64,000 bases of DNA, taken from an uncultured Gammaproteobacteria bacterium. Its GTDB lineage: Bacteria > Pseudomonadota > Gammaproteobacteria > CAWCPV01. The stretch's first letter is position 1. The number at the start of each line of letters is the position of its first letter. The position numbers were made by a program, and so were the translations under genes. The notes beneath the pieces are model-generated. The model was not told where the DNA came from and searched no databases. It worked only from the letters and a program-made list of their open reading frames with translations. Location: contig CAWCPV010000014.1 in the NCBI GenBank assembly GCA_963797555.1, positions 224,001-288,000 on the forward strand. Direction: 5' to 3'. Shown one piece after another: positions 1 through 64,000 of the stretch.

Positions 1-3
1 GCC

Positions 4-633
4 GTGGGCTACCTGCGCGCTTTCCAGCACCCCTCGTCCGAAGAGCGGCGGCGAGAGCGGCACGAGTTCCTCGCCGAGAAGGCGCTTTGGAATGCCTACC
101 GGTGCCAGAGTGACGCGGTGCTGCTCATCGACGAGATCGACAAGGCGCCGCGGGATTTCCCCAATGACCTGCTACAGGAGCTGGACCAGCACCGTTTCAA
201 GCACCCGTTCAAAGAGGAGTATGTCGAGCCGGCCAGCGGCCGCCCTCCGGTGGTGGTCATCACCAGCAACGCCGAGCGGCGCCTCCCGGACGCCTTCCTG
301 CGCCGCTGCATCGTGCACCACATCGAGCTGACGGAGGAATTGGTCGAGCGGGCCGTGCAGGCGAGGATGGGTGCGAAGGACAAGGACTTTCCCGTCGATC
401 TCGACGAGGACGTCCGGCGCGAAGCTCTCGGACGGTTCTGGGAGCTGCGGGACCCGGCCCACAACCTCCAGAAACGACCGTCCACGGGCGAGCTCCTGGT
501 CTGGCTGACCATCCTGAGCGCCCGCAGTGTCACTGCGGAGGAGCTGCGGGGCAAGGCGCTCGCGCACCTGCCCGGGATCGAGGCCCTGGTCAAGGACCGC
601 GACGACCTGAGGCAGCTCCGCAGCCCGGCGTGA
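4..633 (+). CDS. MoxR-family AAA+ ATPase (5' end outside window)
   Basis: Walker B VLLIDEIDKA, RDFPNDLL, VVITSNAERRLPDAFLRRC and KRPSTGELLVW motifs. Confidence 0.85.
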   Translation: MGYLRAFQHPSSEERRRERHEFLAEKALWNAYRCQSDAVLLIDEIDKAPRDFPNDLLQELDQHRFKHPFKEEYVEPASGRPPVVVITSNAERRLPDAFLRRCIVHHIELTEELVERAVQARMGAKDKDFPVDLDEDVRREALGRFWELRDPAHNLQKRPSTGELLVWLTILSARSVTAEELRGKALAHLPGIEALVKDRDDLRQLRSPA

Positions 634-2850
634 GCCAGCGCCAGGCCATGCCTGGAACGCGGAAGGCCACGGCAGTTTCTGCCCACGAGTCCGGGTCCGC
701 CCTCGCGGGCCTCGCCTCGCTCCCCGCCGACCTGGATGTCCTCCTGCACGCCCTGCGCGTCGAAAACATCCCGGTCGGCATCGGCGAGCTGACTTGGCTC
801 AATCACGCCTTCTCCCTCGGCCCTAGCCTGGACCGCGAGCAGCTCCGGGCTTTGCTGGCGTGCGCTCTGGTCAAGGACCCGCTCCGACGCCCCGACTTCG
901 ATGCTCTGTTCGACGACTGGTACCCGGAGATCCAGACCGGGCGCCCTGCGGCGGAGGAGGAACAGCTGGCGCAGGCAGGTGCACCCCCCGCGGGCAGCAA
1001 GGAAACGCAGGGCGGGGTCCGAGGCGGCCCCCCCGACGAGAAGGCTCCAACGGCACAGCAACCGCCGGAGTCGTGGCCCAGGCGGCTCGCCGCCGTCCTG
1101 TGGCGGCTGGCGGAGCTGGCCGGGGCGACCGCCGGCGCCACGCTGGCGCGAATCAGAAGCCTGGCGAGGCGCCGGGTGTTCTGGCTGAGCTTGGTTCTGA
1201 TGATCGAGCTGGTGGCCGCCGGTGTGTACCACTACCACTGCCCGAGCAGGCCCGGCCCCGTGACCCGCCCGCCGCAGCAAGAGCGCAAGCAGGGTCCGGC
1301 GCCAGCGCAAGGGCTTCGCACGGTGCGCGCCGCGCCGCCCCCTGGCGCAAAGCCCTTCGCGCCGGTGGACTCCGGTGCGCGCTGGGCCGGAGCCGGTCTG
1401 GGTCTGCTCGCCTTGACCCTGGCCGCCATTGCCGGTGGGCGCTACCGCCGCCAGCGGGCGTTGCCGGCGCCGGTCCCGGCGGTCGGGGGGCCGGCCTGGC
1501 TGCCGCGGCTGCCGCCGGAGGCGAGCGGACCCGAGCTGCTGGATGCGGAGCAGCTCCGCACCCTGGTCTGGGGGATCGGCCGCTTCGTGTCCGAGGACCT
1601 CACGGACCAGATCGATCCCGAGCGGACGGTCGCCGCGACCGCACGGGCGGGAGGGATGCCGGAGCTGCGTTATCGGCGAGCGGTCTATCCACGGGAGGTC
1701 TGGCTGTGGCAGGACCAGTCGGTCGAGGACCCGGGCGTCGAGCGGCTCGCCGACGAAGTGGAGGTCAGCCTGGAGCGGGCGGGATTGCCGGTGCGCCGGG
1801 GTTGGTTCGCCGACCTCCCGGAGGTGGTGCGCTGCGAGGAGCGGCGAGGAGCGGGCGGGCCGGCCGGTTTGGCCGCCGGCCATGCGGGTCGAGATTCTGG
1901 ACTGGCTGGCGCGGGCAGAGGCCCCGGGCGGGAGCGTGCCGGTGGCGGCGCAGAGCCTGCTCGGCCGGGCGCTCGCCTTCTGGCGGGGGCGCTGCCGGGA
2001 GGAGCGGTCGCGTCGGGAGAGGGCCGAGAGCCGGCTCCACCCCTTCCAGGGCACCGCGGCGGAGCAGCGGCTGCGCCTGGAAGAGGCGCTGCTCGATTTG
2101 TGGGCGCGTCCCGCCGAGGCCGCCATGGCGCTGTACGGGCTGTTCCGGGGCGCCTTCAGTGACGAGGTGGAGGCGCGCCTCGCCACCTATGCTCCACGGG
2201 ACTGGGGCCCGCGTCGGGGCCGGGTGCGGCTGCCCTGGCGCTGGTCGAGCCAGCCGGAGAAGGTCCGCTGGCTGTACGGGAAGATGGGCCTGGGTGGGGA
2301 GGGAGTCCTGGCGCAGCGCGGCGGCCTGCGCCCCTCGGCCACGCTGGGGGCGGCGCTGGGGCTGTGCCTCGGGCTCGTGGCGGCGGCCGGCACGGTCGCC
2401 CTGCGCCCGCCCGGCCTCGAGGAGTGGACCGACCCCGAGAGCGGCATTGCCTTCCTGCGCATCCCCGGCGGTCGCTTTCTGATGGGCTCGCCCGGGACCG
2501 CACTCCGAGGCCGACCCAGACGAGCGGCCACAGCACGAAGTCAGGCTCGGTCCCTTCTGGATGGCCCGCACCGAGACCACCAACGCCCAGTACCGGCGTC
2601 TGCACCCTGAGCACGAAGGTGCAGACGAGTCGCCGGCGGTCGGCGTCACCTGGGCCGAAGCCAAAGCGTTTTGCGAGCGGTTCGGCTTCTACCTGCCCAC
2701 CGAGGCCCAGTGGGAAGACGCCGCCCGAGCGGGGACCACCACCCGCTGGTCCTTCGGAGACGACCCGGCCGACCTCGGGTCTTATGCGTGGTACAGCGAA
2801 AACTCCGGCTCGCGAACCCATCCGGTGGGCACGAAGGCGCCCTCGAACAG
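630..2850 (+). pseudogene. MoxR-partner vWA-like membrane protein with C-terminal FGE-sulfatase (CLec-fold) domain; frameshifted (~1850, ~2500) and 3'-truncated
   Basis: GTGA overlap with moxR. ORFs 630..2162, 1429..2610 and 2561..3355 join up. FGE motifs FLRIPGGRFLMGS, TETTNAQY, LPTEAQWE and HPVGTKAP are present; GLYDMxGNVWEW and RGGSW are missing. Confidence 0.65.
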
Positions 2851-3009
2851 ATGGCGCGGCGTCTCGCCGGGATCAGACTACTGCCCCGGACGTGGCAGGC
2901 CGCCGAGTTCGTTGGAAACTGGGGTAACCCAGGACAACCGCAGCGCGGGGTACTGGAACGAAGGCGGCGCTCGCTGCGCGCCGCGGTGGAAGACAGCCTC
3001 GAATCTGGC

Positions 3010-3355
3010 TCCACAAGAGGAGCACGGACGACGCTACTCGGTGCGGGACCTCAAGGCCTTTCAGGTGGCGTTGCCGATCTATTGGGAGGCGAGCCAGGCG
3101 CTCGGGGAGGACCACGTGGCGACTCGTGCCCTGCGCCGCGTGCTCGAGCAGCTCGCCCGCGGGTGTCACCGCTTCGAGCGCACGCAGAAGGTCGAGGCTT
3201 ATGGTCAGGCCCGGGACGACGCCAGCCTGGCGGCCTGCGAGCTGCTGCTAACAGGGTCGCCCGTAGCCGAAAGCCTGATGGAGCGGGTCGAGCAAGAACT
3301 CATGCCGGCCTTCGCGGGCCTGATGCGGCGAGCCGACAGGCGCCGGGGTGTGTAG
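3010..3355 (+). CDS. Four-helix-bundle (23S-IVS/Avd-like) domain; start uncertain, possibly frameshifted from ~2851
   Basis: YSVRDLKAFQVALPIY resembles the FxDLxVWQxAxxL start of four-helix-bundle proteins; helical; ends 9 nt before avd. Confidence 0.4.
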
Positions 3356-3364
3356 GCCTCCTCG

Positions 3365-3700
3365 ATGGGCGACGAGCGCCGCGCCCCGCTGTTCACCGAT
3401 GCCTTCGCGCTGTGCGAGTGGCTGCTCGGGCATCTGGATGAGGAGCCGGGGGTCCTAGCGCCGGCATTGTGCCGCAATGCCCTTTCGCTGCTGGAGGCGA
3501 TCACCTTGGCGCTCAAGGGACAGTTGCGCGAGGAGCGACTGATCGAGGCGGACGAGCGGCTGGTGGCCCTGCGGGTACAGTTGCGTCTGGCGGCCGGCAC
3601 CGGCCGGCTCAGCGAGCGCCAGGCCCTGTACGCGCTGGAGATCGCGGACCGCATCGGCCGGCAGGTGGGGGGTTGGCGCCGGGCGCTGGAGCGGGCATGA
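3365..3700 (+). CDS. avd: DGR accessory variability determinant (Avd)
   Basis: 111 aa, helical, LRVQLRLA and RIGRQVGGW motifs, directly upstream of TR and RT. Confidence 0.85.
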   Translation: MGDERRAPLFTDAFALCEWLLGHLDEEPGVLAPALCRNALSLLEAITLALKGQLREERLIEADERLVALRVQLRLAAGTGRLSERQALYALEIADRIGRQVGGWRRALERA

Positions 3701-3732
3701 TTGGGGTGGGCAGGCCCGAACGATGCCCGAGC

Positions 3733-3861
3733 CAGGTGGACCGCGGGGGCTCCGCTTGGAACGACCCGAGGAATCTGCGCTCTGCGAACCGGGACAGGAA
3801 CGACCCCGAGAACCGGAACGACAACCAGGGGTTCCGTTGCGTGCGTGTTCCGGGCCGCCAA
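3733..3861 (+). repeat. DGR template repeat (TR), 129 nt
   Basis: Gap-free alignment to the reverse complement of 5121..5249; 15 mismatches, all at TR adenines; AAC-rich. Confidence 0.95.
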
Positions 3862-4007
3862 CACACCGCCACTGGGCGCTGCGCAGGGCCTGCCTCGGCC
3901 GGGGTTGCGCCCCGGTATCCCGGGCCCGCCCGTTCTGGTAGGCCACCTGGCCGACGGTCCGGGCGGGCCGACCTGACCGGCAGTGTCGGACTGCCCCATT
4001 TTCTGCG

Positions 4008-5000
4008 GTGCGCAGGGTTCCCGCCGGCAGCTTCGACCGGCTGACCAGCCTCGAAGCGCTGTGGCGAGCCTTCCGAGCGTGCCGGCGCGGTAAGCGGCGC
4101 CAGCCGCGCATGGCTGAGTTCGATCTGGACGCCGACCGGCGTCTCTGCGCGCTGCAAAGGAATCTGGCTGCCGGGGTGTACCGACCGGACCCGTGGCGCC
4201 TGCGCATCGTGCACGACCCCAAGACCCGGCTGATCGCGGCCCCCTCCATCCGCGACCGCGTGGTCCACCGGGCGCTGCTCGACGAGATTGGTCCGTACTA
4301 CGAGCGCGGTTTCCTCGATCACTCCTATGCCTGGGGGACTGGCCGCGGTCCGCACCGGGCCGTGCTGCAGCTTCTCGCCTGGATGCGCCGCCACCGCTAT
4401 CGGCTGAGCCTGGACATGGCGCGTTACTTTCCGTCGATCGCCCATCCGGTCCTGAGCGCATTGCTGTTCCACAGGCTCGGGGATCCGAAGACACGCGCTT
4501 TGCTGCTCGGGCTGCTCGCCGCCGGGGGCACGGTGTACCGCACGGACCGGGCAGGGGAGGCGCTGGGCTTCGGCGGGTCGGCCTGGCCGGCCGATCGGGG
4601 TCTGGCGCTCGGCTCCTACCTCAGCCAGTGGTGCGGGAACTTCTACCTCGACGGCCTGGACCACTACGTGAAGCGTGAGCTGAAGGTGAAGGCCTACCTG
4701 CGCTACATGGACGATCTGGTGTTACTGGACGACGACCGAGCGAGACTGGAGGAAGTCCGAGCGGCGATCGGCGAATGGGTCGGGCGGGAGCGGGGGCTGG
4801 CGCTGAACCCCAAGCGCTGGGACGTGCTCCCGGCGCGGGAGCCGGTGGTGTTCCTCGGCTATCGGGTGAGCCCCGCGGGGGTCGCGCCGAGCCGCAAGCT
4901 GCGCCGGCGCATGGCTAGACGCCTGCGCCGAGCGGCGAGGCAGGGCACCGATGCGCTGGGGCGGACGCTGGCCTCCTACCAGGGGCTGTTGCTGTTCTGA
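4008..5000 (+). CDS. DGR reverse transcriptase
   Basis: PKTRLIAAPSIRDRVVH, LDMARYFPSI, GLALGSYLSQ (DGR-type SQ motif), YLRYMDD; 330 aa with no maturase or endonuclease domain. Confidence 0.95.
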   Translation: MRRVPAGSFDRLTSLEALWRAFRACRRGKRRQPRMAEFDLDADRRLCALQRNLAAGVYRPDPWRLRIVHDPKTRLIAAPSIRDRVVHRALLDEIGPYYERGFLDHSYAWGTGRGPHRAVLQLLAWMRRHRYRLSLDMARYFPSIAHPVLSALLFHRLGDPKTRALLLGLLAAGGTVYRTDRAGEALGFGGSAWPADRGLALGSYLSQWCGNFYLDGLDHYVKRELKVKAYLRYMDDLVLLDDDRARLEEVRAAIGEWVGRERGLALNPKRWDVLPAREPVVFLGYRVSPAGVAPSRKLRRRMARRLRRAARQGTDALGRTLASYQGLLLF

Positions 5001-5046
5001 ACGCGGTCGCCCGCGAGTGTCCACCTCGTGACACGCCGTGTCCTTT

Positions 5047-5093
5047 TGTCACTTCAGTGACAGGGGCGCACGGGCGGCGCTTCGCGCCGCCCG
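5047..5093 (-). promoter_or_regulatory. Hairpins downstream of VR (candidate DGR homing hairpin)
   Basis: 10-bp stem CGGGCGGCGC/GCGCCGCCCG (5071..5093) with a GAA loop on the target strand; second 6-bp stem TGTCAC/GTGACA (5047..5062). Confidence 0.7.
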
Positions 5094-5114
5094 AGAAAAC
5101 AAGGGGTCAAGCGG

Positions 5115-6156
5115 TCAAGACTGGCGGCCCGGAACACGCACGCAACGGAACCCCCGGTCGACGTACCGGTTCTCGGGGTCGACCCTGGCCCGGAGCGCAG
5201 AGCGCAGATACCTCGGGGCGTCCCAAGCGGAGCCCCCGCGGCCCACCCGACGAAGGCCGATGGCCGGCCCTGCCGGGTTGTCGGCTTGGCCGAATCCGTA
5301 TCTTCCGTAATAGTCCCAGCACCACTCCCACACGTTGCCCAGCATGTCGTACAGCCCCCAGGGGTTGGGCTCCTTTTCCGCTACCGGGTGGACTCTGCTG
5401 CCCGAATTACCCTCGAACCAGGCGTAGTCTCCCAGCTCGCGCTCGTCATCGCCGAAGAACCAGCGGGCGGTAGCCCCGGCCCGGACCGCGTACTCCCACT
5501 CCGCCTCGGTGGGCAGGCGGTAGCCGTTGGCGGTGCGGTCCCAGCGCCAGCGCGTGAGCACCTTACGGTAGCAGGGCCTGAGACCCAGCCGCTCGGAGAG
5601 GCGGTTGCAGAACCGCACGGCGTCGCCCCAGCTCACGTAGCTGGCGGGAAGCTCGCCGTCTTGCGGGTCGCTGTCCCACTCGGGCCGATTCTGCGGCCAT
5701 GACTTCCCGGTACAGCGCCCGGGTCACCGGCGTCTGGCCCATGAGGAAGCCGGCGACCCGGACCAGGTGCTGGGGCCGCTCGTCCTCGACTGCGGACTGG
5801 TCATCATCGGCGCTGCCCATCCGAAACTCGCCGGCCGGCAGCGCCACCATCGTCAGCAGCCCGGGGATGTCCTCCACCGCCGAGAAGGGGAGGGGCTGCG
5901 GAGGCGGCTCGGGGACGGGCTCGGGTACCGGTGCGACCACCGCCCGCCCGAGGAACGCGAGGGGTGCCGCCACGGCGAGGGCCGCGAACCCGAGCGCGAG
6001 CCCCGGAGCACCGCCCGGCTGAAAGAGGGCGAGCCAACCGGCGAGCGTTCCGAGGAGCGCCCCGACCGCGAGCCCCCAGAGGAAACCGACCTCTTCGAGC
6101 GCTCTCCACGCCTTACGGAGACGGGATGGCGCCGACGCTGCCAGGGTGCTTTTCAC
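5115..6156 (-). CDS. DGR target: membrane-anchored FGE-sulfatase/CLec-fold protein (one frameshift ~5690)
   Basis: Two hydrophobic segments, Pro-rich linker, GEFRMGS, LPTEAEWEY, NPWGLYDMLGNVWEWC, RGGSAW, GFRCVR; split over ORFs 5563..6156 and 5115..5636. Confidence 0.85.
5121..5249 (-). repeat. DGR variable repeat (VR)
   Basis: Encodes RVGRGGSAWDAPRYLRSALRARVDPENRYVDRGFRCVRVPGRQ at the target C-terminus; differs from TR only at adenines. Confidence 0.95.
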
Positions 6157-6215
6157 TTGCGGCTAGCAGATCCCAGCGACCGAAGTGTATCGAACCTTGT
6201 CTCCATTGGGCTGAG

Positions 6216-7059
6216 TCAGCCACTGCGGGCATGCTCATACTTCTTCAGCAGGTAGCGGGCGATCCCGGCGCCGGCCGCGTTGTGAGAGGCGAAGAACAGA
6301 TAGTAGATGGTCGCATTCCTGCGATTGCGCATCGGGATCGGTTCCGGCACCTCATTGAAGCCGGCCACCTCCTGCAGCCGCTTGCGGAAAGCACTGGCAA
6401 CCTGCCGGTTGCCGGCGGTCTTGATCAGCTCTTCCTCCCCGAACAGGGTTCTCTGGGGTGTATAGACGATGTTACGCCAGGAATCGTCGCCCCAGAATCG
6501 GGTCATCCGCTGCAGGTCCGCAGCATCTACGCCAGCCGGATTCAGCCACAAGGCATTCCGGTTGATATCCATGATCGGAAAGTTCAGGAACTAGCTCGAC
6601 GCTGCGCATCTTGGCGGCATGAGCGAGCACCTCCCAGCTCACGCTGAGGCCATAAGGATCGAGCAGGCACAGACCACGCTTGTAGTCCTCATATCTGACC
6701 TTGGGAAACACTTGGTCCAGCAGAACACGATTGCAGTCCCCCTCGTAGATGAACACCTCGGGGCGGTCCCCCACCAGCTCCCGAAGGTTCGCGATCTTGG
6801 CTCCGTCCAGGTCGATCAGATGCAGCTCCCGGAACGGAGGCTCCACGGCCAGGGCGTTCAGCGGACTACCCGGCACCAGTTCTCGCGTAGTCTTGGAGAG
6901 GTGGATGCCGGCCCCTGCGAAGGCGTCCACGTAGACATGCTGAAGCCGCGGCTGCCGCGCGAGAATCGTGGAATATGCCTTGGCATACTCGCTCACGATA
7001 GTCAGCTTGACCTCGGACCAGTAGTCGATCTCGTCGAACCGCAGAGGCGCGGAGCCCAT
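6216..7059 (-). CDS. Three-Cys-motif partner protein (TcmP-like, methyltransferase-like); frameshift ~6590
   Basis: WSEVKL..Y, YVDAFAGAG, GSPL, LLDPYG, YYLFFAS motifs; divergent from a Gp37/Gp68 gene. Confidence 0.75.
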
Positions 7060-7148
7060 GCGTCTCCCTCCCGTTGGTTTCTTTCTGAGGCCGGGATTGA
7101 CTCCCGCACAGAAGGGTACTATACGGGAGTACAAAAGGAGAACAATGG

Positions 7149-7901
7149 ATGAGCGAGCGAAGCTCCATCGAGTGGACCGACGCCACCTGGAATCCCGTTC
7201 GGGGCTGCACCAAGATATCCCCCGGGTGCAAGCACTGTTACGCCGAGACCTTTGCCGACCGGTTCCGTGGTGTCCCGGGGCACCCGTTTGAGCAGGGCTT
7301 CGACCTCCGCCTGGTGCCCGAGGTACTCCATCTTCCGCTGAAGTGGAAGCGGGGACGCCTGATCTTCGTGAACAGCATGTCGGACCTGTTTCATGATCGC
7401 GTCCCGGACGACTACATCGGGCGAGTCTTTGGCGTTATGTGCGCGGCGCCGCAGCATCAGTTTCAGATTCTGACCAAGCGGGCCGAGCGGCTGGCCGCGT
7501 TTACCCGTACCGAAGCAGTGCCATCGAATGCTTGGATTGGCGTGAGCGTCGAGAACGCTGATTACAAGTGGCGCATCGCCTACCTTCGACAAGTCGACAC
7601 ACGGGTGCGTTTCTTGAGTATCGAGCCCTTGTTGGGCCCGGTCGGTGAACTGGATCTCGCTGGTATCGCCTGAGTAATCGTGGGCGGCGAGAGCGGCCGA
7701 CGCGCGCGGCCTGTCGAGGCGGAGTGGGTGCGGGACGTTAGGGAGCAGTGCTTAAACGCCGGTCTGCCGTTCTTTTTCAAGCAATGGGGTGGCCGACGCA
7801 AGGCGCGTGCCGGACGAGAGCTCGATGGTCGTACCTGGAACCAAATGCCCCTCGGCGTCCCCGTTCATCGTTCCTCAGCCCTCTTCGACTCGTGCAGCTA
7901 G
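7149..7901 (+). CDS. Phage Gp37/Gp68 (DUF5131) family three-Cys protein; in-frame TGA at 7671..7673
   Basis: [48 protein letters not shown]; TGA replaces the W of WVIVGGESG; FFFKQWGG. Confidence 0.85.
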
Positions 7902-8166
7902 TCCCCCACCCACGAGATAAAATCGGGATGCTAAACTTATTTCTCAATAGGTTGAGGCAACCTGTTGAGGAGGATAGTGATGAAGAAGCGCTATATCGTG
8001 CAGTTGTCCGCCGAAGAGCGTGATCGGCTGGAAGGTTGGGTGAATCGGGGGCGGGAGGCGCCTATCTATAGAGCGACAATTACGTTGACCGGTTGGCGAC
8101 AACTACTTTGTCCGGTTGATCGGCCACACTGGCGGCGTTCTGACATCCGATGCTTCGGGGGGAGGG

Positions 8167-9696
8167 ATGGCCGTCACACCGCAACAGGTCAAGGTCTATA
8201 TGTCACAGAGAACCGCAGGTAAGAACCAAGTAACCGCCGCCGCCAAGGCGGGTTTCTCGGAGCGCACGGCGCGCCGTCTTGACGAGCGGGACGAGCGTCG
8301 AGCACCGCGGGGCGCGCGGCGGTATCGAACGCGCCGCGACCCCTTTGACACCGTGTGGGACAGCGAGCTGGTCCCACTGCTTGAGCACACCCCGGCACTG
8401 CACGCGCTGACGCTCTTGGAAGGGCTCCAGGAGCGCCATCCGGGCCAGTACCCGGACAAGCTATTGCGCACCTTGCAGCGCCGGGTGAAGGCCTGGCGGG
8501 CGGCGCATGGACCCGAGAAGGAGGTGATGTTCCCACAGCAGCAGGTCCCGGGACTGCGGGGTTTGTCGGATTTCACCGTGCTCAAGGACGTCACCGTCAC
8601 CATCGCCGGCGAGCCGCTCGCCCACCGCCTCTACCATTTCCGCCTGGCCTACAGCGGCTGGTGCACGGTGCGGGTGGTGCTGGGCGGGGAGAGCTTCACG
8701 GCGCTCGCCGAGGGGCTCAGCCAGGCGCTGCTGCGCCTGGGCGGTGCACCGGCCGAGCACCGCACTGACAGCCTCTCGGCGGCGTTCAAGAACCTCTCGG
8801 CTGAGGCCCAGCACGACCTTGCGGCGCGCTACGCGGCGCTCTGCGCCCATTATGGGATGAGGCCGACGCGCAACAACCCCGGGGCCTGCCACGAGAACGG
8901 CAGCATCGAGTCACCCCACGGGCATTTGAAGCGCCGTATCGTGCAGCGCCTTCTGGCCCGGGGCAGTGCCGAGTTCCCCTCGGTGGCGTCCTACCAGGAC
9001 TTTCTCGACACCGTCACCGCCGCCGTCAACCGGCGTAACGCCACCGCCATCGAGGCCGAGCGCCCCCATCTGCGGCCCCTGCCGGTGACCTTCGCGGCCG
9101 ACTACACCGAGCTGTGGGTGAAGGTCACCACCGCCAGCACCATCACCGTGCGCTTGGTGGTCTACTCGGTCCCCGCGCGGCTCATCGGCGAGCGCCTGCG
9201 GGTGCACCTCTATGACGCCCGCCTGGAGCTGTTCCTCGGCACCGAGGCCCTGCTCATCCTCCCGCGGGTCTACCCGGCCCCGGGCAAGCGCCGGGCGAGC
9301 CGCATCGACTATCGCCATCTCGTGGGATGGCTGGTGAAGAAGCCCCGCGCCTTCTATCGGCTCCAGTACCGCGACGCCCTGCTTCCGGATGCCACCTATC
9401 AGCGTATCTGGCAGCATCTGGACGCTACCCTTGCGCCCGCCGACGCCTGCAAGCGCATGGTCGGCGCACTCAAGCTCGCCGCCGAGCACGAGTGCCAGGA
9501 GGCCCTGGGGACCCACTGGCTGGCCGCCCTGGAGCGAGGCCTATCGCCCACGCTCAGCGCCCTGCAACAACGCTTCGCACCGCCAGCCCCCGCGACGCTC
9601 CCTCTCGGCGCCACTGCTCAGCACCCGCTGGCCGACTATGACGCGCTCCTGCCCGCCACCCACCGCAGTGCCGCCGAGGAGGTGTGCCATGGCTAA
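8167..9696 (+). CDS. istA: IS21 transposase IstA
   Basis: N-terminal HTH, SDFT, HRTDSLSAA, HENGSIES integrase-core motifs. Confidence 0.9.
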   Translation: MAVTPQQVKVYMSQRTAGKNQVTAAAKAGFSERTARRLDERDERRAPRGARRYRTRRDPFDTVWDSELVPLLEHTPALHALTLLEGLQERHPGQYPDKLLRTLQRRVKAWRAAHGPEKEVMFPQQQVPGLRGLSDFTVLKDVTVTIAGEPLAHRLYHFRLAYSGWCTVRVVLGGESFTALAEGLSQALLRLGGAPAEHRTDSLSAAFKNLSAEAQHDLAARYAALCAHYGMRPTRNNPGACHENGSIESPHGHLKRRIVQRLLARGSAEFPSVASYQDFLDTVTAAVNRRNATAIEAERPHLRPLPVTFAADYTELWVKVTTASTITVRLVVYSVPARLIGERLRVHLYDARLELFLGTEALLILPRVYPAPGKRRASRIDYRHLVGWLVKKPRAFYRLQYRDALLPDATYQRIWQHLDATLAPADACKRMVGALKLAAEHECQEALGTHWLAALERGLSPTLSALQQRFAPPAPATLPLGATAQHPLADYDALLPATHRSAAEEVCHG

Positions 9697-10453
9697 CGCC
9701 GCCACCTTGCCCCTGCTGCTCAGGGAGCTGCGCCTGCCGACCATGGCACGGCTGTATCAACCGCTGCAAACCCGGGCCCTCGAGCACCACTGGAGCCTCG
9801 CCGACTATCTCGCCGCGCTCTGCGAGCACGAGCTCGCCGAACGCGAGCGGCGGCGCCTGGAGCGCCACCTCAACGATGCCCGCCTGCCCGCGGGCAAGAC
9901 GCTCCAGCACTTCGACTTCACGGCCAGCGCCGGGCTGAACCGCCAGCAGATCGTGCAGCTCGCCGAGGATGCCACCTGGGTCGAGCGCACCGACAACCTC
10001 CTGCTCTTCGGGCCCTCCGGCGTCGGCAAAACCCATCTCGCCGCAGCCATTGGGCACGGGCTCATCAGCCAAGGGGTGCGGGTGCGTTTCGCCTCGGCAA
10101 CCAGCCTCGTCCAGGAGCTTCAAACCGCCAAACAGGCCCTCAGGCTCAGCGATGCGCTCGCCAAGCTCGACAAGTACCCGCTGCTCGTCCTCGATGACAT
10201 CGGCTACGTCAAGCGCACCGAGATGGAAAGCTCCGTGCTCTTCGAGCTCATCGCCCACCGCTACGAGAGCGGCAGTCTCCTGATCACCAGCAACCACCCC
10301 TTCAGCGAGTGGGATGCGATCTTCCCCGACAACATGATGGCCGTCGCCGCCATCGACCGGCTCGTCCACCATGCCCACATCATCGAGCTCAACGGGCAGA
10401 GCTACCGAAAGCGCCAAGCAACCCGCAACCAGGAGGTATCGAACAAGAGCTGA
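9689..10453 (+). CDS. istB: IS21 helper ATPase IstB
   Basis: GPSGVGKTHLA, LLVLDDIGY, AAIDRLVHH. Confidence 0.92.
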   Translation: MANAATLPLLLRELRLPTMARLYQPLQTRALEHHWSLADYLAALCEHELAERERRRLERHLNDARLPAGKTLQHFDFTASAGLNRQQIVQLAEDATWVERTDNLLLFGPSGVGKTHLAAAIGHGLISQGVRVRFASATSLVQELQTAKQALRLSDALAKLDKYPLLVLDDIGYVKRTEMESSVLFELIAHRYESGSLLITSNHPFSEWDAIFPDNMMAVAAIDRLVHHAHIIELNGQSYRKRQATRNQEVSNKS

Positions 10454-10716
10454 CGACAACTACCGCCTACACTACAGAGCGGCCATTCTAGTTGTCGTCA
10501 ACCGGACAGAGTAATTGACGTTCAGACACCTATCGCCGGCGACATGCGCAAGTCCTATGGTGGGTGGACGAAGGCGAACGCGGCAGCGGTCTGATAGACC
10601 GTGAAGCGGCCGAACGGGTGGGGTGTACCCGAGGAACGGTGGAACAGATTCGGGAACGGTGTGTCCGTGAAGGTTTGCAAGCGGCGCTTGAGCGGGGGAT
10701 CCTCTCGCGCCCGGAG

Positions 10717-10783
10717 GAAGCGCCCCGTGGGGACCCGCATGCGGGGTGCTGTGGGAGCCGGGGGGGCCTCCCGGCGACCCGAG
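10717..10783 (+). ncRNA. Group II (IIC-like) intron domain V/VI remnant
   Basis: GAAGCGCCCCGTGGGGACCCGCATGCGGGGTGCTGTGGG followed by a GC hairpin and GACCCGAG; no adjacent intron RT. Confidence 0.55.
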
Positions 10784-10830
10784 CGGACCGCCCGTCATTC
10801 GACGATGCCCAGGAGCGAACCGGAAACCGT

Positions 10831-11256
10831 TCAGCTTGTTTCCTCGCACCGTGCCTTCAGCCCTGCGGCCTCAAGTGCAAGATATCTGCGTGTGAGGCTA
10901 GCTGCAAGCGTGCCAACAACTGACCCGAGGAGACCGCCAAAATTGACCTTTAGTGCGACCCTAGTTCCTTCGGCGGACGGTTCGATGGTGTGCTGCGCGG
11001 TAGCAACTAGCCCCGGACTGCGGGAAACCCAGGTAAAACCAACGTCTGGCTGCCATTCGGTAACCGTCCAAATAGCTGGCCGCAGCTTGGGCTGCTCAAT
11101 TCTGAGGCGGGATCCGACGCCCAACGGTACGACATCGAAGCGCTGAATTCGACGGACAGACGGGGTCCAATCTGCCCAGCGCTCGACATCAGCGAGAATC
11201 TGCCAAACATGGGCCGGGGTGGCGGCGATGGTGACGCTTGTGCTGAAAACGCGCAT
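10831..11256 (-). CDS. SRPBCC/polyketide cyclase family protein (cassette-like)
   Basis: SVTIAATPAHVWQILADVERWADWTP motif; start 4 nt after an attC-like core site. Confidence 0.8.
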   Translation of the reverse strand: MRVFSTSVTIAATPAHVWQILADVERWADWTPSVRRIQRFDVVPLGVGSRLRIEQPKLRPAIWTVTEWQPDVGFTWVSRSPGLVATAQHTIEPSAEGTRVALKVNFGGLLGSVVGTLAASLTRRYLALEAAGLKARCEETS

Positions 11257-11260
11257 GGCG

Positions 11261-11341
11261 GTCTGACTATCAAGCTAACCGGAGACCGTGGCGGGACCGA
11301 CGGCCCGCCTACGGGCGTCCGTGTTGAGCGCCGAGTTAACG
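11261..11341 (-). repeat. attC-like integron cassette recombination site
   Basis: Minus strand reads (G)TTAAC-TCGGCGCTCAACACGGAC...CCGGTTAGCTTGATA-GTCAGAC, an imperfect palindrome with R''/L''/L'/R'-like boxes. Confidence 0.55.
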
Positions 11342-11407
11342 TGAAATGCGCCGAAGGCGCCTCAAAGTCCCCCTCGCCCGTTGGCGGGAGAGCAACCGTG
11401 TTTGCTG

Positions 11408-12362
<955 letters not shown>

Positions 12363-12530
12363 GGCTCTGGCTCCCAACCTTGCAGATACGGGCTCACTGA
12401 CCCAGGCAACCGTTCGGGTTACTCAGAGATGATGGACCTGACGACCCAAGCTCTCCCACGGTGTTTCCCACCCAGGGCAAGGACGATCTGCCAGGTCCTG
12501 AACCTCTCTCACTTTAAATCTCCACTATCC
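12363..12530 (-). ncRNA. Putative IS110 bridge RNA
   Basis: Contains segments matching the target (CCTTGCCCT, GGGAGAG) and the donor (ACGGTTGC, TGCAAG) in IS621-like order. Confidence 0.75.
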
Positions 12531-12634
12531 ATAAACATACAAGGGTTAGGGTGAGGGAAACCGGCCATGGCGTGACAAACGTTTTCATGTTCTGGGGCGG
12601 CGAAGCTCGCCAGGACCGGTTAGGCTACTCCTTT

Positions 12635-13093
12635 CTAGTACTTGAGGAGCACCGTGAACGTTATGTAGTGCGTCACCAACAGCGCAGGAACCCAGAATGC
12701 AGGTATCCAGTATGCGGGTCCCATAAACGCATGAGCTCCGTAGATTGTAGCTAGTACGATTGCCGCGACCAGATCGAGCGTTCCTTCGATGGCGAAGATC
12801 CACACCAGAAGTCGTGCAACTTTCCAATTCATCGCTACGGCCGGAATTGCAGCCAGGGCAAGCAGCGAAGCAAGCAGGTCACCGAATGCGGCGGGATATG
12901 CAAACATCGGTGGCATGCCCGCATATGTGGCTCCTCGTGCCAGGAACATCAGTCCCAAGTGTCGGAATGAATGCAGTAGAAGAATAGGAAGCAGTACGTC
13001 TCGAGGTTTCAGGTCCTGGAGTTTCGGTAGAGTATAGAGCTTGGCGGAAATCCAAAAGACCAGCGTACTAAAAAGCCATGGCGTTATAAACAT
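12635..13093 (-). CDS. Hypothetical multi-pass membrane protein (5' end uncertain)
   Basis: Four to five hydrophobic helices, HSFRHLGL and GDLLA motifs; lower GC; GCCTAAC follows the stop. Confidence 0.6.
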   Translation of the reverse strand: MFITPWLFSTLVFWISAKLYTLPKLQDLKPRDVLLPILLLHSFRHLGLMFLARGATYAGMPPMFAYPAAFGDLLASLLALAAIPAVAMNWKVARLLVWIFAIEGTLDLVAAIVLATIYGAHAFMGPAYWIPAFWVPALLVTHYITFTVLLKY

Positions 13094-13185
13094 CTCCCCG
13101 TAGCTAGGGCTGCTGCCCCTCTGGACACAGCCCCAGGAAGCTGATTCAATGCCCCCATCGTTCACCAGGTGACGAGGGGGAGCAG

Positions 13186-13700
13186 ATGGAGAAGGGGTTG
13201 CCGAGGTGGTTGGGTGGGCGCGTGCTGAGCGCGGGGGAGCTTGAGAGCATACGGCGGGAGGCTCGGCTGGCGGAGCCCCCAGTGCGAGCCGAGGTGGCGC
13301 GGCCCGCATCGCTCGGACCACACCCTGGCGGACATCGAGGTGAGCGCCGTGCTGGCCCGCGAGGTGGACCCGCCCCAGGGCGAGGAGCCCATCGAGTGGC
13401 TGCGCTCCTCACCAGCCTCCCCGTCGAGACCGCCGAGCAGGCCCTGGAGAAGCTGCAGTGGTACCTCTGCCGCTGGCAAATCGAGGTGTTCTTCAAGATC
13501 CTCAAAAGCGGCTGCCGCATCGAGAAGCTGCAGCTCGAGACCCTCGAACGCCTGGAGCCCGCGCTCGCCTTCTACCTTATCATCGCCTGGCGGGTGCTCT
13601 ACCTCACCCTGCTCGGGCGCGACTGCCCGCAGATGCCCTGCAACGTGGTGTTCGCCGAGGAGGAGTGGCGCGCGGTGTATATCGTCACCAAGCGCCAGCG
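13186..13700 (+). pseudogene. IS4-family (IS50-like) transposase fragment
   Basis: PPQGEEPIEW..LTSLPV, WYLCRWQIEVFFKILKSGCRIE (YREK region). Confidence 0.8.
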
Positions 13701-13769
13701 AGTCTCGCTGGAAATCACGCTGCTGTCCCGCCCCGACCGCGAGGCACGTGGCAGAATAACTCCCTGAGG

Positions 13770-14144
13770 TAAGCCCCCGGCTTTGCCGGGGGACTCACCG
13801 AGGTTTGACCTATACGACGGTCGTCGTGAATCTCCAATCTCCGCCAAGAGAAGGGGATCCACGATGAAAGAGTACCAGAGTCTGAGCCACACGAAGTGGG
13901 ACTGTAAGTGCAGGAAAAAGCGGATCTTCGGGGCGCTGCGCCGCCATCTGGGACGGATCTTCCACGAGTTGGCGGGCCATAAGGAATCGAAGGTGGTTGA
14001 AGGGCTTACATCCGGAACCAAGAGCAAGAGGAGGAGCGCTACGATCAACTGACGCTGCGGACATAGGTCCAGCCGCCTTGGGCGGCTCCCGGTATTATGG
14101 CGCCTTTGAGGCGCTCACCCATAAGCCCCCGGCTTTGCCGGGGG
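13770..14144 (+). mobile_element. Internally deleted IS200/IS605 element
   Basis: Identical 23-bp hairpins TAAGCCCCCGGCTTTGCCGGGGG at 13770 and 14122 flank a tnpA remnant MKEYQSLSHTKWDCK. Confidence 0.8.
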
Positions 14145-14347
14145 TGAGTTAACAGTATGCATCGCACCATCCTCGCTCTGGAGGTTTCAGCACTCGCCGG
14201 GCATCGCGGCTTTGCGCGGGTCTCTCGTCTCCCGGTGGAGTGGCGCTGCGGGCTGGCGCCGGTCTGGAGGGAGCGTGCCGCGTGGGGGGCTTGCGCCACG
14301 GCCGCCATCCTGATCTCTGGTACATGCCGGTCGCCATCCGGCCAGCC

Positions 14348-15357
14348 ATGAAGCCGCTGTTTCACCCCGAACTGGTCAACGGGCCCTTTGGCGACCCGGT
14401 GCTCTATGTGGAGTGTCTGTTCCAGCACCGGGCACTGATGTTCGACCTGGGTGAGGTGCCGACGCTCGCCCCGCGCAAGATTTTGCGGGTGTCCGACGTG
14501 TTCGTGTCTCACACCCACATGGATCACTTCATGGGTTTCGACCGCCTGTTGCGCATCTGCCTGGGGCGGGACAAGACCCTCCGCTTGGTCGGCCCGCCAG
14601 GCTTCATCGACCAGGTGGAGCACAAGCTGGCGGCCTATACCTGGAACTTGGTGGAGAACTACGATGCGGCCTTCGTCGTCGAGGCGACCGAGGTCCACAC
14701 CGATGGCACTTCGGCCACGGCCCGGTTCCGCTGCCGGGCGGCGTTTCGGCGCGAGCCCGTAGGGGAGGGGACGCTTACCGGCGGGGAGTCCTGGACGAGA
14801 AAGCCTTCCGGGTCCGCACGGCCGTGCTGGACCACAAGATTCCGTGCCTCGCCTACACACTGGAGGAGAAGCTGCACGTCAACGTGTGGAAGAATCGCTT
14901 GGAGGAGATGGGGCTTTCGACCGGGCCGTGGCTCCAGGAGCTGAAACGCGCGGTGCTGGCCGGGGAGTCGGACGACACCGTCATCCGCGCTTGGTGGCGC
15001 GAGGCGAGTGGGGCGGTGGACGAGCGGCACCTCCGGTTGGGAGATCTCAGGGACGCGGTGCTGCGCCTCGGACCCGGTCAGAAGGTTACCTACGTGGTGG
15101 ACGCCGTGTTTCACGAAGACAATGCGCAGCAGATTCTGGATCTCGCCCGCGGCTCGGACATTCTCTATATCGAGGCGACGTTCTTGCAGGAAGATGCCCG
15201 TCGCGCCGCCGAGAAGTATCATCTGACGGCTCACCAGGCCGGGACCCTGGCCCGCTTGGCGGGCGTTGAACGGATGGTGCCGTTTCACTTTTCGGCCCGC
15301 TACAGCGACTCTGAGGACCGGTTGCGCGAGGAGGCGCAGCGGGCTTTTGCCGCCTGA
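14348..15357 (+). CDS. Ribonuclease Z-like metallo-beta-lactamase-fold hydrolase (frameshift ~14785)
   Basis: SHTHMDH, LDHKIPCLAY, IEATF, HLTA, FHFSARY. Confidence 0.8.
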
Positions 15358-15445
15358 GCCGAGACGGCAGCCTGCGTAATCACGTCCTTCCCGGCGGCGC
15401 GAGCGGTCTGCGTACCGAACAGCGCCGGTGGGACGACCGTCTGGT

Positions 15446-16669
15446 CTAGTACGCTGTGTCGGGACCAAGCTTGCCGCGCGGGACCACGACGATCCCGCTC
15501 TCCGTGACGTGGTAGCGCGCACGGTCCCGATCGCGGTCGTAACCGATCGTGGCGCCGGACTCGATGCTGTTGAAGCGGTCGACGATCACGCGCTTCAGCC
15601 TCGATCCGCGTCCGATGTGCACATAGTCCATGACGATGCAGTCCTCCAGCTCGACATCCTCGTCCAGGAGCACCTCGCGGCGGATGACCGAGTTGTGGAC
15701 GCTCGCCCCGTTGACCACCGTGCCCGCCCCCAGAACGCTGTTCAGTACTGTGCCGCTGATGATCTTCAGGGTGGGGCCCTGGTAGTTGCTGGAGTATACA
15801 GGCCACTCGGGGTTGAAAGCGTCGAAGCGGGGCTTGAGGCCGAGGACGTCCTGGTGGGCCGCGTAGTAGGCGTCGATGGTCCCGACGTCGCGCCAGTACG
15901 GCGACTCCTCGTAGGGCTTGGTCCCCGCAATGGTGTTGGTGGAAAAGTCGTAAGCGTACACTCGATGACTCCCGGCCAGTCTGGGCAGAAGGTGGGTCCC
16001 GAAGTCGTGCTCGCCGCGTTCGTGGCCCGCCCGCAGGGCCTGTACCAGCAGGTCGGTGCTGAACAGGTAATTTCCCATCGAGGCATAGGCGCACTCCGGC
16101 CGCCCCGGCATGGAGGCCGGGCTCTCGGGCTTTTCCTGGAACTCCCGGATGCGGCCCTCGGCATCGGCGGCGATGATGCCGAAGGCACGCCCCTCCGAGA
16201 CGGGCACCGGCAGGGCCGCGACGGTGACGTCCGCCCGATGTTCCCGGTGGAAGGCAATCATCTGCCGGACGTCCATCCGGTAGATGTGGTCGGCCCCGAA
16301 CACCACGACCAAGTCCGGCGCATTGTCGATGAGGAGGTTGAGGTTCTGATACACGGCGTCAGCAGTGCCCTGGAACCAGCCCGCGCCGACGCGCATCTGG
16401 GGGGGTACGACCGTGACGAAGTGCCCGGGCGTGATTGGAGACCGCGACCAAGCGCGGCGCACATGCTCGATGAGCGACTGGGATTTGTACTGAACCAGCA
16501 AATAGATCCCATAGATCCCGGAGTTGAGCAGATTGCTCAGGACAAAATCGACGATGCGGTAGCGCCCGCCGAACGGCACCGACGGCTTGGACCGTTCCAG
16601 GGTCAGCGGATGCAGGCGTTTGCCTTCGCCGCCCGCCATGACGATGGCGAGAATCTTCGGACCAGCCAT
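15446..16669 (-). CDS. glgC: Glucose-1-phosphate adenylyltransferase
   Basis: [46 protein letters not shown]. Confidence 0.95.
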
Positions 16670-16793
16670 GGATTGCTCCTTCTCTAGGTAGTTTCTTGCG
16701 GATTCTGGGTCGTCGCCGGCCCGGCGCACCGCGACACTGTAACGCGTTGGCGCGCACGGTTTCCACTGCCGCAGGCCCCGCCGCTCCCTGGGG

Positions 16794-18806
16794 CTAGACC
16801 CCGCCCAGGACACCCTTCAGGTTGGCCAAGTGGGCGCGGCCGCGGTCCATGCGTTCCTCGATCGAAGGCGGCGGGGCTCGACCCTCCCATTCCAGATCTT
16901 CGGGCAACAGCTCCGAGAGGAAGCGGCTTGGCTGGCACTCGACCCGGTCTCCCTGACGGCGACGCTGGGCCGCAACGCTGAAGGTCAGGCTGCGTCGTGC
17001 GCGGGTGACCCCCACGTACGCCAGGCGCCGCTCCTCTTCGATCTGGCCGTTCGCCACGCACTCGCGGTGGGGCAGCAACTCCTCCTCCATGCCCACCATG
17101 AACACGTGGGCGAATTCGAGCCCCTTGGCGGCGTGCAGCGTCATCAGGTGGACCCGGTCGGCGCTGTGCTCCTTCCCAGCGTGCTCCAGGATGTCCACCA
17201 GGGTCAGATGGGCCACCATCTCCGCCAGGGTGCGGCCGCGCAGGTCTTCCCCGGCCAGGCGCTGGAGCCAGGCGATCAGGTCATGGACGTTCTGCAGACG
17301 CCGCTCGGCCGTCTTCAGGTCGCTGCAGGTCTCGCTGAGCCAGGCTGGATAATCGATCTCCGCGACGAGCTGGCGCACCGCGGCGATGGGGTCGCCGCGC
17401 TGGGCACGGTCGCTCAGGTCCACCAGCCAGTGGGCAAAGTGGCGCAGCCTCTCCAGCGGGCGGCCCGTGAGGTGCTGCTCCAGACCCAGCTCGAAGCTCG
17501 CGGCGAATAGGCTCTTCTGGCGCCGCGCGGCGTAGGCGCCGAGCTTCTCGAGAGTGGCGGGACCCACCTCGCGGCGAGGGACAGTCACGGCTCGAAGGAA
17601 GGCGGCGTCGTCGTCTTGGTTCGCGAGCACGCGGAGGTAGGCCATGATGTCCTTCACCTCGGTGCGCTCGAAGAACGACGTTCCTCCGGTCAGCACGTAG
17701 GGGACGCGCTCCTCGCGCAGCACCCTCTCGAACACCCTGGCCTGATGATGGCTGCGGTAAAGAATGGCGTAGTCGCCGTGGTTGACGCGGTGGACAAGGC
17801 GGTGGCGCGCCAGCTCCGTGACCACACGCTCCGCCTCGTGCTGCTCGTCTCGGCAGGTCAACACGCGCAGCGGGTCTCCGGGCCCGAGGTCGCTCCACAG
17901 CCGTTTCTCGAACAGGTGGGAGTTGTTGGCGATGAGCCGGTTGGCGGCGCCGAGGATGCGCCCGGTGGAGCGGTAGTTCTGCTCCAGCTTGATGACCTTG
18001 AGGCGCGGGAAGTCGTCCTGCAATAGCTGCAGGTTCTCCGGGCGCGCGCCGCGCCACGCGTAGACCGACTGGTCGTCATCGCCGACCACGGAAAACGTCC
18101 CGCGACGCCCGGCCAACAGCTTCATGAGCTGGTACTGCGCCGCATTGGTGTCCTGGTACTCATCCACCAGCAGATAGCGGATGCGCTCCTCCCAGGTGAC
18201 CCGTACGTCGGGGCAATCACTGAGCAGTTGGACCGGCCGCAGGATCAGGTCATCGAAGTCCAACGCGTTGTAGGCCCGAAGCTGCCGATCGTAGAGCGCA
18301 TAAAGGCGCGCGGACCCCTCCTCGGCCTCCGTTTCCGCGCCGGCGGCGGCCTGCTCCGGCGTTAGCAGCGCGTTCTTCCACAAGGAGATGCGTGTCGCGA
18401 CTTGGTCGTGGGCGAGGTCTGGCGATTGCGCTCCGCGGCTCGTCAGGTCGCGCAGCAGGCCGGCCGAGTCTTGGGCGTCGAGGAGGGAGAAGCCGGGTTT
18501 GTAGCCGAGCCTCGCCTGCGCCTTGCGCAGGATGTCGAGTCCCAGGGCGTGAAACGTGCAGACCCTGAGCCCCCGAAGTTCCTGGCCCTGGAGTAGAGAG
18601 CCTACCCGCTGTTTCATTTCTCTGGCCGCCTTGTTGGTGAACGTGACCGCGGCGATGTTGCGCGCGGGGATGCGGTGCGCTCGGACCAGATGGGCGATCT
18701 TGCGGGTGATGACCCGGGTCTTGCCGCTGCCGGCACCGGCTAGCACCAGCAGGGGGCCATCCGTGTATTGCACGGCGACGAGCTGACGAGCGTTGAGATC
18801 CGACAC
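16794..18806 (-). CDS. rep: ATP-dependent DNA helicase Rep
   Basis: [42 protein letters not shown]; Rep-like C-terminus. Confidence 0.9.
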
Positions 18807-19222
18807 GGCGAGGCGGCGAGAGACAGGACCGCCGCATTGTATACCGCTTGCCAGAGGACCGGGAACCGCGTTTCGCGGGTCAGAATTGGCTCCACCGCCA
18901 GCCCGGGTCCGGCACTGAGTTGACTGTCCCCAGTGGTGCTTCACGCCCAAGACGCCGAGGGAGTCCGAACAGCCCCGGTTGCGATGTGTCGGCGACCACC
19001 ATTGCTAGCTGTCGGCGAACTCGTTGCAGCTCATCCAGAAAGCTTGGGGCGGCTGGAACGAAGGAGGGTTGCAAAGCTCGGCAAGATGTCGATAGGATGT
19101 TGCAGGCCAGCGACACGGGCACTTCGCACGACGGTGGCGAGGTCATTTCTCTTAGCCCAAGTCGCTCGCCCACTCTCAGGTCCACAACCAAAGCGTAAAG
19201 CGTGAGGAGAGGAGGAGTCCCC

Positions 19223-20579
19223 ATGACTACGACACGTCGCGATTTCATGAAGCTGAGTGGCGCCGCAGCGTTGGCTGCCGGCACTGGTGCAGGGTTGTCC
19301 GGTCTCGCCGGCGCGCAGTCGGGCGGCAAGGAGGCGGGCGGGGGAACAGGACCGCTGGCTTGGGTCCAGCACAAGGTCCCCTTGCCGAAAGCCAAGGGTC
19401 AGCGCGTGGTAGTGGTGGGTGGAGGCTGGTCCGGCCTCACCATTGCGAAGTACGTGCGGAAGGAAAACCCGGCCCTCGAACGTCGTGCTGGTGGAGAAGA
19501 ACCCCGTATTCCTGTCATGCCCGCTCACCAACATTTACGCGGTGGGCGCTCTGGACCTGGAGTTTCTGACCCAGAGCTACCTCGACCCGGCACGCAATAA
19601 TGGTTACATCTACCTGCAGGCGACGGTGGTGGGTGCCGATTTTGGCAGCCGCAAGCTGTACACCAGCCAAGGCGAACTCGATTATGACTACCTGTGCCTG
19701 TCGCCGGGTATCGACTACGACTACGCATCCCTCGGCGTCACCGAGCCGGCCGATGAGTTTTATCTGCGGCAGACGTATCCCGCGGGGTTCATGGCGGGCT
19801 CGGAGCACATCACCATCAAGCAGAAGCTCGGCAACTTCGACAAGGGGACCTTCCTTGTCACGGTGCCCACCGGAAATTACCGTTGCCTGCCCGGTCCATA
19901 CGAGCGCGCCTGTCTGATTGCCGACTACCTAAAGAAGGAGAAGATCAAAGGCAAGGTGGTGGTGGCCGACGCGAATCCCGACATCACCATCAAGAAAGAA
20001 GGGTTCCACGCGGCTTTCGACAAGCTGTACAAAGGGTATGTGGAGTACGTGCCGTCCTTCGAAATCAAGAGCGTGGACGTGCACGGCCGGAAGATCAAGT
20101 CCGACTTCAACGAGATGGCCTTCGATGACGCCACGATTTATCCACGGGTGCGCGGCTCCACGCTACTCGAAGCCTTGGGAGTGGTGAGCCCACAGAGCCC
20201 GCAAAAGGAGGCCAATATAGACCCGCTACAGTACAACGTCATCGGACAGGATCGGGTGTTCGCCGCCGGTGACGCCCGCCCGATGCCGTTCTCCAAGAGC
20301 GGCAATACGTCCAACTCGGAAGGCCATCACGTCGCGAAGGTGATCGTAGCCCGGGCAGAGGGCAAGGAGATCCCATGGCAGAGCCCGCACACAGTATGTT
20401 TCTCCGCAGTGGCATACAAGCCTCTCGAGGCCATCGGGGTGGATGCGCTTTATTCCTACAATCCCAAGGACAAATCCTTCGCATTTGCGCACGTCAAGCT
20501 CCAAGAAGAATGGAACAAGCAACTCGGCCAGACCGATCTGGAATGGGCTAAGGGCATGTTCCGCGACATGTTCACATGA
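19223..20579 (+). CDS. Flavocytochrome c sulfide dehydrogenase flavoprotein-like (FccB/SoxF), Tat-exported; frameshift ~19478
   Basis: TRRDFMK Tat motif, VVVGGGWSG, SCPLTN, YRCLPGPYERA, MPFSKSG. Confidence 0.75.
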
Positions 20580-20661
20580 GATCCGCGAGGCATGGTGGGG
20601 GGAGGTTCAGCCTGCCCCCTTCAAGAGTCGCCACCCAACCACAAAGCGCGAGGACTGTGCG

Positions 20662-21372
20662 ATGGAGAGGAGAACCTTCGTAAAGCTGTGTACCGGTGTG
20701 GCTGCTGCGCTGGCGGCGGATCCCGCGAGGCTGCTCGCCCAGGGATCTGGGGTGAAGCCTTACCAGCGCGTGAAGCTTGTGGATGGCTCAGGTAAGGCGC
20801 TTTCCCTCAAGACGCTAGACAAGGGCGTTAGCTACGTCTTCCTGTATCCGTATAAGGGGACGCCCTGCGTGCTGTTGAATCTGGGCAGCCCCCTGCAGGG
20901 TGGGGCGGAGCTCAAAACGGCGCAGGGGCAGACATACACTTGGCCGGGTGGAGCGGGGCCCGATAAGTCCGTGGTCGCCTATTCGAGCATCTGCACCCAC
21001 CAGCTTGCTTACCCGAACAAGACTCAGAGCTTCGTCAATTTTCAGAAGGGCAACAGCGCCATTGCCGGGAAGTCCGGCATGATCACTTGCTGTCTGCACA
21101 ACTCCGTGTTCGATCCGTCCACGGGGGGCAAGGTCGTGATGGGGCCAGCGCCGCAGCCGCTGCCAGCGATCATGCTGGACTACGATGCCAAGGAGGATGC
21201 AGCGTACGCCACGGGCGTCCTGGGAGGTGGCGAGCTGTTCCAGGACTTCTTCACCGCGTTCAAGAAGGATCTGCGCGAGCAATACGGACGCGGCGTGGCG
21301 GACGAAGAGGCTTCTGGCTCCGCAACCGTGGTGCCGCTGGCCGAATACACCGCTCAGCAAGTGCTGTGTTAA
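20662..21372 (+). CDS. Tat-exported Rieske 2Fe-2S protein (SoxL-like)
   Basis: ERRTFVK, ICTHQ, CCLHNSVFDP, GPAPQPL. Confidence 0.8.
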   Translation: MERRTFVKLCTGVAAALAADPARLLAQGSGVKPYQRVKLVDGSGKALSLKTLDKGVSYVFLYPYKGTPCVLLNLGSPLQGGAELKTAQGQTYTWPGGAGPDKSVVAYSSICTHQLAYPNKTQSFVNFQKGNSAIAGKSGMITCCLHNSVFDPSTGGKVVMGPAPQPLPAIMLDYDAKEDAAYATGVLGGGELFQDFFTAFKKDLREQYGRGVADEEASGSATVVPLAEYTAQQVLC

Positions 21373-21717
21373 CGGCAGGCAGCCTCCGGTCGGAAAAACG
21401 ACGCCCTGTGGGAGCGGCTCCAGCCGTGTATGGTCTTGTTCACGGCCCGACAGCGAGGTCTTCCTGACAGGAGGAAGCGGGCAGCCCGATATTCCTCGTG
21501 CACAGACTCGTAGCACCGGCAGTTCTCGCATGGCGTAGCGGGCGCTGGCGGCGCGTTCGCTGCGCCGGCGTTGGCCTTGCTCCAAGTGGCCATCGGTTCA
21601 GGCGCAGTGGCCTCCGATCTTCCGCTGTCTCTGGCTGCGGAGTGCAGGGCCACGGCGGCCATGTTTCTGTGCGTCGTGTTAACCTTGTGCGGCTGATCCA
21701 AACCGGAGTCACCTCAG

Positions 21718-22788
21718 GTGCACGCCATCCCGGAGTTTCCGCGGACCGCCGTCACGCCGCGCACCGGCCCCATCGCCGTTTGGCTTCTGGTCTGTGCCGC
21801 CATGATCTTCTCCACGGTGGTGTTGGGCGGAGTGACCCGGCTCACCGGCTCGGGTCTGTCCATGGTGGAGTGGGACCCCATCTTCGGCGCGGTTCCGCCG
21901 CTCACGCAGGATGCCTGGCAGCAGACCTTCGACGAATACAAGGAATCGCCGGAGTACCGCCAGGTGAACTACCGCATGGACCTCGCAGGCTTCAAGCGCA
22001 TCTACTGGGTCGAATACGCCCACCGCGTGCTCGGGCGAACCATCGGGGTTGTTTTCCTGGTACCGCTGCTCGGCTTCATCGTCCTGCGGAAGGTGCCGCG
22101 AGAATTGGTGCCCAAGCTCTTCGGCATTTTCATCCTGGGCGGCCTGCAAGGCTTGCTCGGCTGGTACATGGTCAAGAGCGGGCTGGTGGGCAACCCGCAC
22201 GTCAGCCAGTACCGCCTGACCGCTCACCTGATGCTGGCCGTGCTCATCTATGGCTACATTCTCTGGGTTGCGCTCGAGCTGCTGTTCCCTCGGTATCAGG
22301 CGTCAGCGCCTGCACGCCGACTCAAGGCCCTTTCCTATTGGCTTCTGGCGCTGGTGCCTCTTACGATGACCTCCGGCGGCTTCGTGGCGGGTCTCAAAGC
22401 TGGACTCGCGTTCAACACCTTCCCTCTTATGGGTGGGCATTGGATCCCGGACGGGATCGGTGCGCTCGACCCCTGGTACCGCAACCTGTTCGAGAACATT
22501 ACCACGGTCCAGTTCGACCACAGGGTGCTCGCCATGATGACGCTGGCGTCGGTGTTCGCGCTCTGGACGACGGCGTTGCGCCAGGAGCGTTCCCCGGGCC
22601 TCCGCTGGGCGATTCCTGTCCTGCTGCTGATTGCGGTGCTGCAAGTGGCGCTGGGGATCTCTGCGCTGCTGCTCCATCTCCCGATGGTCCTGGCCTCGGC
22701 GCATCAGGCGGGCGCGCTCCTCCTGTTTACGGCGGTGCTGTTCGTCGCCCACCGCGCGAGAAGAAGCTCGGGCCAGCCGGCCTCCTGA
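21718..22788 (+). CDS. ctaA: Heme A synthase (COX15/CtaA)
   Basis: GGVTRLTGSGLSMVEW, EYAHR, GWYMVKSGL, YRLTAHL, QFDHR. Confidence 0.9.
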   Translation: MHAIPEFPRTAVTPRTGPIAVWLLVCAAMIFSTVVLGGVTRLTGSGLSMVEWDPIFGAVPPLTQDAWQQTFDEYKESPEYRQVNYRMDLAGFKRIYWVEYAHRVLGRTIGVVFLVPLLGFIVLRKVPRELVPKLFGIFILGGLQGLLGWYMVKSGLVGNPHVSQYRLTAHLMLAVLIYGYILWVALELLFPRYQASAPARRLKALSYWLLALVPLTMTSGGFVAGLKAGLAFNTFPLMGGHWIPDGIGALDPWYRNLFENITTVQFDHRVLAMMTLASVFALWTTALRQERSPGLRWAIPVLLLIAVLQVALGISALLLHLPMVLASAHQAGALLLFTAVLFVAHRARRSSGQPAS

Positions 22789-22998
22789 GAGCCACGCGTC
22801 CTACCGTGCCATCCATCTGCGGGAGGGCAGGGGAAGAGTATCGAGGTGGTGCGGGCGGGCCGGACTTTCGGTGCGTTCGGAGAAACGCGCCGAGCCTACA
22901 CGTCGCGGTGTCGCGCCTGGCCTGCGGCAGTGCGTCATGGCCCTGCGTAGTTCAGCCGAAAGAGATTCTTGGCATTAGCGATGGCTGCAGGAGCCGTT

Positions 22999-23265
22999 AT
23001 GGACTACTACGTGCCCTCTACCACTCTTGTGCAAAAAGTGGGCGAGGAGTGCGTCGTCCTGCATATGGAGAGTGGCAGGTACCTGAGTCTGGACGCGATC
23101 GGCACGCGCATGCTAGATCTGTTCTGCGAGCACGGCGAAGTAGAGACAATCGTATCCACTATGCTCCAGGAGTACGATGTGGCGGAGGAGCAGCTCAGGC
23201 GGGACTTGGAAGGCTTACTGGAAAAGCTGGTGCAGAATGGCCTCGTTCAGCGCATTCCGGAGTGA
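22999..23265 (+). CDS. PqqD-family RiPP recognition element
   Basis: VVLHMESGRYLSLDAIGTRMLDL..EYDVAEEQLRRDL..L..GLV; RBS AGGAG. Confidence 0.85.
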   Translation: MDYYVPSTTLVQKVGEECVVLHMESGRYLSLDAIGTRMLDLFCEHGEVETIVSTMLQEYDVAEEQLRRDLEGLLEKLVQNGLVQRIPE

Positions 23266-23350
23266 GGTGGGGCGTAGCGGAGCCCCACCAATAGCGGTGA
23301 CGCCCGCAGCAGAGTCGGGGGTCCCCCGTGTGCAGCGCGCTGTGAGCCCC

Positions 23351-24484
23351 ATGGATTTGTTGTGCCGTATTCTTCGCGGTGAGGATGCGGCTTGGCCAGG
23401 TCCCCCCGGCGCCAGCCCGTTTACTCATCGGTTTCTCGACGCCGCCACCTACCACGGAATCGGACCGCTCCTCTGCCGGAAAGCTTCCTCCGGGCTTGCT
23501 GGGCGGGACTGGCCCTCTGAGCTGTCGGAGGCCTGGGCTGGGGAGACACATCGCGAGGCAGCGGTCGAGCTGGTGCGTCAGCGAGAGCTGGTGGCAACCC
23601 TCGAGTCGTTGGCGGCGCAAGGCATTCAGCCGCTCCTGATGAAGGGGGCTGCCCTGGCGTACACTCACTATGAGTCGCCAGCGCTGCGACCCCGCTGTGA
23701 TACCGACGTTTTCGTGAGAGAGCGGGACGTCGATGCGATCGAGAAGGTCTTGACCACCCTCGGCTACGGACGTCCCAATGCGGTCAGCGGCAGCCTCGTC
23801 TGCTACCAGTGCGCGTACGTTAGACGGGACCGCCACGGCGTCCAACACGCATTGGATGTTCACTGGAGGATTAACAACGGTCAGCTGTTCGCCCGAGCCC
23901 TCAGCTATGAGGAAGCCGCTTGCCAGGCCGTCCCCGTCCCCCCCCTCGGACAACACGCGCGCGGATTAGCGCCCGTTCATGCCCTGTTCCTGGCATGCGT
24001 CCATCGAGCAGCGCACGAGCATGCGCCCTACTACATTGGCGACACGGCGCACTACGGCGGTGACCGGCTGATCTGGCTTTACGACATCCACCTTCTGCTC
24101 AGCCGCCTGTCCCGTGAAGAATTGGATGCATTCGTGGAGTTGGCCGCGTCCAGGCAAGTGAGAACAGTCTGCCTGGCTGCGTTGCGGAGGACTCAGGAAT
24201 GCTTTGGAACGGTGCTGCCTGATGACGTTGTGCAGGCGCTCTCAACGGGGGGGACGCCGGAGATGTCGGCGGTCTACGTCGAAGGCGGGCGCCTCCAGGC
24301 CGCATGGAGCGAGTTCAGGTCGCTACCGAGTGTTGGAAGCAGACTCCTGCTCCTGCGAGAGCATCTGTTTCCTCCCGCCGATTACATGCTTAAGAAATAT
24401 GGGCTTTCCAGTCGGGTTTGGTTGCCTGCGTTGTACGCGCACCGCGGCCTCCGGGGTGCTTGGAAGCTCTTGCACGGCCGCTGA
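23351..24484 (+). CDS. Nucleotidyltransferase family protein (NTP_transf_5-like)
   Basis: LLMKGAALA..Y..R..DTDVFV, LDVHW, WLYDI. Confidence 0.8.
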   Translation: MDLLCRILRGEDAAWPGPPGASPFTHRFLDAATYHGIGPLLCRKASSGLAGRDWPSELSEAWAGETHREAAVELVRQRELVATLESLAAQGIQPLLMKGAALAYTHYESPALRPRCDTDVFVRERDVDAIEKVLTTLGYGRPNAVSGSLVCYQCAYVRRDRHGVQHALDVHWRINNGQLFARALSYEEAACQAVPVPPLGQHARGLAPVHALFLACVHRAAHEHAPYYIGDTAHYGGDRLIWLYDIHLLLSRLSREELDAFVELAASRQVRTVCLAALRRTQECFGTVLPDDVVQALSTGGTPEMSAVYVEGGRLQAAWSEFRSLPSVGSRLLLLREHLFPPADYMLKKYGLSSRVWLPALYAHRGLRGAWKLLHGR

Positions 24485-24733
24485 TGGTTCGACGCACCGT
24501 TCCGCGGCGGGCTCGGCTGCTGCCGCGGCTGGCGAACGGGTATCCGGGCGCCAGGCGCTATTCGGGCCGTTCGACGGCGCTCGGCGCCGGGCTGGTCACG
24601 GACTTTAGCAACGGGGTATGGTGTTCGCGGCGTGGCACCCCTCACCCCGGGTTGGCGCGGGAAAGATTCTCTCAATTCCGCCCTCAAGATCGGGAAGGGG
24701 CTTGCCAGCGTCGGTTCTTGTTATTTCCCGACT

Positions 24734-25720
24734 TCACAGCGATGTCCAGGTCCGAGCGGCGGATTTCGTCGCCCCTCGGGATGACATGATGCGCAACCCC
24801 ACGCCGGTCAGCCGTTTCGCTACCCGCGTTACCTTCGACCACGCGGGAACGGCGGCCCGGAGCGTGGCCGAACGACTCCACCACTCTGGGTCCGTCTCGT
24901 AGCCCATCTCCTGCAGCAGGTCCCAGGCCGCCCCGTGAAAGGCGTAGCGGTCCAGCACGTCGAGGGAGTCCCGCCAGCCGCCCACAATGCCACGGCGGTA
25001 ATGCAGCGGGTGTGCCCGGATGCGAGGGTCCCCGGTCAGGCGCTCGCGCTGCAAGCGCGCGAAGTCGTGGTGTGCGACGACGGCTTCGACTCGGGCGGCG
25101 TCCATGCCGGACAGGTCGAGAAAACTGAACACACTGGCTAGAACCTCGGCGGGGTTGCGGCACAGCGCCTCATAGCGTACCTCGAGGTAGCGCCCCTGCA
25201 GGGTGCGGGCTGCGAGAGCCCCTCGCACGGTGCGTACCCAGAGCTGCGCCGCGTCATCGACCGTTATCCGTCCGAACCCCATTGGCTCCCCCGCCGCGAC
25301 CATCGATACCGCCACGTCGCGGCCGTCGCGGAGCAGGTGGATGAAGTGTGCGTCCGGCAGGAACGAGTCGATCAGTTGCACATGCTCGGAGTAGCCGGGC
25401 TGCTTGTCGAGCACGTGCGTCGCCTGCGGGTGCCGCTCCAGCACCCTCGAATAGACCTCCGAAACGAACCGGTCGAGAAAACGACGCAACTCCGCCTCAC
25501 TCCACACGCAGGGCAAGCCCTGGTGGAAGCCGCGGCCGGCCATCTCCTCCACCTCGAACCTCCAGGCTTTGATCCACGGAGCGACATAGCGATTGAATAG
25601 CGTTAGCTCCGCGGTGGTGGCCACCTGCGGGTGGCAACCGATCAGAATCTGCAGCCACGTGGTGCCGCTTCGGGGCGCGCCGATGAGGTAGACCGGCGTT
25701 GCGCGGGGTCCGGTTGTTAT
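24734..25720 (-). CDS. Sulfotransferase
   Basis: YLIGAPRSGTTWL PAPS loop is in frame upstream of the called GTG (25624); LLRDGRDVAVS, RYEAL; likely start is ATA at 25720 overlapping the upstream stop. Confidence 0.8.
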   Translation of the reverse strand: MTTGPRATPVYLIGAPRSGTTWLQILIGCHPQVATTAELTLFNRYVAPWIKAWRFEVEEMAGRGFHQGLPCVWSEAELRRFLDRFVSEVYSRVLERHPQATHVLDKQPGYSEHVQLIDSFLPDAHFIHLLRDGRDVAVSMVAAGEPMGFGRITVDDAAQLWVRTVRGALAARTLQGRYLEVRYEALCRNPAEVLASVFSFLDLSGMDAARVEAVVAHHDFARLQRERLTGDPRIRAHPLHYRRGIVGGWRDSLDVLDRYAFHGAAWDLLQEMGYETDPEWWSRSATLRAAVPAWSKVTRVAKRLTGVGLRIMSSRGATKSAARTWTSL

Positions 25721-26751
25721 CGTTCGTCCTGCCCTGTGAACCCTAGCGCTTCGGCTGCCGCCCCGTCGCTCGCACTGCTGCCCACCAGCGATAGGCTGCC
25801 GGACTGCCGGTTGCCGTGACCGTGTCTGCCCGGGCCGCCCAGGTCCACAAGGCGGGCCACCACGCCGCGGGGATCGGCAAGCAAGTCCGTCCCGAGCCGC
25901 ACGCGCAACGCCGGCCCGGCCGAGGCGAGGGCGGCGAGGGCGTTCAAGATGCGGCCACGCTGGCGCGGAAAGCGCGCCGATAGGTAAACGGGCGACGTTG
26001 CGTCAATCAAGCGTGCGAGGGCTTCGCCACCGGTGAGTCGCTCGGCGCGGCTGGCGCGAAGTCGGCGGTCGACCGACACGGCCCAGACCTGCGACACGCC
26101 AGCCATCGGTGTAAACCGCTCCGGCGCGTCACTGCGTCGCAACAGCCCCCGGGGAATGCCGTCGATGTGGACAGGCTGCACACGGGCCGCTGTGTGCGCA
26201 TCGAGGACGGCCTCGCCGGCGGTGCGCAGCAATACGTCGCGGCGAAACGGCGCCACGATCGGCTCGCCGCCGGCGCCCGGTCCGGCGACAATGCAGTCGT
26301 CGGAGAGGACGCGGCCGCCGGCACGCAACGCGGCCATCGCAACCGTCGACTTTCCAGCGCCAGTTTCGCCGAGGACGACGACGTGCTCACCGCCCACCGC
26401 GAACGCGGCGGCGTGCAGAACTACTAGCCCTTCGAGCGCAAGGGCATGGGCGATGGCGATCCTGAGCAGGGGCATGGTGCGCGCCAAGAGTTCTGGCGCC
26501 GCCACCGCAGGCGCTCGGACGCAGACCTCAGGGGCGTCCGTGAGGGCGACTGCGCCTCCACGCCAAGCGGCAACGTAGATGGGGCCGCGCCGCTGAATGG
26601 TCGGTAGCCGCGCGCGGGCGTTTTCCAAACATGGAGCGGGCAGCCGTTCGTCCAGATCGAGCACGACGCGTCTTGGCACGCCCCGCCACGGCCCCGCGAT
26701 GGTCTCGACGCCCAACTCGGCGAGAAGCGCTGCGCGCGCTTCCGTCGGCAC
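25717..26751 (-). CDS. HPr-kinase-like P-loop kinase
   Basis: LHAAA, LGETGAGKST, LSDD. Confidence 0.75.
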   Translation of the reverse strand: MPTEARAALLAELGVETIAGPWRGVPRRVVLDLDERLPAPCLENARARLPTIQRRGPIYVAAWRGGAVALTDAPEVCVRAPAVAAPELLARTMPLLRIAIAHALALEGLVVLHAAAFAVGGEHVVVLGETGAGKSTVAMAALRAGGRVLSDDCIVAGPGAGGEPIVAPFRRDVLLRTAGEAVLDAHTAARVQPVHIDGIPRGLLRRSDAPERFTPMAGVSQVWAVSVDRRLRASRAERLTGGEALARLIDATSPVYLSARFPRQRGRILNALAALASAGPALRVRLGTDLLADPRGVVARLVDLGGPGRHGHGNRQSGSLSLVGSSASDGAAAEALGFTGQDER

Positions 26752-26905
26752 GGCGAGGTCTATGGAGACAGAAAAGGGAGGTATGCCGACCCGCTGCGCA
26801 GCCCATAGCGGGGAGGAGATCTGCCCCGCCGTCCTGCTGCCTGACCTCTCTCCCCGACCCAGTTCTTGCTCTCGGCTCAGTTTGCTGCTGCGGTCGCGTT
26901 GGCTT

Positions 26906-27661
26906 CTACGTCGGCGGCGAGTAGTGCTGGACGATCTCGACCCACGGATAGCAGATGGAGGCCCTCGCGCCGCCGGTCATGGCCTGGTCGCTCGAACGGA
27001 CCTGGATGCTGACAGTAAAATTATCCGTGCCGTTGGCGAGCTTCACTGTACCGTGATAAGCGGTGAAGGCGAGCACTGACTGCTTGTCGCTAGTTTGCCG
27101 AACGAGAAACGGCTGGACGGTCGTGCCGGGGCAGTTTACCGACTGCGCGCCCTGTGTCACCGTGCAAACCAAGGCATTGCCCTGCAGGACCGGGCCGGGG
27201 CCGGCTCCGCCGATGCCGGCCTGCACGTTCATGGTCAGGGTCACGTACTGGGCGCCAGGGACCGGAGTGAACGAGCCCGTGAAAAGCGTTGCCGGCGTGT
27301 AAGTGATTCCCGTAATGCAATTGGCCGTGCCCTGGAGGTTGAAACGGATGTTCTGCGCCCACTCCGAGGTTTGGAGACCAGAGTACTCGCAGTGTCCCGG
27401 GTAGGTGCAGTCGTCGAGCGCTGCCAGTGTAGTTGGCGCCCCGGCATTCGGCTGCGCGGTCGGCCCCGAACCCGCCTCGGTGAATATCGCGTCTCCATAG
27501 ATGTCGTACATCAACGTCGGCCCCGCGTCGCCGGCGTCTTGCGCCACCGGCGGGGGCTTGTGGTTCTGCTTGGCCAGAGCCACACCAGCTCCCGCAGCAC
27601 CGAGCACCGAGGATACCCCCAAGATCGCCCCTAATGTCATGGCAGTTCTCGATATGGACAC
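26906..27661 (-). CDS. Secreted Cys-containing hypothetical protein
   Basis: AGGAGG RBS, GTG start, signal-peptide-like N-terminus ending ALA, beta-rich mature region with six Cys. Confidence 0.65.
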   Translation of the reverse strand: MSISRTAMTLGAILGVSSVLGAAGAGVALAKQNHKPPPVAQDAGDAGPTLMYDIYGDAIFTEAGSGPTAQPNAGAPTTLAALDDCTYPGHCEYSGLQTSEWAQNIRFNLQGTANCITGITYTPATLFTGSFTPVPGAQYVTLTMNVQAGIGGAGPGPVLQGNALVCTVTQGAQSVNCPGTTVQPFLVRQTSDKQSVLAFTAYHGTVKLANGTDNFTVSIQVRSSDQAMTGGARASICYPWVEIVQHYSPPT

Positions 27662-27695
27662 GGCTGGCCTCCTAAAGATTGCAGTTCGCGTTTTA

Positions 27696-27878
27696 TCACC
27701 CGGGCGGCTGAGCCTGGACTCCGTAGTTGTCCTGTTGAGTGCCATGCGACGAGCGCACGACTCGAATCAGTTCATGTACGGAAACTCGGGGCGACGTGTA
27801 CGGCTTCCGCTCGCGGCGTGACGGCTCAGACGCCTGCGTCTCCCTCGTCCACCCGTCCTCGTTCGATTTTTCGACCAC
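27696..27878 (-). CDS. Putative lasso peptide precursor (60 aa)
   Basis: AAGGAG RBS, KPYTSPRV leader motif, candidate core SSHGTQQDNYGVQAQPPG with Asp8; directly downstream of the cyclase. Confidence 0.7.
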   Translation of the reverse strand: MVEKSNEDGWTRETQASEPSRRERKPYTSPRVSVHELIRVVRSSHGTQQDNYGVQAQPPG

Positions 27879-27891
27879 TGTGAGAACTCCT

Positions 27892-29730
27892 TCACGCAGC
27901 AGACTCCCGACGCTGCGAATTCCTGACGAACTCCTCGGCTACGAGAAGGCTGAGGATGTGATTTCTACCATCACCGCGCCCACTTTGCAATAGTTGGTCA
28001 AGACCGGCCGGATCGGCCACGCCGAGCGAGGCCAGTGCCCAGTCGCCAGCGCGTGCCGGAACGCGGCGCAGCAATGCGTCTATCTCGCGGTCGAACAAGG
28101 CATCGAAGACTGTCTTGTCGAGGCGGTCCCGCACCGCCGGAGGCACACTTTGGCCGGCGGCGAGGCGTTGCAAGTGGCGCCGCCGGCGCCCGTGGACGAA
28201 GGCGCGCGGGGGGCACGCGAAGCAGAACGTCATCAGGTCGAGGTCGAAGTAGGGGTACCGGAGCTCGATACCGAAGTGCCCCGCGTAGCGCTCGAGCGCG
28301 AGAGGCACCCCGCCCTGGTGGACGCGGAGATTCAGCAGCATCCTCTCCCGGTTCGTCTGGTACTCGTCCGTGGTCACCCCCAGCTCGCGACGGGCTCGGG
28401 CGTCGGCCAGGGCCTCGCGCCACGTAGCTGCGAGCCAGCCGGGGGGGAGATAGGGCACACGCCGCCGGAGCAATCGCCGGCGCCAGGCGCCGAGCCTGCG
28501 GCGCACGAGCAGCGCTCGCGATGCCGTCGGCGGCAGGCGCACCCGCAGGCAGTCGAGCGCGGCGCGCAGTACCCGGCCGGCGGCGACTTCCTCGTCGAGG
28601 TACTCGAACCCCCCGTCCAGCCACTCGTCGCCCCCGATGCCGAGCAGCAGAGTTGCACGCCCGTCGCGGCGGAGCGGCTGCGCCACCAGCTTGAGCTGGA
28701 ACAAGGTCGCTCCGGGCGCATAATCGCTGAGGCGGACCATCTCCTCGATGTGGTCGGCGAGGCGTGCCGCTGCGCCGTCGACAATCGTCCCGTCCGACTC
28801 TGTCCAGCGCAGGACCTCCTGCACAAGAGCCGTCTCGTCACAACGCTGGCCGGGGTAGCCAATGGTGTAAGGACGAACGGCATCGGCCCCGACCTCACCG
28901 CGCCTCGCGCGTGCGGCGAGCAGCCCCCAGAGGCAGCCAGAGTCGAGCCCGCCGCTCAGGGACAGCCCGCAAGGCCGGTCGGGCAGCGCCCGGCGGATGG
29001 CGACATCGAGACGCCCCCACAACTCCTCGGCGAGGGCACGGATGTCGTAGCGTCCCCCCGATGACGGCTCGGGCGGCTGCCAGTAAGCGACGCTCGACCG
29101 CCGCCAGCGGCCGGCAGAAACGTCCCGCGACCAGGCGTGGACGTGTCCGGGGAAGACCAGGAACACATCTCGGAATAGCGTACGTTGGTCGGGCGGCGCC
29201 AGCCGGGTCATCACGTGCACCAGCGCCTCGACATCCAGCTCGGGCGCGCGCCCGGCAGCAGCCAGCACCTGACGCGGCTCCGACGCCACAATCAAGTGTC
29301 CTCCATCAATGGCGAGGAACAGGGGACGCAACCCGACAACGTCCCGAGCCAGCAGGAGGCGCCCCGTCGCCCTTTCGACGACCAGAGCGGCGAACTCGCC
29401 ACGCAGCCGGGCGAAGGCAGCCTCGCCCCACGCCGCCACGCAGGAGGCCACGCACTCCGCCACGGTCGTGGCTGGGGCTAGGTCGGGGCCGAGCAGCGGC
29501 TGCAGCTCGCACCAGTTGCCGACCCAGCCGTGGACCGCCACGACGAGATTGGGCCGGACCGCTAGGGTCGCGTCGCCAGCGCCGGTCTGTACCGCGACCA
29601 CGGTACCGGCGCGCTCGTCTGCGTATTGGGAGACTTGCGTCCCGCGGTGCGATGCCGCCGCCACCGCGCGACGCGATGCGGCGATGGACCTGTCAAGACC
29701 GTCCCCGAAGACTGCTACAATTCCGCCCAT
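27892..29730 (-). CDS. Lasso cyclase (asparagine-synthetase-like)
   Basis: ARDVVGLRPL, SLSGGLDS, GIGGDE, ELRYPYFD; N-terminus MGGIVA lacks the glutaminase Cys. Confidence 0.8.
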   Translation of the reverse strand: MGGIVAVFGDGLDRSIAASRRAVAAASHRGTQVSQYADERAGTVVAVQTGAGDATLAVRPNLVVAVHGWVGNWCELQPLLGPDLAPATTVAECVASCVAAWGEAAFARLRGEFAALVVERATGRLLLARDVVGLRPLFLAIDGGHLIVASEPRQVLAAAGRAPELDVEALVHVMTRLAPPDQRTLFRDVFLVFPGHVHAWSRDVSAGRWRRSSVAYWQPPEPSSGGRYDIRALAEELWGRLDVAIRRALPDRPCGLSLSGGLDSGCLWGLLAARARRGEVGADAVRPYTIGYPGQRCDETALVQEVLRWTESDGTIVDGAAARLADHIEEMVRLSDYAPGATLFQLKLVAQPLRRDGRATLLLGIGGDEWLDGGFEYLDEEVAAGRVLRAALDCLRVRLPPTASRALLVRRRLGAWRRRLLRRRVPYLPPGWLAATWREALADARARRELGVTTDEYQTNRERMLLNLRVHQGGVPLALERYAGHFGIELRYPYFDLDLMTFCFACPPRAFVHGRRRRHLQRLAAGQSVPPAVRDRLDKTVFDALFDREIDALLRRVPARAGDWALASLGVADPAGLDQLLQSGRGDGRNHILSLLVAEEFVRNSQRRESAA

Positions 29731-29797
29731 GCGACGACAAGCGCTTTCCAACGAGGACGTATCAGTGGCGGTGAGGCCGGTCTCGGGCAGCGAGGCA

Positions 29798-30529
29798 GTG
29801 CGCCCACGACCCAACGGCGAGGCTGGGCTAGTTTACCAGATCATGCTGTTCGCGCACGCGCTGCGCTTGTGCTACCGGGCGCGTCGGTTGTGTTCAGAGC
29901 CGCTGAGCGAGGTTGTGCGTCGGCTGGCCGCCGTGCGTGGCCTTCCCCACAACATCCCGCCCCCGGAAGCCTGGCGCGCGGCGGCGCGAGCCTGTTACCG
30001 CATGAAGTGGTGGATGGGCGGGCTGGACTCGTGCCTCAGCCGCTCTTTGGTTGCTGGTGCCCTGGTCGCCGACCGGGCCGACGTGGTGGTTCACATCGGG
30101 TTCCGGAGCGTCAAGGGCTGGCCCCACGAAAGCGCAGACGGTCACGCCTGGCTCACGGTGTCGGGGGAGGCCGCCGGCCATCACGACCCCGAGAACGTCA
30201 TTGAGCAGTCCTACGTCAGGGTCTTCGATGTCCCACTCAGTCGAGGAAGGCTACCCATGAGCCAGTTCGAGACGCTCGTCACGACCCTGCGAGGGGAACG
30301 CTATACGCTTACCAAGCTTGCTGACGCCACCGGGGTGTTGCTCAATGTGGATGCTCGGGTGGTTTACACGCTGAGCGAGACCGGTGTTTTCCTGGTGGAA
30401 GGCATCCTCGGCGGGGCGGCTACCACCGAGGAGCTTGTTGCGGCCCTCGTGACAGCGTTCGAGGTCGACGAACTGACGGCCACGAAGGACGTGACGCGTT
30501 TCCTCGAGGATCTCGGTGCCCGACTCTGA
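29798..30529 (+). CDS. Lasso leader peptidase B2 in frame with a C-terminal PqqD/RRE (RRE from 30257)
   Basis: SCLSRSL and GHAWL (Cys/His dyad), then VYTLSETGVFLVE..AFEVDELTATKDVTRFL. Confidence 0.8.
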   Translation: MRPRPNGEAGLVYQIMLFAHALRLCYRARRLCSEPLSEVVRRLAAVRGLPHNIPPPEAWRAAARACYRMKWWMGGLDSCLSRSLVAGALVADRADVVVHIGFRSVKGWPHESADGHAWLTVSGEAAGHHDPENVIEQSYVRVFDVPLSRGRLPMSQFETLVTTLRGERYTLTKLADATGVLLNVDARVVYTLSETGVFLVEGILGGAATTEELVAALVTAFEVDELTATKDVTRFLEDLGARL

Positions 30530-30731
30530 GGTCGTGTCGTCCCGGTGACAGACTGCCGGACCTGACCCGACGCGCGCTTATCTGTCTGCGCTGCGGCCGG
30601 CGTTTGTGCCGCAGGGAGGCGCATGAGATGCCCCACAACGCCGGGATGTGCGAGCATGGCTAGGCTGAGGTACGAGCCTGGACCATGACAGCAGACGCTT
30701 CATGAACGGAATCCGGGTCCTCCGAGCCTTT

Positions 30732-33357
30732 CTACCCTTGCTCGCCGTGCTGACGGCGCAGCTCTCTAATTACGCGCCGTATGCCCTGCGCGACGTCCTT
30801 CCAGGCGCTATCCCGGTCGGGCCAGAGCCTGACCGCCTCGCCGTTTTTCGGCAGGGCCTGTAGCTTTGCGAACGGGGCAGTGGTCCAATCGCAGTCGCGG
30901 ACGATGACCGGAATGACGCGCGCTTCCCCGCCCTCGTGGCGTTCCATAGCCCGCATCATCTCCACGTCGTAGCAGTAGTCCGAGGAAAGAAAATCCGCAC
31001 TCACCAGCAGCAATATGATCTCGGCCCGCTCCAGATTCCCGTCTATCTGTCCTTTCCACTCGCCCCCCGAGCAGCCTGCGGTCGTGCCAGGCGGAGATGT
31101 CGCCCTGGCGCTGTAGCAGCTTCAGGTGAGTTTCGAGCTCGTCGCGCAGGGTTTCGTCCTTGTGAGAGTAAGAATAGAACAGCCTCAATGGCGGTGCCTC
31201 GCGTGCCGATGCGCGCTCGGGGCGCCGGGCGCCTTCGAGGTCGACCCCGTCCAGCAGCTCACGCACGTCCACCCCGATGACTTCATCATCCCCTATGACC
31301 TCAGGGAAGCTTGCTATTCCCTTGGCGTCCAAAGCGATCAGCTTCTTGTAGTCCACGCGCACGCTGGGATGGCCCGGCACCGGAACCTTTGCCGCCACGG
31401 CCAGCTTCGGGATGTCGGCATGGATGCGCTCGAAATCCGAGCGGATGACGGCCAGCAATCGGCGGCGCGCATCCGGATCGGGCCCGCCGATCCGGATGGT
31501 CACGGTGCGGTCCGAGCTATCGGCCTTCACCAACGCTAGGCAGCCCTCCCACTGCAGCACCACGCCGCTCCGCCATCGCGGCCGGTCGGTGCTGAGTACG
31601 TGCGTGCGCACGATGAAGCCTGGGAGCAGGCCTTCCGGGAGGATGTCGTAGTGGTACTCGAAATTGAGACAACGATAGGCGTCGAGGTCTTCGCCCACCT
31701 CCGGCTCCTCCTTTCCGAGCAGCTCCGGGATGAGGTAACGATGTTGCAAGTCGTCGGGATAGGCGAAGCAGAGCTTGAACTTGCGCATGAGCTCCAGCAG
31801 GAACCCGTGCTTTTCCGCGGGATAGTCCTGTGCTGGCAGCAGTCGGCCGAGGTCGCTCAACCGCAGCTCACCGTGCCGCTCGGCCACCAGTTCCGAGTTC
31901 AGCAGCCGGTAAATCCCGTCGGTGATCCAGCGCGGATTGAGCACGCTGGTATCCCTGAGCCGCGGATCGTCGCGGTAGTTCAGCGCGATCCCCAGGCAGT
32001 GCAGGTAGCCCGCGAGATCGTCTTGCGCCTGTATATCCGTTTCGCCCAGCTCCCGGCATAGCTCCCGATAGCGGTCCAGGCTGAGGTAGTTCTCCTTCAT
32101 GCCGGCCAGCCGGTCCTTGATGGCGAACCAACTGGCGGGGAAGCTCGCGCGCGCCTCGCTCATGTCGCTCAGGGCCTTTCGGATCTCCTCGCGCAGATCC
32201 TCTATCCCCATCGCCGGTATCCCCATCGCCGGCCGCTCGCAGTCGGTGCTCACGAAGCCGCGGACCTGTGGGTACTTGGCTCTCAGCGCGCGATAGTTGA
32301 GCTCGAAGGACTGTTGTCGCTGCTTGTTGAGCACGACCACCACCGGCGAATCTCCGCCGAAGCTCTCGATGAGCTTCAGCCAATACTCCGAGTCCAGATC
32401 TTCGCCGCCCTCCCGGCCGTTCAACACCAAGAGATAGAGGCTGCGCTCGGTGAGGAAGAACTGGTGGGTGGCATGCATGATCTCCTGCCCGCCGAAGTCC
32501 CAGATGTTGACGCGTACCATGTCCGGTCCCATCGGGACTTGCCACTGAGTGATCTGTATGCCCGGGGTCTTGCCCTCGTCCTTGTCGAAGCGGTCCCGGA
32601 CCAGCTGGTTGACCAGCGAGGTTTTGCCGACACCGCCGCGACCCACCAGGATGAGCTTCGCCTCATTGAGCGCGCGGCTGCCGCCCCGTGTGCGGAAGTA
32701 ATACTTGAGGATCTCTGCCGGGGCGGCTGGCTGCGCTCTTTCGTCCCCCTGCTTTTCTTGAGAGGACCTGAGGACATCCATGCGACTCGGTCCGAGGATC
32801 GACGGCGGCAAGCCCAGAAGTTCGTTCTCGTGCAGGTATAGCTCTCGCAGCGAGGGCAGCCGACCCGGAGAAAGAGCCTCGGGCAGGGCGGCGAGCTGGT
32901 TGCGCGAGATATCCAGCTCTTGGAGCTGGATGAGCTGGCCGATAGCCTCGGGCAGGGCGGTGAGCTGGTTGTGCGCGACATTGAGTGATTGGAGCTGGGT
33001 GAGCCGGCCGAGGGCCTCGGGCAGAGCGGTGAGCTGATTGCCCCAGACATGGAGTGACGGCAGTTGGGTGAGCCGGCCGAGGAGCTCGGGCAAGGCGGTG
33101 AGCTGGTTGGCCCAGACATCGAGTTCCTGGAGTTGGGTGAGCCGGCCGATGGCCTCGGGCAGGGCGGTGAGCTGGTTGTCCGCGACATTGAGTGATTGGA
33201 GCTGGGTGAGTTCTCCAACCGACGCGGGCAACTCCATCAGTCCCAGCCCCCGCAGATCCAGCTCCCGACTGCCCGCCCTTCCCGCCTCAGCGATGCGGTG
33301 CTTGGCGATGATTTCCGGTGACTCGCGTTCTTGGCCTTTCTCGGGCTCTTTGCTCAT
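30732..33357 (-). CDS. Roco protein: LRR-Roc-COR-TIR (frameshift ~31065)
   Basis: 23-aa LRRs, GRGGVGKTS, WDFGGQE, LNK, COR, then FYSYSHKD..LLVSADFLSSDYCYDVEM (TIR). Confidence 0.88.
32870..33250 (-). repeat. 69-bp tandem LRR coding repeats
   Basis: Recurrent NQLTALPE units; near-identical DNA at 32945 and 33152 (offset 207 = 3x69). Confidence 0.85.
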
Positions 33358-33390
33358 GGTGCTTCCCTGGTTCATTTGCCAGAACGTTGC

Positions 33391-33418
33391 TAGGTCGGGT
33401 TAGCGTAGCGTAACCCGC
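33391..33418. repeat. REP-like palindrome
   Basis: TAGGTCGGGTTAGCGTAGCGTAACCCGC, CGGGTTA/TAACCCG stem. Confidence 0.5.
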
Positions 33419-33752
33419 CGTCCAAATCTTCATTCGCTGCCCATGCCCTCTGGTAGGTCAACGGCGTTGACCTATCTCGCGAGACATTGCGCCCGCGGCT
33501 GGAGCCTGGACGTCAGTGCCTCGTTTCCTCCATGCTTCGTGGGAACCCCGCCGGGCGGTCCCGTGCCGAAGCCCTCTGGTGCGAAGAGCCGGTGGCCGCG
33601 AACCGGGCTGTGGGCCAGAAGACGCGCTGTGGGTGTCCCGATCCTCGGGCACATGGTGCGAGGCTGGACGACGGGCTTCGCATGCGCGACCATGCGGTCT
33701 CGCCGGGGCGCCTAAACCGGGCGCTCCTCACGGACCAACAAAGGAGATCGCG

Positions 33753-34561
33753 ATGAAGAACGAGATTTTCACGGCGACTGCCGTAGGCTTGCTCGGTTTG
33801 TGTCTCGCCGCACCCGCGTTCGCCGCAGGCGGGTGCGACGGCTTACCCAATCACGGTGCGCTCAAGGCGGCGCTCGCTGCAGCGGTCGCGGCGGAGAAGA
33901 GCGGGCTCGACAACCAGATGTGGGCGACGCTCGTGGACCGGGATGGAGTCGTCTGCGCGGTAGCGTTCTCCGGCACGAACCGCGCCGCCCAGTGGCCCGG
34001 CAGCCGCCTGATCTCGGCGCAGAAGGCCAATACCGCCAACGCCTTCAGCCTGGATGCGGCTCTTCGAGCAGCGGCTCGGGCCAGCCCAAGGGCTTGGCCC
34101 TGTCCACCGCGAACCTCTATTCGGCGGTCCAGCCGGGGGGGAACCTTTACGGCTTGCAGCAGAGCAATCCGGTCAACACTGACGTTGCGTATCGCGGCAA
34201 TCCGGCCCTGTTCGGCATGGGGACAGACCCGATGGTGGGCGGCCGCATCGGCGGCGTGAACGTGTTCGGCGGCGGCCTTGCGCTCTACGGCGCCGGAGGG
34301 AAGCTGCTCGGGGGTCTCGGGGTGAGCGGCGACACCTCTTGTGCCGACCATGATATTGGCTGGCGAGTGCGGAAGAACTTGGGCCTGGACCACCTGAAGG
34401 GGATCGCGGGCGTATCCGGCGATGCCGAGCGCCCGGATAATATCGTCTTCGACATCACTCCGAATCCGGCCGGAGGCACCGGGACAAGCGCTGGAGGCTT
34501 CGGCCATCCCAAGTGTATGAACACTGCAGACCCGGCCATGCTGCCAGCAGTCCAGCCGTAG
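33753..34561 (+). CDS. Secreted heme-binding GlcG/HbpS family protein (frameshift ~34060)
   Basis: Signal peptide, VDRDGVVCAVA, ISAQKANTANAFS, FGGGLALY, GVSGD. Confidence 0.75.
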
Positions 34562-34703
34562 CTTGGCTCCAAGCCGCTATCGAGTCGATGACGCGCGGGC
34601 TTCGTAACGCCCGCGCGGGGAGAAAGAAGGTCAACAAGGGGTCCCGACACCCGCAGTCCACTAGCAGGCGTCCGACCCCAGGAAACAGCGAGGTCATATC
34701 GCT

Positions 34704-35663
34704 ATGCGCAGATCTCTAGTCGCTCTCCTCACGTTCGCCGTCGTCGGGATCGCTGCGGCCGAGCAGGTGCGCTACTTCGATCTGCCCCATGGGTCCGGTC
34801 CCCACGACGTTGCACCCGCCCCGGACGGTACAGTCTGGTACACGGCCCAGCGCCAGGGTGCGCTCGGACGGCTCGACCCGAAGAGCGGCCGAGTCGAGCA
34901 GATCCCGCTCGGCGTCGGCTCGGCGCCCCACGGTGTCATCGTTGGACCGGACGGCGCAGCTTGGGTCACCGACGGCGGATTGAACGCCATCGTGCGGGTC
35001 GACCCGGTAGCGAAGGCGGTCCGGAGCTTTCCCCTTCCATCCGGGCGTTCCTCCGCCAACCTCAATACGGCGACCTTTGACAAGAAGGGAGTGCTCTGGT
35101 TTACCGGTCAGAGTGGTATCTACGGAAGACTCGACACCAAGAGCGGCGCGATGCAGGTGTTCGATGCCCCGCGCGGCCGTGGCCCTTACGGCATCACGAC
35201 AACGCCGAGCGGCCGGGTGTATTACGCCTCCCTTGCCGGCAATTACATCGCCCGGATCGACTCATCCACGGGCCAGGCTACAGTCATCGAGCCGCCCACA
35301 CCCAACCAGGGAGCGCGGCGAGTGTGGTCGGACTCCAAGGGGCGCGTGTGGGTGAGCGAATGGAACGCCGGTCAGGTGAGTGTCTACGACCCGGTGGCCG
35401 GCCAGTGGCGTAGCTGGCGCCTGCCCGGTGACTCGCCCCGCGCCTACGCCATCTACGTGGATGAGGCCGACCAAGTGTGGCTGAGCGACTTCGGCGCCAA
35501 CGCCGTGCTGCGTTTCGACCCCCGAACCGAGACTTTCAAGCGCTTCCCGAGCGACCGGCCGGGCGCGAACGTGCGCCAACTGCTCGGACGCGTCGGCGAG
35601 GTCTGGGGAGCGGAATCCGGCACGGACCGGCTGGTGGTAATCAGGACGACGGGCAGACCCTGA
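34704..35663 (+). CDS. Virginiamycin B lyase (Vgb)-like beta-propeller
   Basis: Repeated PHDV/PHGV/PYGI..G.VW.T blades; signal peptide. Confidence 0.8.
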   Translation: MRRSLVALLTFAVVGIAAAEQVRYFDLPHGSGPHDVAPAPDGTVWYTAQRQGALGRLDPKSGRVEQIPLGVGSAPHGVIVGPDGAAWVTDGGLNAIVRVDPVAKAVRSFPLPSGRSSANLNTATFDKKGVLWFTGQSGIYGRLDTKSGAMQVFDAPRGRGPYGITTTPSGRVYYASLAGNYIARIDSSTGQATVIEPPTPNQGARRVWSDSKGRVWVSEWNAGQVSVYDPVAGQWRSWRLPGDSPRAYAIYVDEADQVWLSDFGANAVLRFDPRTETFKRFPSDRPGANVRQLLGRVGEVWGAESGTDRLVVIRTTGRP

Positions 35664-35795
35664 ACCGGTCGCACCCGCGCGCGATCGAGTAAGGGGCAGT
35701 ACCATCCCTTCCGCGCCCGTCGCGCGGGGCTGGACCCGTGAGATCGCGGCACGGATCGGGGGGAGGGGTTCCCTTAGCAGAAGACCGCGAGGCCA

Positions 35796-37496
35796 CTAGA
35801 ATCCGTCTTGAGCCAGGGTTTCGGCAAGCTCCTTGTCCCGGCCGTATATGTCGTCGCGGAAGTTGACCGTGCCATCCTCGTCGACCCATGCCGTAAAGTA
35901 CACGATCTCCACAGAGATGGGATGAGGAAGGGTTACGGTTCGCTCCCTGCTGAAGTCGGTCGCGGCCAGCAGCCGCTCCCGATTCCAATTCTCATTGTCT
36001 TTCAAGAGGTAATCGGCTAAGTCGATAGCCTTTTCTATGCGTATGCACCCGTGACTGAATCCGCGGACGGCCCGTGCAAACAGCCCTCGACTTGGTGTGT
36101 CGTGTAGATAGACGTCAAAGGGGTTGGGGAAGATGAACTTCAGCCGACCCAGGGGATTCTTCGGCCCTGGATCCTGGCGGAACTGATAGGGGAAGTGGCG
36201 AGGGCTCACTTCGTGCCAGTCGATCGTCTCCGGGTCGACCTCCCTTCGGCCGGGACCCGAGCCCTCGAATACGCGAAGGTTCTCCCGGTCGAGATAGCCG
36301 GGGTCCCGGCGCAGTGCGGGCAGGATCTCCTTAATAGCGATACTTCGCGGCACGAGCCAGCGTGGATTGAGCACCATATAGGTCATCCTGGCGTTGAAGA
36401 CCGGGGTACTCAGGTAGGGCTTGCCGACTATGACCTTCATGGTCATCACCCGCTTCCCGGAGTCGAACAGCTCCAGACCGAAGCTCGGAATGTTCACAAG
36501 GATGTATCGGTCCCCGAGGTTTGGTGGGAGCCAGCGCCAGCGCTCCATGTTCTCCTCGATCTGACGCATCCGCTCTGCGGCCGGAACATTTAGCGCGCGA
36601 GTCGTTCCGGAGCCGACGATGCCGTCCGCCAGAAGCCCATGGCGCCCTTGAAAGCGACGCACGGCTTGGTCGAGCTGTGCGTCGAAGAGATCAGTATCTG
36701 CGACGGGCCCCGCAGTCAAGTCGCCGGACAGGATCAGCCGGCGCCGCAAGACCGGGACCCGGGCGTCGTGGTCGCCCGGTTCGAGCTTCGGGCCGGCGGG
36801 CACGACGGGGTACCCTCCGCGACCCGCGAGCGCCCGGTACCGGGCCAATGCGGCACGCAGTCGGCGGTACCCCGGCTGGGACGGACGCAGTGAGGCCAGA
36901 GCCTCTCGTACATGCCCGGAATCGACCGCGGCCGCGAGCACCTGCTCCGGCCCCCCCCCCTGGGGAATCCCCGGAGCCTGTCCATACGGGGTCTCGGGGT
37001 GAACCCGCCCGCGCAACATATGTGACGCGTATCGCAGGAACCCGTTGGTGAGCATCAGGTCGAGGTTGGCCAGCCCTTCCGCCGAAGCCTCGCCCGAGAC
37101 TCCCTGGCGGGCAGTGATGCGGGCCAGAGCGCTCTGCAGTGCCGTAACCTCATAGCTCTCCGGCCGCAGCCCATCGCTCGCGGCGTCGGCGAGCACGGCA
37201 ACCAGCTCACGCGCGGCGGGAAGAAGGCCTCGGTCGTCGCTCCACGCCGGTCGGAAGGCCCGAGCTGCATAGAACCGCAGCATCTCACCTGGAGGCCGCA
37301 CGGCCCCGCCATCGAGTTGGTCCAGCGCGGGGACCTCGAGGCGCGCTCGCAGCAACTCGCTGACCCGTGCCGACAGGGTTCCCGGTTGCGCAGGGTCAGA
37401 GGCATCCGTCAGCAGCGCGAAGAGCAGGAAGGCTGTCGACAGCAGTAGTCCGAGCGCCTTCGCCGGCGGCGTGTATTTTCCTCTACTCAAGCGCAT
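35796..37496 (-). CDS. L,D-transpeptidase (YcbB/LdtD-like)
   Basis: Scaffold domain, PG-binding domain (AVRRFQGRHGL..DGIVG), YLHDTP..FSHGCIR. Confidence 0.88.
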   Translation of the reverse strand: MRLSRGKYTPPAKALGLLLSTAFLLFALLTDASDPAQPGTLSARVSELLRARLEVPALDQLDGGAVRPPGEMLRFYAARAFRPAWSDDRGLLPAARELVAVLADAASDGLRPESYEVTALQSALARITARQGVSGEASAEGLANLDLMLTNGFLRYASHMLRGRVHPETPYGQAPGIPQGGGPEQVLAAAVDSGHVREALASLRPSQPGYRRLRAALARYRALAGRGGYPVVPAGPKLEPGDHDARVPVLRRRLILSGDLTAGPVADTDLFDAQLDQAVRRFQGRHGLLADGIVGSGTTRALNVPAAERMRQIEENMERWRWLPPNLGDRYILVNIPSFGLELFDSGKRVMTMKVIVGKPYLSTPVFNARMTYMVLNPRWLVPRSIAIKEILPALRRDPGYLDRENLRVFEGSGPGRREVDPETIDWHEVSPRHFPYQFRQDPGPKNPLGRLKFIFPNPFDVYLHDTPSRGLFARAVRGFSHGCIRIEKAIDLADYLLKDNENWNRERLLAATDFSRERTVTLPHPISVEIVYFTAWVDEDGTVNFRDDIYGRDKELAETLAQDGF

Positions 37497-37504
37497 GGCT
37501 GGCT

Positions 37505-38412
37505 TCCCTGCGATGATCGGCAGCGCGCGAGAATCATTCTGCTGGCTGTTGAAGGACTGGATCAGAAGGCCATCGCCGCGAAGCTGGGCACCACGCGGGC
37601 GACCGTCGGGCAGTGGTGCCGGCGCTATCGGCAGCGGAGCTTGGCGGGGCTGGCGGATGCGCCCGGACGAGGGCGCAAGCCCAGGCTCTCGCAGACGAAG
37701 GTGAGGCGGGTGCTGGAGACGGTCGGTAAGCCGCCGGCGCATCTGGGGCGCTGGAGCTGCCGCACCATGGCTTGCCGCCGCGGGCATCTCGAAGGCGAGT
37801 GTGCAGCGGCTGTGGGCGGCCAATGACATCAAGCCGCACCTGAACCGCCAGTTCAAGCTGTCCAAGGACAAGCACTTTGAGGCGAAATTCTGGAAGGCGG
37901 TCGTGCTCTGCTGCGACGAGAAGACCCAGATGCAGGCGCTGGAGCGCACCCAGCCAGGGCTGCCCCTCGGCATCGGTCACCTCAGGACGCGCACCCACGA
38001 CTACATCCGTCACGGCACGCTCACCCTGTTCGCGGCGCTCAACTACTTGGAGGGCAAGCTCACCACCGCCCTGGCGCGCAAGCACCGCCATCAGGAGTGG
38101 CTCGCGTTTCTGCGCCGCATCGACCGGGAAACCCCCCAGGACCTCGACCTCCATCTTATCCTCGACAATTACGCCACCCACAAGCATCAGGCGGTCAAGG
38201 CGTGGCTCGCGAAGCACCCGCGCATGCACCTGCACTTCACCCCCACCTCTTCGTCCTGGATGAATCTGGTCGAGCGGTTCTTCCGCGATCTGGGCGATTT
38301 TCTCGCCGAAGGCAGCTTTGGCTCCGTCAAGGCGCTCGCCGAGGCTATCATCGCCTTTCTCGCTGAGCGTAACGCCCACCCCAAGCGCTATGTTTGGAAC
38401 GCACTGCACTAG
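37505..38412 (+). pseudogene. IS630-family transposase (frameshifted)
   Basis: DAPGRGRKP, CCDEKTQMQALER, HDYIRHGT, ILDNYATHK, SWMNLVERFF. Confidence 0.85.
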
Positions 38413-38510
38413 CGCGCCGGCCGGCCCACTGGGTCGGCTGGAAGCGCCGAGAGGGACAGGATTCGGGTGGCGCGGGGTGCGCACCTGGCCCTAGACGCTG
38501 CGGTCAGGAC

Positions 38511-38894
38511 TCACCTGCACTTTCGCATCAATCGGTTGGAGACCGTTTCTAGAGCCCGTTCTGAGAACGTCAGATACTTCACCAAGGCATCGACATCGGC
38601 ATCCGGTATTGGGCACCCGAATACCTTGCGCATCTTTTCAACGCCCGCCTTCCACTTGGCGGCGGGCAGGGGCGGCTGTGTGTAGACATAATCGGCCGAG
38701 TGACAGATCAGACAACGGGCGCGTGCCAAGTCCTCCCCGGGACCTGCCTTGAACGTCGCGCTCTCTGGGGGTAGCTGGATGGAGACTACGCCATCCGCAC
38801 CCTGCGCGCCGCTCGAGGACAGGCCTGCCGCAAGCACGGCACTCACCAAAACAACGGGCGACAAATTGTAACTCACCCTGCGTGCGGTTTTCAT
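38511..38894 (-). CDS. SorB-like monoheme cytochrome c
   Basis: CLICHSADY, TQPP, KMRKVFG; directly after the sorA-like gene. Confidence 0.8.
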   Translation of the reverse strand: MKTARRVSYNLSPVVLVSAVLAAGLSSSGAQGADGVVSIQLPPESATFKAGPGEDLARARCLICHSADYVYTQPPLPAAKWKAGVEKMRKVFGCPIPDADVDALVKYLTFSERALETVSNRLMRKCR

Positions 38895-38905
38895 GACTAT
38901 CCTCC

Positions 38906-40167
38906 CTATACCGCTCGGATGCGGACGTTTTCGACCACGTTACGCAAGTAGCCGCCAGGGTTCCACCGCGGAGTCAGGCGCTGGGTCTCCCCGAGCCCGT
39001 TGATGGCCACGGACATCAGCTCGTACGAGCTGCCTCGTTCCGGTTTGAAGGCGGCACTCCACGGGCGGAAACTATACTTCCCGTAATCCTTTCCTAGGGT
39101 TGCATCCGCCCAGTGCTTGCCTCCATCGCTGGAGAAGAGCACCCGGAGAATTCCGCCGCCTGCGTCGAAGGCGATGCCATGCACCATGAGCGGGTGTCCG
39201 CCCCTGACCTGGGCGCCCTCCGCAACACTGGTGACGAAGGAGCGCACCGTCAGGCGATTGATGGGAACGGTCTTTGCCGGGTTCCGGCCGGGCTCGACAC
39301 AGCCGCAGGGATCGGCTGGGATGCGATACGCGGTCTTCATCCAGAAGTTCTGGTCTTCCTGATTCAGGACCTCGACATCGTTCAGCATCTTCACCCAGTA
39401 GGTGGCATACCATCCGGGCACCACCAGGCGCAGCGGATAGCCGTTCAGCAGCGGCAGCGGCTGGCTGTTCATCTCGTACGCGAGTAGCACGTCCTCGCTT
39501 AGGGCGACGTCCATGTCGAGCGCCTTGATGAAATCGGGCGTCTGCGGCATGACCGGACGGTCCAGGCCGTTGAAGCGGACCTGAACCGCGTCGGCCTCGA
39601 TGCCCGCCTTGCTCAGCACGTCACGCAGGCGCGCCCCTTTCCACAGGGCGTTACCCATAGCCCCGTTTGCCCACTGGCCGCCGGGGACACGGGGGGTGAA
39701 GAGTCCTCGGCTGTTACCCGAGCATTCGCAGACGGCAGCAAGTTCCACTGCATCGAAGTCCTTCTTGAGGGCTGCCGAGATCGAGCTCCAGCGGTCGCTT
39801 CACGCGCCCGTGGACCCTGATCCGAAAGGCGGTCCCGTCGACGCTGGTCGGTACGTCGGCCAAATGCCACCTCACGAAAAAGGCGTCGTTCGGAGTGAAC
39901 ACGGTGTCGTTGAAGATGTGGAAAGGGGTCTCGAGCTGAACCGGGCGTTCGGTCATGACCAGGAGAGCCCGCTTTTGAGGATAGGCGATGAGCGGTCGTT
40001 GTCCGTTGGCGAAGGGGAGTCGCGCGCTCTCGGCCGCGGCCAGGGCCAGCGCTTCGCGTTCCAGCAACGCCAATCCTCCGAGGGCCGCACCGACACGCAG
40101 GATCTTGCGTCGCCCCGGGTCGGGCTGGTCGTTTGAACGTCAGGGACCGGCGCGTTCTGTGTTTCAT
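38906..40167 (-). CDS. SorA-like sulfite dehydrogenase molybdoprotein (frameshifts ~39780, ~40110)
   Basis: LETP, FFVRWH, CECSGNSR, LNGYPLRLVVPGWYATYWVK. Confidence 0.85.
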
Positions 40168-40329
40168 GGAGTCTCCCTCCACCTGTTCTTCGACATGAGC
40201 GTCCGGCTTGGCGGGTCGGGTAACATAGCCCGCTTTAGGCAGAGCCGGGCTAGTCTATTCTAGCCCGAGGGAGGCGCCGTGGGGAATTGACCGGGAATCG
40301 GTCATCGAGCATCGGCCCCGCAGAACCGC

Positions 40330-40357
40330 CCCGCTGAATTAGTTAATTATACGAACC
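40330..40357 (-). other. Degenerate dif-like site (XerC arm only)
   Basis: GGTTCGTATAA matches the E. coli XerC arm at 9/11; no XerD arm; same orientation as the 43913 site. Confidence 0.4.
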
Positions 40358-40387
40358 TAGGCCCGTTGGCGCAGCGCCGGCAGCCCT

Positions 40388-40849
40388 TTACCTGAGCAAA
40401 CGCAGATCGAAGTTGAACGGCTCGGCTCTCGCGGCGCCCTTGACTGCGGCGAAATCGGGATGCGCCGGGTTGAGCAGGACGTTGCGCTGCTGCGGGACAA
40501 GCGTACTGGGCACAGCAAGCACGAGCGAAAACGCGCTCGCCGTCCACTTGTCTCCGATCACAGCCGTGGAGGACGACGGCGGATCGCGACGCCAGTCGGC
40601 GGGAAGCGCGGCGTCGTCCAGTACCATGACGGCCTCGTCCGGCAGTTCCAGGGTAAAGAGGATATAGCGGTTCAGCACCTCGCTGCGATGCAGATGCACC
40701 AGTAGCTCCAGAGCCGCCAAGGCCACACTGTCGGAGGCATACACCACGGCCACACCCTTGCTGTTCCATCGTCCTCCGTGCGTCCTGGCGCCGGAGCCGT
40801 CCAAGGCTGAGTCCGCATAGCGCTCCTTTATCAGGCGGTACACCCGCAC
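40388..40849 (-). CDS. RES-domain toxin
   Basis: YRL..GARTHGGRWN, YASDSVALAALE, VPS..NVLLNPAHP. Confidence 0.9.
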   Translation of the reverse strand: MRVYRLIKERYADSALDGSGARTHGGRWNSKGVAVVYASDSVALAALELLVHLHRSEVLNRYILFTLELPDEAVMVLDDAALPADWRRDPPSSSTAVIGDKWTASAFSLVLAVPSTLVPQQRNVLLNPAHPDFAAVKGAARAEPFNFDLRLLR

Positions 40850-41337
40850 TACGTGTACACGCCGTGCTCCAGGCGGCCAATCAGGTCCCGCACCTCGGCA
40901 GCCCCGGCCTCGGTGACGAGATGCTGCAACGGGCTATCGCCCCCCAGTGCCTTCGCGGGCTCGTTCAACCAGCGCCGCGCTGATTCCGCATCGCCTTCGA
41001 AGAGCTGCAGAGCGTCGCGGTAGGCCGCCGCGATTCGGTACACCCGGTCGCTTTCCTCCGATGACAGCCGCCCGGAGGCGCTTTTACGGCGGCGGGCGAG
41101 CGTCGCGGATGCAATCCCGGCGACCTTCAACACGGTCTGCTGAGACACGCGAAGTTCACTTGCGAGCTTCTCCACGGCCGCGACGCGAAAGCCGCGCTGG
41201 ACCTGCTGGACGAGCTCGGCTCGGTCTCGTATGAGACCGAGCCGGCGGAACACTTCGTTGACGGGAAGTCTCCCAGCTTCTGTACTTGCGGCGTGCTCGG
41301 TCGACCGAGGCTTGAAAGGTCTCGTAGATGCAGCCAC
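40849..41337 (-). CDS. Xre/MbcA/ParS antitoxin
   Basis: RLSSEESDR, ARRWLNEPAKALGGDSPL, LIGRLEHGVY. Confidence 0.9.
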   Translation of the reverse strand: MAASTRPFKPRSTEHAASTEAGRLPVNEVFRRLGLIRDRAELVQQVQRGFRVAAVEKLASELRVSQQTVLKVAGIASATLARRRKSASGRLSSEESDRVYRIAAAYRDALQLFEGDAESARRWLNEPAKALGGDSPLQHLVTEAGAAEVRDLIGRLEHGVYT

Positions 41338-41399
41338 TGAACGTCCCCTAAGATTTCATTTGGAGAATCATATATGGTCAAACGGAGGCATGGCAAGGA

Positions 41400-42243
41400 T
41401 CACCACTGCGCGGGGCTCAACCACTTGGATCTAGAGCACGATTGCCTCGCTCCCTCACTGGTGGCAAAGATCTGCTTGTACGTCCGCGGCTTCACCTCGT
41501 AGTGGCGATAGACGTGGCGCAGGCCAGCCTCGAAAAGTGATCCCAGTGCGGCGTGGACCTCGTCGGCGTGGTGCCGGTCAAAATAGGTGGCTAACGGGAT
41601 CACATCCGCCAGGTTGTGCGCCGCCGTCGCATCACCGTAGACGACGGCCGCTTGTAACGCTCGCTCGGCGTAGCCCGAAATCGGAGCGGCGTTGGGCAGC
41701 GTTTCCTTGAAGTTGTTCCTCGTAGGCAACGCGCTCACCCCGTGTCACGTCGCGCGCCCCGATCTTCACTACTTGCGATACAAGCGGTCTGCCGTTGGCA
41801 TCGAATGTCTGCACCTTCAAGACCCGGCTGCCGCCGAAGCCTCCACCGAACTGCTGCAGAATGTGAAGCTCCTTCTTGTCCCAATAGAGCGTGCGAAGCA
41901 GGCTCTCTTCGAGCGCTGAGAGCTGGATATCCCCATGAAAGTCGAGAAAGACCGTGGTTACGTAAATAAAGCGTTCCTTCCCAGTGCGCTGACGAGGATC
42001 GGGCATGCGCCGTCACCTTTTCCGCTTGCTCACCTGCGCTCAATCGTATGCATGCTTTGCCGTCGGCATCGGTCGTGATTGTCTTGTCGGCGAGCCTGGT
42101 CGAGCGACTCTGGGCGAGCGAAAGCTGCAGCCTCACATCTGCCTTGGGATCTCCGTGGCCGTCACGAACCGTCAGCTCAAAGCAGGCTTCCTCCCAGTGT
42201 CGACCACCTGGGTGTCGGTAAGGGCTTCTATTGTGAGGGACAT
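41400..42243 (-). pseudogene. Fragmented Ig-like plus kinase-like (TCAD9/APH-like) gene
   Basis: TTDADGKACIRL, then GGGFGGSRVLKV..VVKIG..ERVAY across several frames. Confidence 0.35.
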
Positions 42244-42712
42244 GGTTTGTTACTCCGCTGTCTTGGGGCCTTTGGGTCTCTTGGTCCCCTCTGTTGGGTC
42301 CGAATCACAGCTTGTCGCTCATGTCTCGGGAGGGGCTTTGCCGTAACCGCGCACCGCAAAGAATCCGGGCTGGGGCATAGCGCCGTCCCTCATCGGGCGC
42401 AAACTGGCGCCAGTCTATCGGGCAGCTCCGCACAGTGCCAATTTTTCGAGGTGCCCTCAACCTGAAAGGAGACTCGATTCGCAAGAAACGCTCATCCTTG
42501 ACCCAAACCGATCAGTTGCGGTAGAAGTGAACGGCCCTGCGTCGCTTGGCTCCGACCACCGATCGGCTTCACGGGTCTGGGTGATCACTTTGCCGTGGCT
42601 GGGAATCTGTGGTCTGCACGGGGGCAGTCTGCTGGCTTGCACCCATCGGGCGGTCGATTGACATCCCCTCTGGTCGCTGCCATAAAGACCCAGAATGCAG
42701 CGGGAGGAGGGG

Positions 42713-43103
42713 AATGTTCAGGTATCGGCCCGCGCCATCGGCTGCCGAGGGCCTTCCCGACTGGGCGAGTGGCACCTGCTCCCTCGCGCGGCAGTCGCAG
42801 CTCCTCTTCGGATGCGATCGCCGTAATCCCGTGGAATGGCGCCCGTCCGTGTCTCTCGCTCGCCGTGAGGACCGCATCGTCGTGCTCCCCGCGACCACCC
42901 GCCGCGACCCGAGCTTTTTCCACCTTGCGGCTGGGCAGTGCTTCTTGACTCGTAAGCGCGACGAGCCCGAGCGAGATTCTTACCTCTGCCCGCGGTACGA
43001 ATCATTGCCGCTTAGTGGGCTAATCGCCTATGGAGTGTTACCGCACGCGGTTCGGGTGCAAATTGCCCATTGGCTGCGCGACCTTGTGTCCAAGAGACCC
43101 TGA
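42713..43103 (+). CDS. Hypothetical protein
   Basis: GGAGG RBS; RPSVSL..VVLPATT is weakly PemK-like. Confidence 0.4.
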
Positions 43104-43115
43104 GGAGCGCACCGC

Positions 43116-43619
43116 GTGTCCTACATGCCGGAAGAAGAGTCTCTCAAGCAGCTCTGGAGTCGCCGCGAGCAGCTTTCGGAGCAGGAGTGGGCAGAGATCT
43201 ACCGGCTAGTGGCGCGGCTGCTCCAGGCAGGTGTCCCAACAGAGCTCGACGGGCTACCCGGCCCCGACGACCGGGCAGCGAAGAACCGCGAGTACGTCGC
43301 GAGTTTTTTCGTCGATAAGGTTTTCCACCCCACGGGCGGGGGTGCACTGTACCACGCCGGGGCTCTTCGCGAGTTCTATCGGCGCTACCTCAGGGACCAC
43401 CTGCGTCGCCAGAGGCCGGTTGAGGCGGGTAATGATGAGCAGAACAGCCCGTTGCACCACATCCCCGCGGAACCGTCGCTCACGGAGCGCGAGGAGACCC
43501 TACTGCAGGATACGGGGCTTACGTGGCAGGGAGTCGAAGGGGCCGCGCGGGCTTTTTGGGCACCGCTGAAGCCTGTCCTCAACCGGGTTTATCCCGTCAA
43601 TCTGTGCGGCGCCCTTTAG
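43116..43619 (+). CDS. Hypothetical protein, probably truncated
   Basis: GAGGAG RBS, helical; ends next to an IS remnant. Confidence 0.45.
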   Translation: MSYMPEEESLKQLWSRREQLSEQEWAEIYRLVARLLQAGVPTELDGLPGPDDRAAKNREYVASFFVDKVFHPTGGGALYHAGALREFYRRYLRDHLRRQRPVEAGNDEQNSPLHHIPAEPSLTEREETLLQDTGLTWQGVEGAARAFWAPLKPVLNRVYPVNLCGAL

Positions 43620-43639
43620 TCGGGCGTACCTTGGGAAGG

Positions 43640-43830
43640 GGATGCCGGGCGATCTGGATCATGGTTTGGGAAAAGTCGCCGTGGATGCGCCAGTCGCGGG
43701 CCTTGTTCGTGTTGGCCAGCGTGTTTTGGGGGACGCCCTCGCTAATGCCCATGTGGTAGAGTCTGTTGTGCTGGGCGCATAGCCAGAACTTCGATGTCGC
43801 GCAGACTCTCGCGGCCTCGGTATCCTTATC
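43640..43830 (-). pseudogene. IS4-family (DUF4372) transposase remnant
   Basis: RESLRDIE..LYHMGI..NTLANTN..RDWRI. Confidence 0.6.
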
Positions 43831-43912
43831 TCCTGTTCGGGGTATGGACGCAGACCTGGCTGGCGGCCGCGGCCGTGGCTTGCGCGTTTCTGAACCGGTT
43901 CGTCTGACCGCT

Positions 43913-43940
43913 ATTTAACATAATATACATTATACGTATG
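43913..43940 (-). other. dif-type XerC/XerD recombination site
   Basis: CATACGTATAA-TGTATA-TTATGTTAAAT; spacer and XerD arm identical to E. coli dif, XerC arm 7/11. Confidence 0.8.
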
Positions 43941-44000
43941 AAAGGCTTGGCGCACTGGCGCGACGGAGGGCAACCATGCCGTGAGCCGTCGAAGCCGAAC

Positions 44001-45143
44001 ATGGTCGGTATCCAGCAAGAGTTTGGGCTCCGCTCGGACATTATTTATCTCAACCACGCCGGCACTTCACCGTGGCCACGCCGCACGGCCGACGCCGTGC
44101 GACGCTTCGCTCGAGAGAACGTCGTCCAGGGAGCTGTGGACTATCCGTCTTGGGTAGCCATCGAGACGGCCCTGCGCGTACAACTGCGGGATGTGCTCAA
44201 CGCCAAGTCCATCGACGACATCGCATTGTTGAAGAACACCTCGGAGGCCCTGTCGGTCGTGGCCTATGGTTTGCCCTGGCACCCCGGAGACAATGTGGTG
44301 ACTACCGACCAAGAGTTTCCGTCGAACCGCATCCCGTGGGAGTCGCTGGCGCCCCTAGGGGTGGAGCTGCGGGAGGTATCGGTCACCGGCCCTGACGTCG
44401 AAGAGGCGTTGCTGGACGCGGTAGACAAGCGCACTCGGCTACTCACCGTCAGCTCGGTCCAATACGCGACGGGCCTGCGGATGGATCTGGAGCGTATCGG
44501 CGACTTCTGCGCCCGACACGGTGTCCTCTTCTGTGTGGACGCGATCCAGAGTCTCGGCGCGCTATGCATGGACGTCCAGACCGTCCGGGCCGACTTCGCG
44601 ATGGCCGACGGTCATAAGTGGATGTTGGGGCCGGAGGGCCTCGCCGTGTTCTATACTCGCGCCGAGGCGCGTGATCGTTTGCGCCTGACCCAGTACGGGT
44701 GGCACATGGTGGAGCGCCACGGGGAGTTCGAGCGGCGCGATTGGCAGGCGGCGGCGGGTGCGCGCCGCTTCGAGTGCGGCAGCCCCAACATGCTGGGCGC
44801 ACACGCATTGCATGCCAGCCTCTCGCTGCTGCTGGAAGTCGGCTTGGACGAGGTGGAACGCTATGTACTGGAGCACGCGGCGTACCTGATGGAGCGCATC
44901 CGTGCCGACCCCGATCTGGAACTGGTGACGCCGCAGGCCGCTGGCCGCCATGGAGGAATCGTCACTTTCCGGTCCCGCCATTGTCCACCGGACGCCCTGT
45001 TTCACCATTTACAGACCAGGGGGGTCGTGTGCGCACAGCGTGCGGGCGGCACTCGATTCTCGCCGCATTTCTACACGACCGACGAACAGCTTGACCAGGC
45101 CCTTGGCTACACGAGGGACTTCATAAGCGCCTATCCCCGGTGA
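44001..45143 (+). CDS. Class V PLP aminotransferase / cysteine desulfurase-like
   Basis: [34 protein letters not shown]. Confidence 0.88.
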
Positions 45144-45591
45144 GCGGAGCGCGCGCCAGCCACTCGTCGATCGCCTGATTGGCCAGCGCGTCTGCGCGTT
45201 CGTTGCCGGGATGGCCGCGGTGACCCCGTACCCAGTGCCATTGGATGTCGTGAGGCGCAGCGGCACGGTCCAACCGCTGCCACAGGTCGTCGTTCTTGAC
45301 CGGGCGCTTATCGGAAGTCCGCCAGCCGCGCCGTTTCCAAGGACCGATCCATTCGGTGATGCCCTTCTTCAGGTATTCCGAGTCTGTAGTGAGCGCTACC
45401 TTGCTAGGCCGCTTCAGGGCCTCGATGGCCATTATGGCAGCCATGAGTTCCATCCGGTTGTTGGTAGTGCGCTCCTCGGAGCCCCATAGGAACCTCTCGC
45501 GGTCCCTGTAGCGCAGGACAGCCCCCCAGCCCCCGGGGCCGGGATTTCCCCGACAGGCCCCGTCGGTATAAATCTCTACTCGCTCATCCAA
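45121..45591 (-). CDS. rnhA: Ribonuclease HI
   Basis: [35 protein letters not shown]. Confidence 0.95.
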
Positions 45592-46336
45592 GAGCCGTCC
45601 CCGTCCGGACGCCAGATTCTATGGCGCCGGCGGCAATAACGCTGCGACGGGGCCGCCACCGCGGCCGGATCGGCGTGAGGGCCACGACGCGTTTCCTTGC
45701 CGTCAACAGGTAGATGCCCGCGGGGATCGGCCACCCTCGCCCTCCGAATCGCTCCAAGGAGTTCAGCCGTCGCATAATCCCTTCCCGGCTCAGCGGGGGA
45801 CGGAAAAAGAAGGTCTCCACACTCAGCGTGTCAAATCCGAGCAGCCCCAGCCAGTCCTTCAAACGCGCCACGCCCAAGAATCGCCCACACCAGGGGGGGT
45901 CGTTTCGTCCCATGAGTCTGCGCCTGAGACCCCAGAGGCTCCAGGGATTGAAGCCGAGGATGACAACATGCCCCTCCGCGATCAGGGTGCGGTCAGCCTC
46001 TCGCAGAACGCGGTGGGGGTCGCGGCAGAACTCCAAGGTATGTGGAAGCAGCAGTACGTCCAGACTGTCCGACGTGATCGGAAGTGCTTCCGGCTGCGCG
46101 TAGATCTGCGCCGGCGAGCGCGGGGCGCCGACAACCAACCGGTGCCGGATGCGACTCGATACAAGCAGATCGACTCCCCCCAAACTGCCGACCTGCAGCG
46201 CGTGATATCCAAAGAGATCGGGCAGGACCTGATCGAGTCGCTCCCGTTCTGCATCGAGGACCTCCCGGCCTAAGGAGCATGAGAACCATGCCCGCAGCCG
46301 ATCCTGGGGCGAGCTTGAAGGTGTGGAAATCTCCAT
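45584..46336 (-). CDS. YafS-like SAM-dependent methyltransferase
   Basis: [26 protein letters not shown]; upstream of rnhA. Confidence 0.85.
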
Positions 46337-46676
46337 GCGAGTGGATGTTGTTGACCATGGCCGTCGAAGCTGTCAGGATTATACTGCCGCGGCATGGGGG
46401 ACATACCCCGGCCAACTAGACAACAAGGGCAAACGGACAGAATGAGTTCTGGCGGACCGCTGCCGGGGAGCAGCGCAGGCGAGTTGGCAGGATCCTGCCG
46501 GTGACGCACGGGGGCACGCGATCGGCGGCGCAGCCCGGAGTGTCGCAGCGCCGAGCGGACTACCGCAGACGCCGATGTAGTAAATTCCCTCCTCGGGTGG
46601 TGGCGCCGGCCCAGGCCGCTGGGCCCACTCGCCAAGCCCAGGGTTTTGCAAGCTCCTGCTCAAGGGGGGCCTGGGG

Positions 46677-48254
46677 TTGATCCCGCCTGCGGCCAGGGCC
46701 CCAGCCGCTCTCATACTGCCGCTGATGGGCGCTTTGCTGGCTGCAGGCTGTGCCCCGATCGAAACCTATCCCAACCACCCCTCCTCCGCACCCGCCGCCA
46801 GCGACGAGAACGACAACCCCGAGGGCTTCGGCGGCGCAGAGTCCGAAAGCGGGCCGATAGTGTCGCCGTCGGTCAGTGACCTGCGGCATCTACGGGATGC
46901 CGCGTTCGACCGAGAATCGGCCACTCTTTGGAGCCGCATTCGGAGGGGTTTCCGGCTCACCGACCGGGACCACTGGCTGGCGCGGGAGTACAGTCAGTGG
47001 TATGCCTCTCACCCGAGACATCTCGACCAAGTGATGGAGCAGGCGGAGCCGTACCTCTACCTGGTGGTCGAAGCCGTGGAGGAACGCGGCATTCCAACGG
47101 AAATTGCGTTGCTCCCCATGGTAGAGAGTGCGTACAACCCGTTCGCGAACTCCCCCAGCCACGCGGCCGGTCTGTGGCAGTTCCTGCCTTCCACGGGCGA
47201 TGCCTACGGCCTGAAGCGGAACAGTTGGTACGACGGCCGCCGGGATATCGTGGAATCGACGCGTGCGGCACTCGATTACCTACAGAAGTTGAATGACGAA
47301 TTCAACGGGGACTGGCTGCTTGCAATCGCCGCATACAATGCCGGAGAAGGCACCGTGATGCGCGCCGTGGAGAAGAACCGGCAGAACGGACGGCGCGTCG
47401 ACTTTTGGTCGCTGGACCTCCCTGCAGTCACCCAGGCTTACGTTCCCAAGCTGCTAGGGATCGCGGCCCTGGTCGAGAACCCTGACCAGTTCGGGGTGGC
47501 GCTGAAGCCTATTCCCAACCGGCCGCTGGTGCAGGAAATTCACCTCAATTCCCAGGTGAGCCTCGCACACGCCGCCCGGGCGGCTGATCTGAGCCTGGAC
47601 CTGATCCGGCAACTGAATCCCTGCTACAAGCGTTCGGCAACCGACCCACAGGGTCCGCATCGCCTGCTGCTTCCGGTGAGCAGCGCCGATCTGTTCAAGG
47701 AGCGTTTCGTGGCCACGGCCTCTGCCTCCGCCGCTACCGACCGTGAGCCGGGGGACTTGGTCCACGAGGGTGAAACGCTGACGGGGCTGGTAGAACGTCG
47801 GGGCGCGGGCCAACTCGTCCACACAGCGGGGCGGGACGGTGGAGCGGCGGGCAGACAAGGCGACTCCGGACCGAAGGCGGGTGGGCGGACAGATCTTTAC
47901 ACGGTAGCGTCCGGCGAAACCCTGTGGTCCATCGCCCGTGATCAGGGTGTGGCCGTCAAAGAGCTGTTGCGCTGGAACGGGCTACGCGCTTCCGAGGCGC
48001 TTAAGGCGGGCCAGCGCCTCGCCGTGATGCGCCCGTCTAGCAGCGCCGAACTCGCGGCGAACTCCGACGCCCCCCCGGACTCCCTGTTGAGTTACAAGGT
48101 GCGCCCGGGCGACACGCTCTGGAGCGTAGCGCGCCGCTTCCAGGTGGACGTCGACTCGCTGCGCAGATGGAATCGAGTGCGCGTCGGCGTCGCACTGCAG
48201 CCTGGCCAGAGCCTGCGCGTCTACGTGGACCCGGCGACGTTGACCGGCGGCTGA
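46677..48254 (+). CDS. mltD: Membrane-bound lytic murein transglycosylase D (SLT plus LysM)
   Basis: Lipobox LAAGC, LPMVESAY, AGLWQF, AAYNAGEG, LysM repeats. Confidence 0.88.
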   Translation: MIPPAARAPAALILPLMGALLAAGCAPIETYPNHPSSAPAASDENDNPEGFGGAESESGPIVSPSVSDLRHLRDAAFDRESATLWSRIRRGFRLTDRDHWLAREYSQWYASHPRHLDQVMEQAEPYLYLVVEAVEERGIPTEIALLPMVESAYNPFANSPSHAAGLWQFLPSTGDAYGLKRNSWYDGRRDIVESTRAALDYLQKLNDEFNGDWLLAIAAYNAGEGTVMRAVEKNRQNGRRVDFWSLDLPAVTQAYVPKLLGIAALVENPDQFGVALKPIPNRPLVQEIHLNSQVSLAHAARAADLSLDLIRQLNPCYKRSATDPQGPHRLLLPVSSADLFKERFVATASASAATDREPGDLVHEGETLTGLVERRGAGQLVHTAGRDGGAAGRQGDSGPKAGGRTDLYTVASGETLWSIARDQGVAVKELLRWNGLRASEALKAGQRLAVMRPSSSAELAANSDAPPDSLLSYKVRPGDTLWSVARRFQVDVDSLRRWNRVRVGVALQPGQSLRVYVDPATLTGG

Positions 48255-48258
48255 TTCA

Positions 48259-49149
48259 TCAGTTCAGAGCCGGCACGAACGCCCGCAGGTAGTCAGCGAA
48301 GGCCCGTCGCAACTCGGGGTGCTTGAGGCCGTACTCAACGGTCGCCTTGAGGTAGCCCAACCTGTCACCGCAGTCGTAACGTCGGCCCACAAATTCATAG
48401 GCGAGAATCTCCTCATCCCTGAGCAGCGCCGCAATGGCATCAGTCAACTGGATCTCTCCGCCCGCGCCCTGCCCGGTAGCCTCCAGTAGTCCGAAGATGC
48501 GTGGCGTCAGCACGTAACGCCCCACCACGGCCAGCGTCGACGGCGCCGTCCCCGGCTTGGGTTTCTCTACGATTCCACTGACGCGCGACAATCGCTTGCT
48601 CAAGCCGTCGACGGCGACGATCCCATACTTGTCGGTTTCCTTGGGCGCCACCTCTTCCACACCCACTATACTGCAGCCGTGGCGTTCGTATTGACGGACC
48701 ATCTGGGTGAGGCAGCCTGGCTCATTGCCAGCATCGATGAGGTCGTCGGCGAGGATGACTGCGAACGGATCGTCGTTGACCACGGGCCTTGCGCACAGCA
48801 CGGCGTGGCCCAGTCCGAGCGCCTCTGGTTGGCGGATATACACGCAGGACACATGGCTTGGGACGACTGAGCGCACGACCTGCAGCACTTGCGTCTTGCC
48901 TCGGGCCTGAAGCTCGGCCTCCAGCTCATAGGCTTTGTCGAAGTGATCGAGGATGGCGTTCTTGTTGCGGCCGGTGACAAAGATGAGCACCTCCGCTCCG
49001 GCAGCCACTGCTTCCTCGGCAGCGTACTGGATAAGCGGCTTGTCGACGACGGGGAGCATCTCCTTCGGGCTCGCCTTGGTGGCCGGCAGGAACCGCGTGC
49101 CCAGCCCGCCAACAGGGAAGACGACCTTTCTTATCCGCAACGCCTTCAT
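48259..49149 (-). CDS. galU: UTP--glucose-1-phosphate uridylyltransferase
   Basis: [28 protein letters not shown]. Confidence 0.95.
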
Positions 49150-51044
49150 GCCTTCATCTGATGCAGGGACACGACCTTATTGGGTAGGTCATAACTGGTC
49201 CGTTTGAGTTCTGGGACTAACTGCGCCACGAGCGCGGCGATGTGGGGTTCGTCGTAGTGCTCGCACGCCCGCTCCAGATCGTTCAGTACCGGCTGCACCG
49301 CCTGCCAGTCGAGGGCGCGTTGCTGTGCGAGCAGGATCTTAGCGTGGTCGGTGGTGGACAGATTCTCTTGCGAGTGGAAAAGCTCCTCAAACAGCTTCTC
49401 TCCTGGGCGCAGCCCTGTGTAGACGATGTGGATGTCCCTTGCGGGAACCTTTCCCGCCAGTCGGATCATCTGCTCGGCAAGGTACGGGATGCTTACGGGC
49501 TCGCCCATGTCTAGCACGAAGATTTCTCCTCCACGCCCCATGACTGCCGCCTGCATGATGAGCTGACAGGCCTCGGGAATGGTCATGAAATAACGCGTAA
49601 CCTTCGGGTGAGTAACCGTCACCGGCCCGCCGGAAGCGATCTGTTTCTGGAACAGCGGGACCACGCTGCCGGCGGAGCCCAGGACATTCCCGAAACGCAC
49701 CGTGATGAAGCGGGTGTTTGAGCGCTGGTCCAGACCCTGGCAGAGCATCTCCGCGATGCGCTTGCTGGCTCCCATGATGTTGGCCGGGTTGACGGCCTTG
49801 TCGGTCGAGATCAAGACGAAGGACTCGCATCCGTGCCCCGCCGCCGCGATTGCCAAGACCCTCGTCCCCAGGACGTTGTTGCGGATCGCTTCGCGTCTGC
49901 GCATTTCGAGCATCGGCACGTGCTTGTACGCTGCGGCGTGGAAGATGATCTGCGGCCGATACTTATCCATCAGGTGACCGACCGCCCCGTGGTCGCAAAC
50001 GTCCGCCAGACAGGCGTGCAGCACGAGATGGGGAAAATCTCGGCGCAGCCCCATCTCCACGCAATAGAGGTTGAACTCGTTGCGCTCCAGCACCACCAAC
50101 TCCTTGGGTCCCAGGCGCGCGACCTGTCGGCACAGCTCGGCGCCGATCGAGCCCCCTCCTCCGCTGATGAGCACGGTCTTGTCGCGTAGCCCGCGGCTGA
50201 TGCCCTCCCAATCGAGAGAAATGGGCTCGCGCCCCAGCAGGTCGTCGATGGCCACCTCCCTCAGCTCGTTGACACTGGAGTATCCGCTGACCAAGTCGTG
50301 CAGCCGCGGCAGAGTGCGGAACGGGACACCCACCTGCTCACACAGCGCGACGACGCGCTGCATCTGCGGGCTGCTCGCGGACGGTATGGCGATGACCACG
50401 AGGTGGACGTCCATGTCGGCTACCGTCTGAGCCAACTCGTTCAGGGTGCCGAGCACCGGGATACCGTGAACCTTTGCCCCCTTGAGGGTTGGCTGATCAT
50501 CAAGGAACCCCACGACCAAGTGCTTGCCGTTGCGGGCCAAGTCGCGCGCCAGGGTCTCACCAGCGCGGCCCGCACCGAGGATGAGCACTCGCGCGCGGCC
50601 TGCGCTTTCCCCCAGCGTGAAGCGGTGGTCCTTCCACATCCGGAAGATCATGCGCGGCGCGCTGAGCAAAAAGAACAGCAGCAATGGGTAGAGGAGGACG
50701 AAGGTGCGCGGAACGCCCTGCAGACGATTGACGACGAATAGGGAGATCCCGACACCTACGACGCCAGCAATGACGGCGCGCATGATGTTCCACAGATCCG
50801 GGATGCTTGCGAAGCGCCACACACCCCGATAGAGCCCCAGCTGCCAGAGGACGATTCCCTGGGCCAGCAGGACCACGGGTAAGAGCTGCAGGAAGGAAAA
50901 TCCCAATATGCTCAGCGAGAAGTTGTAGGGGATTAGGTAGCTGAGGGTCCAAGCCGCGGCTACCATGGCCAGGTCGTGCGCCACCACTGCAGTGCGGTAG
51001 TTGACCAGGCGGGTTATGGTTGTTGCTTTTTCCGCTGCTCCCAT
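49146..51044 (-). CDS. Polysaccharide biosynthesis NDP-sugar dehydratase (WbpM/CapD/PglF family)
   Basis: N-terminal TM helices, [38 protein letters not shown]. Confidence 0.9.
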
Positions 51045-52063
51045 CGTTGGATGCCCCTCCAAAGCCCTGCACAACTCAGCATCGTCGCTGCGAGCACCCC
51101 CGGTAGGAGGGCCGGCTCGGCCCAGGCGAGGCACGCAGCAGGCCAGAACCAAAAGATATCGAGCATGAGCACCGCCATCGTGACCCCTAGGTGGCTCATA
51201 CCCCCCTCAACCGCACGCTGGTAGGCGTGACAGCGGTGCGCATTATACCACCGTTCCCCGCGTGTTATGCGGGCCAACAGGGTGAAGGTGGCATCCCAGA
51301 TGAAGACCGAAAGGAGGACCACCCAGACCGCCGCCGGTAGCGCCCCGGTCTGTTCCCCCGCGATGATCAAGGTCCCAAAGCTAAAACCGAGCCAGCCGCT
51401 GCCGACGTCGCCCATGAAGACCTTCGCTGGTGGCCAGTTCCAGAAGAGGAAGCCGGCACTGGCGGCAGCCATGACCAGGCATGCGGCCGCGAGCGCATCT
51501 GCCCCCGCAGCCCAAAGGATTGCGCCTGCGACCGCCGACGTGCCGACGGCCTGTGTGGCGGCCAGGCCATCGATGCCGTCCATGAAGTTGTAAAGATTGG
51601 TCAGCCACACAATGCCGAGCACGGGCAGCAAGGCGCCGATCGGTCCTAGACTGACCGTCGCCAGCCCCAGATCGATCTGCGGCAGCCCGCCCATCCAAAG
51701 GACTGCCCAGGAAGCAGCCGCAGTATGGACAAGCAAGCGCGTTGCTGGCCCGACGCTACGGTGGTCGTCGCGCCAGCCGACGGCTGCCACCGCAAGGCCG
51801 CCGACAATCCACGCGACCAGCCATGGATGCGGGATCAGGCCCCACATCCACAGCGTCGTGACGGCAGCCACCCACGCCAGGACCATAGCGACACCGCCGC
51901 CCCGCGGGGTCGGAGCGCGATGGGAACTGCGCTCGTTGGGAATGTCCAGGAGGAGAGCGCGTCGGGCGTAGACGAGGGCCAACCAAGTGAGGAGCCATGC
52001 GACAGCCAGGGTAGTCGCGAGGAGCAAGGCCAGGGCCGTGATGGAGACTGGATGTGAAGACAT
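51014..52063 (-). CDS. Glycosyltransferase family 4 (WbpL/WecA-like)
   Basis: DIPNERSSH..PTPRGGG, NFMDGIDG, FMGDVGS. Confidence 0.9.
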   Translation of the reverse strand: MSSHPVSITALALLLATTLAVAWLLTWLALVYARRALLLDIPNERSSHRAPTPRGGGVAMVLAWVAAVTTLWMWGLIPHPWLVAWIVGGLAVAAVGWRDDHRSVGPATRLLVHTAAASWAVLWMGGLPQIDLGLATVSLGPIGALLPVLGIVWLTNLYNFMDGIDGLAATQAVGTSAVAGAILWAAGADALAAACLVMAAASAGFLFWNWPPAKVFMGDVGSGWLGFSFGTLIIAGEQTGALPAAVWVVLLSVFIWDATFTLLARITRGERWYNAHRCHAYQRAVEGGMSHLGVTMAVLMLDIFWFWPAACLAWAEPALLPGVLAATMLSCAGLWRGIQRWEQRKKQQP

Positions 52064-52183
52064 GGGAGAACAGGAGCCTGTATCCGTAAGTAGTTGTATA
52101 AGGATAAGAAATTAAAGGATTGCGATGAACGGATTTGGAGTGGATGGCGGGCGGTTGAGATCCGGTTGCCAGCCTGCCGATAC

Positions 52184-52199
52184 CTGTATATAATTACAG
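52184..52199. promoter_or_regulatory. LexA (SOS) box
   Basis: CTGTATATAATTACAG (CTG-N10-CAG) 17 nt upstream of lexA. Confidence 0.9.
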
Positions 52200-52216
52200 T
52201 TCTCTTGGAGATTTCT

Positions 52217-52819
52217 ATGCTCCCTCTGACCGAACGCCAGGCTCAAATCCTACAGTTGATCCGGGAACTTGTGGAGACGACGGGTATCCCTCCGACTCGC
52301 GCCGAGATCGCCCGCGCCCTGGGATTCCGATCCGTCAACGCCGCCGAGGATCACCTACGAGCGCTGCAACGCAAGGGCGTGATTGAGATCTTGCCAGGAG
52401 CCTCCCGCGGTATCCGTCTGAAAGACAGCCCGGGTATCCCGGTAGTGGGCCGCGTGGCGGCCGGTAGCCCCATCCTGGCGGAGCAACACATCGAGGGACG
52501 CTATCACTTGGACCGCACGTTGTTTCGACCGCCCGCCGACTACCTGCTGCGGGTACGCGGCATGAGCATGCGGGACGCCGGGATCCTGGACGGCGACCTG
52601 TTGGCCGTACACCGGATCTCCGAGGCGAGAAACGGTCAGATCGTGGTGGCCCGGCTGCATGACGAAGTCACCGTCAAGCGGTTCCGACGGCGGGGATACG
52701 AGGTGCTGCTCTTGCCGGAGAACCCAGAGTTCCAGCCCATCCGGGTGGATCTGCGTCGTGAAGCATTGGTGATCGAGGGGCGTGGCGTGGGGCTGATACG
52801 CAACGGCAGAGTCCTATGA
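52217..52819 (+). CDS. lexA: SOS repressor LexA
   Basis: [23 protein letters not shown]. Confidence 0.95.
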
Positions 52820-53463
52820 ATCCGGTGTTGGAGAAGTTGCTCGCACACCCCGGCATCTTCCGCGCCACGCAAGGTCTCCGGAGCCCGGCAAACAATCTGC
52901 CGTCAGGATTCCCGGCTCTGGATGCCGAGTTGCCGGGAGGTGGCTGGCCCCTGGGGGCATTGACCGAGATCCTGCCTTCTCAGGAGGGTATCGGAGAGTT
53001 GCGGCTGCTGATGCCTGCCCTGGCACGCCTGAGCCGCGAGGGCCGTTGGCTGGTCTGGGTATCCCCTCCCCATGTCCCCTATGCCCCGGCTTTGCTGAGA
53101 TACCAAGTCAGTCTGGCGCATCTGCTGCTCGTCCATCCTTCGGACATCAGGGATCTGCTCTGGGCGGTGGAGCAGTCGCTGCGCTCCGGCGTCTGCGGAG
53201 CGGTCCTGGCCTGGCTGCAGGCAGCGGATGACAGGACCCTGCGGCGCCTGCAGCTAGCGGCTGAGGCGGGTGGCAGCTGGGGGGTGTTGTTCCGCCCGCC
53301 GCAAGCTGCCGGCCATGCCTCTCCGGCGGCCCTGCGCCTGGGCCTGGCGCCCGCATTCCAGGGAGTTACCGCGCACATCCTCAAACGGCGCGGCAGTTGG
53401 GCCGCCGAGCCAATGTTGGTGGGTTTCGAATCAGCAGAGCCGCTCGCCGCTGCCGCTCCCTGA
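52816..53463 (+). CDS. imuA: Translesion synthesis protein ImuA
   Basis: [31 protein letters not shown]. Confidence 0.9.
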
Positions 53464-53482
53464 CAGCCCATGGGGGGGAGAT

Positions 53483-55072
53483 ATGTTGTGGCTGTGTCTC
53501 TTCCTGCCCCACCTTCCCCTGGAGATATATACCCGGGGCGACGTTGCGGAGGGGCCGCTGGCCGTCGCGCAGGGAGACTCGGAGCTTGTGAAGAAATCGT
53601 CGCGAGCGGCCCGAAGGCAAGGTAAGCGAAGCGCCGCGACGAGACCCCTCCAGCAGATTAGCGAGGAGCGAGCACCGCACAACGCCGCTATCGGGACGCG
53701 CAGCAGATTTATTCACAAGCTCTCAGGAAAACGCCAGATCTTGATGGCATGCAATACCCGGGCACGGAACTTGGGCGTGCGTCCCGGCATGACGTGCAGC
53801 GCCGCCCTTGCCCTGCTCCCCGAGCTGCGGGTGTTCCCCAGAGACGAGCAGGAAGAAGCGGCTATGCTGAAGCATATTGCCGCCTGGGCCGGCCAGTTCA
53901 CGTCCCTGGTCAGCCTGGTCCCGCCGCGTAGCGTACTGCTGGAGGCGGCAGGGAGCCTGAGACTATTCGGCGGTGCGGCGGGACTGTGCCGACGGGTCAA
54001 GGAGGAGATGAAGTCACTGGGATACGACATCTCCCTGGCGCTCGCGCCGACCCCCCTCGGCGCCTGGCTGCTAGCTTGCGCCGGCCTGGAGCGGTGCGTC
54101 ACGGATCTCCATCAGCTTCATCGTGAGGTGGCAGGGGTGTCTTTGCCCCTCCTCCAGCTTTCGGGCGAGATCCTCGAAGATTTGCGGGGTCTGGGTCTAC
54201 AAACCGTGGGGGACTGCCTGCGTCTTCCGCGGGAAGGACTGGCGCGGCGCTTCGGCCCGGGGCTGATCGACTACCTGGACAGAATGTTGGGCAGGACGCC
54301 GGACCCGCGCATTCCGTTCGAGCTCCCTCCCCGCTTCCGGGGTCACTTGGAGCTGCCCGCCGATACTTCTGCCTGTGAGGCACTGCTCTTCCCCCTCCGC
54401 CGCCTGCTCTCGGAGCTGACCGGATTCCTCCGGGCAAGGCAGGGGGGAATCCAACGTCTGGAGGTGAGGCTTGGCCATGGACGGGCGACCCCTAGCCGCC
54501 TGGCCATCGATCTGGTGGCTCCCAGCCGCGATCCCCAGCATCTGTTGGATCTGCTGCGTGAGCGCCTGGAACGGGTCAATCTGCCCGAGCCGGTCCAGGA
54601 CATCCAGCTCACGGCCGGCGAGGTGCTTAGCCTACCGCCCGAGAATCAGAGGCTGTTTCGAGAAGCTGGGAGGCAGCCAGATGACTGGAAGAGACTGGTG
54701 GAGCGGCTCCGTGCCCGTCTGGGCAGGAATGCTGTGCACGGTCTCAAGGCGGTTCCCGACTACCGCCCGGAGCGCGCCTGGTGCCACTGTCCCGCCGGAG
54801 AGACAGCATCGCAGACGCAGACACCCCCTCTCCCCCGCCCCCTCTGGCTGCTGCTCGACCCTTTACCTCTGTCGACGGTGGACGGTAGACCTTATCTGGA
54901 GGGCTCCCTAACTCTGCATCAGGGGCCCGAGTGCATCGAGAGCGGCTGGTGGGATGGCGCGGATGTGGTGCGTGATTATTACGTAGCGGCGAATCCCTTC
55001 GGCTCCCGGCTGTGGGTGTACCGAGAGCGCACAGGATCCAGAGGGTGGTTCCTGCATGGGGTCTTTGGATGA
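53483..55072 (+). CDS. imuB: Y-family polymerase-like ImuB with an in-frame insertion
   Basis: MLWLCL, GVRPGM, GPECIESGWWDG..RDYY, WFLHGVFG. Confidence 0.9.
   Translation: MLWLCLFLPHLPLEIYTRGDVAEGPLAVAQGDSELVKKSSRAARRQGKRSAATRPLQQISEERAPHNAAIGTRSRFIHKLSGKRQILMACNTRARNLGVRPGMTCSAALALLPELRVFPRDEQEEAAMLKHIAAWAGQFTSLVSLVPPRSVLLEAAGSLRLFGGAAGLCRRVKEEMKSLGYDISLALAPTPLGAWLLACAGLERCVTDLHQLHREVAGVSLPLLQLSGEILEDLRGLGLQTVGDCLRLPREGLARRFGPGLIDYLDRMLGRTPDPRIPFELPPRFRGHLELPADTSACEALLFPLRRLLSELTGFLRARQGGIQRLEVRLGHGRATPSRLAIDLVAPSRDPQHLLDLLRERLERVNLPEPVQDIQLTAGEVLSLPPENQRLFREAGRQPDDWKRLVERLRARLGRNAVHGLKAVPDYRPERAWCHCPAGETASQTQTPPLPRPLWLLLDPLPLSTVDGRPYLEGSLTLHQGPECIESGWWDGADVVRDYYVAANPFGSRLWVYRERTGSRGWFLHGVFG
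53582..53722. mobile_element. 141-bp MITE inside imuB
   Basis: 16-bp terminal inverted repeats GAGCTTGTGAAGAAAT / ATTTATTCACAAGCTC (1 mismatch); flanks TCG and TCA. Confidence 0.8.
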
Positions 55073-55088
55073 GGGGGGTCGGCATCCC

Positions 55089-58000
55089 GTGTCACTGCCA
55101 TCGCCTGCATACGCGGAGCTGCACTGCCTCAGCAATTTCACCTTCCTGCGCGGGGCCTCCCACCCCGAGGAGCTGGTGGCCCGGGCGGCAAGGCTGGGCT
55201 ATGCGGCTCTGGCACTCACCGACGAGTGCTCTCTGGCAGGGGTGGTGCGCGCCCATGTCGCCGCCAAGGACGACCGCCTCAAGCTTCTCATAGGCAGCGA
55301 GGTCCGCCTGCAGGATGGACCGCGCCTGGTATTGCTGGCGATAAACCGGGAAGGCTATGGGAACCTCGCGGAGATCATCACCCAGGGGCGCAGGGCAGCC
55401 CCTAAGGGGCAGTATTGCCTCAGGCGTGCGGATCTGGCCGATGGCATGGCGGGATGTCTGGCCCTGCTTTGCCCTGATGAGGCGTTGGAGCTGGAGCACG
55501 CCCGGTGGGTCGGGGATATCTTCCGAGAAGGCGTCTGGCTCGCCGTGGAGCTCTTCGGGGGACCAGACGACGCTGGCCGACTCGCCGCCCTGCGGCGGCT
55601 GGGGGGAGAAGCCGGCCTTCCTCTGGTGGCGGCAGGGGACGTGCACATGCACGTGCGCGCACGGCGGGCACTACAGGATACCCTGACCGCCATCCGTCTG
55701 GGCTGCACCCTGACCGAGGCGGGCTTAAGGCTCCATCCCAACGGCGAACGCCATCTGAGGCCCCGCAGGGCGCTTGTCCGCTTCTATCCTCCCGAGCTGC
55801 TGGAAGAATCCCTGCGGGTCGTGGAGCGGTGCCGCTTCTCCCTCGACGAGCTGCGCTACGAGTATCCCCAGGAGCTGGTCCCGCCCGGACAGACCCCGGC
55901 GAGCTACCTGCGCTGCCTTACCGAGGCCGGCATTCGGGAGCGTTGGCCAGAAGGCCCGCCGGACAGGGTACACCGCTTGGTGGAGCACGAGCTGGATCTC
56001 ATCTCCGAGACTCGCTTACGAGCCCTATTTTCTGACGGTCCACGACATCGTCCGGTTCGCCCGCTCCCGGAGCATTCTGTGCCAAGGACGCGGCTCTGCG
56101 GCCAACTCCGTGGTGTGCTATTGCCTGGGAATTACCGAGGTAGACCCGGCGCGCATGGAAGTGCTGTTCGAGCGCTTCATCTCCAAGGAGCGCAACGAGC
56201 CGCCCGACATCGACGTGGACTTCGAGCACGAGAGACGCGAGGAGGTCATCCAGTACATCTACGAGAAGTACGGTCGGCATCGGGCGGCCCTGGCCGCCAC
56301 CGTCATCACATACCGGCCGAAGAGCGCGGTCCGGGACGTGGGCAAAGCCCTGGGGCTGAGCCTCTCACAGGTCGACCGTCTGGCCCGGACCCTGGCTTGG
56401 TGGGACAGCAAACACGTTGCCCCCGAGCGGATCCGGGAAGCCGGCCTCGAACTGGACAGCCCGGCGATCACCCGGCTGCTCGCCCTGGTACACACCCTGC
56501 TGGGTTTCCCGCGCCATCTCTCCCAGCACGTCGGCGGCTTAGTGATGTCCCAGAGCCCCCTGTGCCGCCTAGTCCCCATCGAGAACGCCACGATGCCTGG
56601 ACGGACCGTCATCCAGTGGGACAAGGACGACCTGGATTCCCTGGGTCTGCTCAAGGTGGATGTGCTGGGACTGGGTATGCTGTCCGCCATCCGGCGCGCC
56701 CTGGAGAGCGTCAGCCGCTTCCGCGGCAAGCGCCTCGACTTGGCCGACGTGCCGCCCGAAGACGCGGCCGTCTACCAGATGATGCAGCGAGCCGATACGG
56801 TAGGGGTATTCCAGATCGAATCGCGGGCGCAGATGGCCATGCTGCCCCGTCTCAAGCCCGCCTGTTTCTACGACTTGGTGATTGAGGTGGCCATCGTGCG
56901 CCCCGGCCCCATCCAGGGGAACATGGTGCATCCCTATTTGCGCCGCCGGCGGGGCGAGGAGCCCGTCACCTACCCCAGCCTGGAGGTGCGCGAGGTCCTG
57001 GAGCGGACCCTGGGCGTACCCATCTTCCAGGAGCAGGTGATCAAGCTCGCCGTGGTGGCGGCGGGCTTCTCCGCCGGCGAGGCCGAACGGCTGCGCCGAG
57101 CCATGGCGGCCTGGCGTCGTAAGGGGGGATTGGAGCCCTTCGAGAACAGACTCATCGAGGGGATGCGCAGCCGAGGCTATCCGGATCTCTTCGCCCGCCA
57201 AATCTTCCAGCAAATCCTGGGGTTCGGGGAGTATGGCTTTCCGGAGTCCCACGCGGCGAGCTTCGCCCTGCTCGTGTACGTGTCGGCCTGGCTCAAACGC
57301 CACGAGCCGGCCGCCTTCACCTGTGCTCTGCTCAACAGCCAGCCCATGGGGTTCTATGCCCCCTCCCAGCTTGTCCAGGATGCGACAAGACACGACGTTG
57401 AGGTGCGTCCGCCTGACGTGGCCGAGAGTCTCTGGGACTGCAGCCTGGAGCCGGATGCGAAAGGCGAGCCAGCGCTGCGCCTGGGGCTGCGGATGATCAA
57501 GGGCCTGAGCCGACAGGCTGGCGAACGTCTGCTCACCGCCCGTCATGAGCGCCCCTTCACCAGCGTCCAGGACTTGATCCGGCGCAGCGGGCTGAACCGC
57601 TCCGATGTTCAGGCGCTAACCGCAGGTGGTGCCCTGGAGAGCCTCGCAGGGAACCGCCATCAAGCCCGTTGGCAGGTGCTCGGCGTGGAGCCGTCTTTCC
57701 CTTTGCTGGCGAATACTGCCATCTGCGAGCCCATGTCGCCGCTCCCTGTGCCTACGGAAGGCCAAGACATCGCAGCCGACTATGCGAGCCTGGGCCTCTC
57801 CCTGCGCCGCCACCCCCTGGCCCTCCTACGTCAGCAACTGCATGGGCTGCATGTGCTGAGCGCCGCAAAGTTGCATGCCGTGCCCCATGGTCGTCGAGTA
57901 CGTACGGCAGGTCTTGTGATCACTCGTCAGCGCCCCGCCTCGGCCTCGGGCGTTACTTTTCTCACCCTGGAAGACGAGACCGGTACCGTCAACGTGGTGG

Positions 58001-58173
58001 TCTGGCGCGACCTGGCCGATCGACAGCGAGCACCCCTGTTGGGCGCCCAACTGTTGAGCGTGTCCGGAGTCTTGGAGCGCGACGGTCAGGTGGTGCACCT
58101 GATCGCCTCTCGCTTAGAGGACTATAGCGCCCTCTTGGGCAGACTGGTGACCCGCTCGCGAGACTTCCGCTGA
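55089..58173 (+). CDS. dnaE2: Error-prone DNA polymerase DnaE2 (frameshift ~56010)
   Basis: [29 protein letters not shown]-terminal SRDFR. Confidence 0.93.
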
Positions 58174-58271
58174 AGAGGTTGTGGATAAGTCTACTGCACG
58201 AGCCGTCACCAAAACTTGACAAATCCACTCAACATTCCTAGGTTTTAAGTAATTACGTCAAGGAGGCTCTC

Positions 58272-58505
58272 ATGAACATCCAGCTAGCGGACGTGATGTT
58301 GCACGTGGATCAGGCCCTCGACGCCGACCGTCGGCATAGGTTGACGGAAGCCGTCCGCGAGGACCAGGGCGTCGTGGGCGTGGGTCTACATGACTTCGCG
58401 CCCCATCTGATGCTCATCGCTTACAACCCCGCCAGCACGAGCGCCGCCAGCATTCTCCAGCGTGCAACGGCCGAGGGGCTGCGAGCGGAGTTGGTCGGTT
58501 TCTGA
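58272..58505 (+). CDS. Small HMA-like hypothetical protein
   Basis: AGGAGG RBS; ferredoxin-like beta-alpha pattern without Cys. Confidence 0.6.
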   Translation: MNIQLADVMLHVDQALDADRRHRLTEAVREDQGVVGVGLHDFAPHLMLIAYNPASTSAASILQRATAEGLRAELVGF

Positions 58506-58585
58506 GATCACGGCCGAGGTACACACAGCGGTGGGCGAAAGTTAGCAGTAACTCCAGCGTAGCGGGACGTGGAAAAGGAGGCGCC

Positions 58586-59092
58586 ATGAAACGGAGGCTC
58601 TACTTTCTGCTCCCTGAGCCAGACAAAGCCCGGCGCGTCGTGGCGGAGCTTGTCGAGGTGGGTGTAGACGAGCGCCAGATGCATGTCCTGGCGCGTGACG
58701 GCGTCGATCTATCGGGATTGCCGGCGGCCACCGCGGAGCAGCGGCGTGATCTTGCCGAACGCATCGAACGGCTGTTGTGGGGCGGCAACTTGGCGGTCTT
58801 CTGGATCGCGCTCATGGCGTTTCTCGCCACTCTGTTCACCGGTCTTTCGGCGTGGTCGGTGGTGGCGGTCGCCGTGATGATTGCGACGTTCGTGGCCGGC
58901 GCGCTCTTCGCTCTGCTGGTCCCGAACGTGCATCTGGAAGAGTTCCGAGATGCCCTGGCGCACGGCGACCTGCTCCTGATGGTGGACGTCCCGCGACGCC
59001 GTGTCGCGGAGGTGGAGGATCGGGTCCACCGGCATCACCCTGAGGCTGCGGTAGGCGGGGTGAGCTGGACGATCGGTGCGCTGCGGGCCTGA
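58586..59092 (+). CDS. Membrane hypothetical protein (DUF1269-like)
   Basis: RRLYFLLP, two TM helices, GDLLLMVDVP. Confidence 0.65.
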   Translation: MKRRLYFLLPEPDKARRVVAELVEVGVDERQMHVLARDGVDLSGLPAATAEQRRDLAERIERLLWGGNLAVFWIALMAFLATLFTGLSAWSVVAVAVMIATFVAGALFALLVPNVHLEEFRDALAHGDLLLMVDVPRRRVAEVEDRVHRHHPEAAVGGVSWTIGALRA

Positions 59093-59362
59093 GACGCAGG
59101 TATCGATATTCGATACCTGAAGAACTCACAGTCTTGAGGCGGCCAGTCGCCGCCCGCGAGCGGGTGCTTTCTCACGTGCGGTCCGCCGTGGGGGGGGTTG
59201 TTGGCTGTCATCAGGTGGCCTTCCCGGGAAGACCACCGGCACCTCATCCTCTGCGCGCAGCGCGATCCGGACGCCGTCGCGGCCACCGCGTAGGGGGCGC
59301 GCAATGTGCACTTCGCGGTTAGAATGGTTCCTCGAGTCGCGGGGCTCGGGGAGGGCGAGGAA

Positions 59363-60490
59363 ATGGAGCGTCTTGTCGCTGCAGGTGGAGCCGATCTCGA
59401 TCCCCAGGCGGCTGTGGCCATGCTTGGGCAACGTGCAGTACAGCACGCGCCGCTGGCAGACCTGATGCATGAGGCACTCCTGCAAGTGCAGGAGGTCCTC
59501 AGGCCGCACGGCGCACACATTTTGGAGTGGTCACCGGAAACGAACGTGCTGGTGCTCCGCGCAGCCGTCGGAGGACAGACAGAGCAAACCCCCAGTGCGG
59601 CTCCCGGCGCAGGGCCATCTACCCAAGCGGCATACCTCGCGAAGTCCGCCACGCCGCTGATCATCGACGACGTGAATGTCGACACGTCCGTCGATTTGCC
59701 TCCCCTCCTGTCCGAGCAGGGTGCCCGGAGCGTCGTGAGCGTAGCGATCGGCCGGACGGAGAGTCCGTGGGGTGTTCTGGGGGCCTTCGGTCGTTCGCCG
59801 AGTCAGTTCAGTTTGCGCGACGCGCACTTTCTCCAAGCTGTCGCCAACGTGCTCGCGGCGGCGCTCCAGCGCGAAGGCGTGGAGGCACAGTGTCAAGAGC
59901 GCCTCGATCGGCAGCGCAACGCGATGCTGGAGGCGTTGCAGTCGATGGCCGTCGCCCTGGAGGCGCGCGACCCATACACTGTCGGGCACCAGCGGCGTGT
60001 GGCGAAGCTCGCGGTAGCGATTGGCGAGGTGCTGGGGCTGGACTCCCAGCGCCTTCAGGGCATCAGGCTGGCAGGAATCGTCCACAATATCGGCAAGGTG
60101 TTTCTGCCGATCGACATCCTGGGACGGGAAGGTCCTCTCAACGCGATAGAATTCGGCCTCGTCAAGACTCACCCTCAGCTCGGTCACGACCTTCTGCAAG
60201 GCATGGAGTTTCCCTGGCCGTTGGCGGAGATCGTGTTCCAGCATCACGAACGGCTCGACGGCTCCGGATACCCGCGAGGTCTCCGGGAGGAACAGATTCT
60301 GCCGGAGGCACGCATCATCACCGTGGCAGACGTCGTCGAGGCCATGGTCTCCGACCGGCGCTACCGCCCTGCTCGGGATATAGCAACTGCGTTGGAAGAG
60401 ATCGCGGAGAACAAGGGGCGGTACTACGACCCCCGGGTGGTGGAGGTGTGCTTAGAGCTGTTCAGGGAAAAGTCCTTTGACTTCGACTGA
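59363..60490 (+). CDS. GAF plus HD-GYP domain protein
   Basis: RDPYTVGHQRRV, HNIGK, HHERLDGSGYP. Confidence 0.88.
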   Translation: MERLVAAGGADLDPQAAVAMLGQRAVQHAPLADLMHEALLQVQEVLRPHGAHILEWSPETNVLVLRAAVGGQTEQTPSAAPGAGPSTQAAYLAKSATPLIIDDVNVDTSVDLPPLLSEQGARSVVSVAIGRTESPWGVLGAFGRSPSQFSLRDAHFLQAVANVLAAALQREGVEAQCQERLDRQRNAMLEALQSMAVALEARDPYTVGHQRRVAKLAVAIGEVLGLDSQRLQGIRLAGIVHNIGKVFLPIDILGREGPLNAIEFGLVKTHPQLGHDLLQGMEFPWPLAEIVFQHHERLDGSGYPRGLREEQILPEARIITVADVVEAMVSDRRYRPARDIATALEEIAENKGRYYDPRVVEVCLELFREKSFDFD

Positions 60491-60513
60491 CGGCCATCGC
60501 CGGACGCTGGCGT

Positions 60514-61076
60514 TCACCGAGCTGGGTTCTTCGGGAACCTGTTCAGGCGCCTGCGGGCCATGTCTGCCGTCGCAGCATCATCGCGCCCGATGGCCTTTCT
60601 GAGCACGGTGCGCAGCTCTCTCTCCGTGAGCTCACGCTCGATGAAAGAGGCATACTGGGCAGCCTGTTCCAGAGAACCCGCCTGGACAGCCCGGCGAATA
60701 TCCTTCTCCATCAGCCGGGTCAGGCGGCGCGGCCCGAGAAACGTCGCGCGCCTGTCCTTGGGCAGGGTGAACAACAGGCTCCGGCGGAGGCTCGATCGTG
60801 TCTCAGATAATACTTGAAGACCTCTCGCAATAGATGCTGTCTGACGGAGCCTTCTGGCAAACGAAGTCCGATCTCCTCGAGGCGCGGGTAGTCGCGTGCC
60901 CGCACGGCTTCTCCGATGAGCATGCGATCCCCGCGTCGCAGTCGTGGTCCATAGAGCCGGCGGAACCACAGGCTCCGAGCCCATCGCCTCACGCCCCGCA
61001 GGCCGACGCATAGCGCCCAAACGAGGACCACGACCGAGAGGCTGACAAGGATGCCTGGCAGAAGCAGTGCCGACAT
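60514..61076 (-). CDS. Hypothetical membrane-anchored protein (frameshift ~60800)
   Basis: N-terminal TM helix; ORFs 60720..61076 and 60514..61020 appear to join. Confidence 0.45.
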
Positions 61077-61232
61077 GGGTTCGGGAGAGGGGCGGCTTCG
61101 ATTACATCATTTATATATAACCCAACGGGCGTCCAGCGCCTACGGTTTTGGTCGAGGCTTGCGGTCGCGCTCGCTGCTCCTGCGGCGCATCAGGCGCGCG
61201 TCGACGGGCAGTAGCGGGAACTGCTATCAGTC

Positions 61233-62393
61233 GTGGCGATGAAAGGCCTGCAGATACAAGGTCTCGTGTCCCTCGCCGCCCGTCTGCGGCAGGAGCTCAC
61301 GTGTCCCATCCCCCAACCGCGCGCAGCGAGCTTACGCCGGCTCGTCGACGACACTCTTTCGGCCGTGGATGGCCTTCTAGCCCGATACGGGGTCACGGCT
61401 ACCGCCCTTTCGCCGCGGTCGCGACAGGCCGTGCAGTTTTTGCGCGGCCTCGACCTGGGCGCAGCACACCCCACCGCCGGTGCAAGGACCGCACCGGTAC
61501 ATTTCCCTGGCCTGCGGCGAGCCTTCCTGGACCTGCTCGCCCAACTCGAAGCGCCCGGCAAGACCCATCTGCCCGCCACACTGGCGCGAATCGCGCGACA
61601 CACCGAGTGCCTGGAGCGGACGATCGCCGACCACAACCTCTCTCCCGAGGCAATTAGCGAGGAGAGCCGCTGCGTCCGGGGTTGGCTCGCCTTCTTCTCC
61701 CGGCGAGAGAATCTGCAGGCTTATGCGGCTGCCGTGACCTGCACAGCGGACGTGTTCAGGGGGGCACTGCGCGGCACCCCGGGTCATCATCTTCCGCTGT
61801 CCGTCCACCTGCGCCCCATGCGGGGGCTGTTTCGGTGGCGTTTCGGCCCAAAGGGCGGTCAGGTCTCGTTGCCGACCCCGACCATCACCTTCGAAGGGGA
61901 CCTCTTCGCAGTGTTGGCAGGGCTCGCGCTGCGCCAGCGCCGCAACCGCCACCCGGTGCTGGAGGCCATGGTGGGTGATGCCTACCAAGGCGTTCAGGCC
62001 GAGATCGATTCTCTGGGGGGCGTGGTGGAGCACCCGCGCGGGCTCCACCACGACTTGGCCGCCGCCTTCGAGCGCGTGAACGCGGCCTATTTCGGAGACG
62101 GCCTCGCGCGGCCCCGGCTGGCTTGGAGCCACAACTTTTCGCGACGCAAGTTCGGGCATTACGACCCCATTCGCGACACCGTCATGGTGAGTTCCTCACT
62201 CGACCAGGCCCGGGTTCCACAGACAGCAGTGGACTTCGTCATGTACCACGAACTGCTGCACAAGCGGCTCGGCATCTCCTGGGACCGCGGCCGAGCGCGG
62301 GTGCATACCCCGGAGTTTAGGCGCGCGGAGCGCTGCTTCCACGCGTATGCCGAAGCGGAGCGCATCCTGGCTCGGCTCGCCCGACCAGACTGA
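61233..62393 (+). CDS. SprT/M48-like metallopeptidase-domain protein
   Basis: VNAAYF, FGHYD, HELLH, HTPEFR. Confidence 0.7.
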   Translation: MAMKGLQIQGLVSLAARLRQELTCPIPQPRAASLRRLVDDTLSAVDGLLARYGVTATALSPRSRQAVQFLRGLDLGAAHPTAGARTAPVHFPGLRRAFLDLLAQLEAPGKTHLPATLARIARHTECLERTIADHNLSPEAISEESRCVRGWLAFFSRRENLQAYAAAVTCTADVFRGALRGTPGHHLPLSVHLRPMRGLFRWRFGPKGGQVSLPTPTITFEGDLFAVLAGLALRQRRNRHPVLEAMVGDAYQGVQAEIDSLGGVVEHPRGLHHDLAAAFERVNAAYFGDGLARPRLAWSHNFSRRKFGHYDPIRDTVMVSSSLDQARVPQTAVDFVMYHELLHKRLGISWDRGRARVHTPEFRRAERCFHAYAEAERILARLARPD

Positions 62394-62423
62394 CCGTTTC
62401 CGGGTCCGCATCGAGGGGAACGG

Positions 62424-63827
62424 ATGGTCGTTTTCCGCATTACGGCCTTCCTGCTCTGGGCCAATTTCCTGCCACCGATGGCGAACTTGATCTGGGGGGA
62501 GCGCCTCGGCTACGCTCTGGACGGCGGTCATACCTGGCCGGACGGGCGACCGCTTTTCGGTCCGCACAAGACCGTGCGTGGAATCGTCGCCAGCGCGGTG
62601 GGCGGTACAGCCGCTTATCCGCTACTGGGGACCCCGTGGTGGATTGCCGGTGCCGCCGCACTTCTCGCCATGGCAGGGGACCTGCTTTCCAGCTTCATTA
62701 AGCGGCGCCTGGATCATCCCAGTGGTGATCCCAGCGTGGTGCTGGACCAGATATTCGAGGGGTTGTTTCCGACAGTCTTGTTGGCGACCTACCTGCCGCT
62801 GGCGCTTTGGCAAGTGCTCGTCGTGCTCCTGCTATTCATTCCCGTGACCTACCTGGGGTCCCGGTTTTGGAGCTACGTGCTCTACCGTCCTCCCGGAAAG
62901 AACTACCCGCGCATCATCCGGTCGCGAGTGCGACTACGGGAGTGGCGGGCTTGCCACGAACCCTTGGCCCGCTGGCAGAAGTGGCTGAACTTCGAGGACT
63001 ACGTCTACTACCGAGTGTTCATGACCTGGTTCTTCCGCTGGGTCGGGCTCTACGCTCAAGGCGTCGAGAACGCGTTGAATATGCGTGTCGAGACACCAGT
63101 CTTCTGGTTCGCGGACCTACCGGCCGCCTTTGACGGCTTCCGCATCCTTCTGCTTACCGACCTGCACTTGGACGGCCTAGACGGCCTGACCGAGGCGATC
63201 GCTCGGCGAGTCAGCGACTTGAAGGTCGACCTTTGCCTGGTTGGCGGCGACCTGCGTATGGAGATGTACGGCCCCACGGGTCCCTGTCTGCGCCGGCTGC
63301 GCCAACTCTTGCCCCACGTGCGTGCAAAGCACGGGGTGCTCGGCGTTCTGGGAAACCACGACTGCATCGAAATGGTCCCGGACCTCGAGGACGCGGGGAT
63401 GTTGATGCTCATCAACGACGCGCGGCGCCTTCAGCAAAACGGGGAGCGGATCTGGGTGGTAGGCATCGACGATCCCCACTACTACCGCTGCCACGATCTT
63501 GAGCAGGCGTTCCGGGGCGTTCCCTGCGACGACTTCAGCATCCTGCTCGCCCACTCCCCCGAGGCATACGGGGAGGCGTCCGGCTTCCGCCCTCGACTCT
63601 ACCTCTGCGGCCACACTCACGGCGGCCAGATCTGCATCCCACGTTGGGGGCCCCTATACACTCATAGCAGCGCGCCGCGAACGATGGCCGCGGGACCCTG
63701 GGAATACCGAGGAATGAACGGCTACACCAGCCGCGGGGCGGGAACCTCCGGCGTTCCGCTGCGGTTCAACTGTCCGGGCGAGATCACCCTAATTACGCTG
63801 TATCGCGGGGACACCCCTGCGCCGTAG
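62424..63827 (+). CDS. CarS-like (CDP-archaeol synthase family) domain fused to a metallophosphoesterase
   Basis: LDGG..DGRPLFGPHKTVRG, GDLLSSFIKRR, LDQ; then TDLH, GGD, LGNHD, GHTHGGQ. Confidence 0.8.
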   Translation: MVVFRITAFLLWANFLPPMANLIWGERLGYALDGGHTWPDGRPLFGPHKTVRGIVASAVGGTAAYPLLGTPWWIAGAAALLAMAGDLLSSFIKRRLDHPSGDPSVVLDQIFEGLFPTVLLATYLPLALWQVLVVLLLFIPVTYLGSRFWSYVLYRPPGKNYPRIIRSRVRLREWRACHEPLARWQKWLNFEDYVYYRVFMTWFFRWVGLYAQGVENALNMRVETPVFWFADLPAAFDGFRILLLTDLHLDGLDGLTEAIARRVSDLKVDLCLVGGDLRMEMYGPTGPCLRRLRQLLPHVRAKHGVLGVLGNHDCIEMVPDLEDAGMLMLINDARRLQQNGERIWVVGIDDPHYYRCHDLEQAFRGVPCDDFSILLAHSPEAYGEASGFRPRLYLCGHTHGGQICIPRWGPLYTHSSAPRTMAAGPWEYRGMNGYTSRGAGTSGVPLRFNCPGEITLITLYRGDTPAP

Positions 63828-64000
63828 TCGGCCGGCGGACGTTTCCGGCGTGTCTTGCACCCACACCCGCCCGCCCGTGCCGCGCTCGCCTGCTGGACCG
63901 CGGTACGCTTAAGGCGAATGATGCGCTTGCCCTATAGAGGATGGCGGCGGCCTGGTATGACTTATAACGCTATATCCATTACTTACAGAGTTTACATGCA

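Follow-up and report, generated by a model that had tools for sequence, protein, structure and literature searches.

The first genes of the stretch of DNA analysed here (the window; 64,000 nucleotides, C14:224001-288000 of the assembly of an uncultured gammaproteobacterium) raise the question whether a gene coupled to a MoxR-type ATPase, which runs into a DGR and carries the same type of C-terminal domain as the target of that DGR, is a second target from which the variable repeat (VR) has disappeared, and whether it disappeared in the organism or in the assembly. The gene at 630-2845 is very probably the broken long, MoxR-coupled target of a two-target DGR, and its intact form is likely a hypervariable sensor that spans the membrane and belongs to a conflict system of the iSTAND type.

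Source genome and comparative set

The source genome (5.35 Mb in 20 contigs, 84.6% complete) carries five DGR-type reverse transcriptase (RT) loci with six template repeats (TRs), and three of its other DGRs likewise have two local targets each. The closest available genomes share only the rank of class with it, and no syntenic copy of the locus was found among the 40 nearest genomes (same class at best). Relatives were collected by a scan that returned 53 loci, 52 of which contain a long-target gene (L047 was dropped for want of homology), and 10 further regions were fetched via the HTH gene of the DGR core. L098 was excluded from the counts on account of its different target N-termini, and a weak repeat in L039 was not taken as a TR.

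Organization of the locus and breaks in the long target

The genes of the locus follow each other in the order TIR-CHAT-like-iSTAND, MoxR, long target, core (HTH, avd, TR, RT), and convergent short target (Table 1). Inspection of the region upstream of the window, as had been recommended earlier, revealed the start of the MoxR-type ATPase gene and the TIR-CHAT-like-iSTAND gene.

Table 1. Features of the locus (window coordinates unless indicated otherwise)
Feature	Position	Strand	Remarks
TIR-CHAT-like-iSTAND gene	L001:15270-17638 = window -2730 to -362		two +1 frameshifts; TIR by Pfam
MoxR-type AAA+ ATPase, intact 318 aa, 3' part in window	1..633	+	start upstream at L001:17677; Pfam AAA_5 E 4.8e-11, over cut-off
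Long target piece 1	630..1835	+	N-terminal helical domain, membrane segment(s), first half of vWA-like domain; first conserved Asp 1713-1715
Junction duplication	1834..1854	+	10-nt tandem duplication (copies 1834-1844 and 1844-1854; 11-nt repeat) at ~150-codon deletion
Long target piece 2	1846..2499	+	helical linker, membrane segment 2344-2400 (hydropathy), CLec start; 69% identical to P0001 554-771
Long target piece 3	2501..2841	+	after +1 frameshift; CLec/FGE to GTKA(P); PF03781 positions 21-173 of 255
HTH_17 + helical-domain gene remnant, first gene of DGR core	2842..3355	+	2842-2935 degraded, +1 at ~3002, 3002-3346 intact
Avd accessory protein, intact	3365..3700	+	PF22296 (bAvd) E 2.7e-9, NF033474 (DivGenRetAVD) E 9.1e-10, both below curated cut-off
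Template repeat (TR)	3735..3860	+	126 nt, 24 adenines
DGR reverse transcriptase, intact 330 aa	4008..5000	+	RVT_1 over cut-off; RTs in relative cassettes 52-68% identical
TGTCA-N6-TGACA palindrome, operator-like box at core end	5047..5062	.	sequence; enrichment in relatives
GC-rich hairpin downstream of VR2	5071..5093	-	10-bp stem, 3-nt loop; DNA fold of 5030-5125
VR2, variable repeat of short target	5122..5247	-	TR-VR comparison
Short convergent target, membrane segments + CLec/FGE	5115..6156	-	+1 frameshift ~5698; PF03781; hydropathy

Gene 630-2845 is split over three frames, its CLec piece lying in frame 2489-2845, and it contains three breaks: a deletion of ~150 codons at ~1835, a +1 frameshift at ~2500, and a deletion of ~0.4-0.5 kb at ~2842. 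The second of these, as well as the nature of the sequence after 2842, which is the remnant of a separate HTH gene, had been missed by the sequence-only reading. For sizing of the deletions 14 longer homologues (722-1165 aa) were used, 13 of which have a C-terminal FGE domain.

At the first deletion the alignment jumps from residue 406 (end of piece 1) to 554 (start of piece 2) of P0001 and from 346 to 501 of P0003; measured on P0001, ~147 codons are absent, and with them the remainder of the vWA-like domain with its second conserved Asp. A break at 1835-1855 next to a short direct repeat had been noted before; the repeat is there, but the break is a deletion of ~147-154 codons and not a frame break alone. 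When the gene was codon-shuffled, 20 of 300 copies contained at least one such tandem 10-mer, as did 14 of 130 genomic samples of 2.2 kb, and with a chance frequency of 7-11% the repeat by itself is unremarkable, its significance lying in its place at the junction. Deletion between direct repeats leaves one copy. As two copies remain here, the repeat does not flank a repeat-mediated deletion of the classical form, which was rejected, and is better described as a junction duplication of either biological or assembly-born origin.

The second large deletion amounts to 382-484 nt, as judged from the GTKA-to-HTH spacing in seven of the eight same-orientation relatives tested; at the present locus this spacing is approximately zero. 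The homologue match of the CLec domain stops right after GTKAP at 2845, in agreement with the earlier observation that the VR-bearing end is absent from the assembled copy, and the last ~85 codons including the VR are lacking. Also lost are the hairpin, the intergenic stretch and the beginning of the HTH gene, so that the long gene is fused to the HTH gene. The HTH remnant is 76% identical to P0189 residues 70-184 and 48% identical to residues 29-70, and its intact homologues match PF12728; because a 12-residue match at 2842-2877 does not exceed shuffled sequences, the junction could be placed only within 2836-2895. The HTH-helical family gave 399 hits, and within the class the gene matched two of 400 genomes, one being the source genome. 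A second Avd in the C-domain of this protein was considered and rejected (hhalign probability 0.07, no PDB sequence hit). No copy of the missing vWA half or of the missing VR was found elsewhere in the source genome assembly (84.6% complete).

P0001, the closest homologue, likewise ends just past the same CLec position, in an unrelated-looking tail.

Variable repeats at the target tips of related loci

Over its 126 nt the TR differs from VR2 at 13 positions, all of which are TR adenines, and it has no other match in the window or in the source genome assembly, so that no VR is present in the assembled long gene and the short target alone stays mutable in the locus as assembled. Both targets contain the FGE peptides on which their proposed paralogy was based, and both match PF03781; "closely paralogous" was generous, since the DNA similarity is 79% over only 82 nt, and the CLec domain of the short target has an insert of ~24 residues that is absent from that of the long target.

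The 52 loci comprised seven with an intact TR and both targets, five with a partly deleted core, one with a core cut by the contig end, 19 with both targets and no core (two being duplicates), and 20 that were cut short or otherwise arranged. Six of the ten regions fetched via the HTH gene add intact cases, bringing these to 13. In every one of the 13 the long gene has a VR at its end, and a single TR corresponds to the tips of both targets, TR adenines accounting for 193 of the 204 and 214 of the 225 mismatches, which bears out the earlier proposal that one TR served two receptors. Moreover, 67 of 84 full-length homologues finish with the CLec C-terminal motif. That the long gene never was a DGR target and its CLec is an unrelated paralogue is hardly credible, as the lack of a VR in the assembled gene and its slight DNA identity to the short target are outweighed by the VR in all 13 intact relatives and by a deletion that also takes the start of the next gene.

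Some related loci deviate from this arrangement. L072 contains a different cassette (RT 37%), and its TR also matches the L072 long target. L098 (G045:C5) has a related HTH-avd-TR-RT core and two convergent targets with different N-termini, and lacks MoxR; therefore, the core moves between systems. Among the 81-94% identical loci L065-L071, the core is found in L068 and is replaced by ~40-nt tandem repeats elsewhere.

Genuine loss versus assembly artefact

All five frameshifts that were sized against homologues are +1, and a control of 54 conserved genes (76 kb) yielded three to four frameshifts, the three clear ones again all being +1; furthermore, three VRs elsewhere in the source genome carry a 1-nt insertion. 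This uniform pattern suggests insertion-biased sequencing error, and the single-base breaks are likely sequencing errors. Their density at the locus (five to six in 10.4 kb) is over tenfold that of the control, which fits low coverage and real decay equally.

For both deletions the odds of being real are about even. An assembly explanation, in which the organism has an intact locus and the two ~0.44-kb deletions arose only in the consensus of a long-read assembly of low coverage, falls just short of an even chance. Besides the consistent +1 breaks and the VR insertions, it is favoured by the garbled sequence at 2842-2935 beside a 76%-identical C-domain, by the 10-nt duplication at the first junction, and by the fact that TR and VR2 differ at no non-adenine site. 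The latter gives no sign of long decay and thus favours either an artefact or a very recent loss. Conversely, the 54 control genes showed a single large internal gap, in a distant homologue, and partial core deletions are found in eight other assemblies (L035, L043, L049, L050, L054, L058, L101, and L103), while the 19 of 52 loci that retain both targets without a core also speak for genuine loss. Deletion variants in long reads appear in the available text of Dore 2024 (PMC10907252), and substitutions occur at the locus too, such as D in place of Y in the EYAARAG motif and a TGA within the DUF5131 gene.

Predicted proteins and mode of action

The ATPase ending at 633, which we take to be of the MoxR type from its context and a sequence motif, has homologues at the same position in relative loci that are 43-81% identical. 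The domain structure of the long target was derived from a full-length AlphaFold model of P0003 (pLDDT 86), in which N-terminal helices and two long hydrophobic helices are followed by an alpha/beta domain, a helical linker, a third hydrophobic helix, and the CLec domain. The alpha/beta domain has alternating strands and helices with Asp304 and Asp369 at strand ends, and it fits the vWA definition in the available text of PMC7159879; the Asp pair is conserved in 83 and 78 of 84 sequences, respectively. The Atlas lead (0.90) points to a cluster with 11% VWA_CoxE. No Pfam, NCBIfam, PDB-sequence or fold-search hit was obtained for this part with full-length queries, for which the fold lists were filled by CLec, and the DxSxS serines are lacking. 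The model topology, the two Asp residues and the Atlas lead support the earlier suggestion that the N-terminal region is vWA-like. In 58 of 84 homologues the vWA part is predicted to be preceded by one or two membrane segments and followed by a single one, and the CLec domain of the P0003 model has the DGR target TvpA as its nearest match (Z 31.2), level with PvdO.

The third component was modelled on its homologue in L034 (39% identical to the local gene; pLDDT 87). This model matches TIR (Z 16), CHAT/separase (Z 17), and ORC/Cdc6, with Atlas features of 0.96 (iSTAND in 41% of that cluster) and a TM of 0.75 to iSTAND. Walker A lacks the Lys in 23 of 23 aligned homologues, and the CHAT protease dyad is missing in the local gene and in most of these 23; a His-Cys-like dyad is kept in the CHAT domain of L043, L080, L081, and L083. 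In relatives the N-terminal TIR is swapped for a caspase domain or an EAD7-like domain. Pfam iSTAND (PF19995) gave no hit at the locus or in the 23 aligned homologues, and the VMAP Pfam gave none in these homologues, the C-terminal part being STAND-like. Despite the lack of a Pfam iSTAND score, the third component is predicted from the model to act like an iSTAND component. With a TIR-CHAT-like-iSTAND gene upstream, the locus is read as an iSTAND ternary system joined to a two-target DGR; the ternary type had been recognized by the sequence-only reading, and its subtype is iSTAND, not VMAP.

In the mechanism that we propose, RT and Avd would rewrite both CLec tips at adenines by retrohoming (following PMC10907252). 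The CLec domain of the long receptor would face outward and bind a ligand outside the cytoplasm, the binding signal would pass through the membrane to the vWA domain in the cytoplasm, and MoxR would remodel the vWA domain and the iSTAND scaffold, which would then gather TIR domains. Clustered TIR domains cleave NAD+, and this cleavage would lead to arrest or death of the cell.

The opposite logic, with the iSTAND protein as detector of the invader and the vWA-CLec protein as an effector or decoy that is released, is rather unlikely. It was put forward by Kaur et al., and in the available text of PMC7159879 and PMC8195603 the third component is preferred as sensor; the His-Cys-like dyad retained in four relatives agrees with it. 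The hypervariable surface lies on the CLec domain, beyond the membrane segment by hydropathy, which argues for the long target as sensor, and proteolytic release is unlikely in this clade, since neither the local gene nor most of the 23 aligned homologues have the dyad. An immune-like role of the locus may be surmised from the literature on such systems.

Orientation of the core and repeats at its ends

The HTH-avd-TR-RT core runs in the same direction as the long target in 16 loci and in the opposite direction in seven. Quick tree searches (23 and 16 rows) placed three orientation changes on the long-target tree, two of which are forced by strong branches, and two on the RT tree, one of which is forced. 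On both trees loci of like orientation cluster (3-4 of 500 shuffles gave as low a count of changes), indicating that flips are rare and do not represent phase variation, so that rapid phase variation was rejected. A shufflon or other site-specific invertible system was likewise discarded, since switching is not rapid and no tyrosine recombinase was found within 40 kb in any of the five genomes checked.

Comparison of L054 with L034 located the switch point inside the VR-to-hairpin inverted repeat, and such repeats contain identical runs of 32-62 nt. The 50 nt 3' of the VR show 76% similarity inside a locus as against 43% when loci are compared, and the two CLec genes of L035, L042, and L051 share 77-81% over 620-870 nt. 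The VR ends at the two sides of the core are thus inverted repeats of each other, and it is likely that the host on rare occasions recombines them, whereby the core is inverted and the tips of the receptors are exchanged. That the two orientations arose by separate insertions of a mobile core, or by misassembly at the repeats, is improbable. The many loci without a core and the preponderance of short-read assemblies among the contigs would fit these explanations, as would the terminal boxes described below, which we take to resemble transposon ends. Nevertheless, the switch point falls inside the VR-to-hairpin repeat, core-less loci hold varied tandem repeats and no clean empty site, independent assemblies of close kin agree on orientation (L034/L052 and L083/L097), and the absence of nearby tyrosine recombinases in the five genomes checked also counts against them.

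The fold of 5030-5125, which contains the hairpin, has a z of -3.2, and 0 of 200 shuffles were as stable. In 27 core ends TGACA/TGTCA words were found 95 times versus 9.3 in shuffles (maximum 18), mostly as TGTCA-N6-TGACA, and such boxes occur at both ends of the core. These words are absent after nine VRs of the other DGRs of the source genome, and core-less loci contain nine in 6.7 kb. Their co-occurrence with the HTH gene suggests that the HTH protein may bind the boxes. A more elaborate proposal, which we regard as unlikely in its full form, is that the HTH_17-helical protein is a DGR accessory factor that would act on the box arrays by both hairpins, gate retrohoming and pair the ends, while a VR-VR crossover would flip the core and exchange tips (in some loci whole CLec domains) between the MoxR-wired sensor and the free membrane receptor. 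If true, hypermutation and shufflon-like exchange would be combined in one immune locus.

Neighbouring and remote loci

Beyond the short target in the window, a divergent gene pair (6216-7673) consists of a minus-strand gene without Pfam hit (frameshift ~6595), which presumably resembles three-Cys-motif partner proteins, and a DUF5131 gene that is interrupted by a TGA (7671-7673). An element with terminal inverted repeats and two open frames (8071-10523) is taken to be IS21-like, and 11408-12377 is assumed to be a frameshifted IS110-like transposase. Elsewhere in the genome, a second MoxR locus (G000:C3:802500-810700), which has no adjoining RT, combines a trypsin-like gene and a small gene of adaptor-like type with a vWA-like protein, after which three FGE domains lie in tandem. 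Two remote FGE genes show adenine-biased similarity to a TR and are possible old remote targets: G000:C5:111981-112111 (TR at C4:520k; 17 of 25 mismatches) and C2:191377-191506 (TR at C3:47k; 17 of 32 mismatches).

Relation to known systems and significance

In the available text of Kaur 2020 (PMC7159879), iSTAND ternary systems share with this locus a TIR or caspase-like domain fused to an inactive STAND, plus MoxR, and a vWA protein with an N-terminal helical domain and membrane segments, FGS being the commonest effector. Here, unlike there, TIR and a mostly inactive CHAT fold together precede iSTAND, and neither iSTAND nor vWA scores in Pfam; as to DGR linkage, the same text mentions it for VMAP systems and not for those of the iSTAND type. 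Clade 5A DGRs, such as DGR 8 of Thiohalocapsa PB-PSB1 (Dore 2024, PMC10907252), agree by layout, with MoxR directly upstream of the long target, a second short CLec target, and an HTH gene, as well as in adjoining TIR or caspase genes, several DGRs per genome, and degraded loci with MITE-like repeats instead of a core. In the available text of that source the long N-terminus is without predicted domain and the HTH gene replaces VMAP, whereas here a vWA-like domain is predicted, a separate iSTAND gene is present, and HTH opens the core; in its SI Fig. S4, long reads reveal inversion variants at DGR 7, for which that text gives no mechanism. Avd-TR-RT order, adenine-specific TR-VR differences and a GC-rich hairpin after the VR are shared with the Bordetella BPP-1 type DGR (architecture B; Wu 2018, PMC5758913), from which the locus differs, on the available text, by convergent targets flanking the core and by the added HTH_17 gene and palindromic boxes. 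The same source reports two targets in 13% of DGRs, and its main text has no occurrence of "HTH" or "recombination".

MoxR-vWA-FGS systems with DGRs are already in the available text of PMC7159879, and the two-target MoxR-HTH layout and inversion variants at one locus in that of PMC10907252. Features not found in print are the core in either orientation, with at least two flips, and the TGTCA-N6-TGACA boxes at both ends; neither operator boxes nor VR-VR inversion in DGRs were found in the literature searched, and SI Fig. S11 of PMC10907252 (clade 5A maps) may show both orientations.

The broken copy itself adds little, and it is the family that gives predicted vWA-like, iSTAND and inactive CHAT domains to a DGR layout published without them. 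To our knowledge, the control of DGR activity in cells is little understood, and the family supplies a candidate regulator and operator for it. Finally, compact intact loci such as L040, L042, and L100 may serve as test beds for DGR-diversified lectins that would trigger TIR-based defence.

Follow-up and report, generated by a model that had tools for sequence, protein, structure and literature searches.

A DGR with an inverted lectin-fold target in an uncultured gammaproteobacterium, probably a partly degraded copy of a described type

Genes and repeats of the locus

The window analysed in this study is a stretch of 64,000 nucleotides from an uncultured Gammaproteobacteria bacterium (GCA_963797555.1, CAWCPV010000014.1:224001-288000), and positions are counted from its first letter. 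The source genome comprises 5.35 Mb and is 84.6% complete. Near the start of the window, an avd-TR-RT core on the plus strand is preceded by gene remnants on the same strand and followed by a convergent gene on the minus strand:

1..633, plus strand: MoxR-like AAA+ ATPase gene, 3' part only, cut off by the start of the window; the conserved locus begins with this gene
630..2850, plus strand: long-target remnant (N-terminal extension and partial FGE-sulfatase/CLec domain), found by tblastn
2851..2992, no strand: junction, where relatives have the CLec C-terminus, VR1, flank elements and the 5' end of the HTH gene
2993..3355, plus strand: HTH_17 accessory gene, C-terminal two thirds; the helix-turn-helix part is missing
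3365..3700, plus strand: avd (accessory variability determinant), 111 aa, apparently intact
3733..3861, plus strand: template repeat (TR), 129 nt, 26 adenines
3862..4007, plus strand: TR-RT spacer with conserved RNA structure (RNAalifold)
4008..5000, plus strand: DGR reverse transcriptase (RT), 330 aa, GTG start, full length, stop codon at 4998-5000
5028..5062, no strand: TGTCAC/GTGACA motifs in three copies, between RT stop and hairpin
5071..5093, minus strand: hairpin or cruciform with a 10-bp GC-rich stem and a GAA loop, downstream of the VR
5100..5120, minus strand: two tandem TTGACC repeats, a candidate IMH-like element directly after the VR, overlapping the target stop codon
5121..5249, minus strand: variable repeat (VR, or VR2), the target's last 43 codons but one
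5115..5681, minus strand: short target, C-terminal 188 residues, FGE-sulfatase/C-type-lectin fold ending in the VR
5682..5697, minus strand: frameshift zone of 16 nt; 15 or 18 would be needed to join the target halves
5698..6156, minus strand: short target, N-terminal 153 residues with a basic N-terminus, a Pro-rich linker and the start of the FGE domain

The RT matches the Pfam profile RVT_1, and its best match among solved structures is 8ub7_A (1.1e-38, compared with 2e-18 for a group II intron RT); homologues of 330 aa are 56-84% identical. Conserved in the protein are YMDD and the motif GLxLGSxxSQ, whose SQ is typical of DGRs. The initial annotation of this DNA had proposed placing the RT in a DGR phylogeny; in a tree of 90 sequences, it is the sister of the RT of locus L034 inside a clade of loci with A-biased TR/VR pairs, i.e. 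it is nested among RTs that adjoin such repeats. The Avd protein is recognized just under the cut-off by PF22296 (bAvd, 2.7e-9; 37.9 bits, cut-off 40), and also under the cut-off by NF033474 (DGR Avd, DivGenRetAVD, 9.1e-10); a profile of 21 clade homologues matches, weakly, Avd chains only in the PDB (4dwl, 0.0019; 8ub7_B, 0.0093). The gene is present in 22 of 24 clade loci, with a conserved position between target and TR. Both the RT and the avd frame are full length, and all clade-invariant residues checked in the alignment are retained. For the spacer, RNAalifold predicts 18 pairs across 18 clade loci, 12 of them with compensatory changes; its elements are a short stem after the TR, a conserved TGCAGG and a 9-bp stem (3924-3932/3960-3968). 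No Rfam family was found in 2300-8000, spacer included, at E up to 1.

An ungapped alignment of 129 nt pairs the TR with the reverse complement of 5121-5249, and the 15 mismatches all fall on adenines of the TR, which is composed of 26 A, 41 C, 46 G and 16 T. The changes lead to G (7), T (5) and C (3), and the VR is identical at 103 of 103 non-A positions; the similarity ends abruptly at both sides. Because the last mismatch (TR 3861) lies at the repeat's very edge, counts of 14 and 15 are equally defensible. With random placement over the 129 positions, 15 of 15 mismatches would hit the 26 adenines with a probability of (26/129)^15, about 4e-11. Our re-alignment thus reproduces the ungapped pair of the initial annotation, with 15 of 26 TR adenines changed and other bases unchanged, and its claim of adenine-specific mutagenic retrohoming by a real DGR in the past is borne out by mismatches that lie at TR adenines throughout. 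From the identity at the non-A positions it follows that the last homing would have been recent relative to point-mutation drift. In terms of coding, 25 of the 26 TR adenines occupy codon positions 1-2 (six AAC codons are present), no substitution of any of them can create a stop codon, and the TR could specify about 10^14.7 protein variants; between VR and TR readings the amino acid differs in 12 of 43 codons, without a stop. Remote VRs, for which a search with the TR had been suggested, were sought by BLAST and an adenine-masked scan (whole and half TR, both strands) throughout the 84.6%-complete assembly, and only the TR and the VR themselves were returned.

One codon separates the end of the VR from the stop codon of the FGE-sulfatase target (5115-5117, minus strand), and 114 nt lie between this stop codon and the RT stop, as initially annotated. 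The C-terminal half of the short target matches PF03781 (8e-32) over profile positions 97-255 and the N-terminal half over positions 4-59. The best solved match of the C-terminal part is TvpA of Treponema denticola (2y3c, 3e-35), and this part is 60% identical to the CLec domain of the long target of L009, our reference locus with an intact layout. Hydropathy windows point to hydrophobic helices at residues 23-45 and 49-78 of the N-terminal half (about 5923-6090), and a double hydrophobic segment is also found in the nine short targets of relatives. With the basic N-terminus, the two helices would suggest a variable lectin domain on the cytoplasmic side. Together, the PF03781 and TvpA matches and the two helices agree with the earlier description of the target as a membrane-anchored FGE-sulfatase/CLec protein and not a phage tail fibre. 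The frameshift noted before at about 5690 is present in the assembly at 5682-5697: the N-terminal part runs to about 5698, and the C-terminal part continues in another frame from about 5681. It is a shift of +1 (or -2), 440 nt upstream of the VR. In relatives the length of this zone is a multiple of three, and nine of nine complete short targets are uninterrupted (333-413 aa). Apart from this zone, either half is free of disruption; read through, 5115-6156 would encode a short, CLec-only second target of about 345 aa, though it is split in the assembly.

Flank elements, conserved layout and losses

The hairpin, CGGGCGGCGC-GAA-GCGCCGCCCG, begins 28 nt past the end of the TR/VR homology and corresponds to the 10-bp, GAA-looped hairpin that had been described as following the VR. 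Perfect stems of at least 6 bp with a G..A loop of 3-4 nt follow 25 of 46 VRs of the clade, as against 1 of 27 TRs. A role as an intrinsic terminator was considered for the hairpin and rejected, a T-run being absent after it on both strands. The TTGACC repeats are absent after the TR; their form in the clade is two to four tandem TTGAYC units overlapping the stop codon, and at least one TTGAY/TCGAC unit occurs within the first 50 nt after 42 of 46 VRs versus 3 of 27 TRs. Two of the TGTCAC/GTGACA copies make up the palindrome TGTCAC-TTCA-GTGACA. Such arrays, with at least three copies within 170 nt, were found after 24 of the 46 VRs of the clade and after 0 of its 27 TRs; the mean number of copies is 2.78, compared with 0.29 in shuffles. 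Elsewhere in the clade the arrays are made up of TGTCA/TGACA or, in some lineages, of TGTCGACA motifs. Repeats, hairpin and array accompany upstream and inverted VRs alike. In the window, the hairpin and the TTGACC repeats occur after the VR only and are candidates for the recipient-specific 3' element and the GC inverted repeat of a DGR.

The layout of the clade was counted in loci with an RT at least 43% identical and a flank of at least 1700/450 nt (n = 25, with L072 and L073 as duplicates). The standard order in this widespread clade is MoxR-like AAA ATPase, long target (VR1), HTH_17 gene, avd, TR, RT and a convergent second target on the opposite strand (VR2), the long target consisting of an N-terminal extension and a C-terminal CLec domain with VR1. 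An upstream same-strand VR together with a downstream inverted VR was found in 19 of the 25 loci, the inverted VR alone in two (L010 and L088), the upstream VR alone in one and neither in three; the inverted VR lies 107-450 nt past the RT stop. The layout was found in 0 of 13 more distant loci. A TR/VR pair beside RT and avd, with A-only mismatches that arose independently, is present in dozens of relatives. Among the 40 nearest genomes, all of which merely belong to the same class, there is no close RT (best match with E 2e-43 and 31% identity).

Mapping of L009 onto the window reveals the losses. The ATPase part at 1..633 is 64% identical to residues 110-308 of the L009 ATPase, with matches to the Pfam families AAA_2, AAA_5 and AAA and, under the cut-off, to the NCBIfam MadB-family AAA ATPase (1.4e-9). 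Directly 3' of it follows the long-target remnant, which is spread over three frames and lacks about 170 internal residues, the C-terminal third and the VR. With the intact 765-aa L009 target as tblastn query, residues 38-120 were located at 1593-1841 (frame 3), residues 290-534 at 1846-2490 (frame 1) and residues 545 to about 675 at 2522 to about 2850 (frame 2). Of the Pfam FGE-sulfatase profile, the remnant covers only positions 74-174, and neither BLAST nor the adenine-masked scan detected TR-like sequence within it. A long target that bears a VR is found in relatives such as L009 and is missing from the window. The junction 2851..2992 has no convincing similarity to the L009 proteins. A mobile element as the origin of the deletion junctions was also considered and rejected: 2840-3000 and 1780-1900 are unique in the genome, without an IS or MITE repeat.

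The HTH-gene remnant keeps 118 residues, 56% identical to residues 69-186 of the 189-aa L009 protein; what is missing corresponds to residues 1-68, and full-length relatives carry PF12728 (HTH_17) at residues 3-51. In 21 of 24 clade loci, avd is immediately preceded by an HTH_17 gene. The HTH domain is kept from residue 1 in 20 of 24 relatives, a retention which suggests that it matters.

In view of this layout, two statements of the initial annotation have to be revised. The DGR was called complete; compared with intact relatives, the upstream VR is gone, the HTH gene is without its DNA-binding end, and the remaining target is split. The convergent downstream target was seen as a departure from the usual arrangement; an inverted VR occurs in 21 of the 25 clade loci, 19 of which have the usual upstream target too.

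State of the locus and alternative explanations

We are fairly confident that the locus is a genuine avd-TR-RT DGR of an already described type, that its sole remaining target is inverted and that this copy is partly degraded. According to the Bordetella model, TR and structured spacer would be transcribed, the RT with Avd would copy the RNA into cDNA with misincorporation opposite template adenines, and free cDNA would replace the VR by homology, the VR being marked as recipient by its own 3' flank, i.e. the TTGACC repeats and the GC hairpin with its G..A loop. Because the cDNA would act in trans, the orientation of the target would be irrelevant. VR1 and its flank would have been lost by a deletion, together with the part of the HTH gene that encodes the DNA-binding end. 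Since RT, Avd, TR, spacer structure and VR2 flank look intact, the machinery of this copy may still be running; whether a functional diversified protein still results hinges on the frameshift, and here we regard a real shift and an assembly error as about equally probable.

That the similarity of the repeats is due to chance or to gene conversion between a lectin-fold gene and a non-coding copy, so that the locus would not be a DGR at all, is practically inconceivable: mismatches confined to adenines, a repeat adjoined by a DGR-type RT and Avd, the structural match of the RT and the same arrangement in dozens of relatives refute it. What has to be weighed is how much of the locus is damaged. 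It is possible, albeit doubtful, that we are dealing with a fully functional and currently active single-target DGR; the frameshift would then result from faulty assembly, the truncated HTH gene would be dispensable and the upstream FGE fragment would come from an unrelated paralogue that has decayed. Even so, the architecture would not be unusual. Such a reading would fit the intact RT, Avd, TR, spacer structure and VR-flank elements, an in-frame, stop-free VR equal to the TR at every non-A position and target halves that are otherwise undisrupted, and L010 and L088 are existing variants with the inverted target only. The upstream fragment is 35% identical to the domain of the L009 long target and lacks its 24-residue insert; because of this and the missing trace of a VR1, a working VR1 in the past of this lineage is not demonstrable. 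Against an unrelated paralogue stands the conserved order in which ATPase, long target, HTH gene and avd are still found as remnants; this synteny points to the upstream gene as the first target. Likewise, the retention of the HTH domain in most relatives speaks against its dispensability. As for an assembly error, the core gene mfd is likewise split here; on the other hand, secA, dnaE, uvrA and carB are intact. With four of five long core genes unbroken, the assembly is not densely affected by indel errors, and the genome contains 96 stop-free frames of at least 1000 aa (rpoB and rpoC, looked for as further tests of quality, were not found in this incomplete genome). Moreover, the adjacent DUF5131 gene is interrupted by an in-frame TGA of the substitution type, which is not an indel artefact.

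At the other extreme, the locus could be a dead relic on a pseudogenising island, in which homing ceased before or with the deletion of VR1 and the HTH domain and the VR differences are frozen. We consider this unlikely. The losses named above, the split target, the broken neighbours and the surroundings, with a split TcmP and IS21, IS110 and Tn5-like elements within 10 kb, would be in line with it, and this decay around the locus fits the partly degraded copy as well; at least four further DGR loci occur in the source genome, the RT being damaged in two of them, and degenerate loci are described as common in multi-DGR genomes (Doré et al. 2024, PMC10907252). It is opposed by zero drift at the 103 non-A positions, in the hairpin, in the repeats and in the spacer stems, and by RT and avd frames that have kept their length and their clade-invariant residues. 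Reads were searched in one soil-metagenome run sharing 5% of words, which yielded 52 short contigs at 85% likeness; three of them are at least 99% alike, and the VR and positions 5682-5697 lie outside all. Among the matches listed, the pieces 4844-5087 and 7103-7270 are without a difference, the former ending 6 nt short of the VR-proximal end of the hairpin.

By itself, the partly degraded locus that we favor adds little, being one more damaged DGR of a described type. A downstream target in inverted orientation is no oddity but the standard arrangement within a large RT clade. Of more general interest are the clade-wide flank elements which, together with a dedicated HTH gene, offer a testable handle on how a recipient VR is discriminated from a donor TR in cellular DGRs; to our knowledge, this discrimination has been worked out experimentally solely for the Bordetella phage and Legionella elements. 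One speculative and rather improbable idea is that the HTH_17 protein binds the TGTCA/TGACA arrays and in this way marks VRs as recipients, licenses them or links homing to regulation. If true, this binding would constitute a protein-guided layer of DGR target recognition, and the window, with the HTH domain deleted and the VR2 flank intact, would represent a natural knock-out.

Comparison with known systems

The prototype, the mtd-avd-TR-brt element of Bordetella phage BPP-1, shares with the window the avd-TR-RT core, adenine-specific mutagenesis, a VR at the 3' end of a CLec-fold gene and a GC hairpin after the VR, and its RT is the best solved match (8ub7). In contrast to BPP-1, the DGR of the window is cellular and its target is no tail fibre; the hairpin loop has 3 nt (GAA) instead of 4 (GRNA), and the locus additionally possesses the HTH gene, TTGACC repeats and TGTCA arrays. 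The distance of the hairpin from the end of homology is inside the reported range of 4-34 bp. Inversion of the BPP-1 target leaves homing unimpaired (Guo 2011).

TvpA of Treponema denticola, the closest solved target by sequence, likewise has the C-type lectin fold in its FGE-sulfatase subtype, with the VR at the C-terminus. It is a lipoprotein whose DGR includes an HRDC accessory gene (architecture C); the target of the window has two hydrophobic helices instead, and its locus contains avd and HTH_17.

By gene content, on which this assignment is based rather than on a joint RT tree, the locus matches clade 5A of Doré et al. (2024, PNAS, PMC10907252), described as MoxR-associated CLec targets, one short and one long, plus an HTH gene. 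A lectin-fold sensor target outside phages, as proposed in the initial annotation, is not a novelty and is already covered by that clade. As in Thiohalocapsa PB-PSB1 DGR 8, a member of clade 5A, a MoxR-like ATPase immediately precedes a target whose N-terminal extension is devoid of domains; remnants of the HTH gene and of the long CLec target, the short CLec target and the multi-DGR genome recur as well, the source genome having at least five DGR loci. The same authors report several DGR loci per genome and degenerate loci near transposons. The window differs from clade 5A in a long target without VR and an HTH gene without HTH. The PB-PSB1 DGR 8 targets are predicted to be cytoplasmic, whereas the short target of the window has two N-terminal hydrophobic helices; the text of Doré et al. 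leaves the orientation of the short target unstated, and in the window it is inverted.

MoxR-vWA (VMAP) ternary conflict systems with DGR-diversified FGS domains were described by Kaur et al. (2020, eLife, PMC7159879); they resemble the window in the linkage of a MoxR-type ATPase to a protein with a DGR-diversified FGS/CLec domain at its end. A Pfam search for vWA or VMAP found none in 630-2162 and 1429-2610 of the window, which begins inside the ATPase, or in the L009 proteins. As the literature suggests, the diversified lectin-fold domains would probably act within a MoxR-linked conflict system, as variable sensors of ligands or antigens.

VRs on the strand opposite the TR are already in print for Pseudogulbenkiania sp. 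NH8B (DiGReF 2012, PMC3521204) and in Wu 2018, whose Table S1 also includes same-strand TG-AVD-TR-RT-TG entries (5 occurrences); MyDGR 2019 (PMC6602519) calls opposite-strand VRs rare. Those reported by DiGReF and MyDGR are described as rare and remote, whereas in the clade of the window the inverted VR is the rule and lies close behind the RT. Surveys that call opposite-strand VRs rare thus understate them for this clade.

Core genes and the repeat pair

The diversity-generating retroelement (DGR) of the window possesses an intact accessory protein gene (avd), template repeat (TR) and reverse transcriptase (RT); Avd and RT are full length by tblastn with the proteins of L009, a relative locus whose intact layout serves as reference.

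3365-3700: avd; bAvd PF22296 2.7e-9, 37.9 bits (cut-off 40); NCBIfam DGR Avd model 9.1e-10, below cut-off
3733-3861 (+): TR
3862-4007: TR-RT spacer
4008-5000: RT, 330 aa, GTG start, RVT_1 match
5071-5093: hairpin CGGGCGGCGC-GAA-GCGCCGCCCG, 28 nt past the end of TR/VR homology
5115-5681 (-): short target, C-terminal part; FGE-sulfatase profile 97-255, 8e-32
5121-5249 (-): variable repeat (VR)
5682-5697: frameshift zone
5698-6156 (-): short target, N-terminal part; basic N-terminus, two hydrophobic segments (residues 23-45, 49-78), proline-rich linker, FGE-sulfatase profile 4-59

An Avd profile built from 21 homologues of the clade (RT at least 43% identical to the window RT) has only two matches in the PDB, both Avd: 4dwl (0.0019) and 8ub7 chain B (0.0093), which carries that name. 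Chain A of 8ub7, an entry which we take to be the Bordetella phage bRT-Avd complex, is the closest solved structure to the window RT (1.1e-38; group II intron RT, 2e-18). A protein search scored 8000 candidates and returned 371 proteins at E <=0.001; leaving aside the window RT, the matches listed number 119, with identities of 56-84% and for the most part a length of 330 aa, and the motifs GLxLGSxxSQ and YMDD vary little or not at all across 30 of the listed homologues. The spacer has a conserved RNA fold (18 pairs predicted over 18 loci, compensatory changes supporting 12 of the pairs), in which a 9-bp stem, GCCCGCCCG...CGGGCGGGC, encloses the conserved GTTCYRGTAG; no Rfam family covers this structure.

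In a script comparison, TR aligns without gaps over 129 nt with the reverse complement of the VR. All 15 mismatches fall on a TR adenine (VR base G in 7, T in 5, C in 3), while the 103 positions other than the 26 adenines are identical; arithmetic from these counts puts the chance of such a bias at ~4e-11. The likeness stops sharply at either end, the final mismatch lying at the repeat edge. Read in the VR frame, the TR places 25 of its 26 adenines in the first or second position of a codon and contains six AAC codons; replacing an adenine never yields a stop codon. The variant space is ~10^15.7 in DNA and ~10^14.7 in protein, and 12 of 43 codons now differ from the TR reading. That every non-A position is identical speaks for a recent last homing event. 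The initial annotation thus holds in describing a real DGR with a record of past activity, gap-free repeats with adenine-only differences, a GAA-loop hairpin after VR, and 114 nt between the stops of RT (4998-5000) and target (5115-5117, - strand).

Two-target layout of the clade and losses in the window

RT scans yielded 25 loci on genome contigs and 80 on metagenome contigs. Repeats were called per locus by script (at least 45 nt, at least 80% of mismatches with A in one copy), and layouts were counted where the flanks reached at least 1700 nt on the upstream and 450 nt on the downstream side.

VR layout by identity to the window RT ("both" means an upstream VR on the RT strand and a downstream one on the opposite strand)
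At least 43%: 66 loci, 25 with enough flank; both VRs 19, only inverted 2, only upstream 1, neither 3
Below 43%: 38 loci, 13 with enough flank; both VRs 0, only inverted 0, only upstream 1, neither 12

L072 duplicates L073; with the pair counted once, the upper row comprises 24 loci, and both VRs are present in 18. The distance from RT stop to inverted VR is 107-450 nt across the clade and 121 nt in the window. In a FastTree phylogeny built from 90 RTs, with four non-DGR RTs from the same genome as root, the window RT groups inside this clade of TR/VR-bearing loci, bearing out its assignment to DGRs, as sister to L034, whose RT is 84% identical and which has both VRs. The convergent target, first read as unusual, is therefore the standard design of the clade.

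The intact layout is seen in L009, whose RT is 68% identical to that of the window:

L009 751-1677: AAA ATPase
L009 2329-4626: long target, ending in an FGE domain with the upstream repeat, VR1
L009 4783-5352: HTH_17 protein, 189 aa
L009 5356-5688: avd
L009 5720-5852: TR
L009 6001-6993: RT
L009 7108-8178 (-): short target with the inverted repeat, VR2; 356 aa

The N-terminal extension of its long target also lies in two overlapping frames (L009:1674-2576, 2329-4626), though L009, by its record title a MAG of long-read style, is otherwise intact; frameshifts in assemblies of this sort call for caution. Mapping the L009 proteins by tblastn reveals the following upstream remains in the window:

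1-621: ATPase match
1593-1841: long target, residues 38-120, frame 3
1846-2490: long target, residues 290-534, frame 1
2522-~2850: long target, residues 545-~675, frame 2
2993-3346: HTH protein match, beginning only at residue 69

Residues 121-289 of the long target and all past ~675, VR1 included, are absent, and 142 nt between its remnant and the HTH gene show no convincing likeness to the L009 proteins. The junction segments have no second copy in the genome; hence no repeat element accounts for them. These losses, together with clade-wide gene conservation, thus point to a degraded copy of a two-target cassette. The cassette had been called complete, a description that fails on the missing VR1 end and HTH N-terminus and on a short target split between two frames. 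That VR1 was once active in the window lineage we infer from synteny, since identity between the upstream FGE fragment and its L009 counterpart is as low as 35% and an inverted VR alone also occurs in two relatives.

The short target and its frameshift

Among solved structures, the short target comes nearest to TvpA, a variable protein of Treponema denticola (2y3c, 3e-35). Judged from hydropathy alone, the two hydrophobic helices behind the basic N-terminus suggest that its lectin domain faces the cytoplasm. None of nine complete short targets in relatives (333-413 aa) is interrupted, and all nine have the N-terminal hydrophobic pair; the other downstream targets are long (8; 724-1226 aa) or cut off at contig ends (3).

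In the window, 16 nt separate the two halves, and joining them requires a multiple of three. We give a real frameshift and an assembly error about equal weight. The sole sequencing run found contains 5% of the sequence words, and none of its short contigs spans the frameshift site or the VR. An assembly error gains credit from mfd (G000:C3:509514-512313, in the same genome), which is split into two overlapping frames meeting near C3:510787-510809; whether genuine or an indel of the assembly, this split bears on the trust placed in single frameshifts of this assembly. However, secA, dnaE, uvrA and carB are each one open frame and 96 frames in the genome run for 1000 aa or more without a stop, which speaks for a low indel error rate. 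Other features speak for real local decay: an in-frame TGA (7671-7673), a substitution and not an indel, breaks the adjacent DUF5131 gene, the TcmP gene is split, the upstream long target has suffered large losses, and within 10 kb there are fragments of IS21, of IS110 (also split) and of a Tn5-like element.

6216-7134 (-): TcmP, two overlapping frames
7149-7901 (+): DUF5131
8089-14114: IS cluster just past the DGR
8089-9693 and 9338-10450: IS21 istA-like and istB
11411-12422 (-): IS110-family transposase, two frames
13108-13764: Tn5-like transposase fragment

TcmP and DUF5131 (three-Cys-motif partner and radical-SAM-like "mobile pair") adjoin the DGR, both broken. Further away, the window contains a LexA-linked mutagenesis cassette (52094-58170) with lexA (52094-52816), an ImuB-like Y-family polymerase (53258-55069) and a DnaE2-like polymerase broken into two frames near 56016 (G000:C14:279113-280015, 280017-281666). 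Conflict-type genes, an 863-aa LRR-Roc-COR GTPase and a RES toxin with Xre-family antitoxin, are located at 30811-33399 (-) and 40391-41355 (-).

Possible target marking and comparison with known systems

On both sides of the core, the clade VRs share a three-part 3' flank that TRs as a rule lack: TTGAYC tandem repeats, a GC hairpin with G..A loop, and arrays of TGTCA/TGACA or TGTCGACA. We surveyed the 3' flanks of 46 VRs and 27 TRs from 27 loci (for example window 5028-5120, L009:4624-4780 and L009:6994-7110).

Flank elements at VRs and TRs (descriptive counts, not independent tests, because the loci are related)
At least one TTGAY/TCGAC unit in the first 50 nt, repeats overlapping the stop codon: VRs 42/46, TRs 3/27
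Perfect GC stem, 6 bp or longer, closed by a 3-4 nt G..A loop: VRs 25/46, TRs 1/27
At least three TGTCA/TGACA motifs within 170 nt: VRs 24/46, TRs 0/27; mean 2.78, 0.29 in shuffles

The array motif variant shifts between sub-clades, as expected for binding sites of a co-evolving DNA-binding protein. Directly 5' of avd, L009 (4783-5352) and 20 other loci encode a protein of 180-190 aa with an N-terminal HTH_17 and a conserved helical C-terminal domain. Of 24 distinct clade loci, 22 have avd and 21 have this gene next to it, starting from residue 1 in 20 of them; the gene is truncated at the N-terminus in the window (2993-3355) and in L039. It looks like a clade-specific DGR accessory gene, and together with the VR flanks it hints that target marking or regulation involves a protein-DNA layer. 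The texts consulted contain no account of such a flank or layer, and a search on DGRs with helix-turn-helix, accessory or MoxR genes brought up only Doré et al. 2024 and Kaur et al. 2020 as relevant.

On the Bordetella model, RT and Avd would copy the TR-spacer RNA into adenine-mutagenised cDNA, this cDNA would replace VR, and the 3' flank would label VR as recipient. Guo et al. (2011) describe GRNA-loop hairpins with GC stems of 7-10 bp, located 4-34 bp past VRs, and homing at wild-type level into an inverted BPP-1 target; an inverted target hence needs no special mechanism.

Opposite-strand VRs have been called rare (DiGReF 2012, PMC3521204; MyDGR 2019, PMC6602519), and Wu et al. (2018) distinguish 48 DGR architectures with target orientation among the criteria, noting components on different strands. 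MoxR ternary systems are tied to DGR-diversified FGS domains (Kaur et al. 2020, PMC7159879); unlike in those, Pfam detects neither a vWA nor a VMAP domain here, in the proteins of the window or of L009. Doré et al. (2024, PMC10907252) characterise clade 5A loci (MoxR/HTH loci with long and short CLec targets), in text that does not state target orientation, and report that one genome can have several DGR loci and that transposons have shaped degenerate ones. The genome studied here likewise has at least four DGR loci besides the window's, with seven A-biased VRs (C14:8037-8993, C6:61444-62352, C4:375330-376238, C3:48588-49260). At C4 the pairing of an upstream VR with a convergent one recurs, the C3 RT is in two pieces, and the C14 RT match has a TGA. 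This kind of DGR is already known; the window locus, neither complete nor architecturally unusual within its clade, is a new, damaged member of it.
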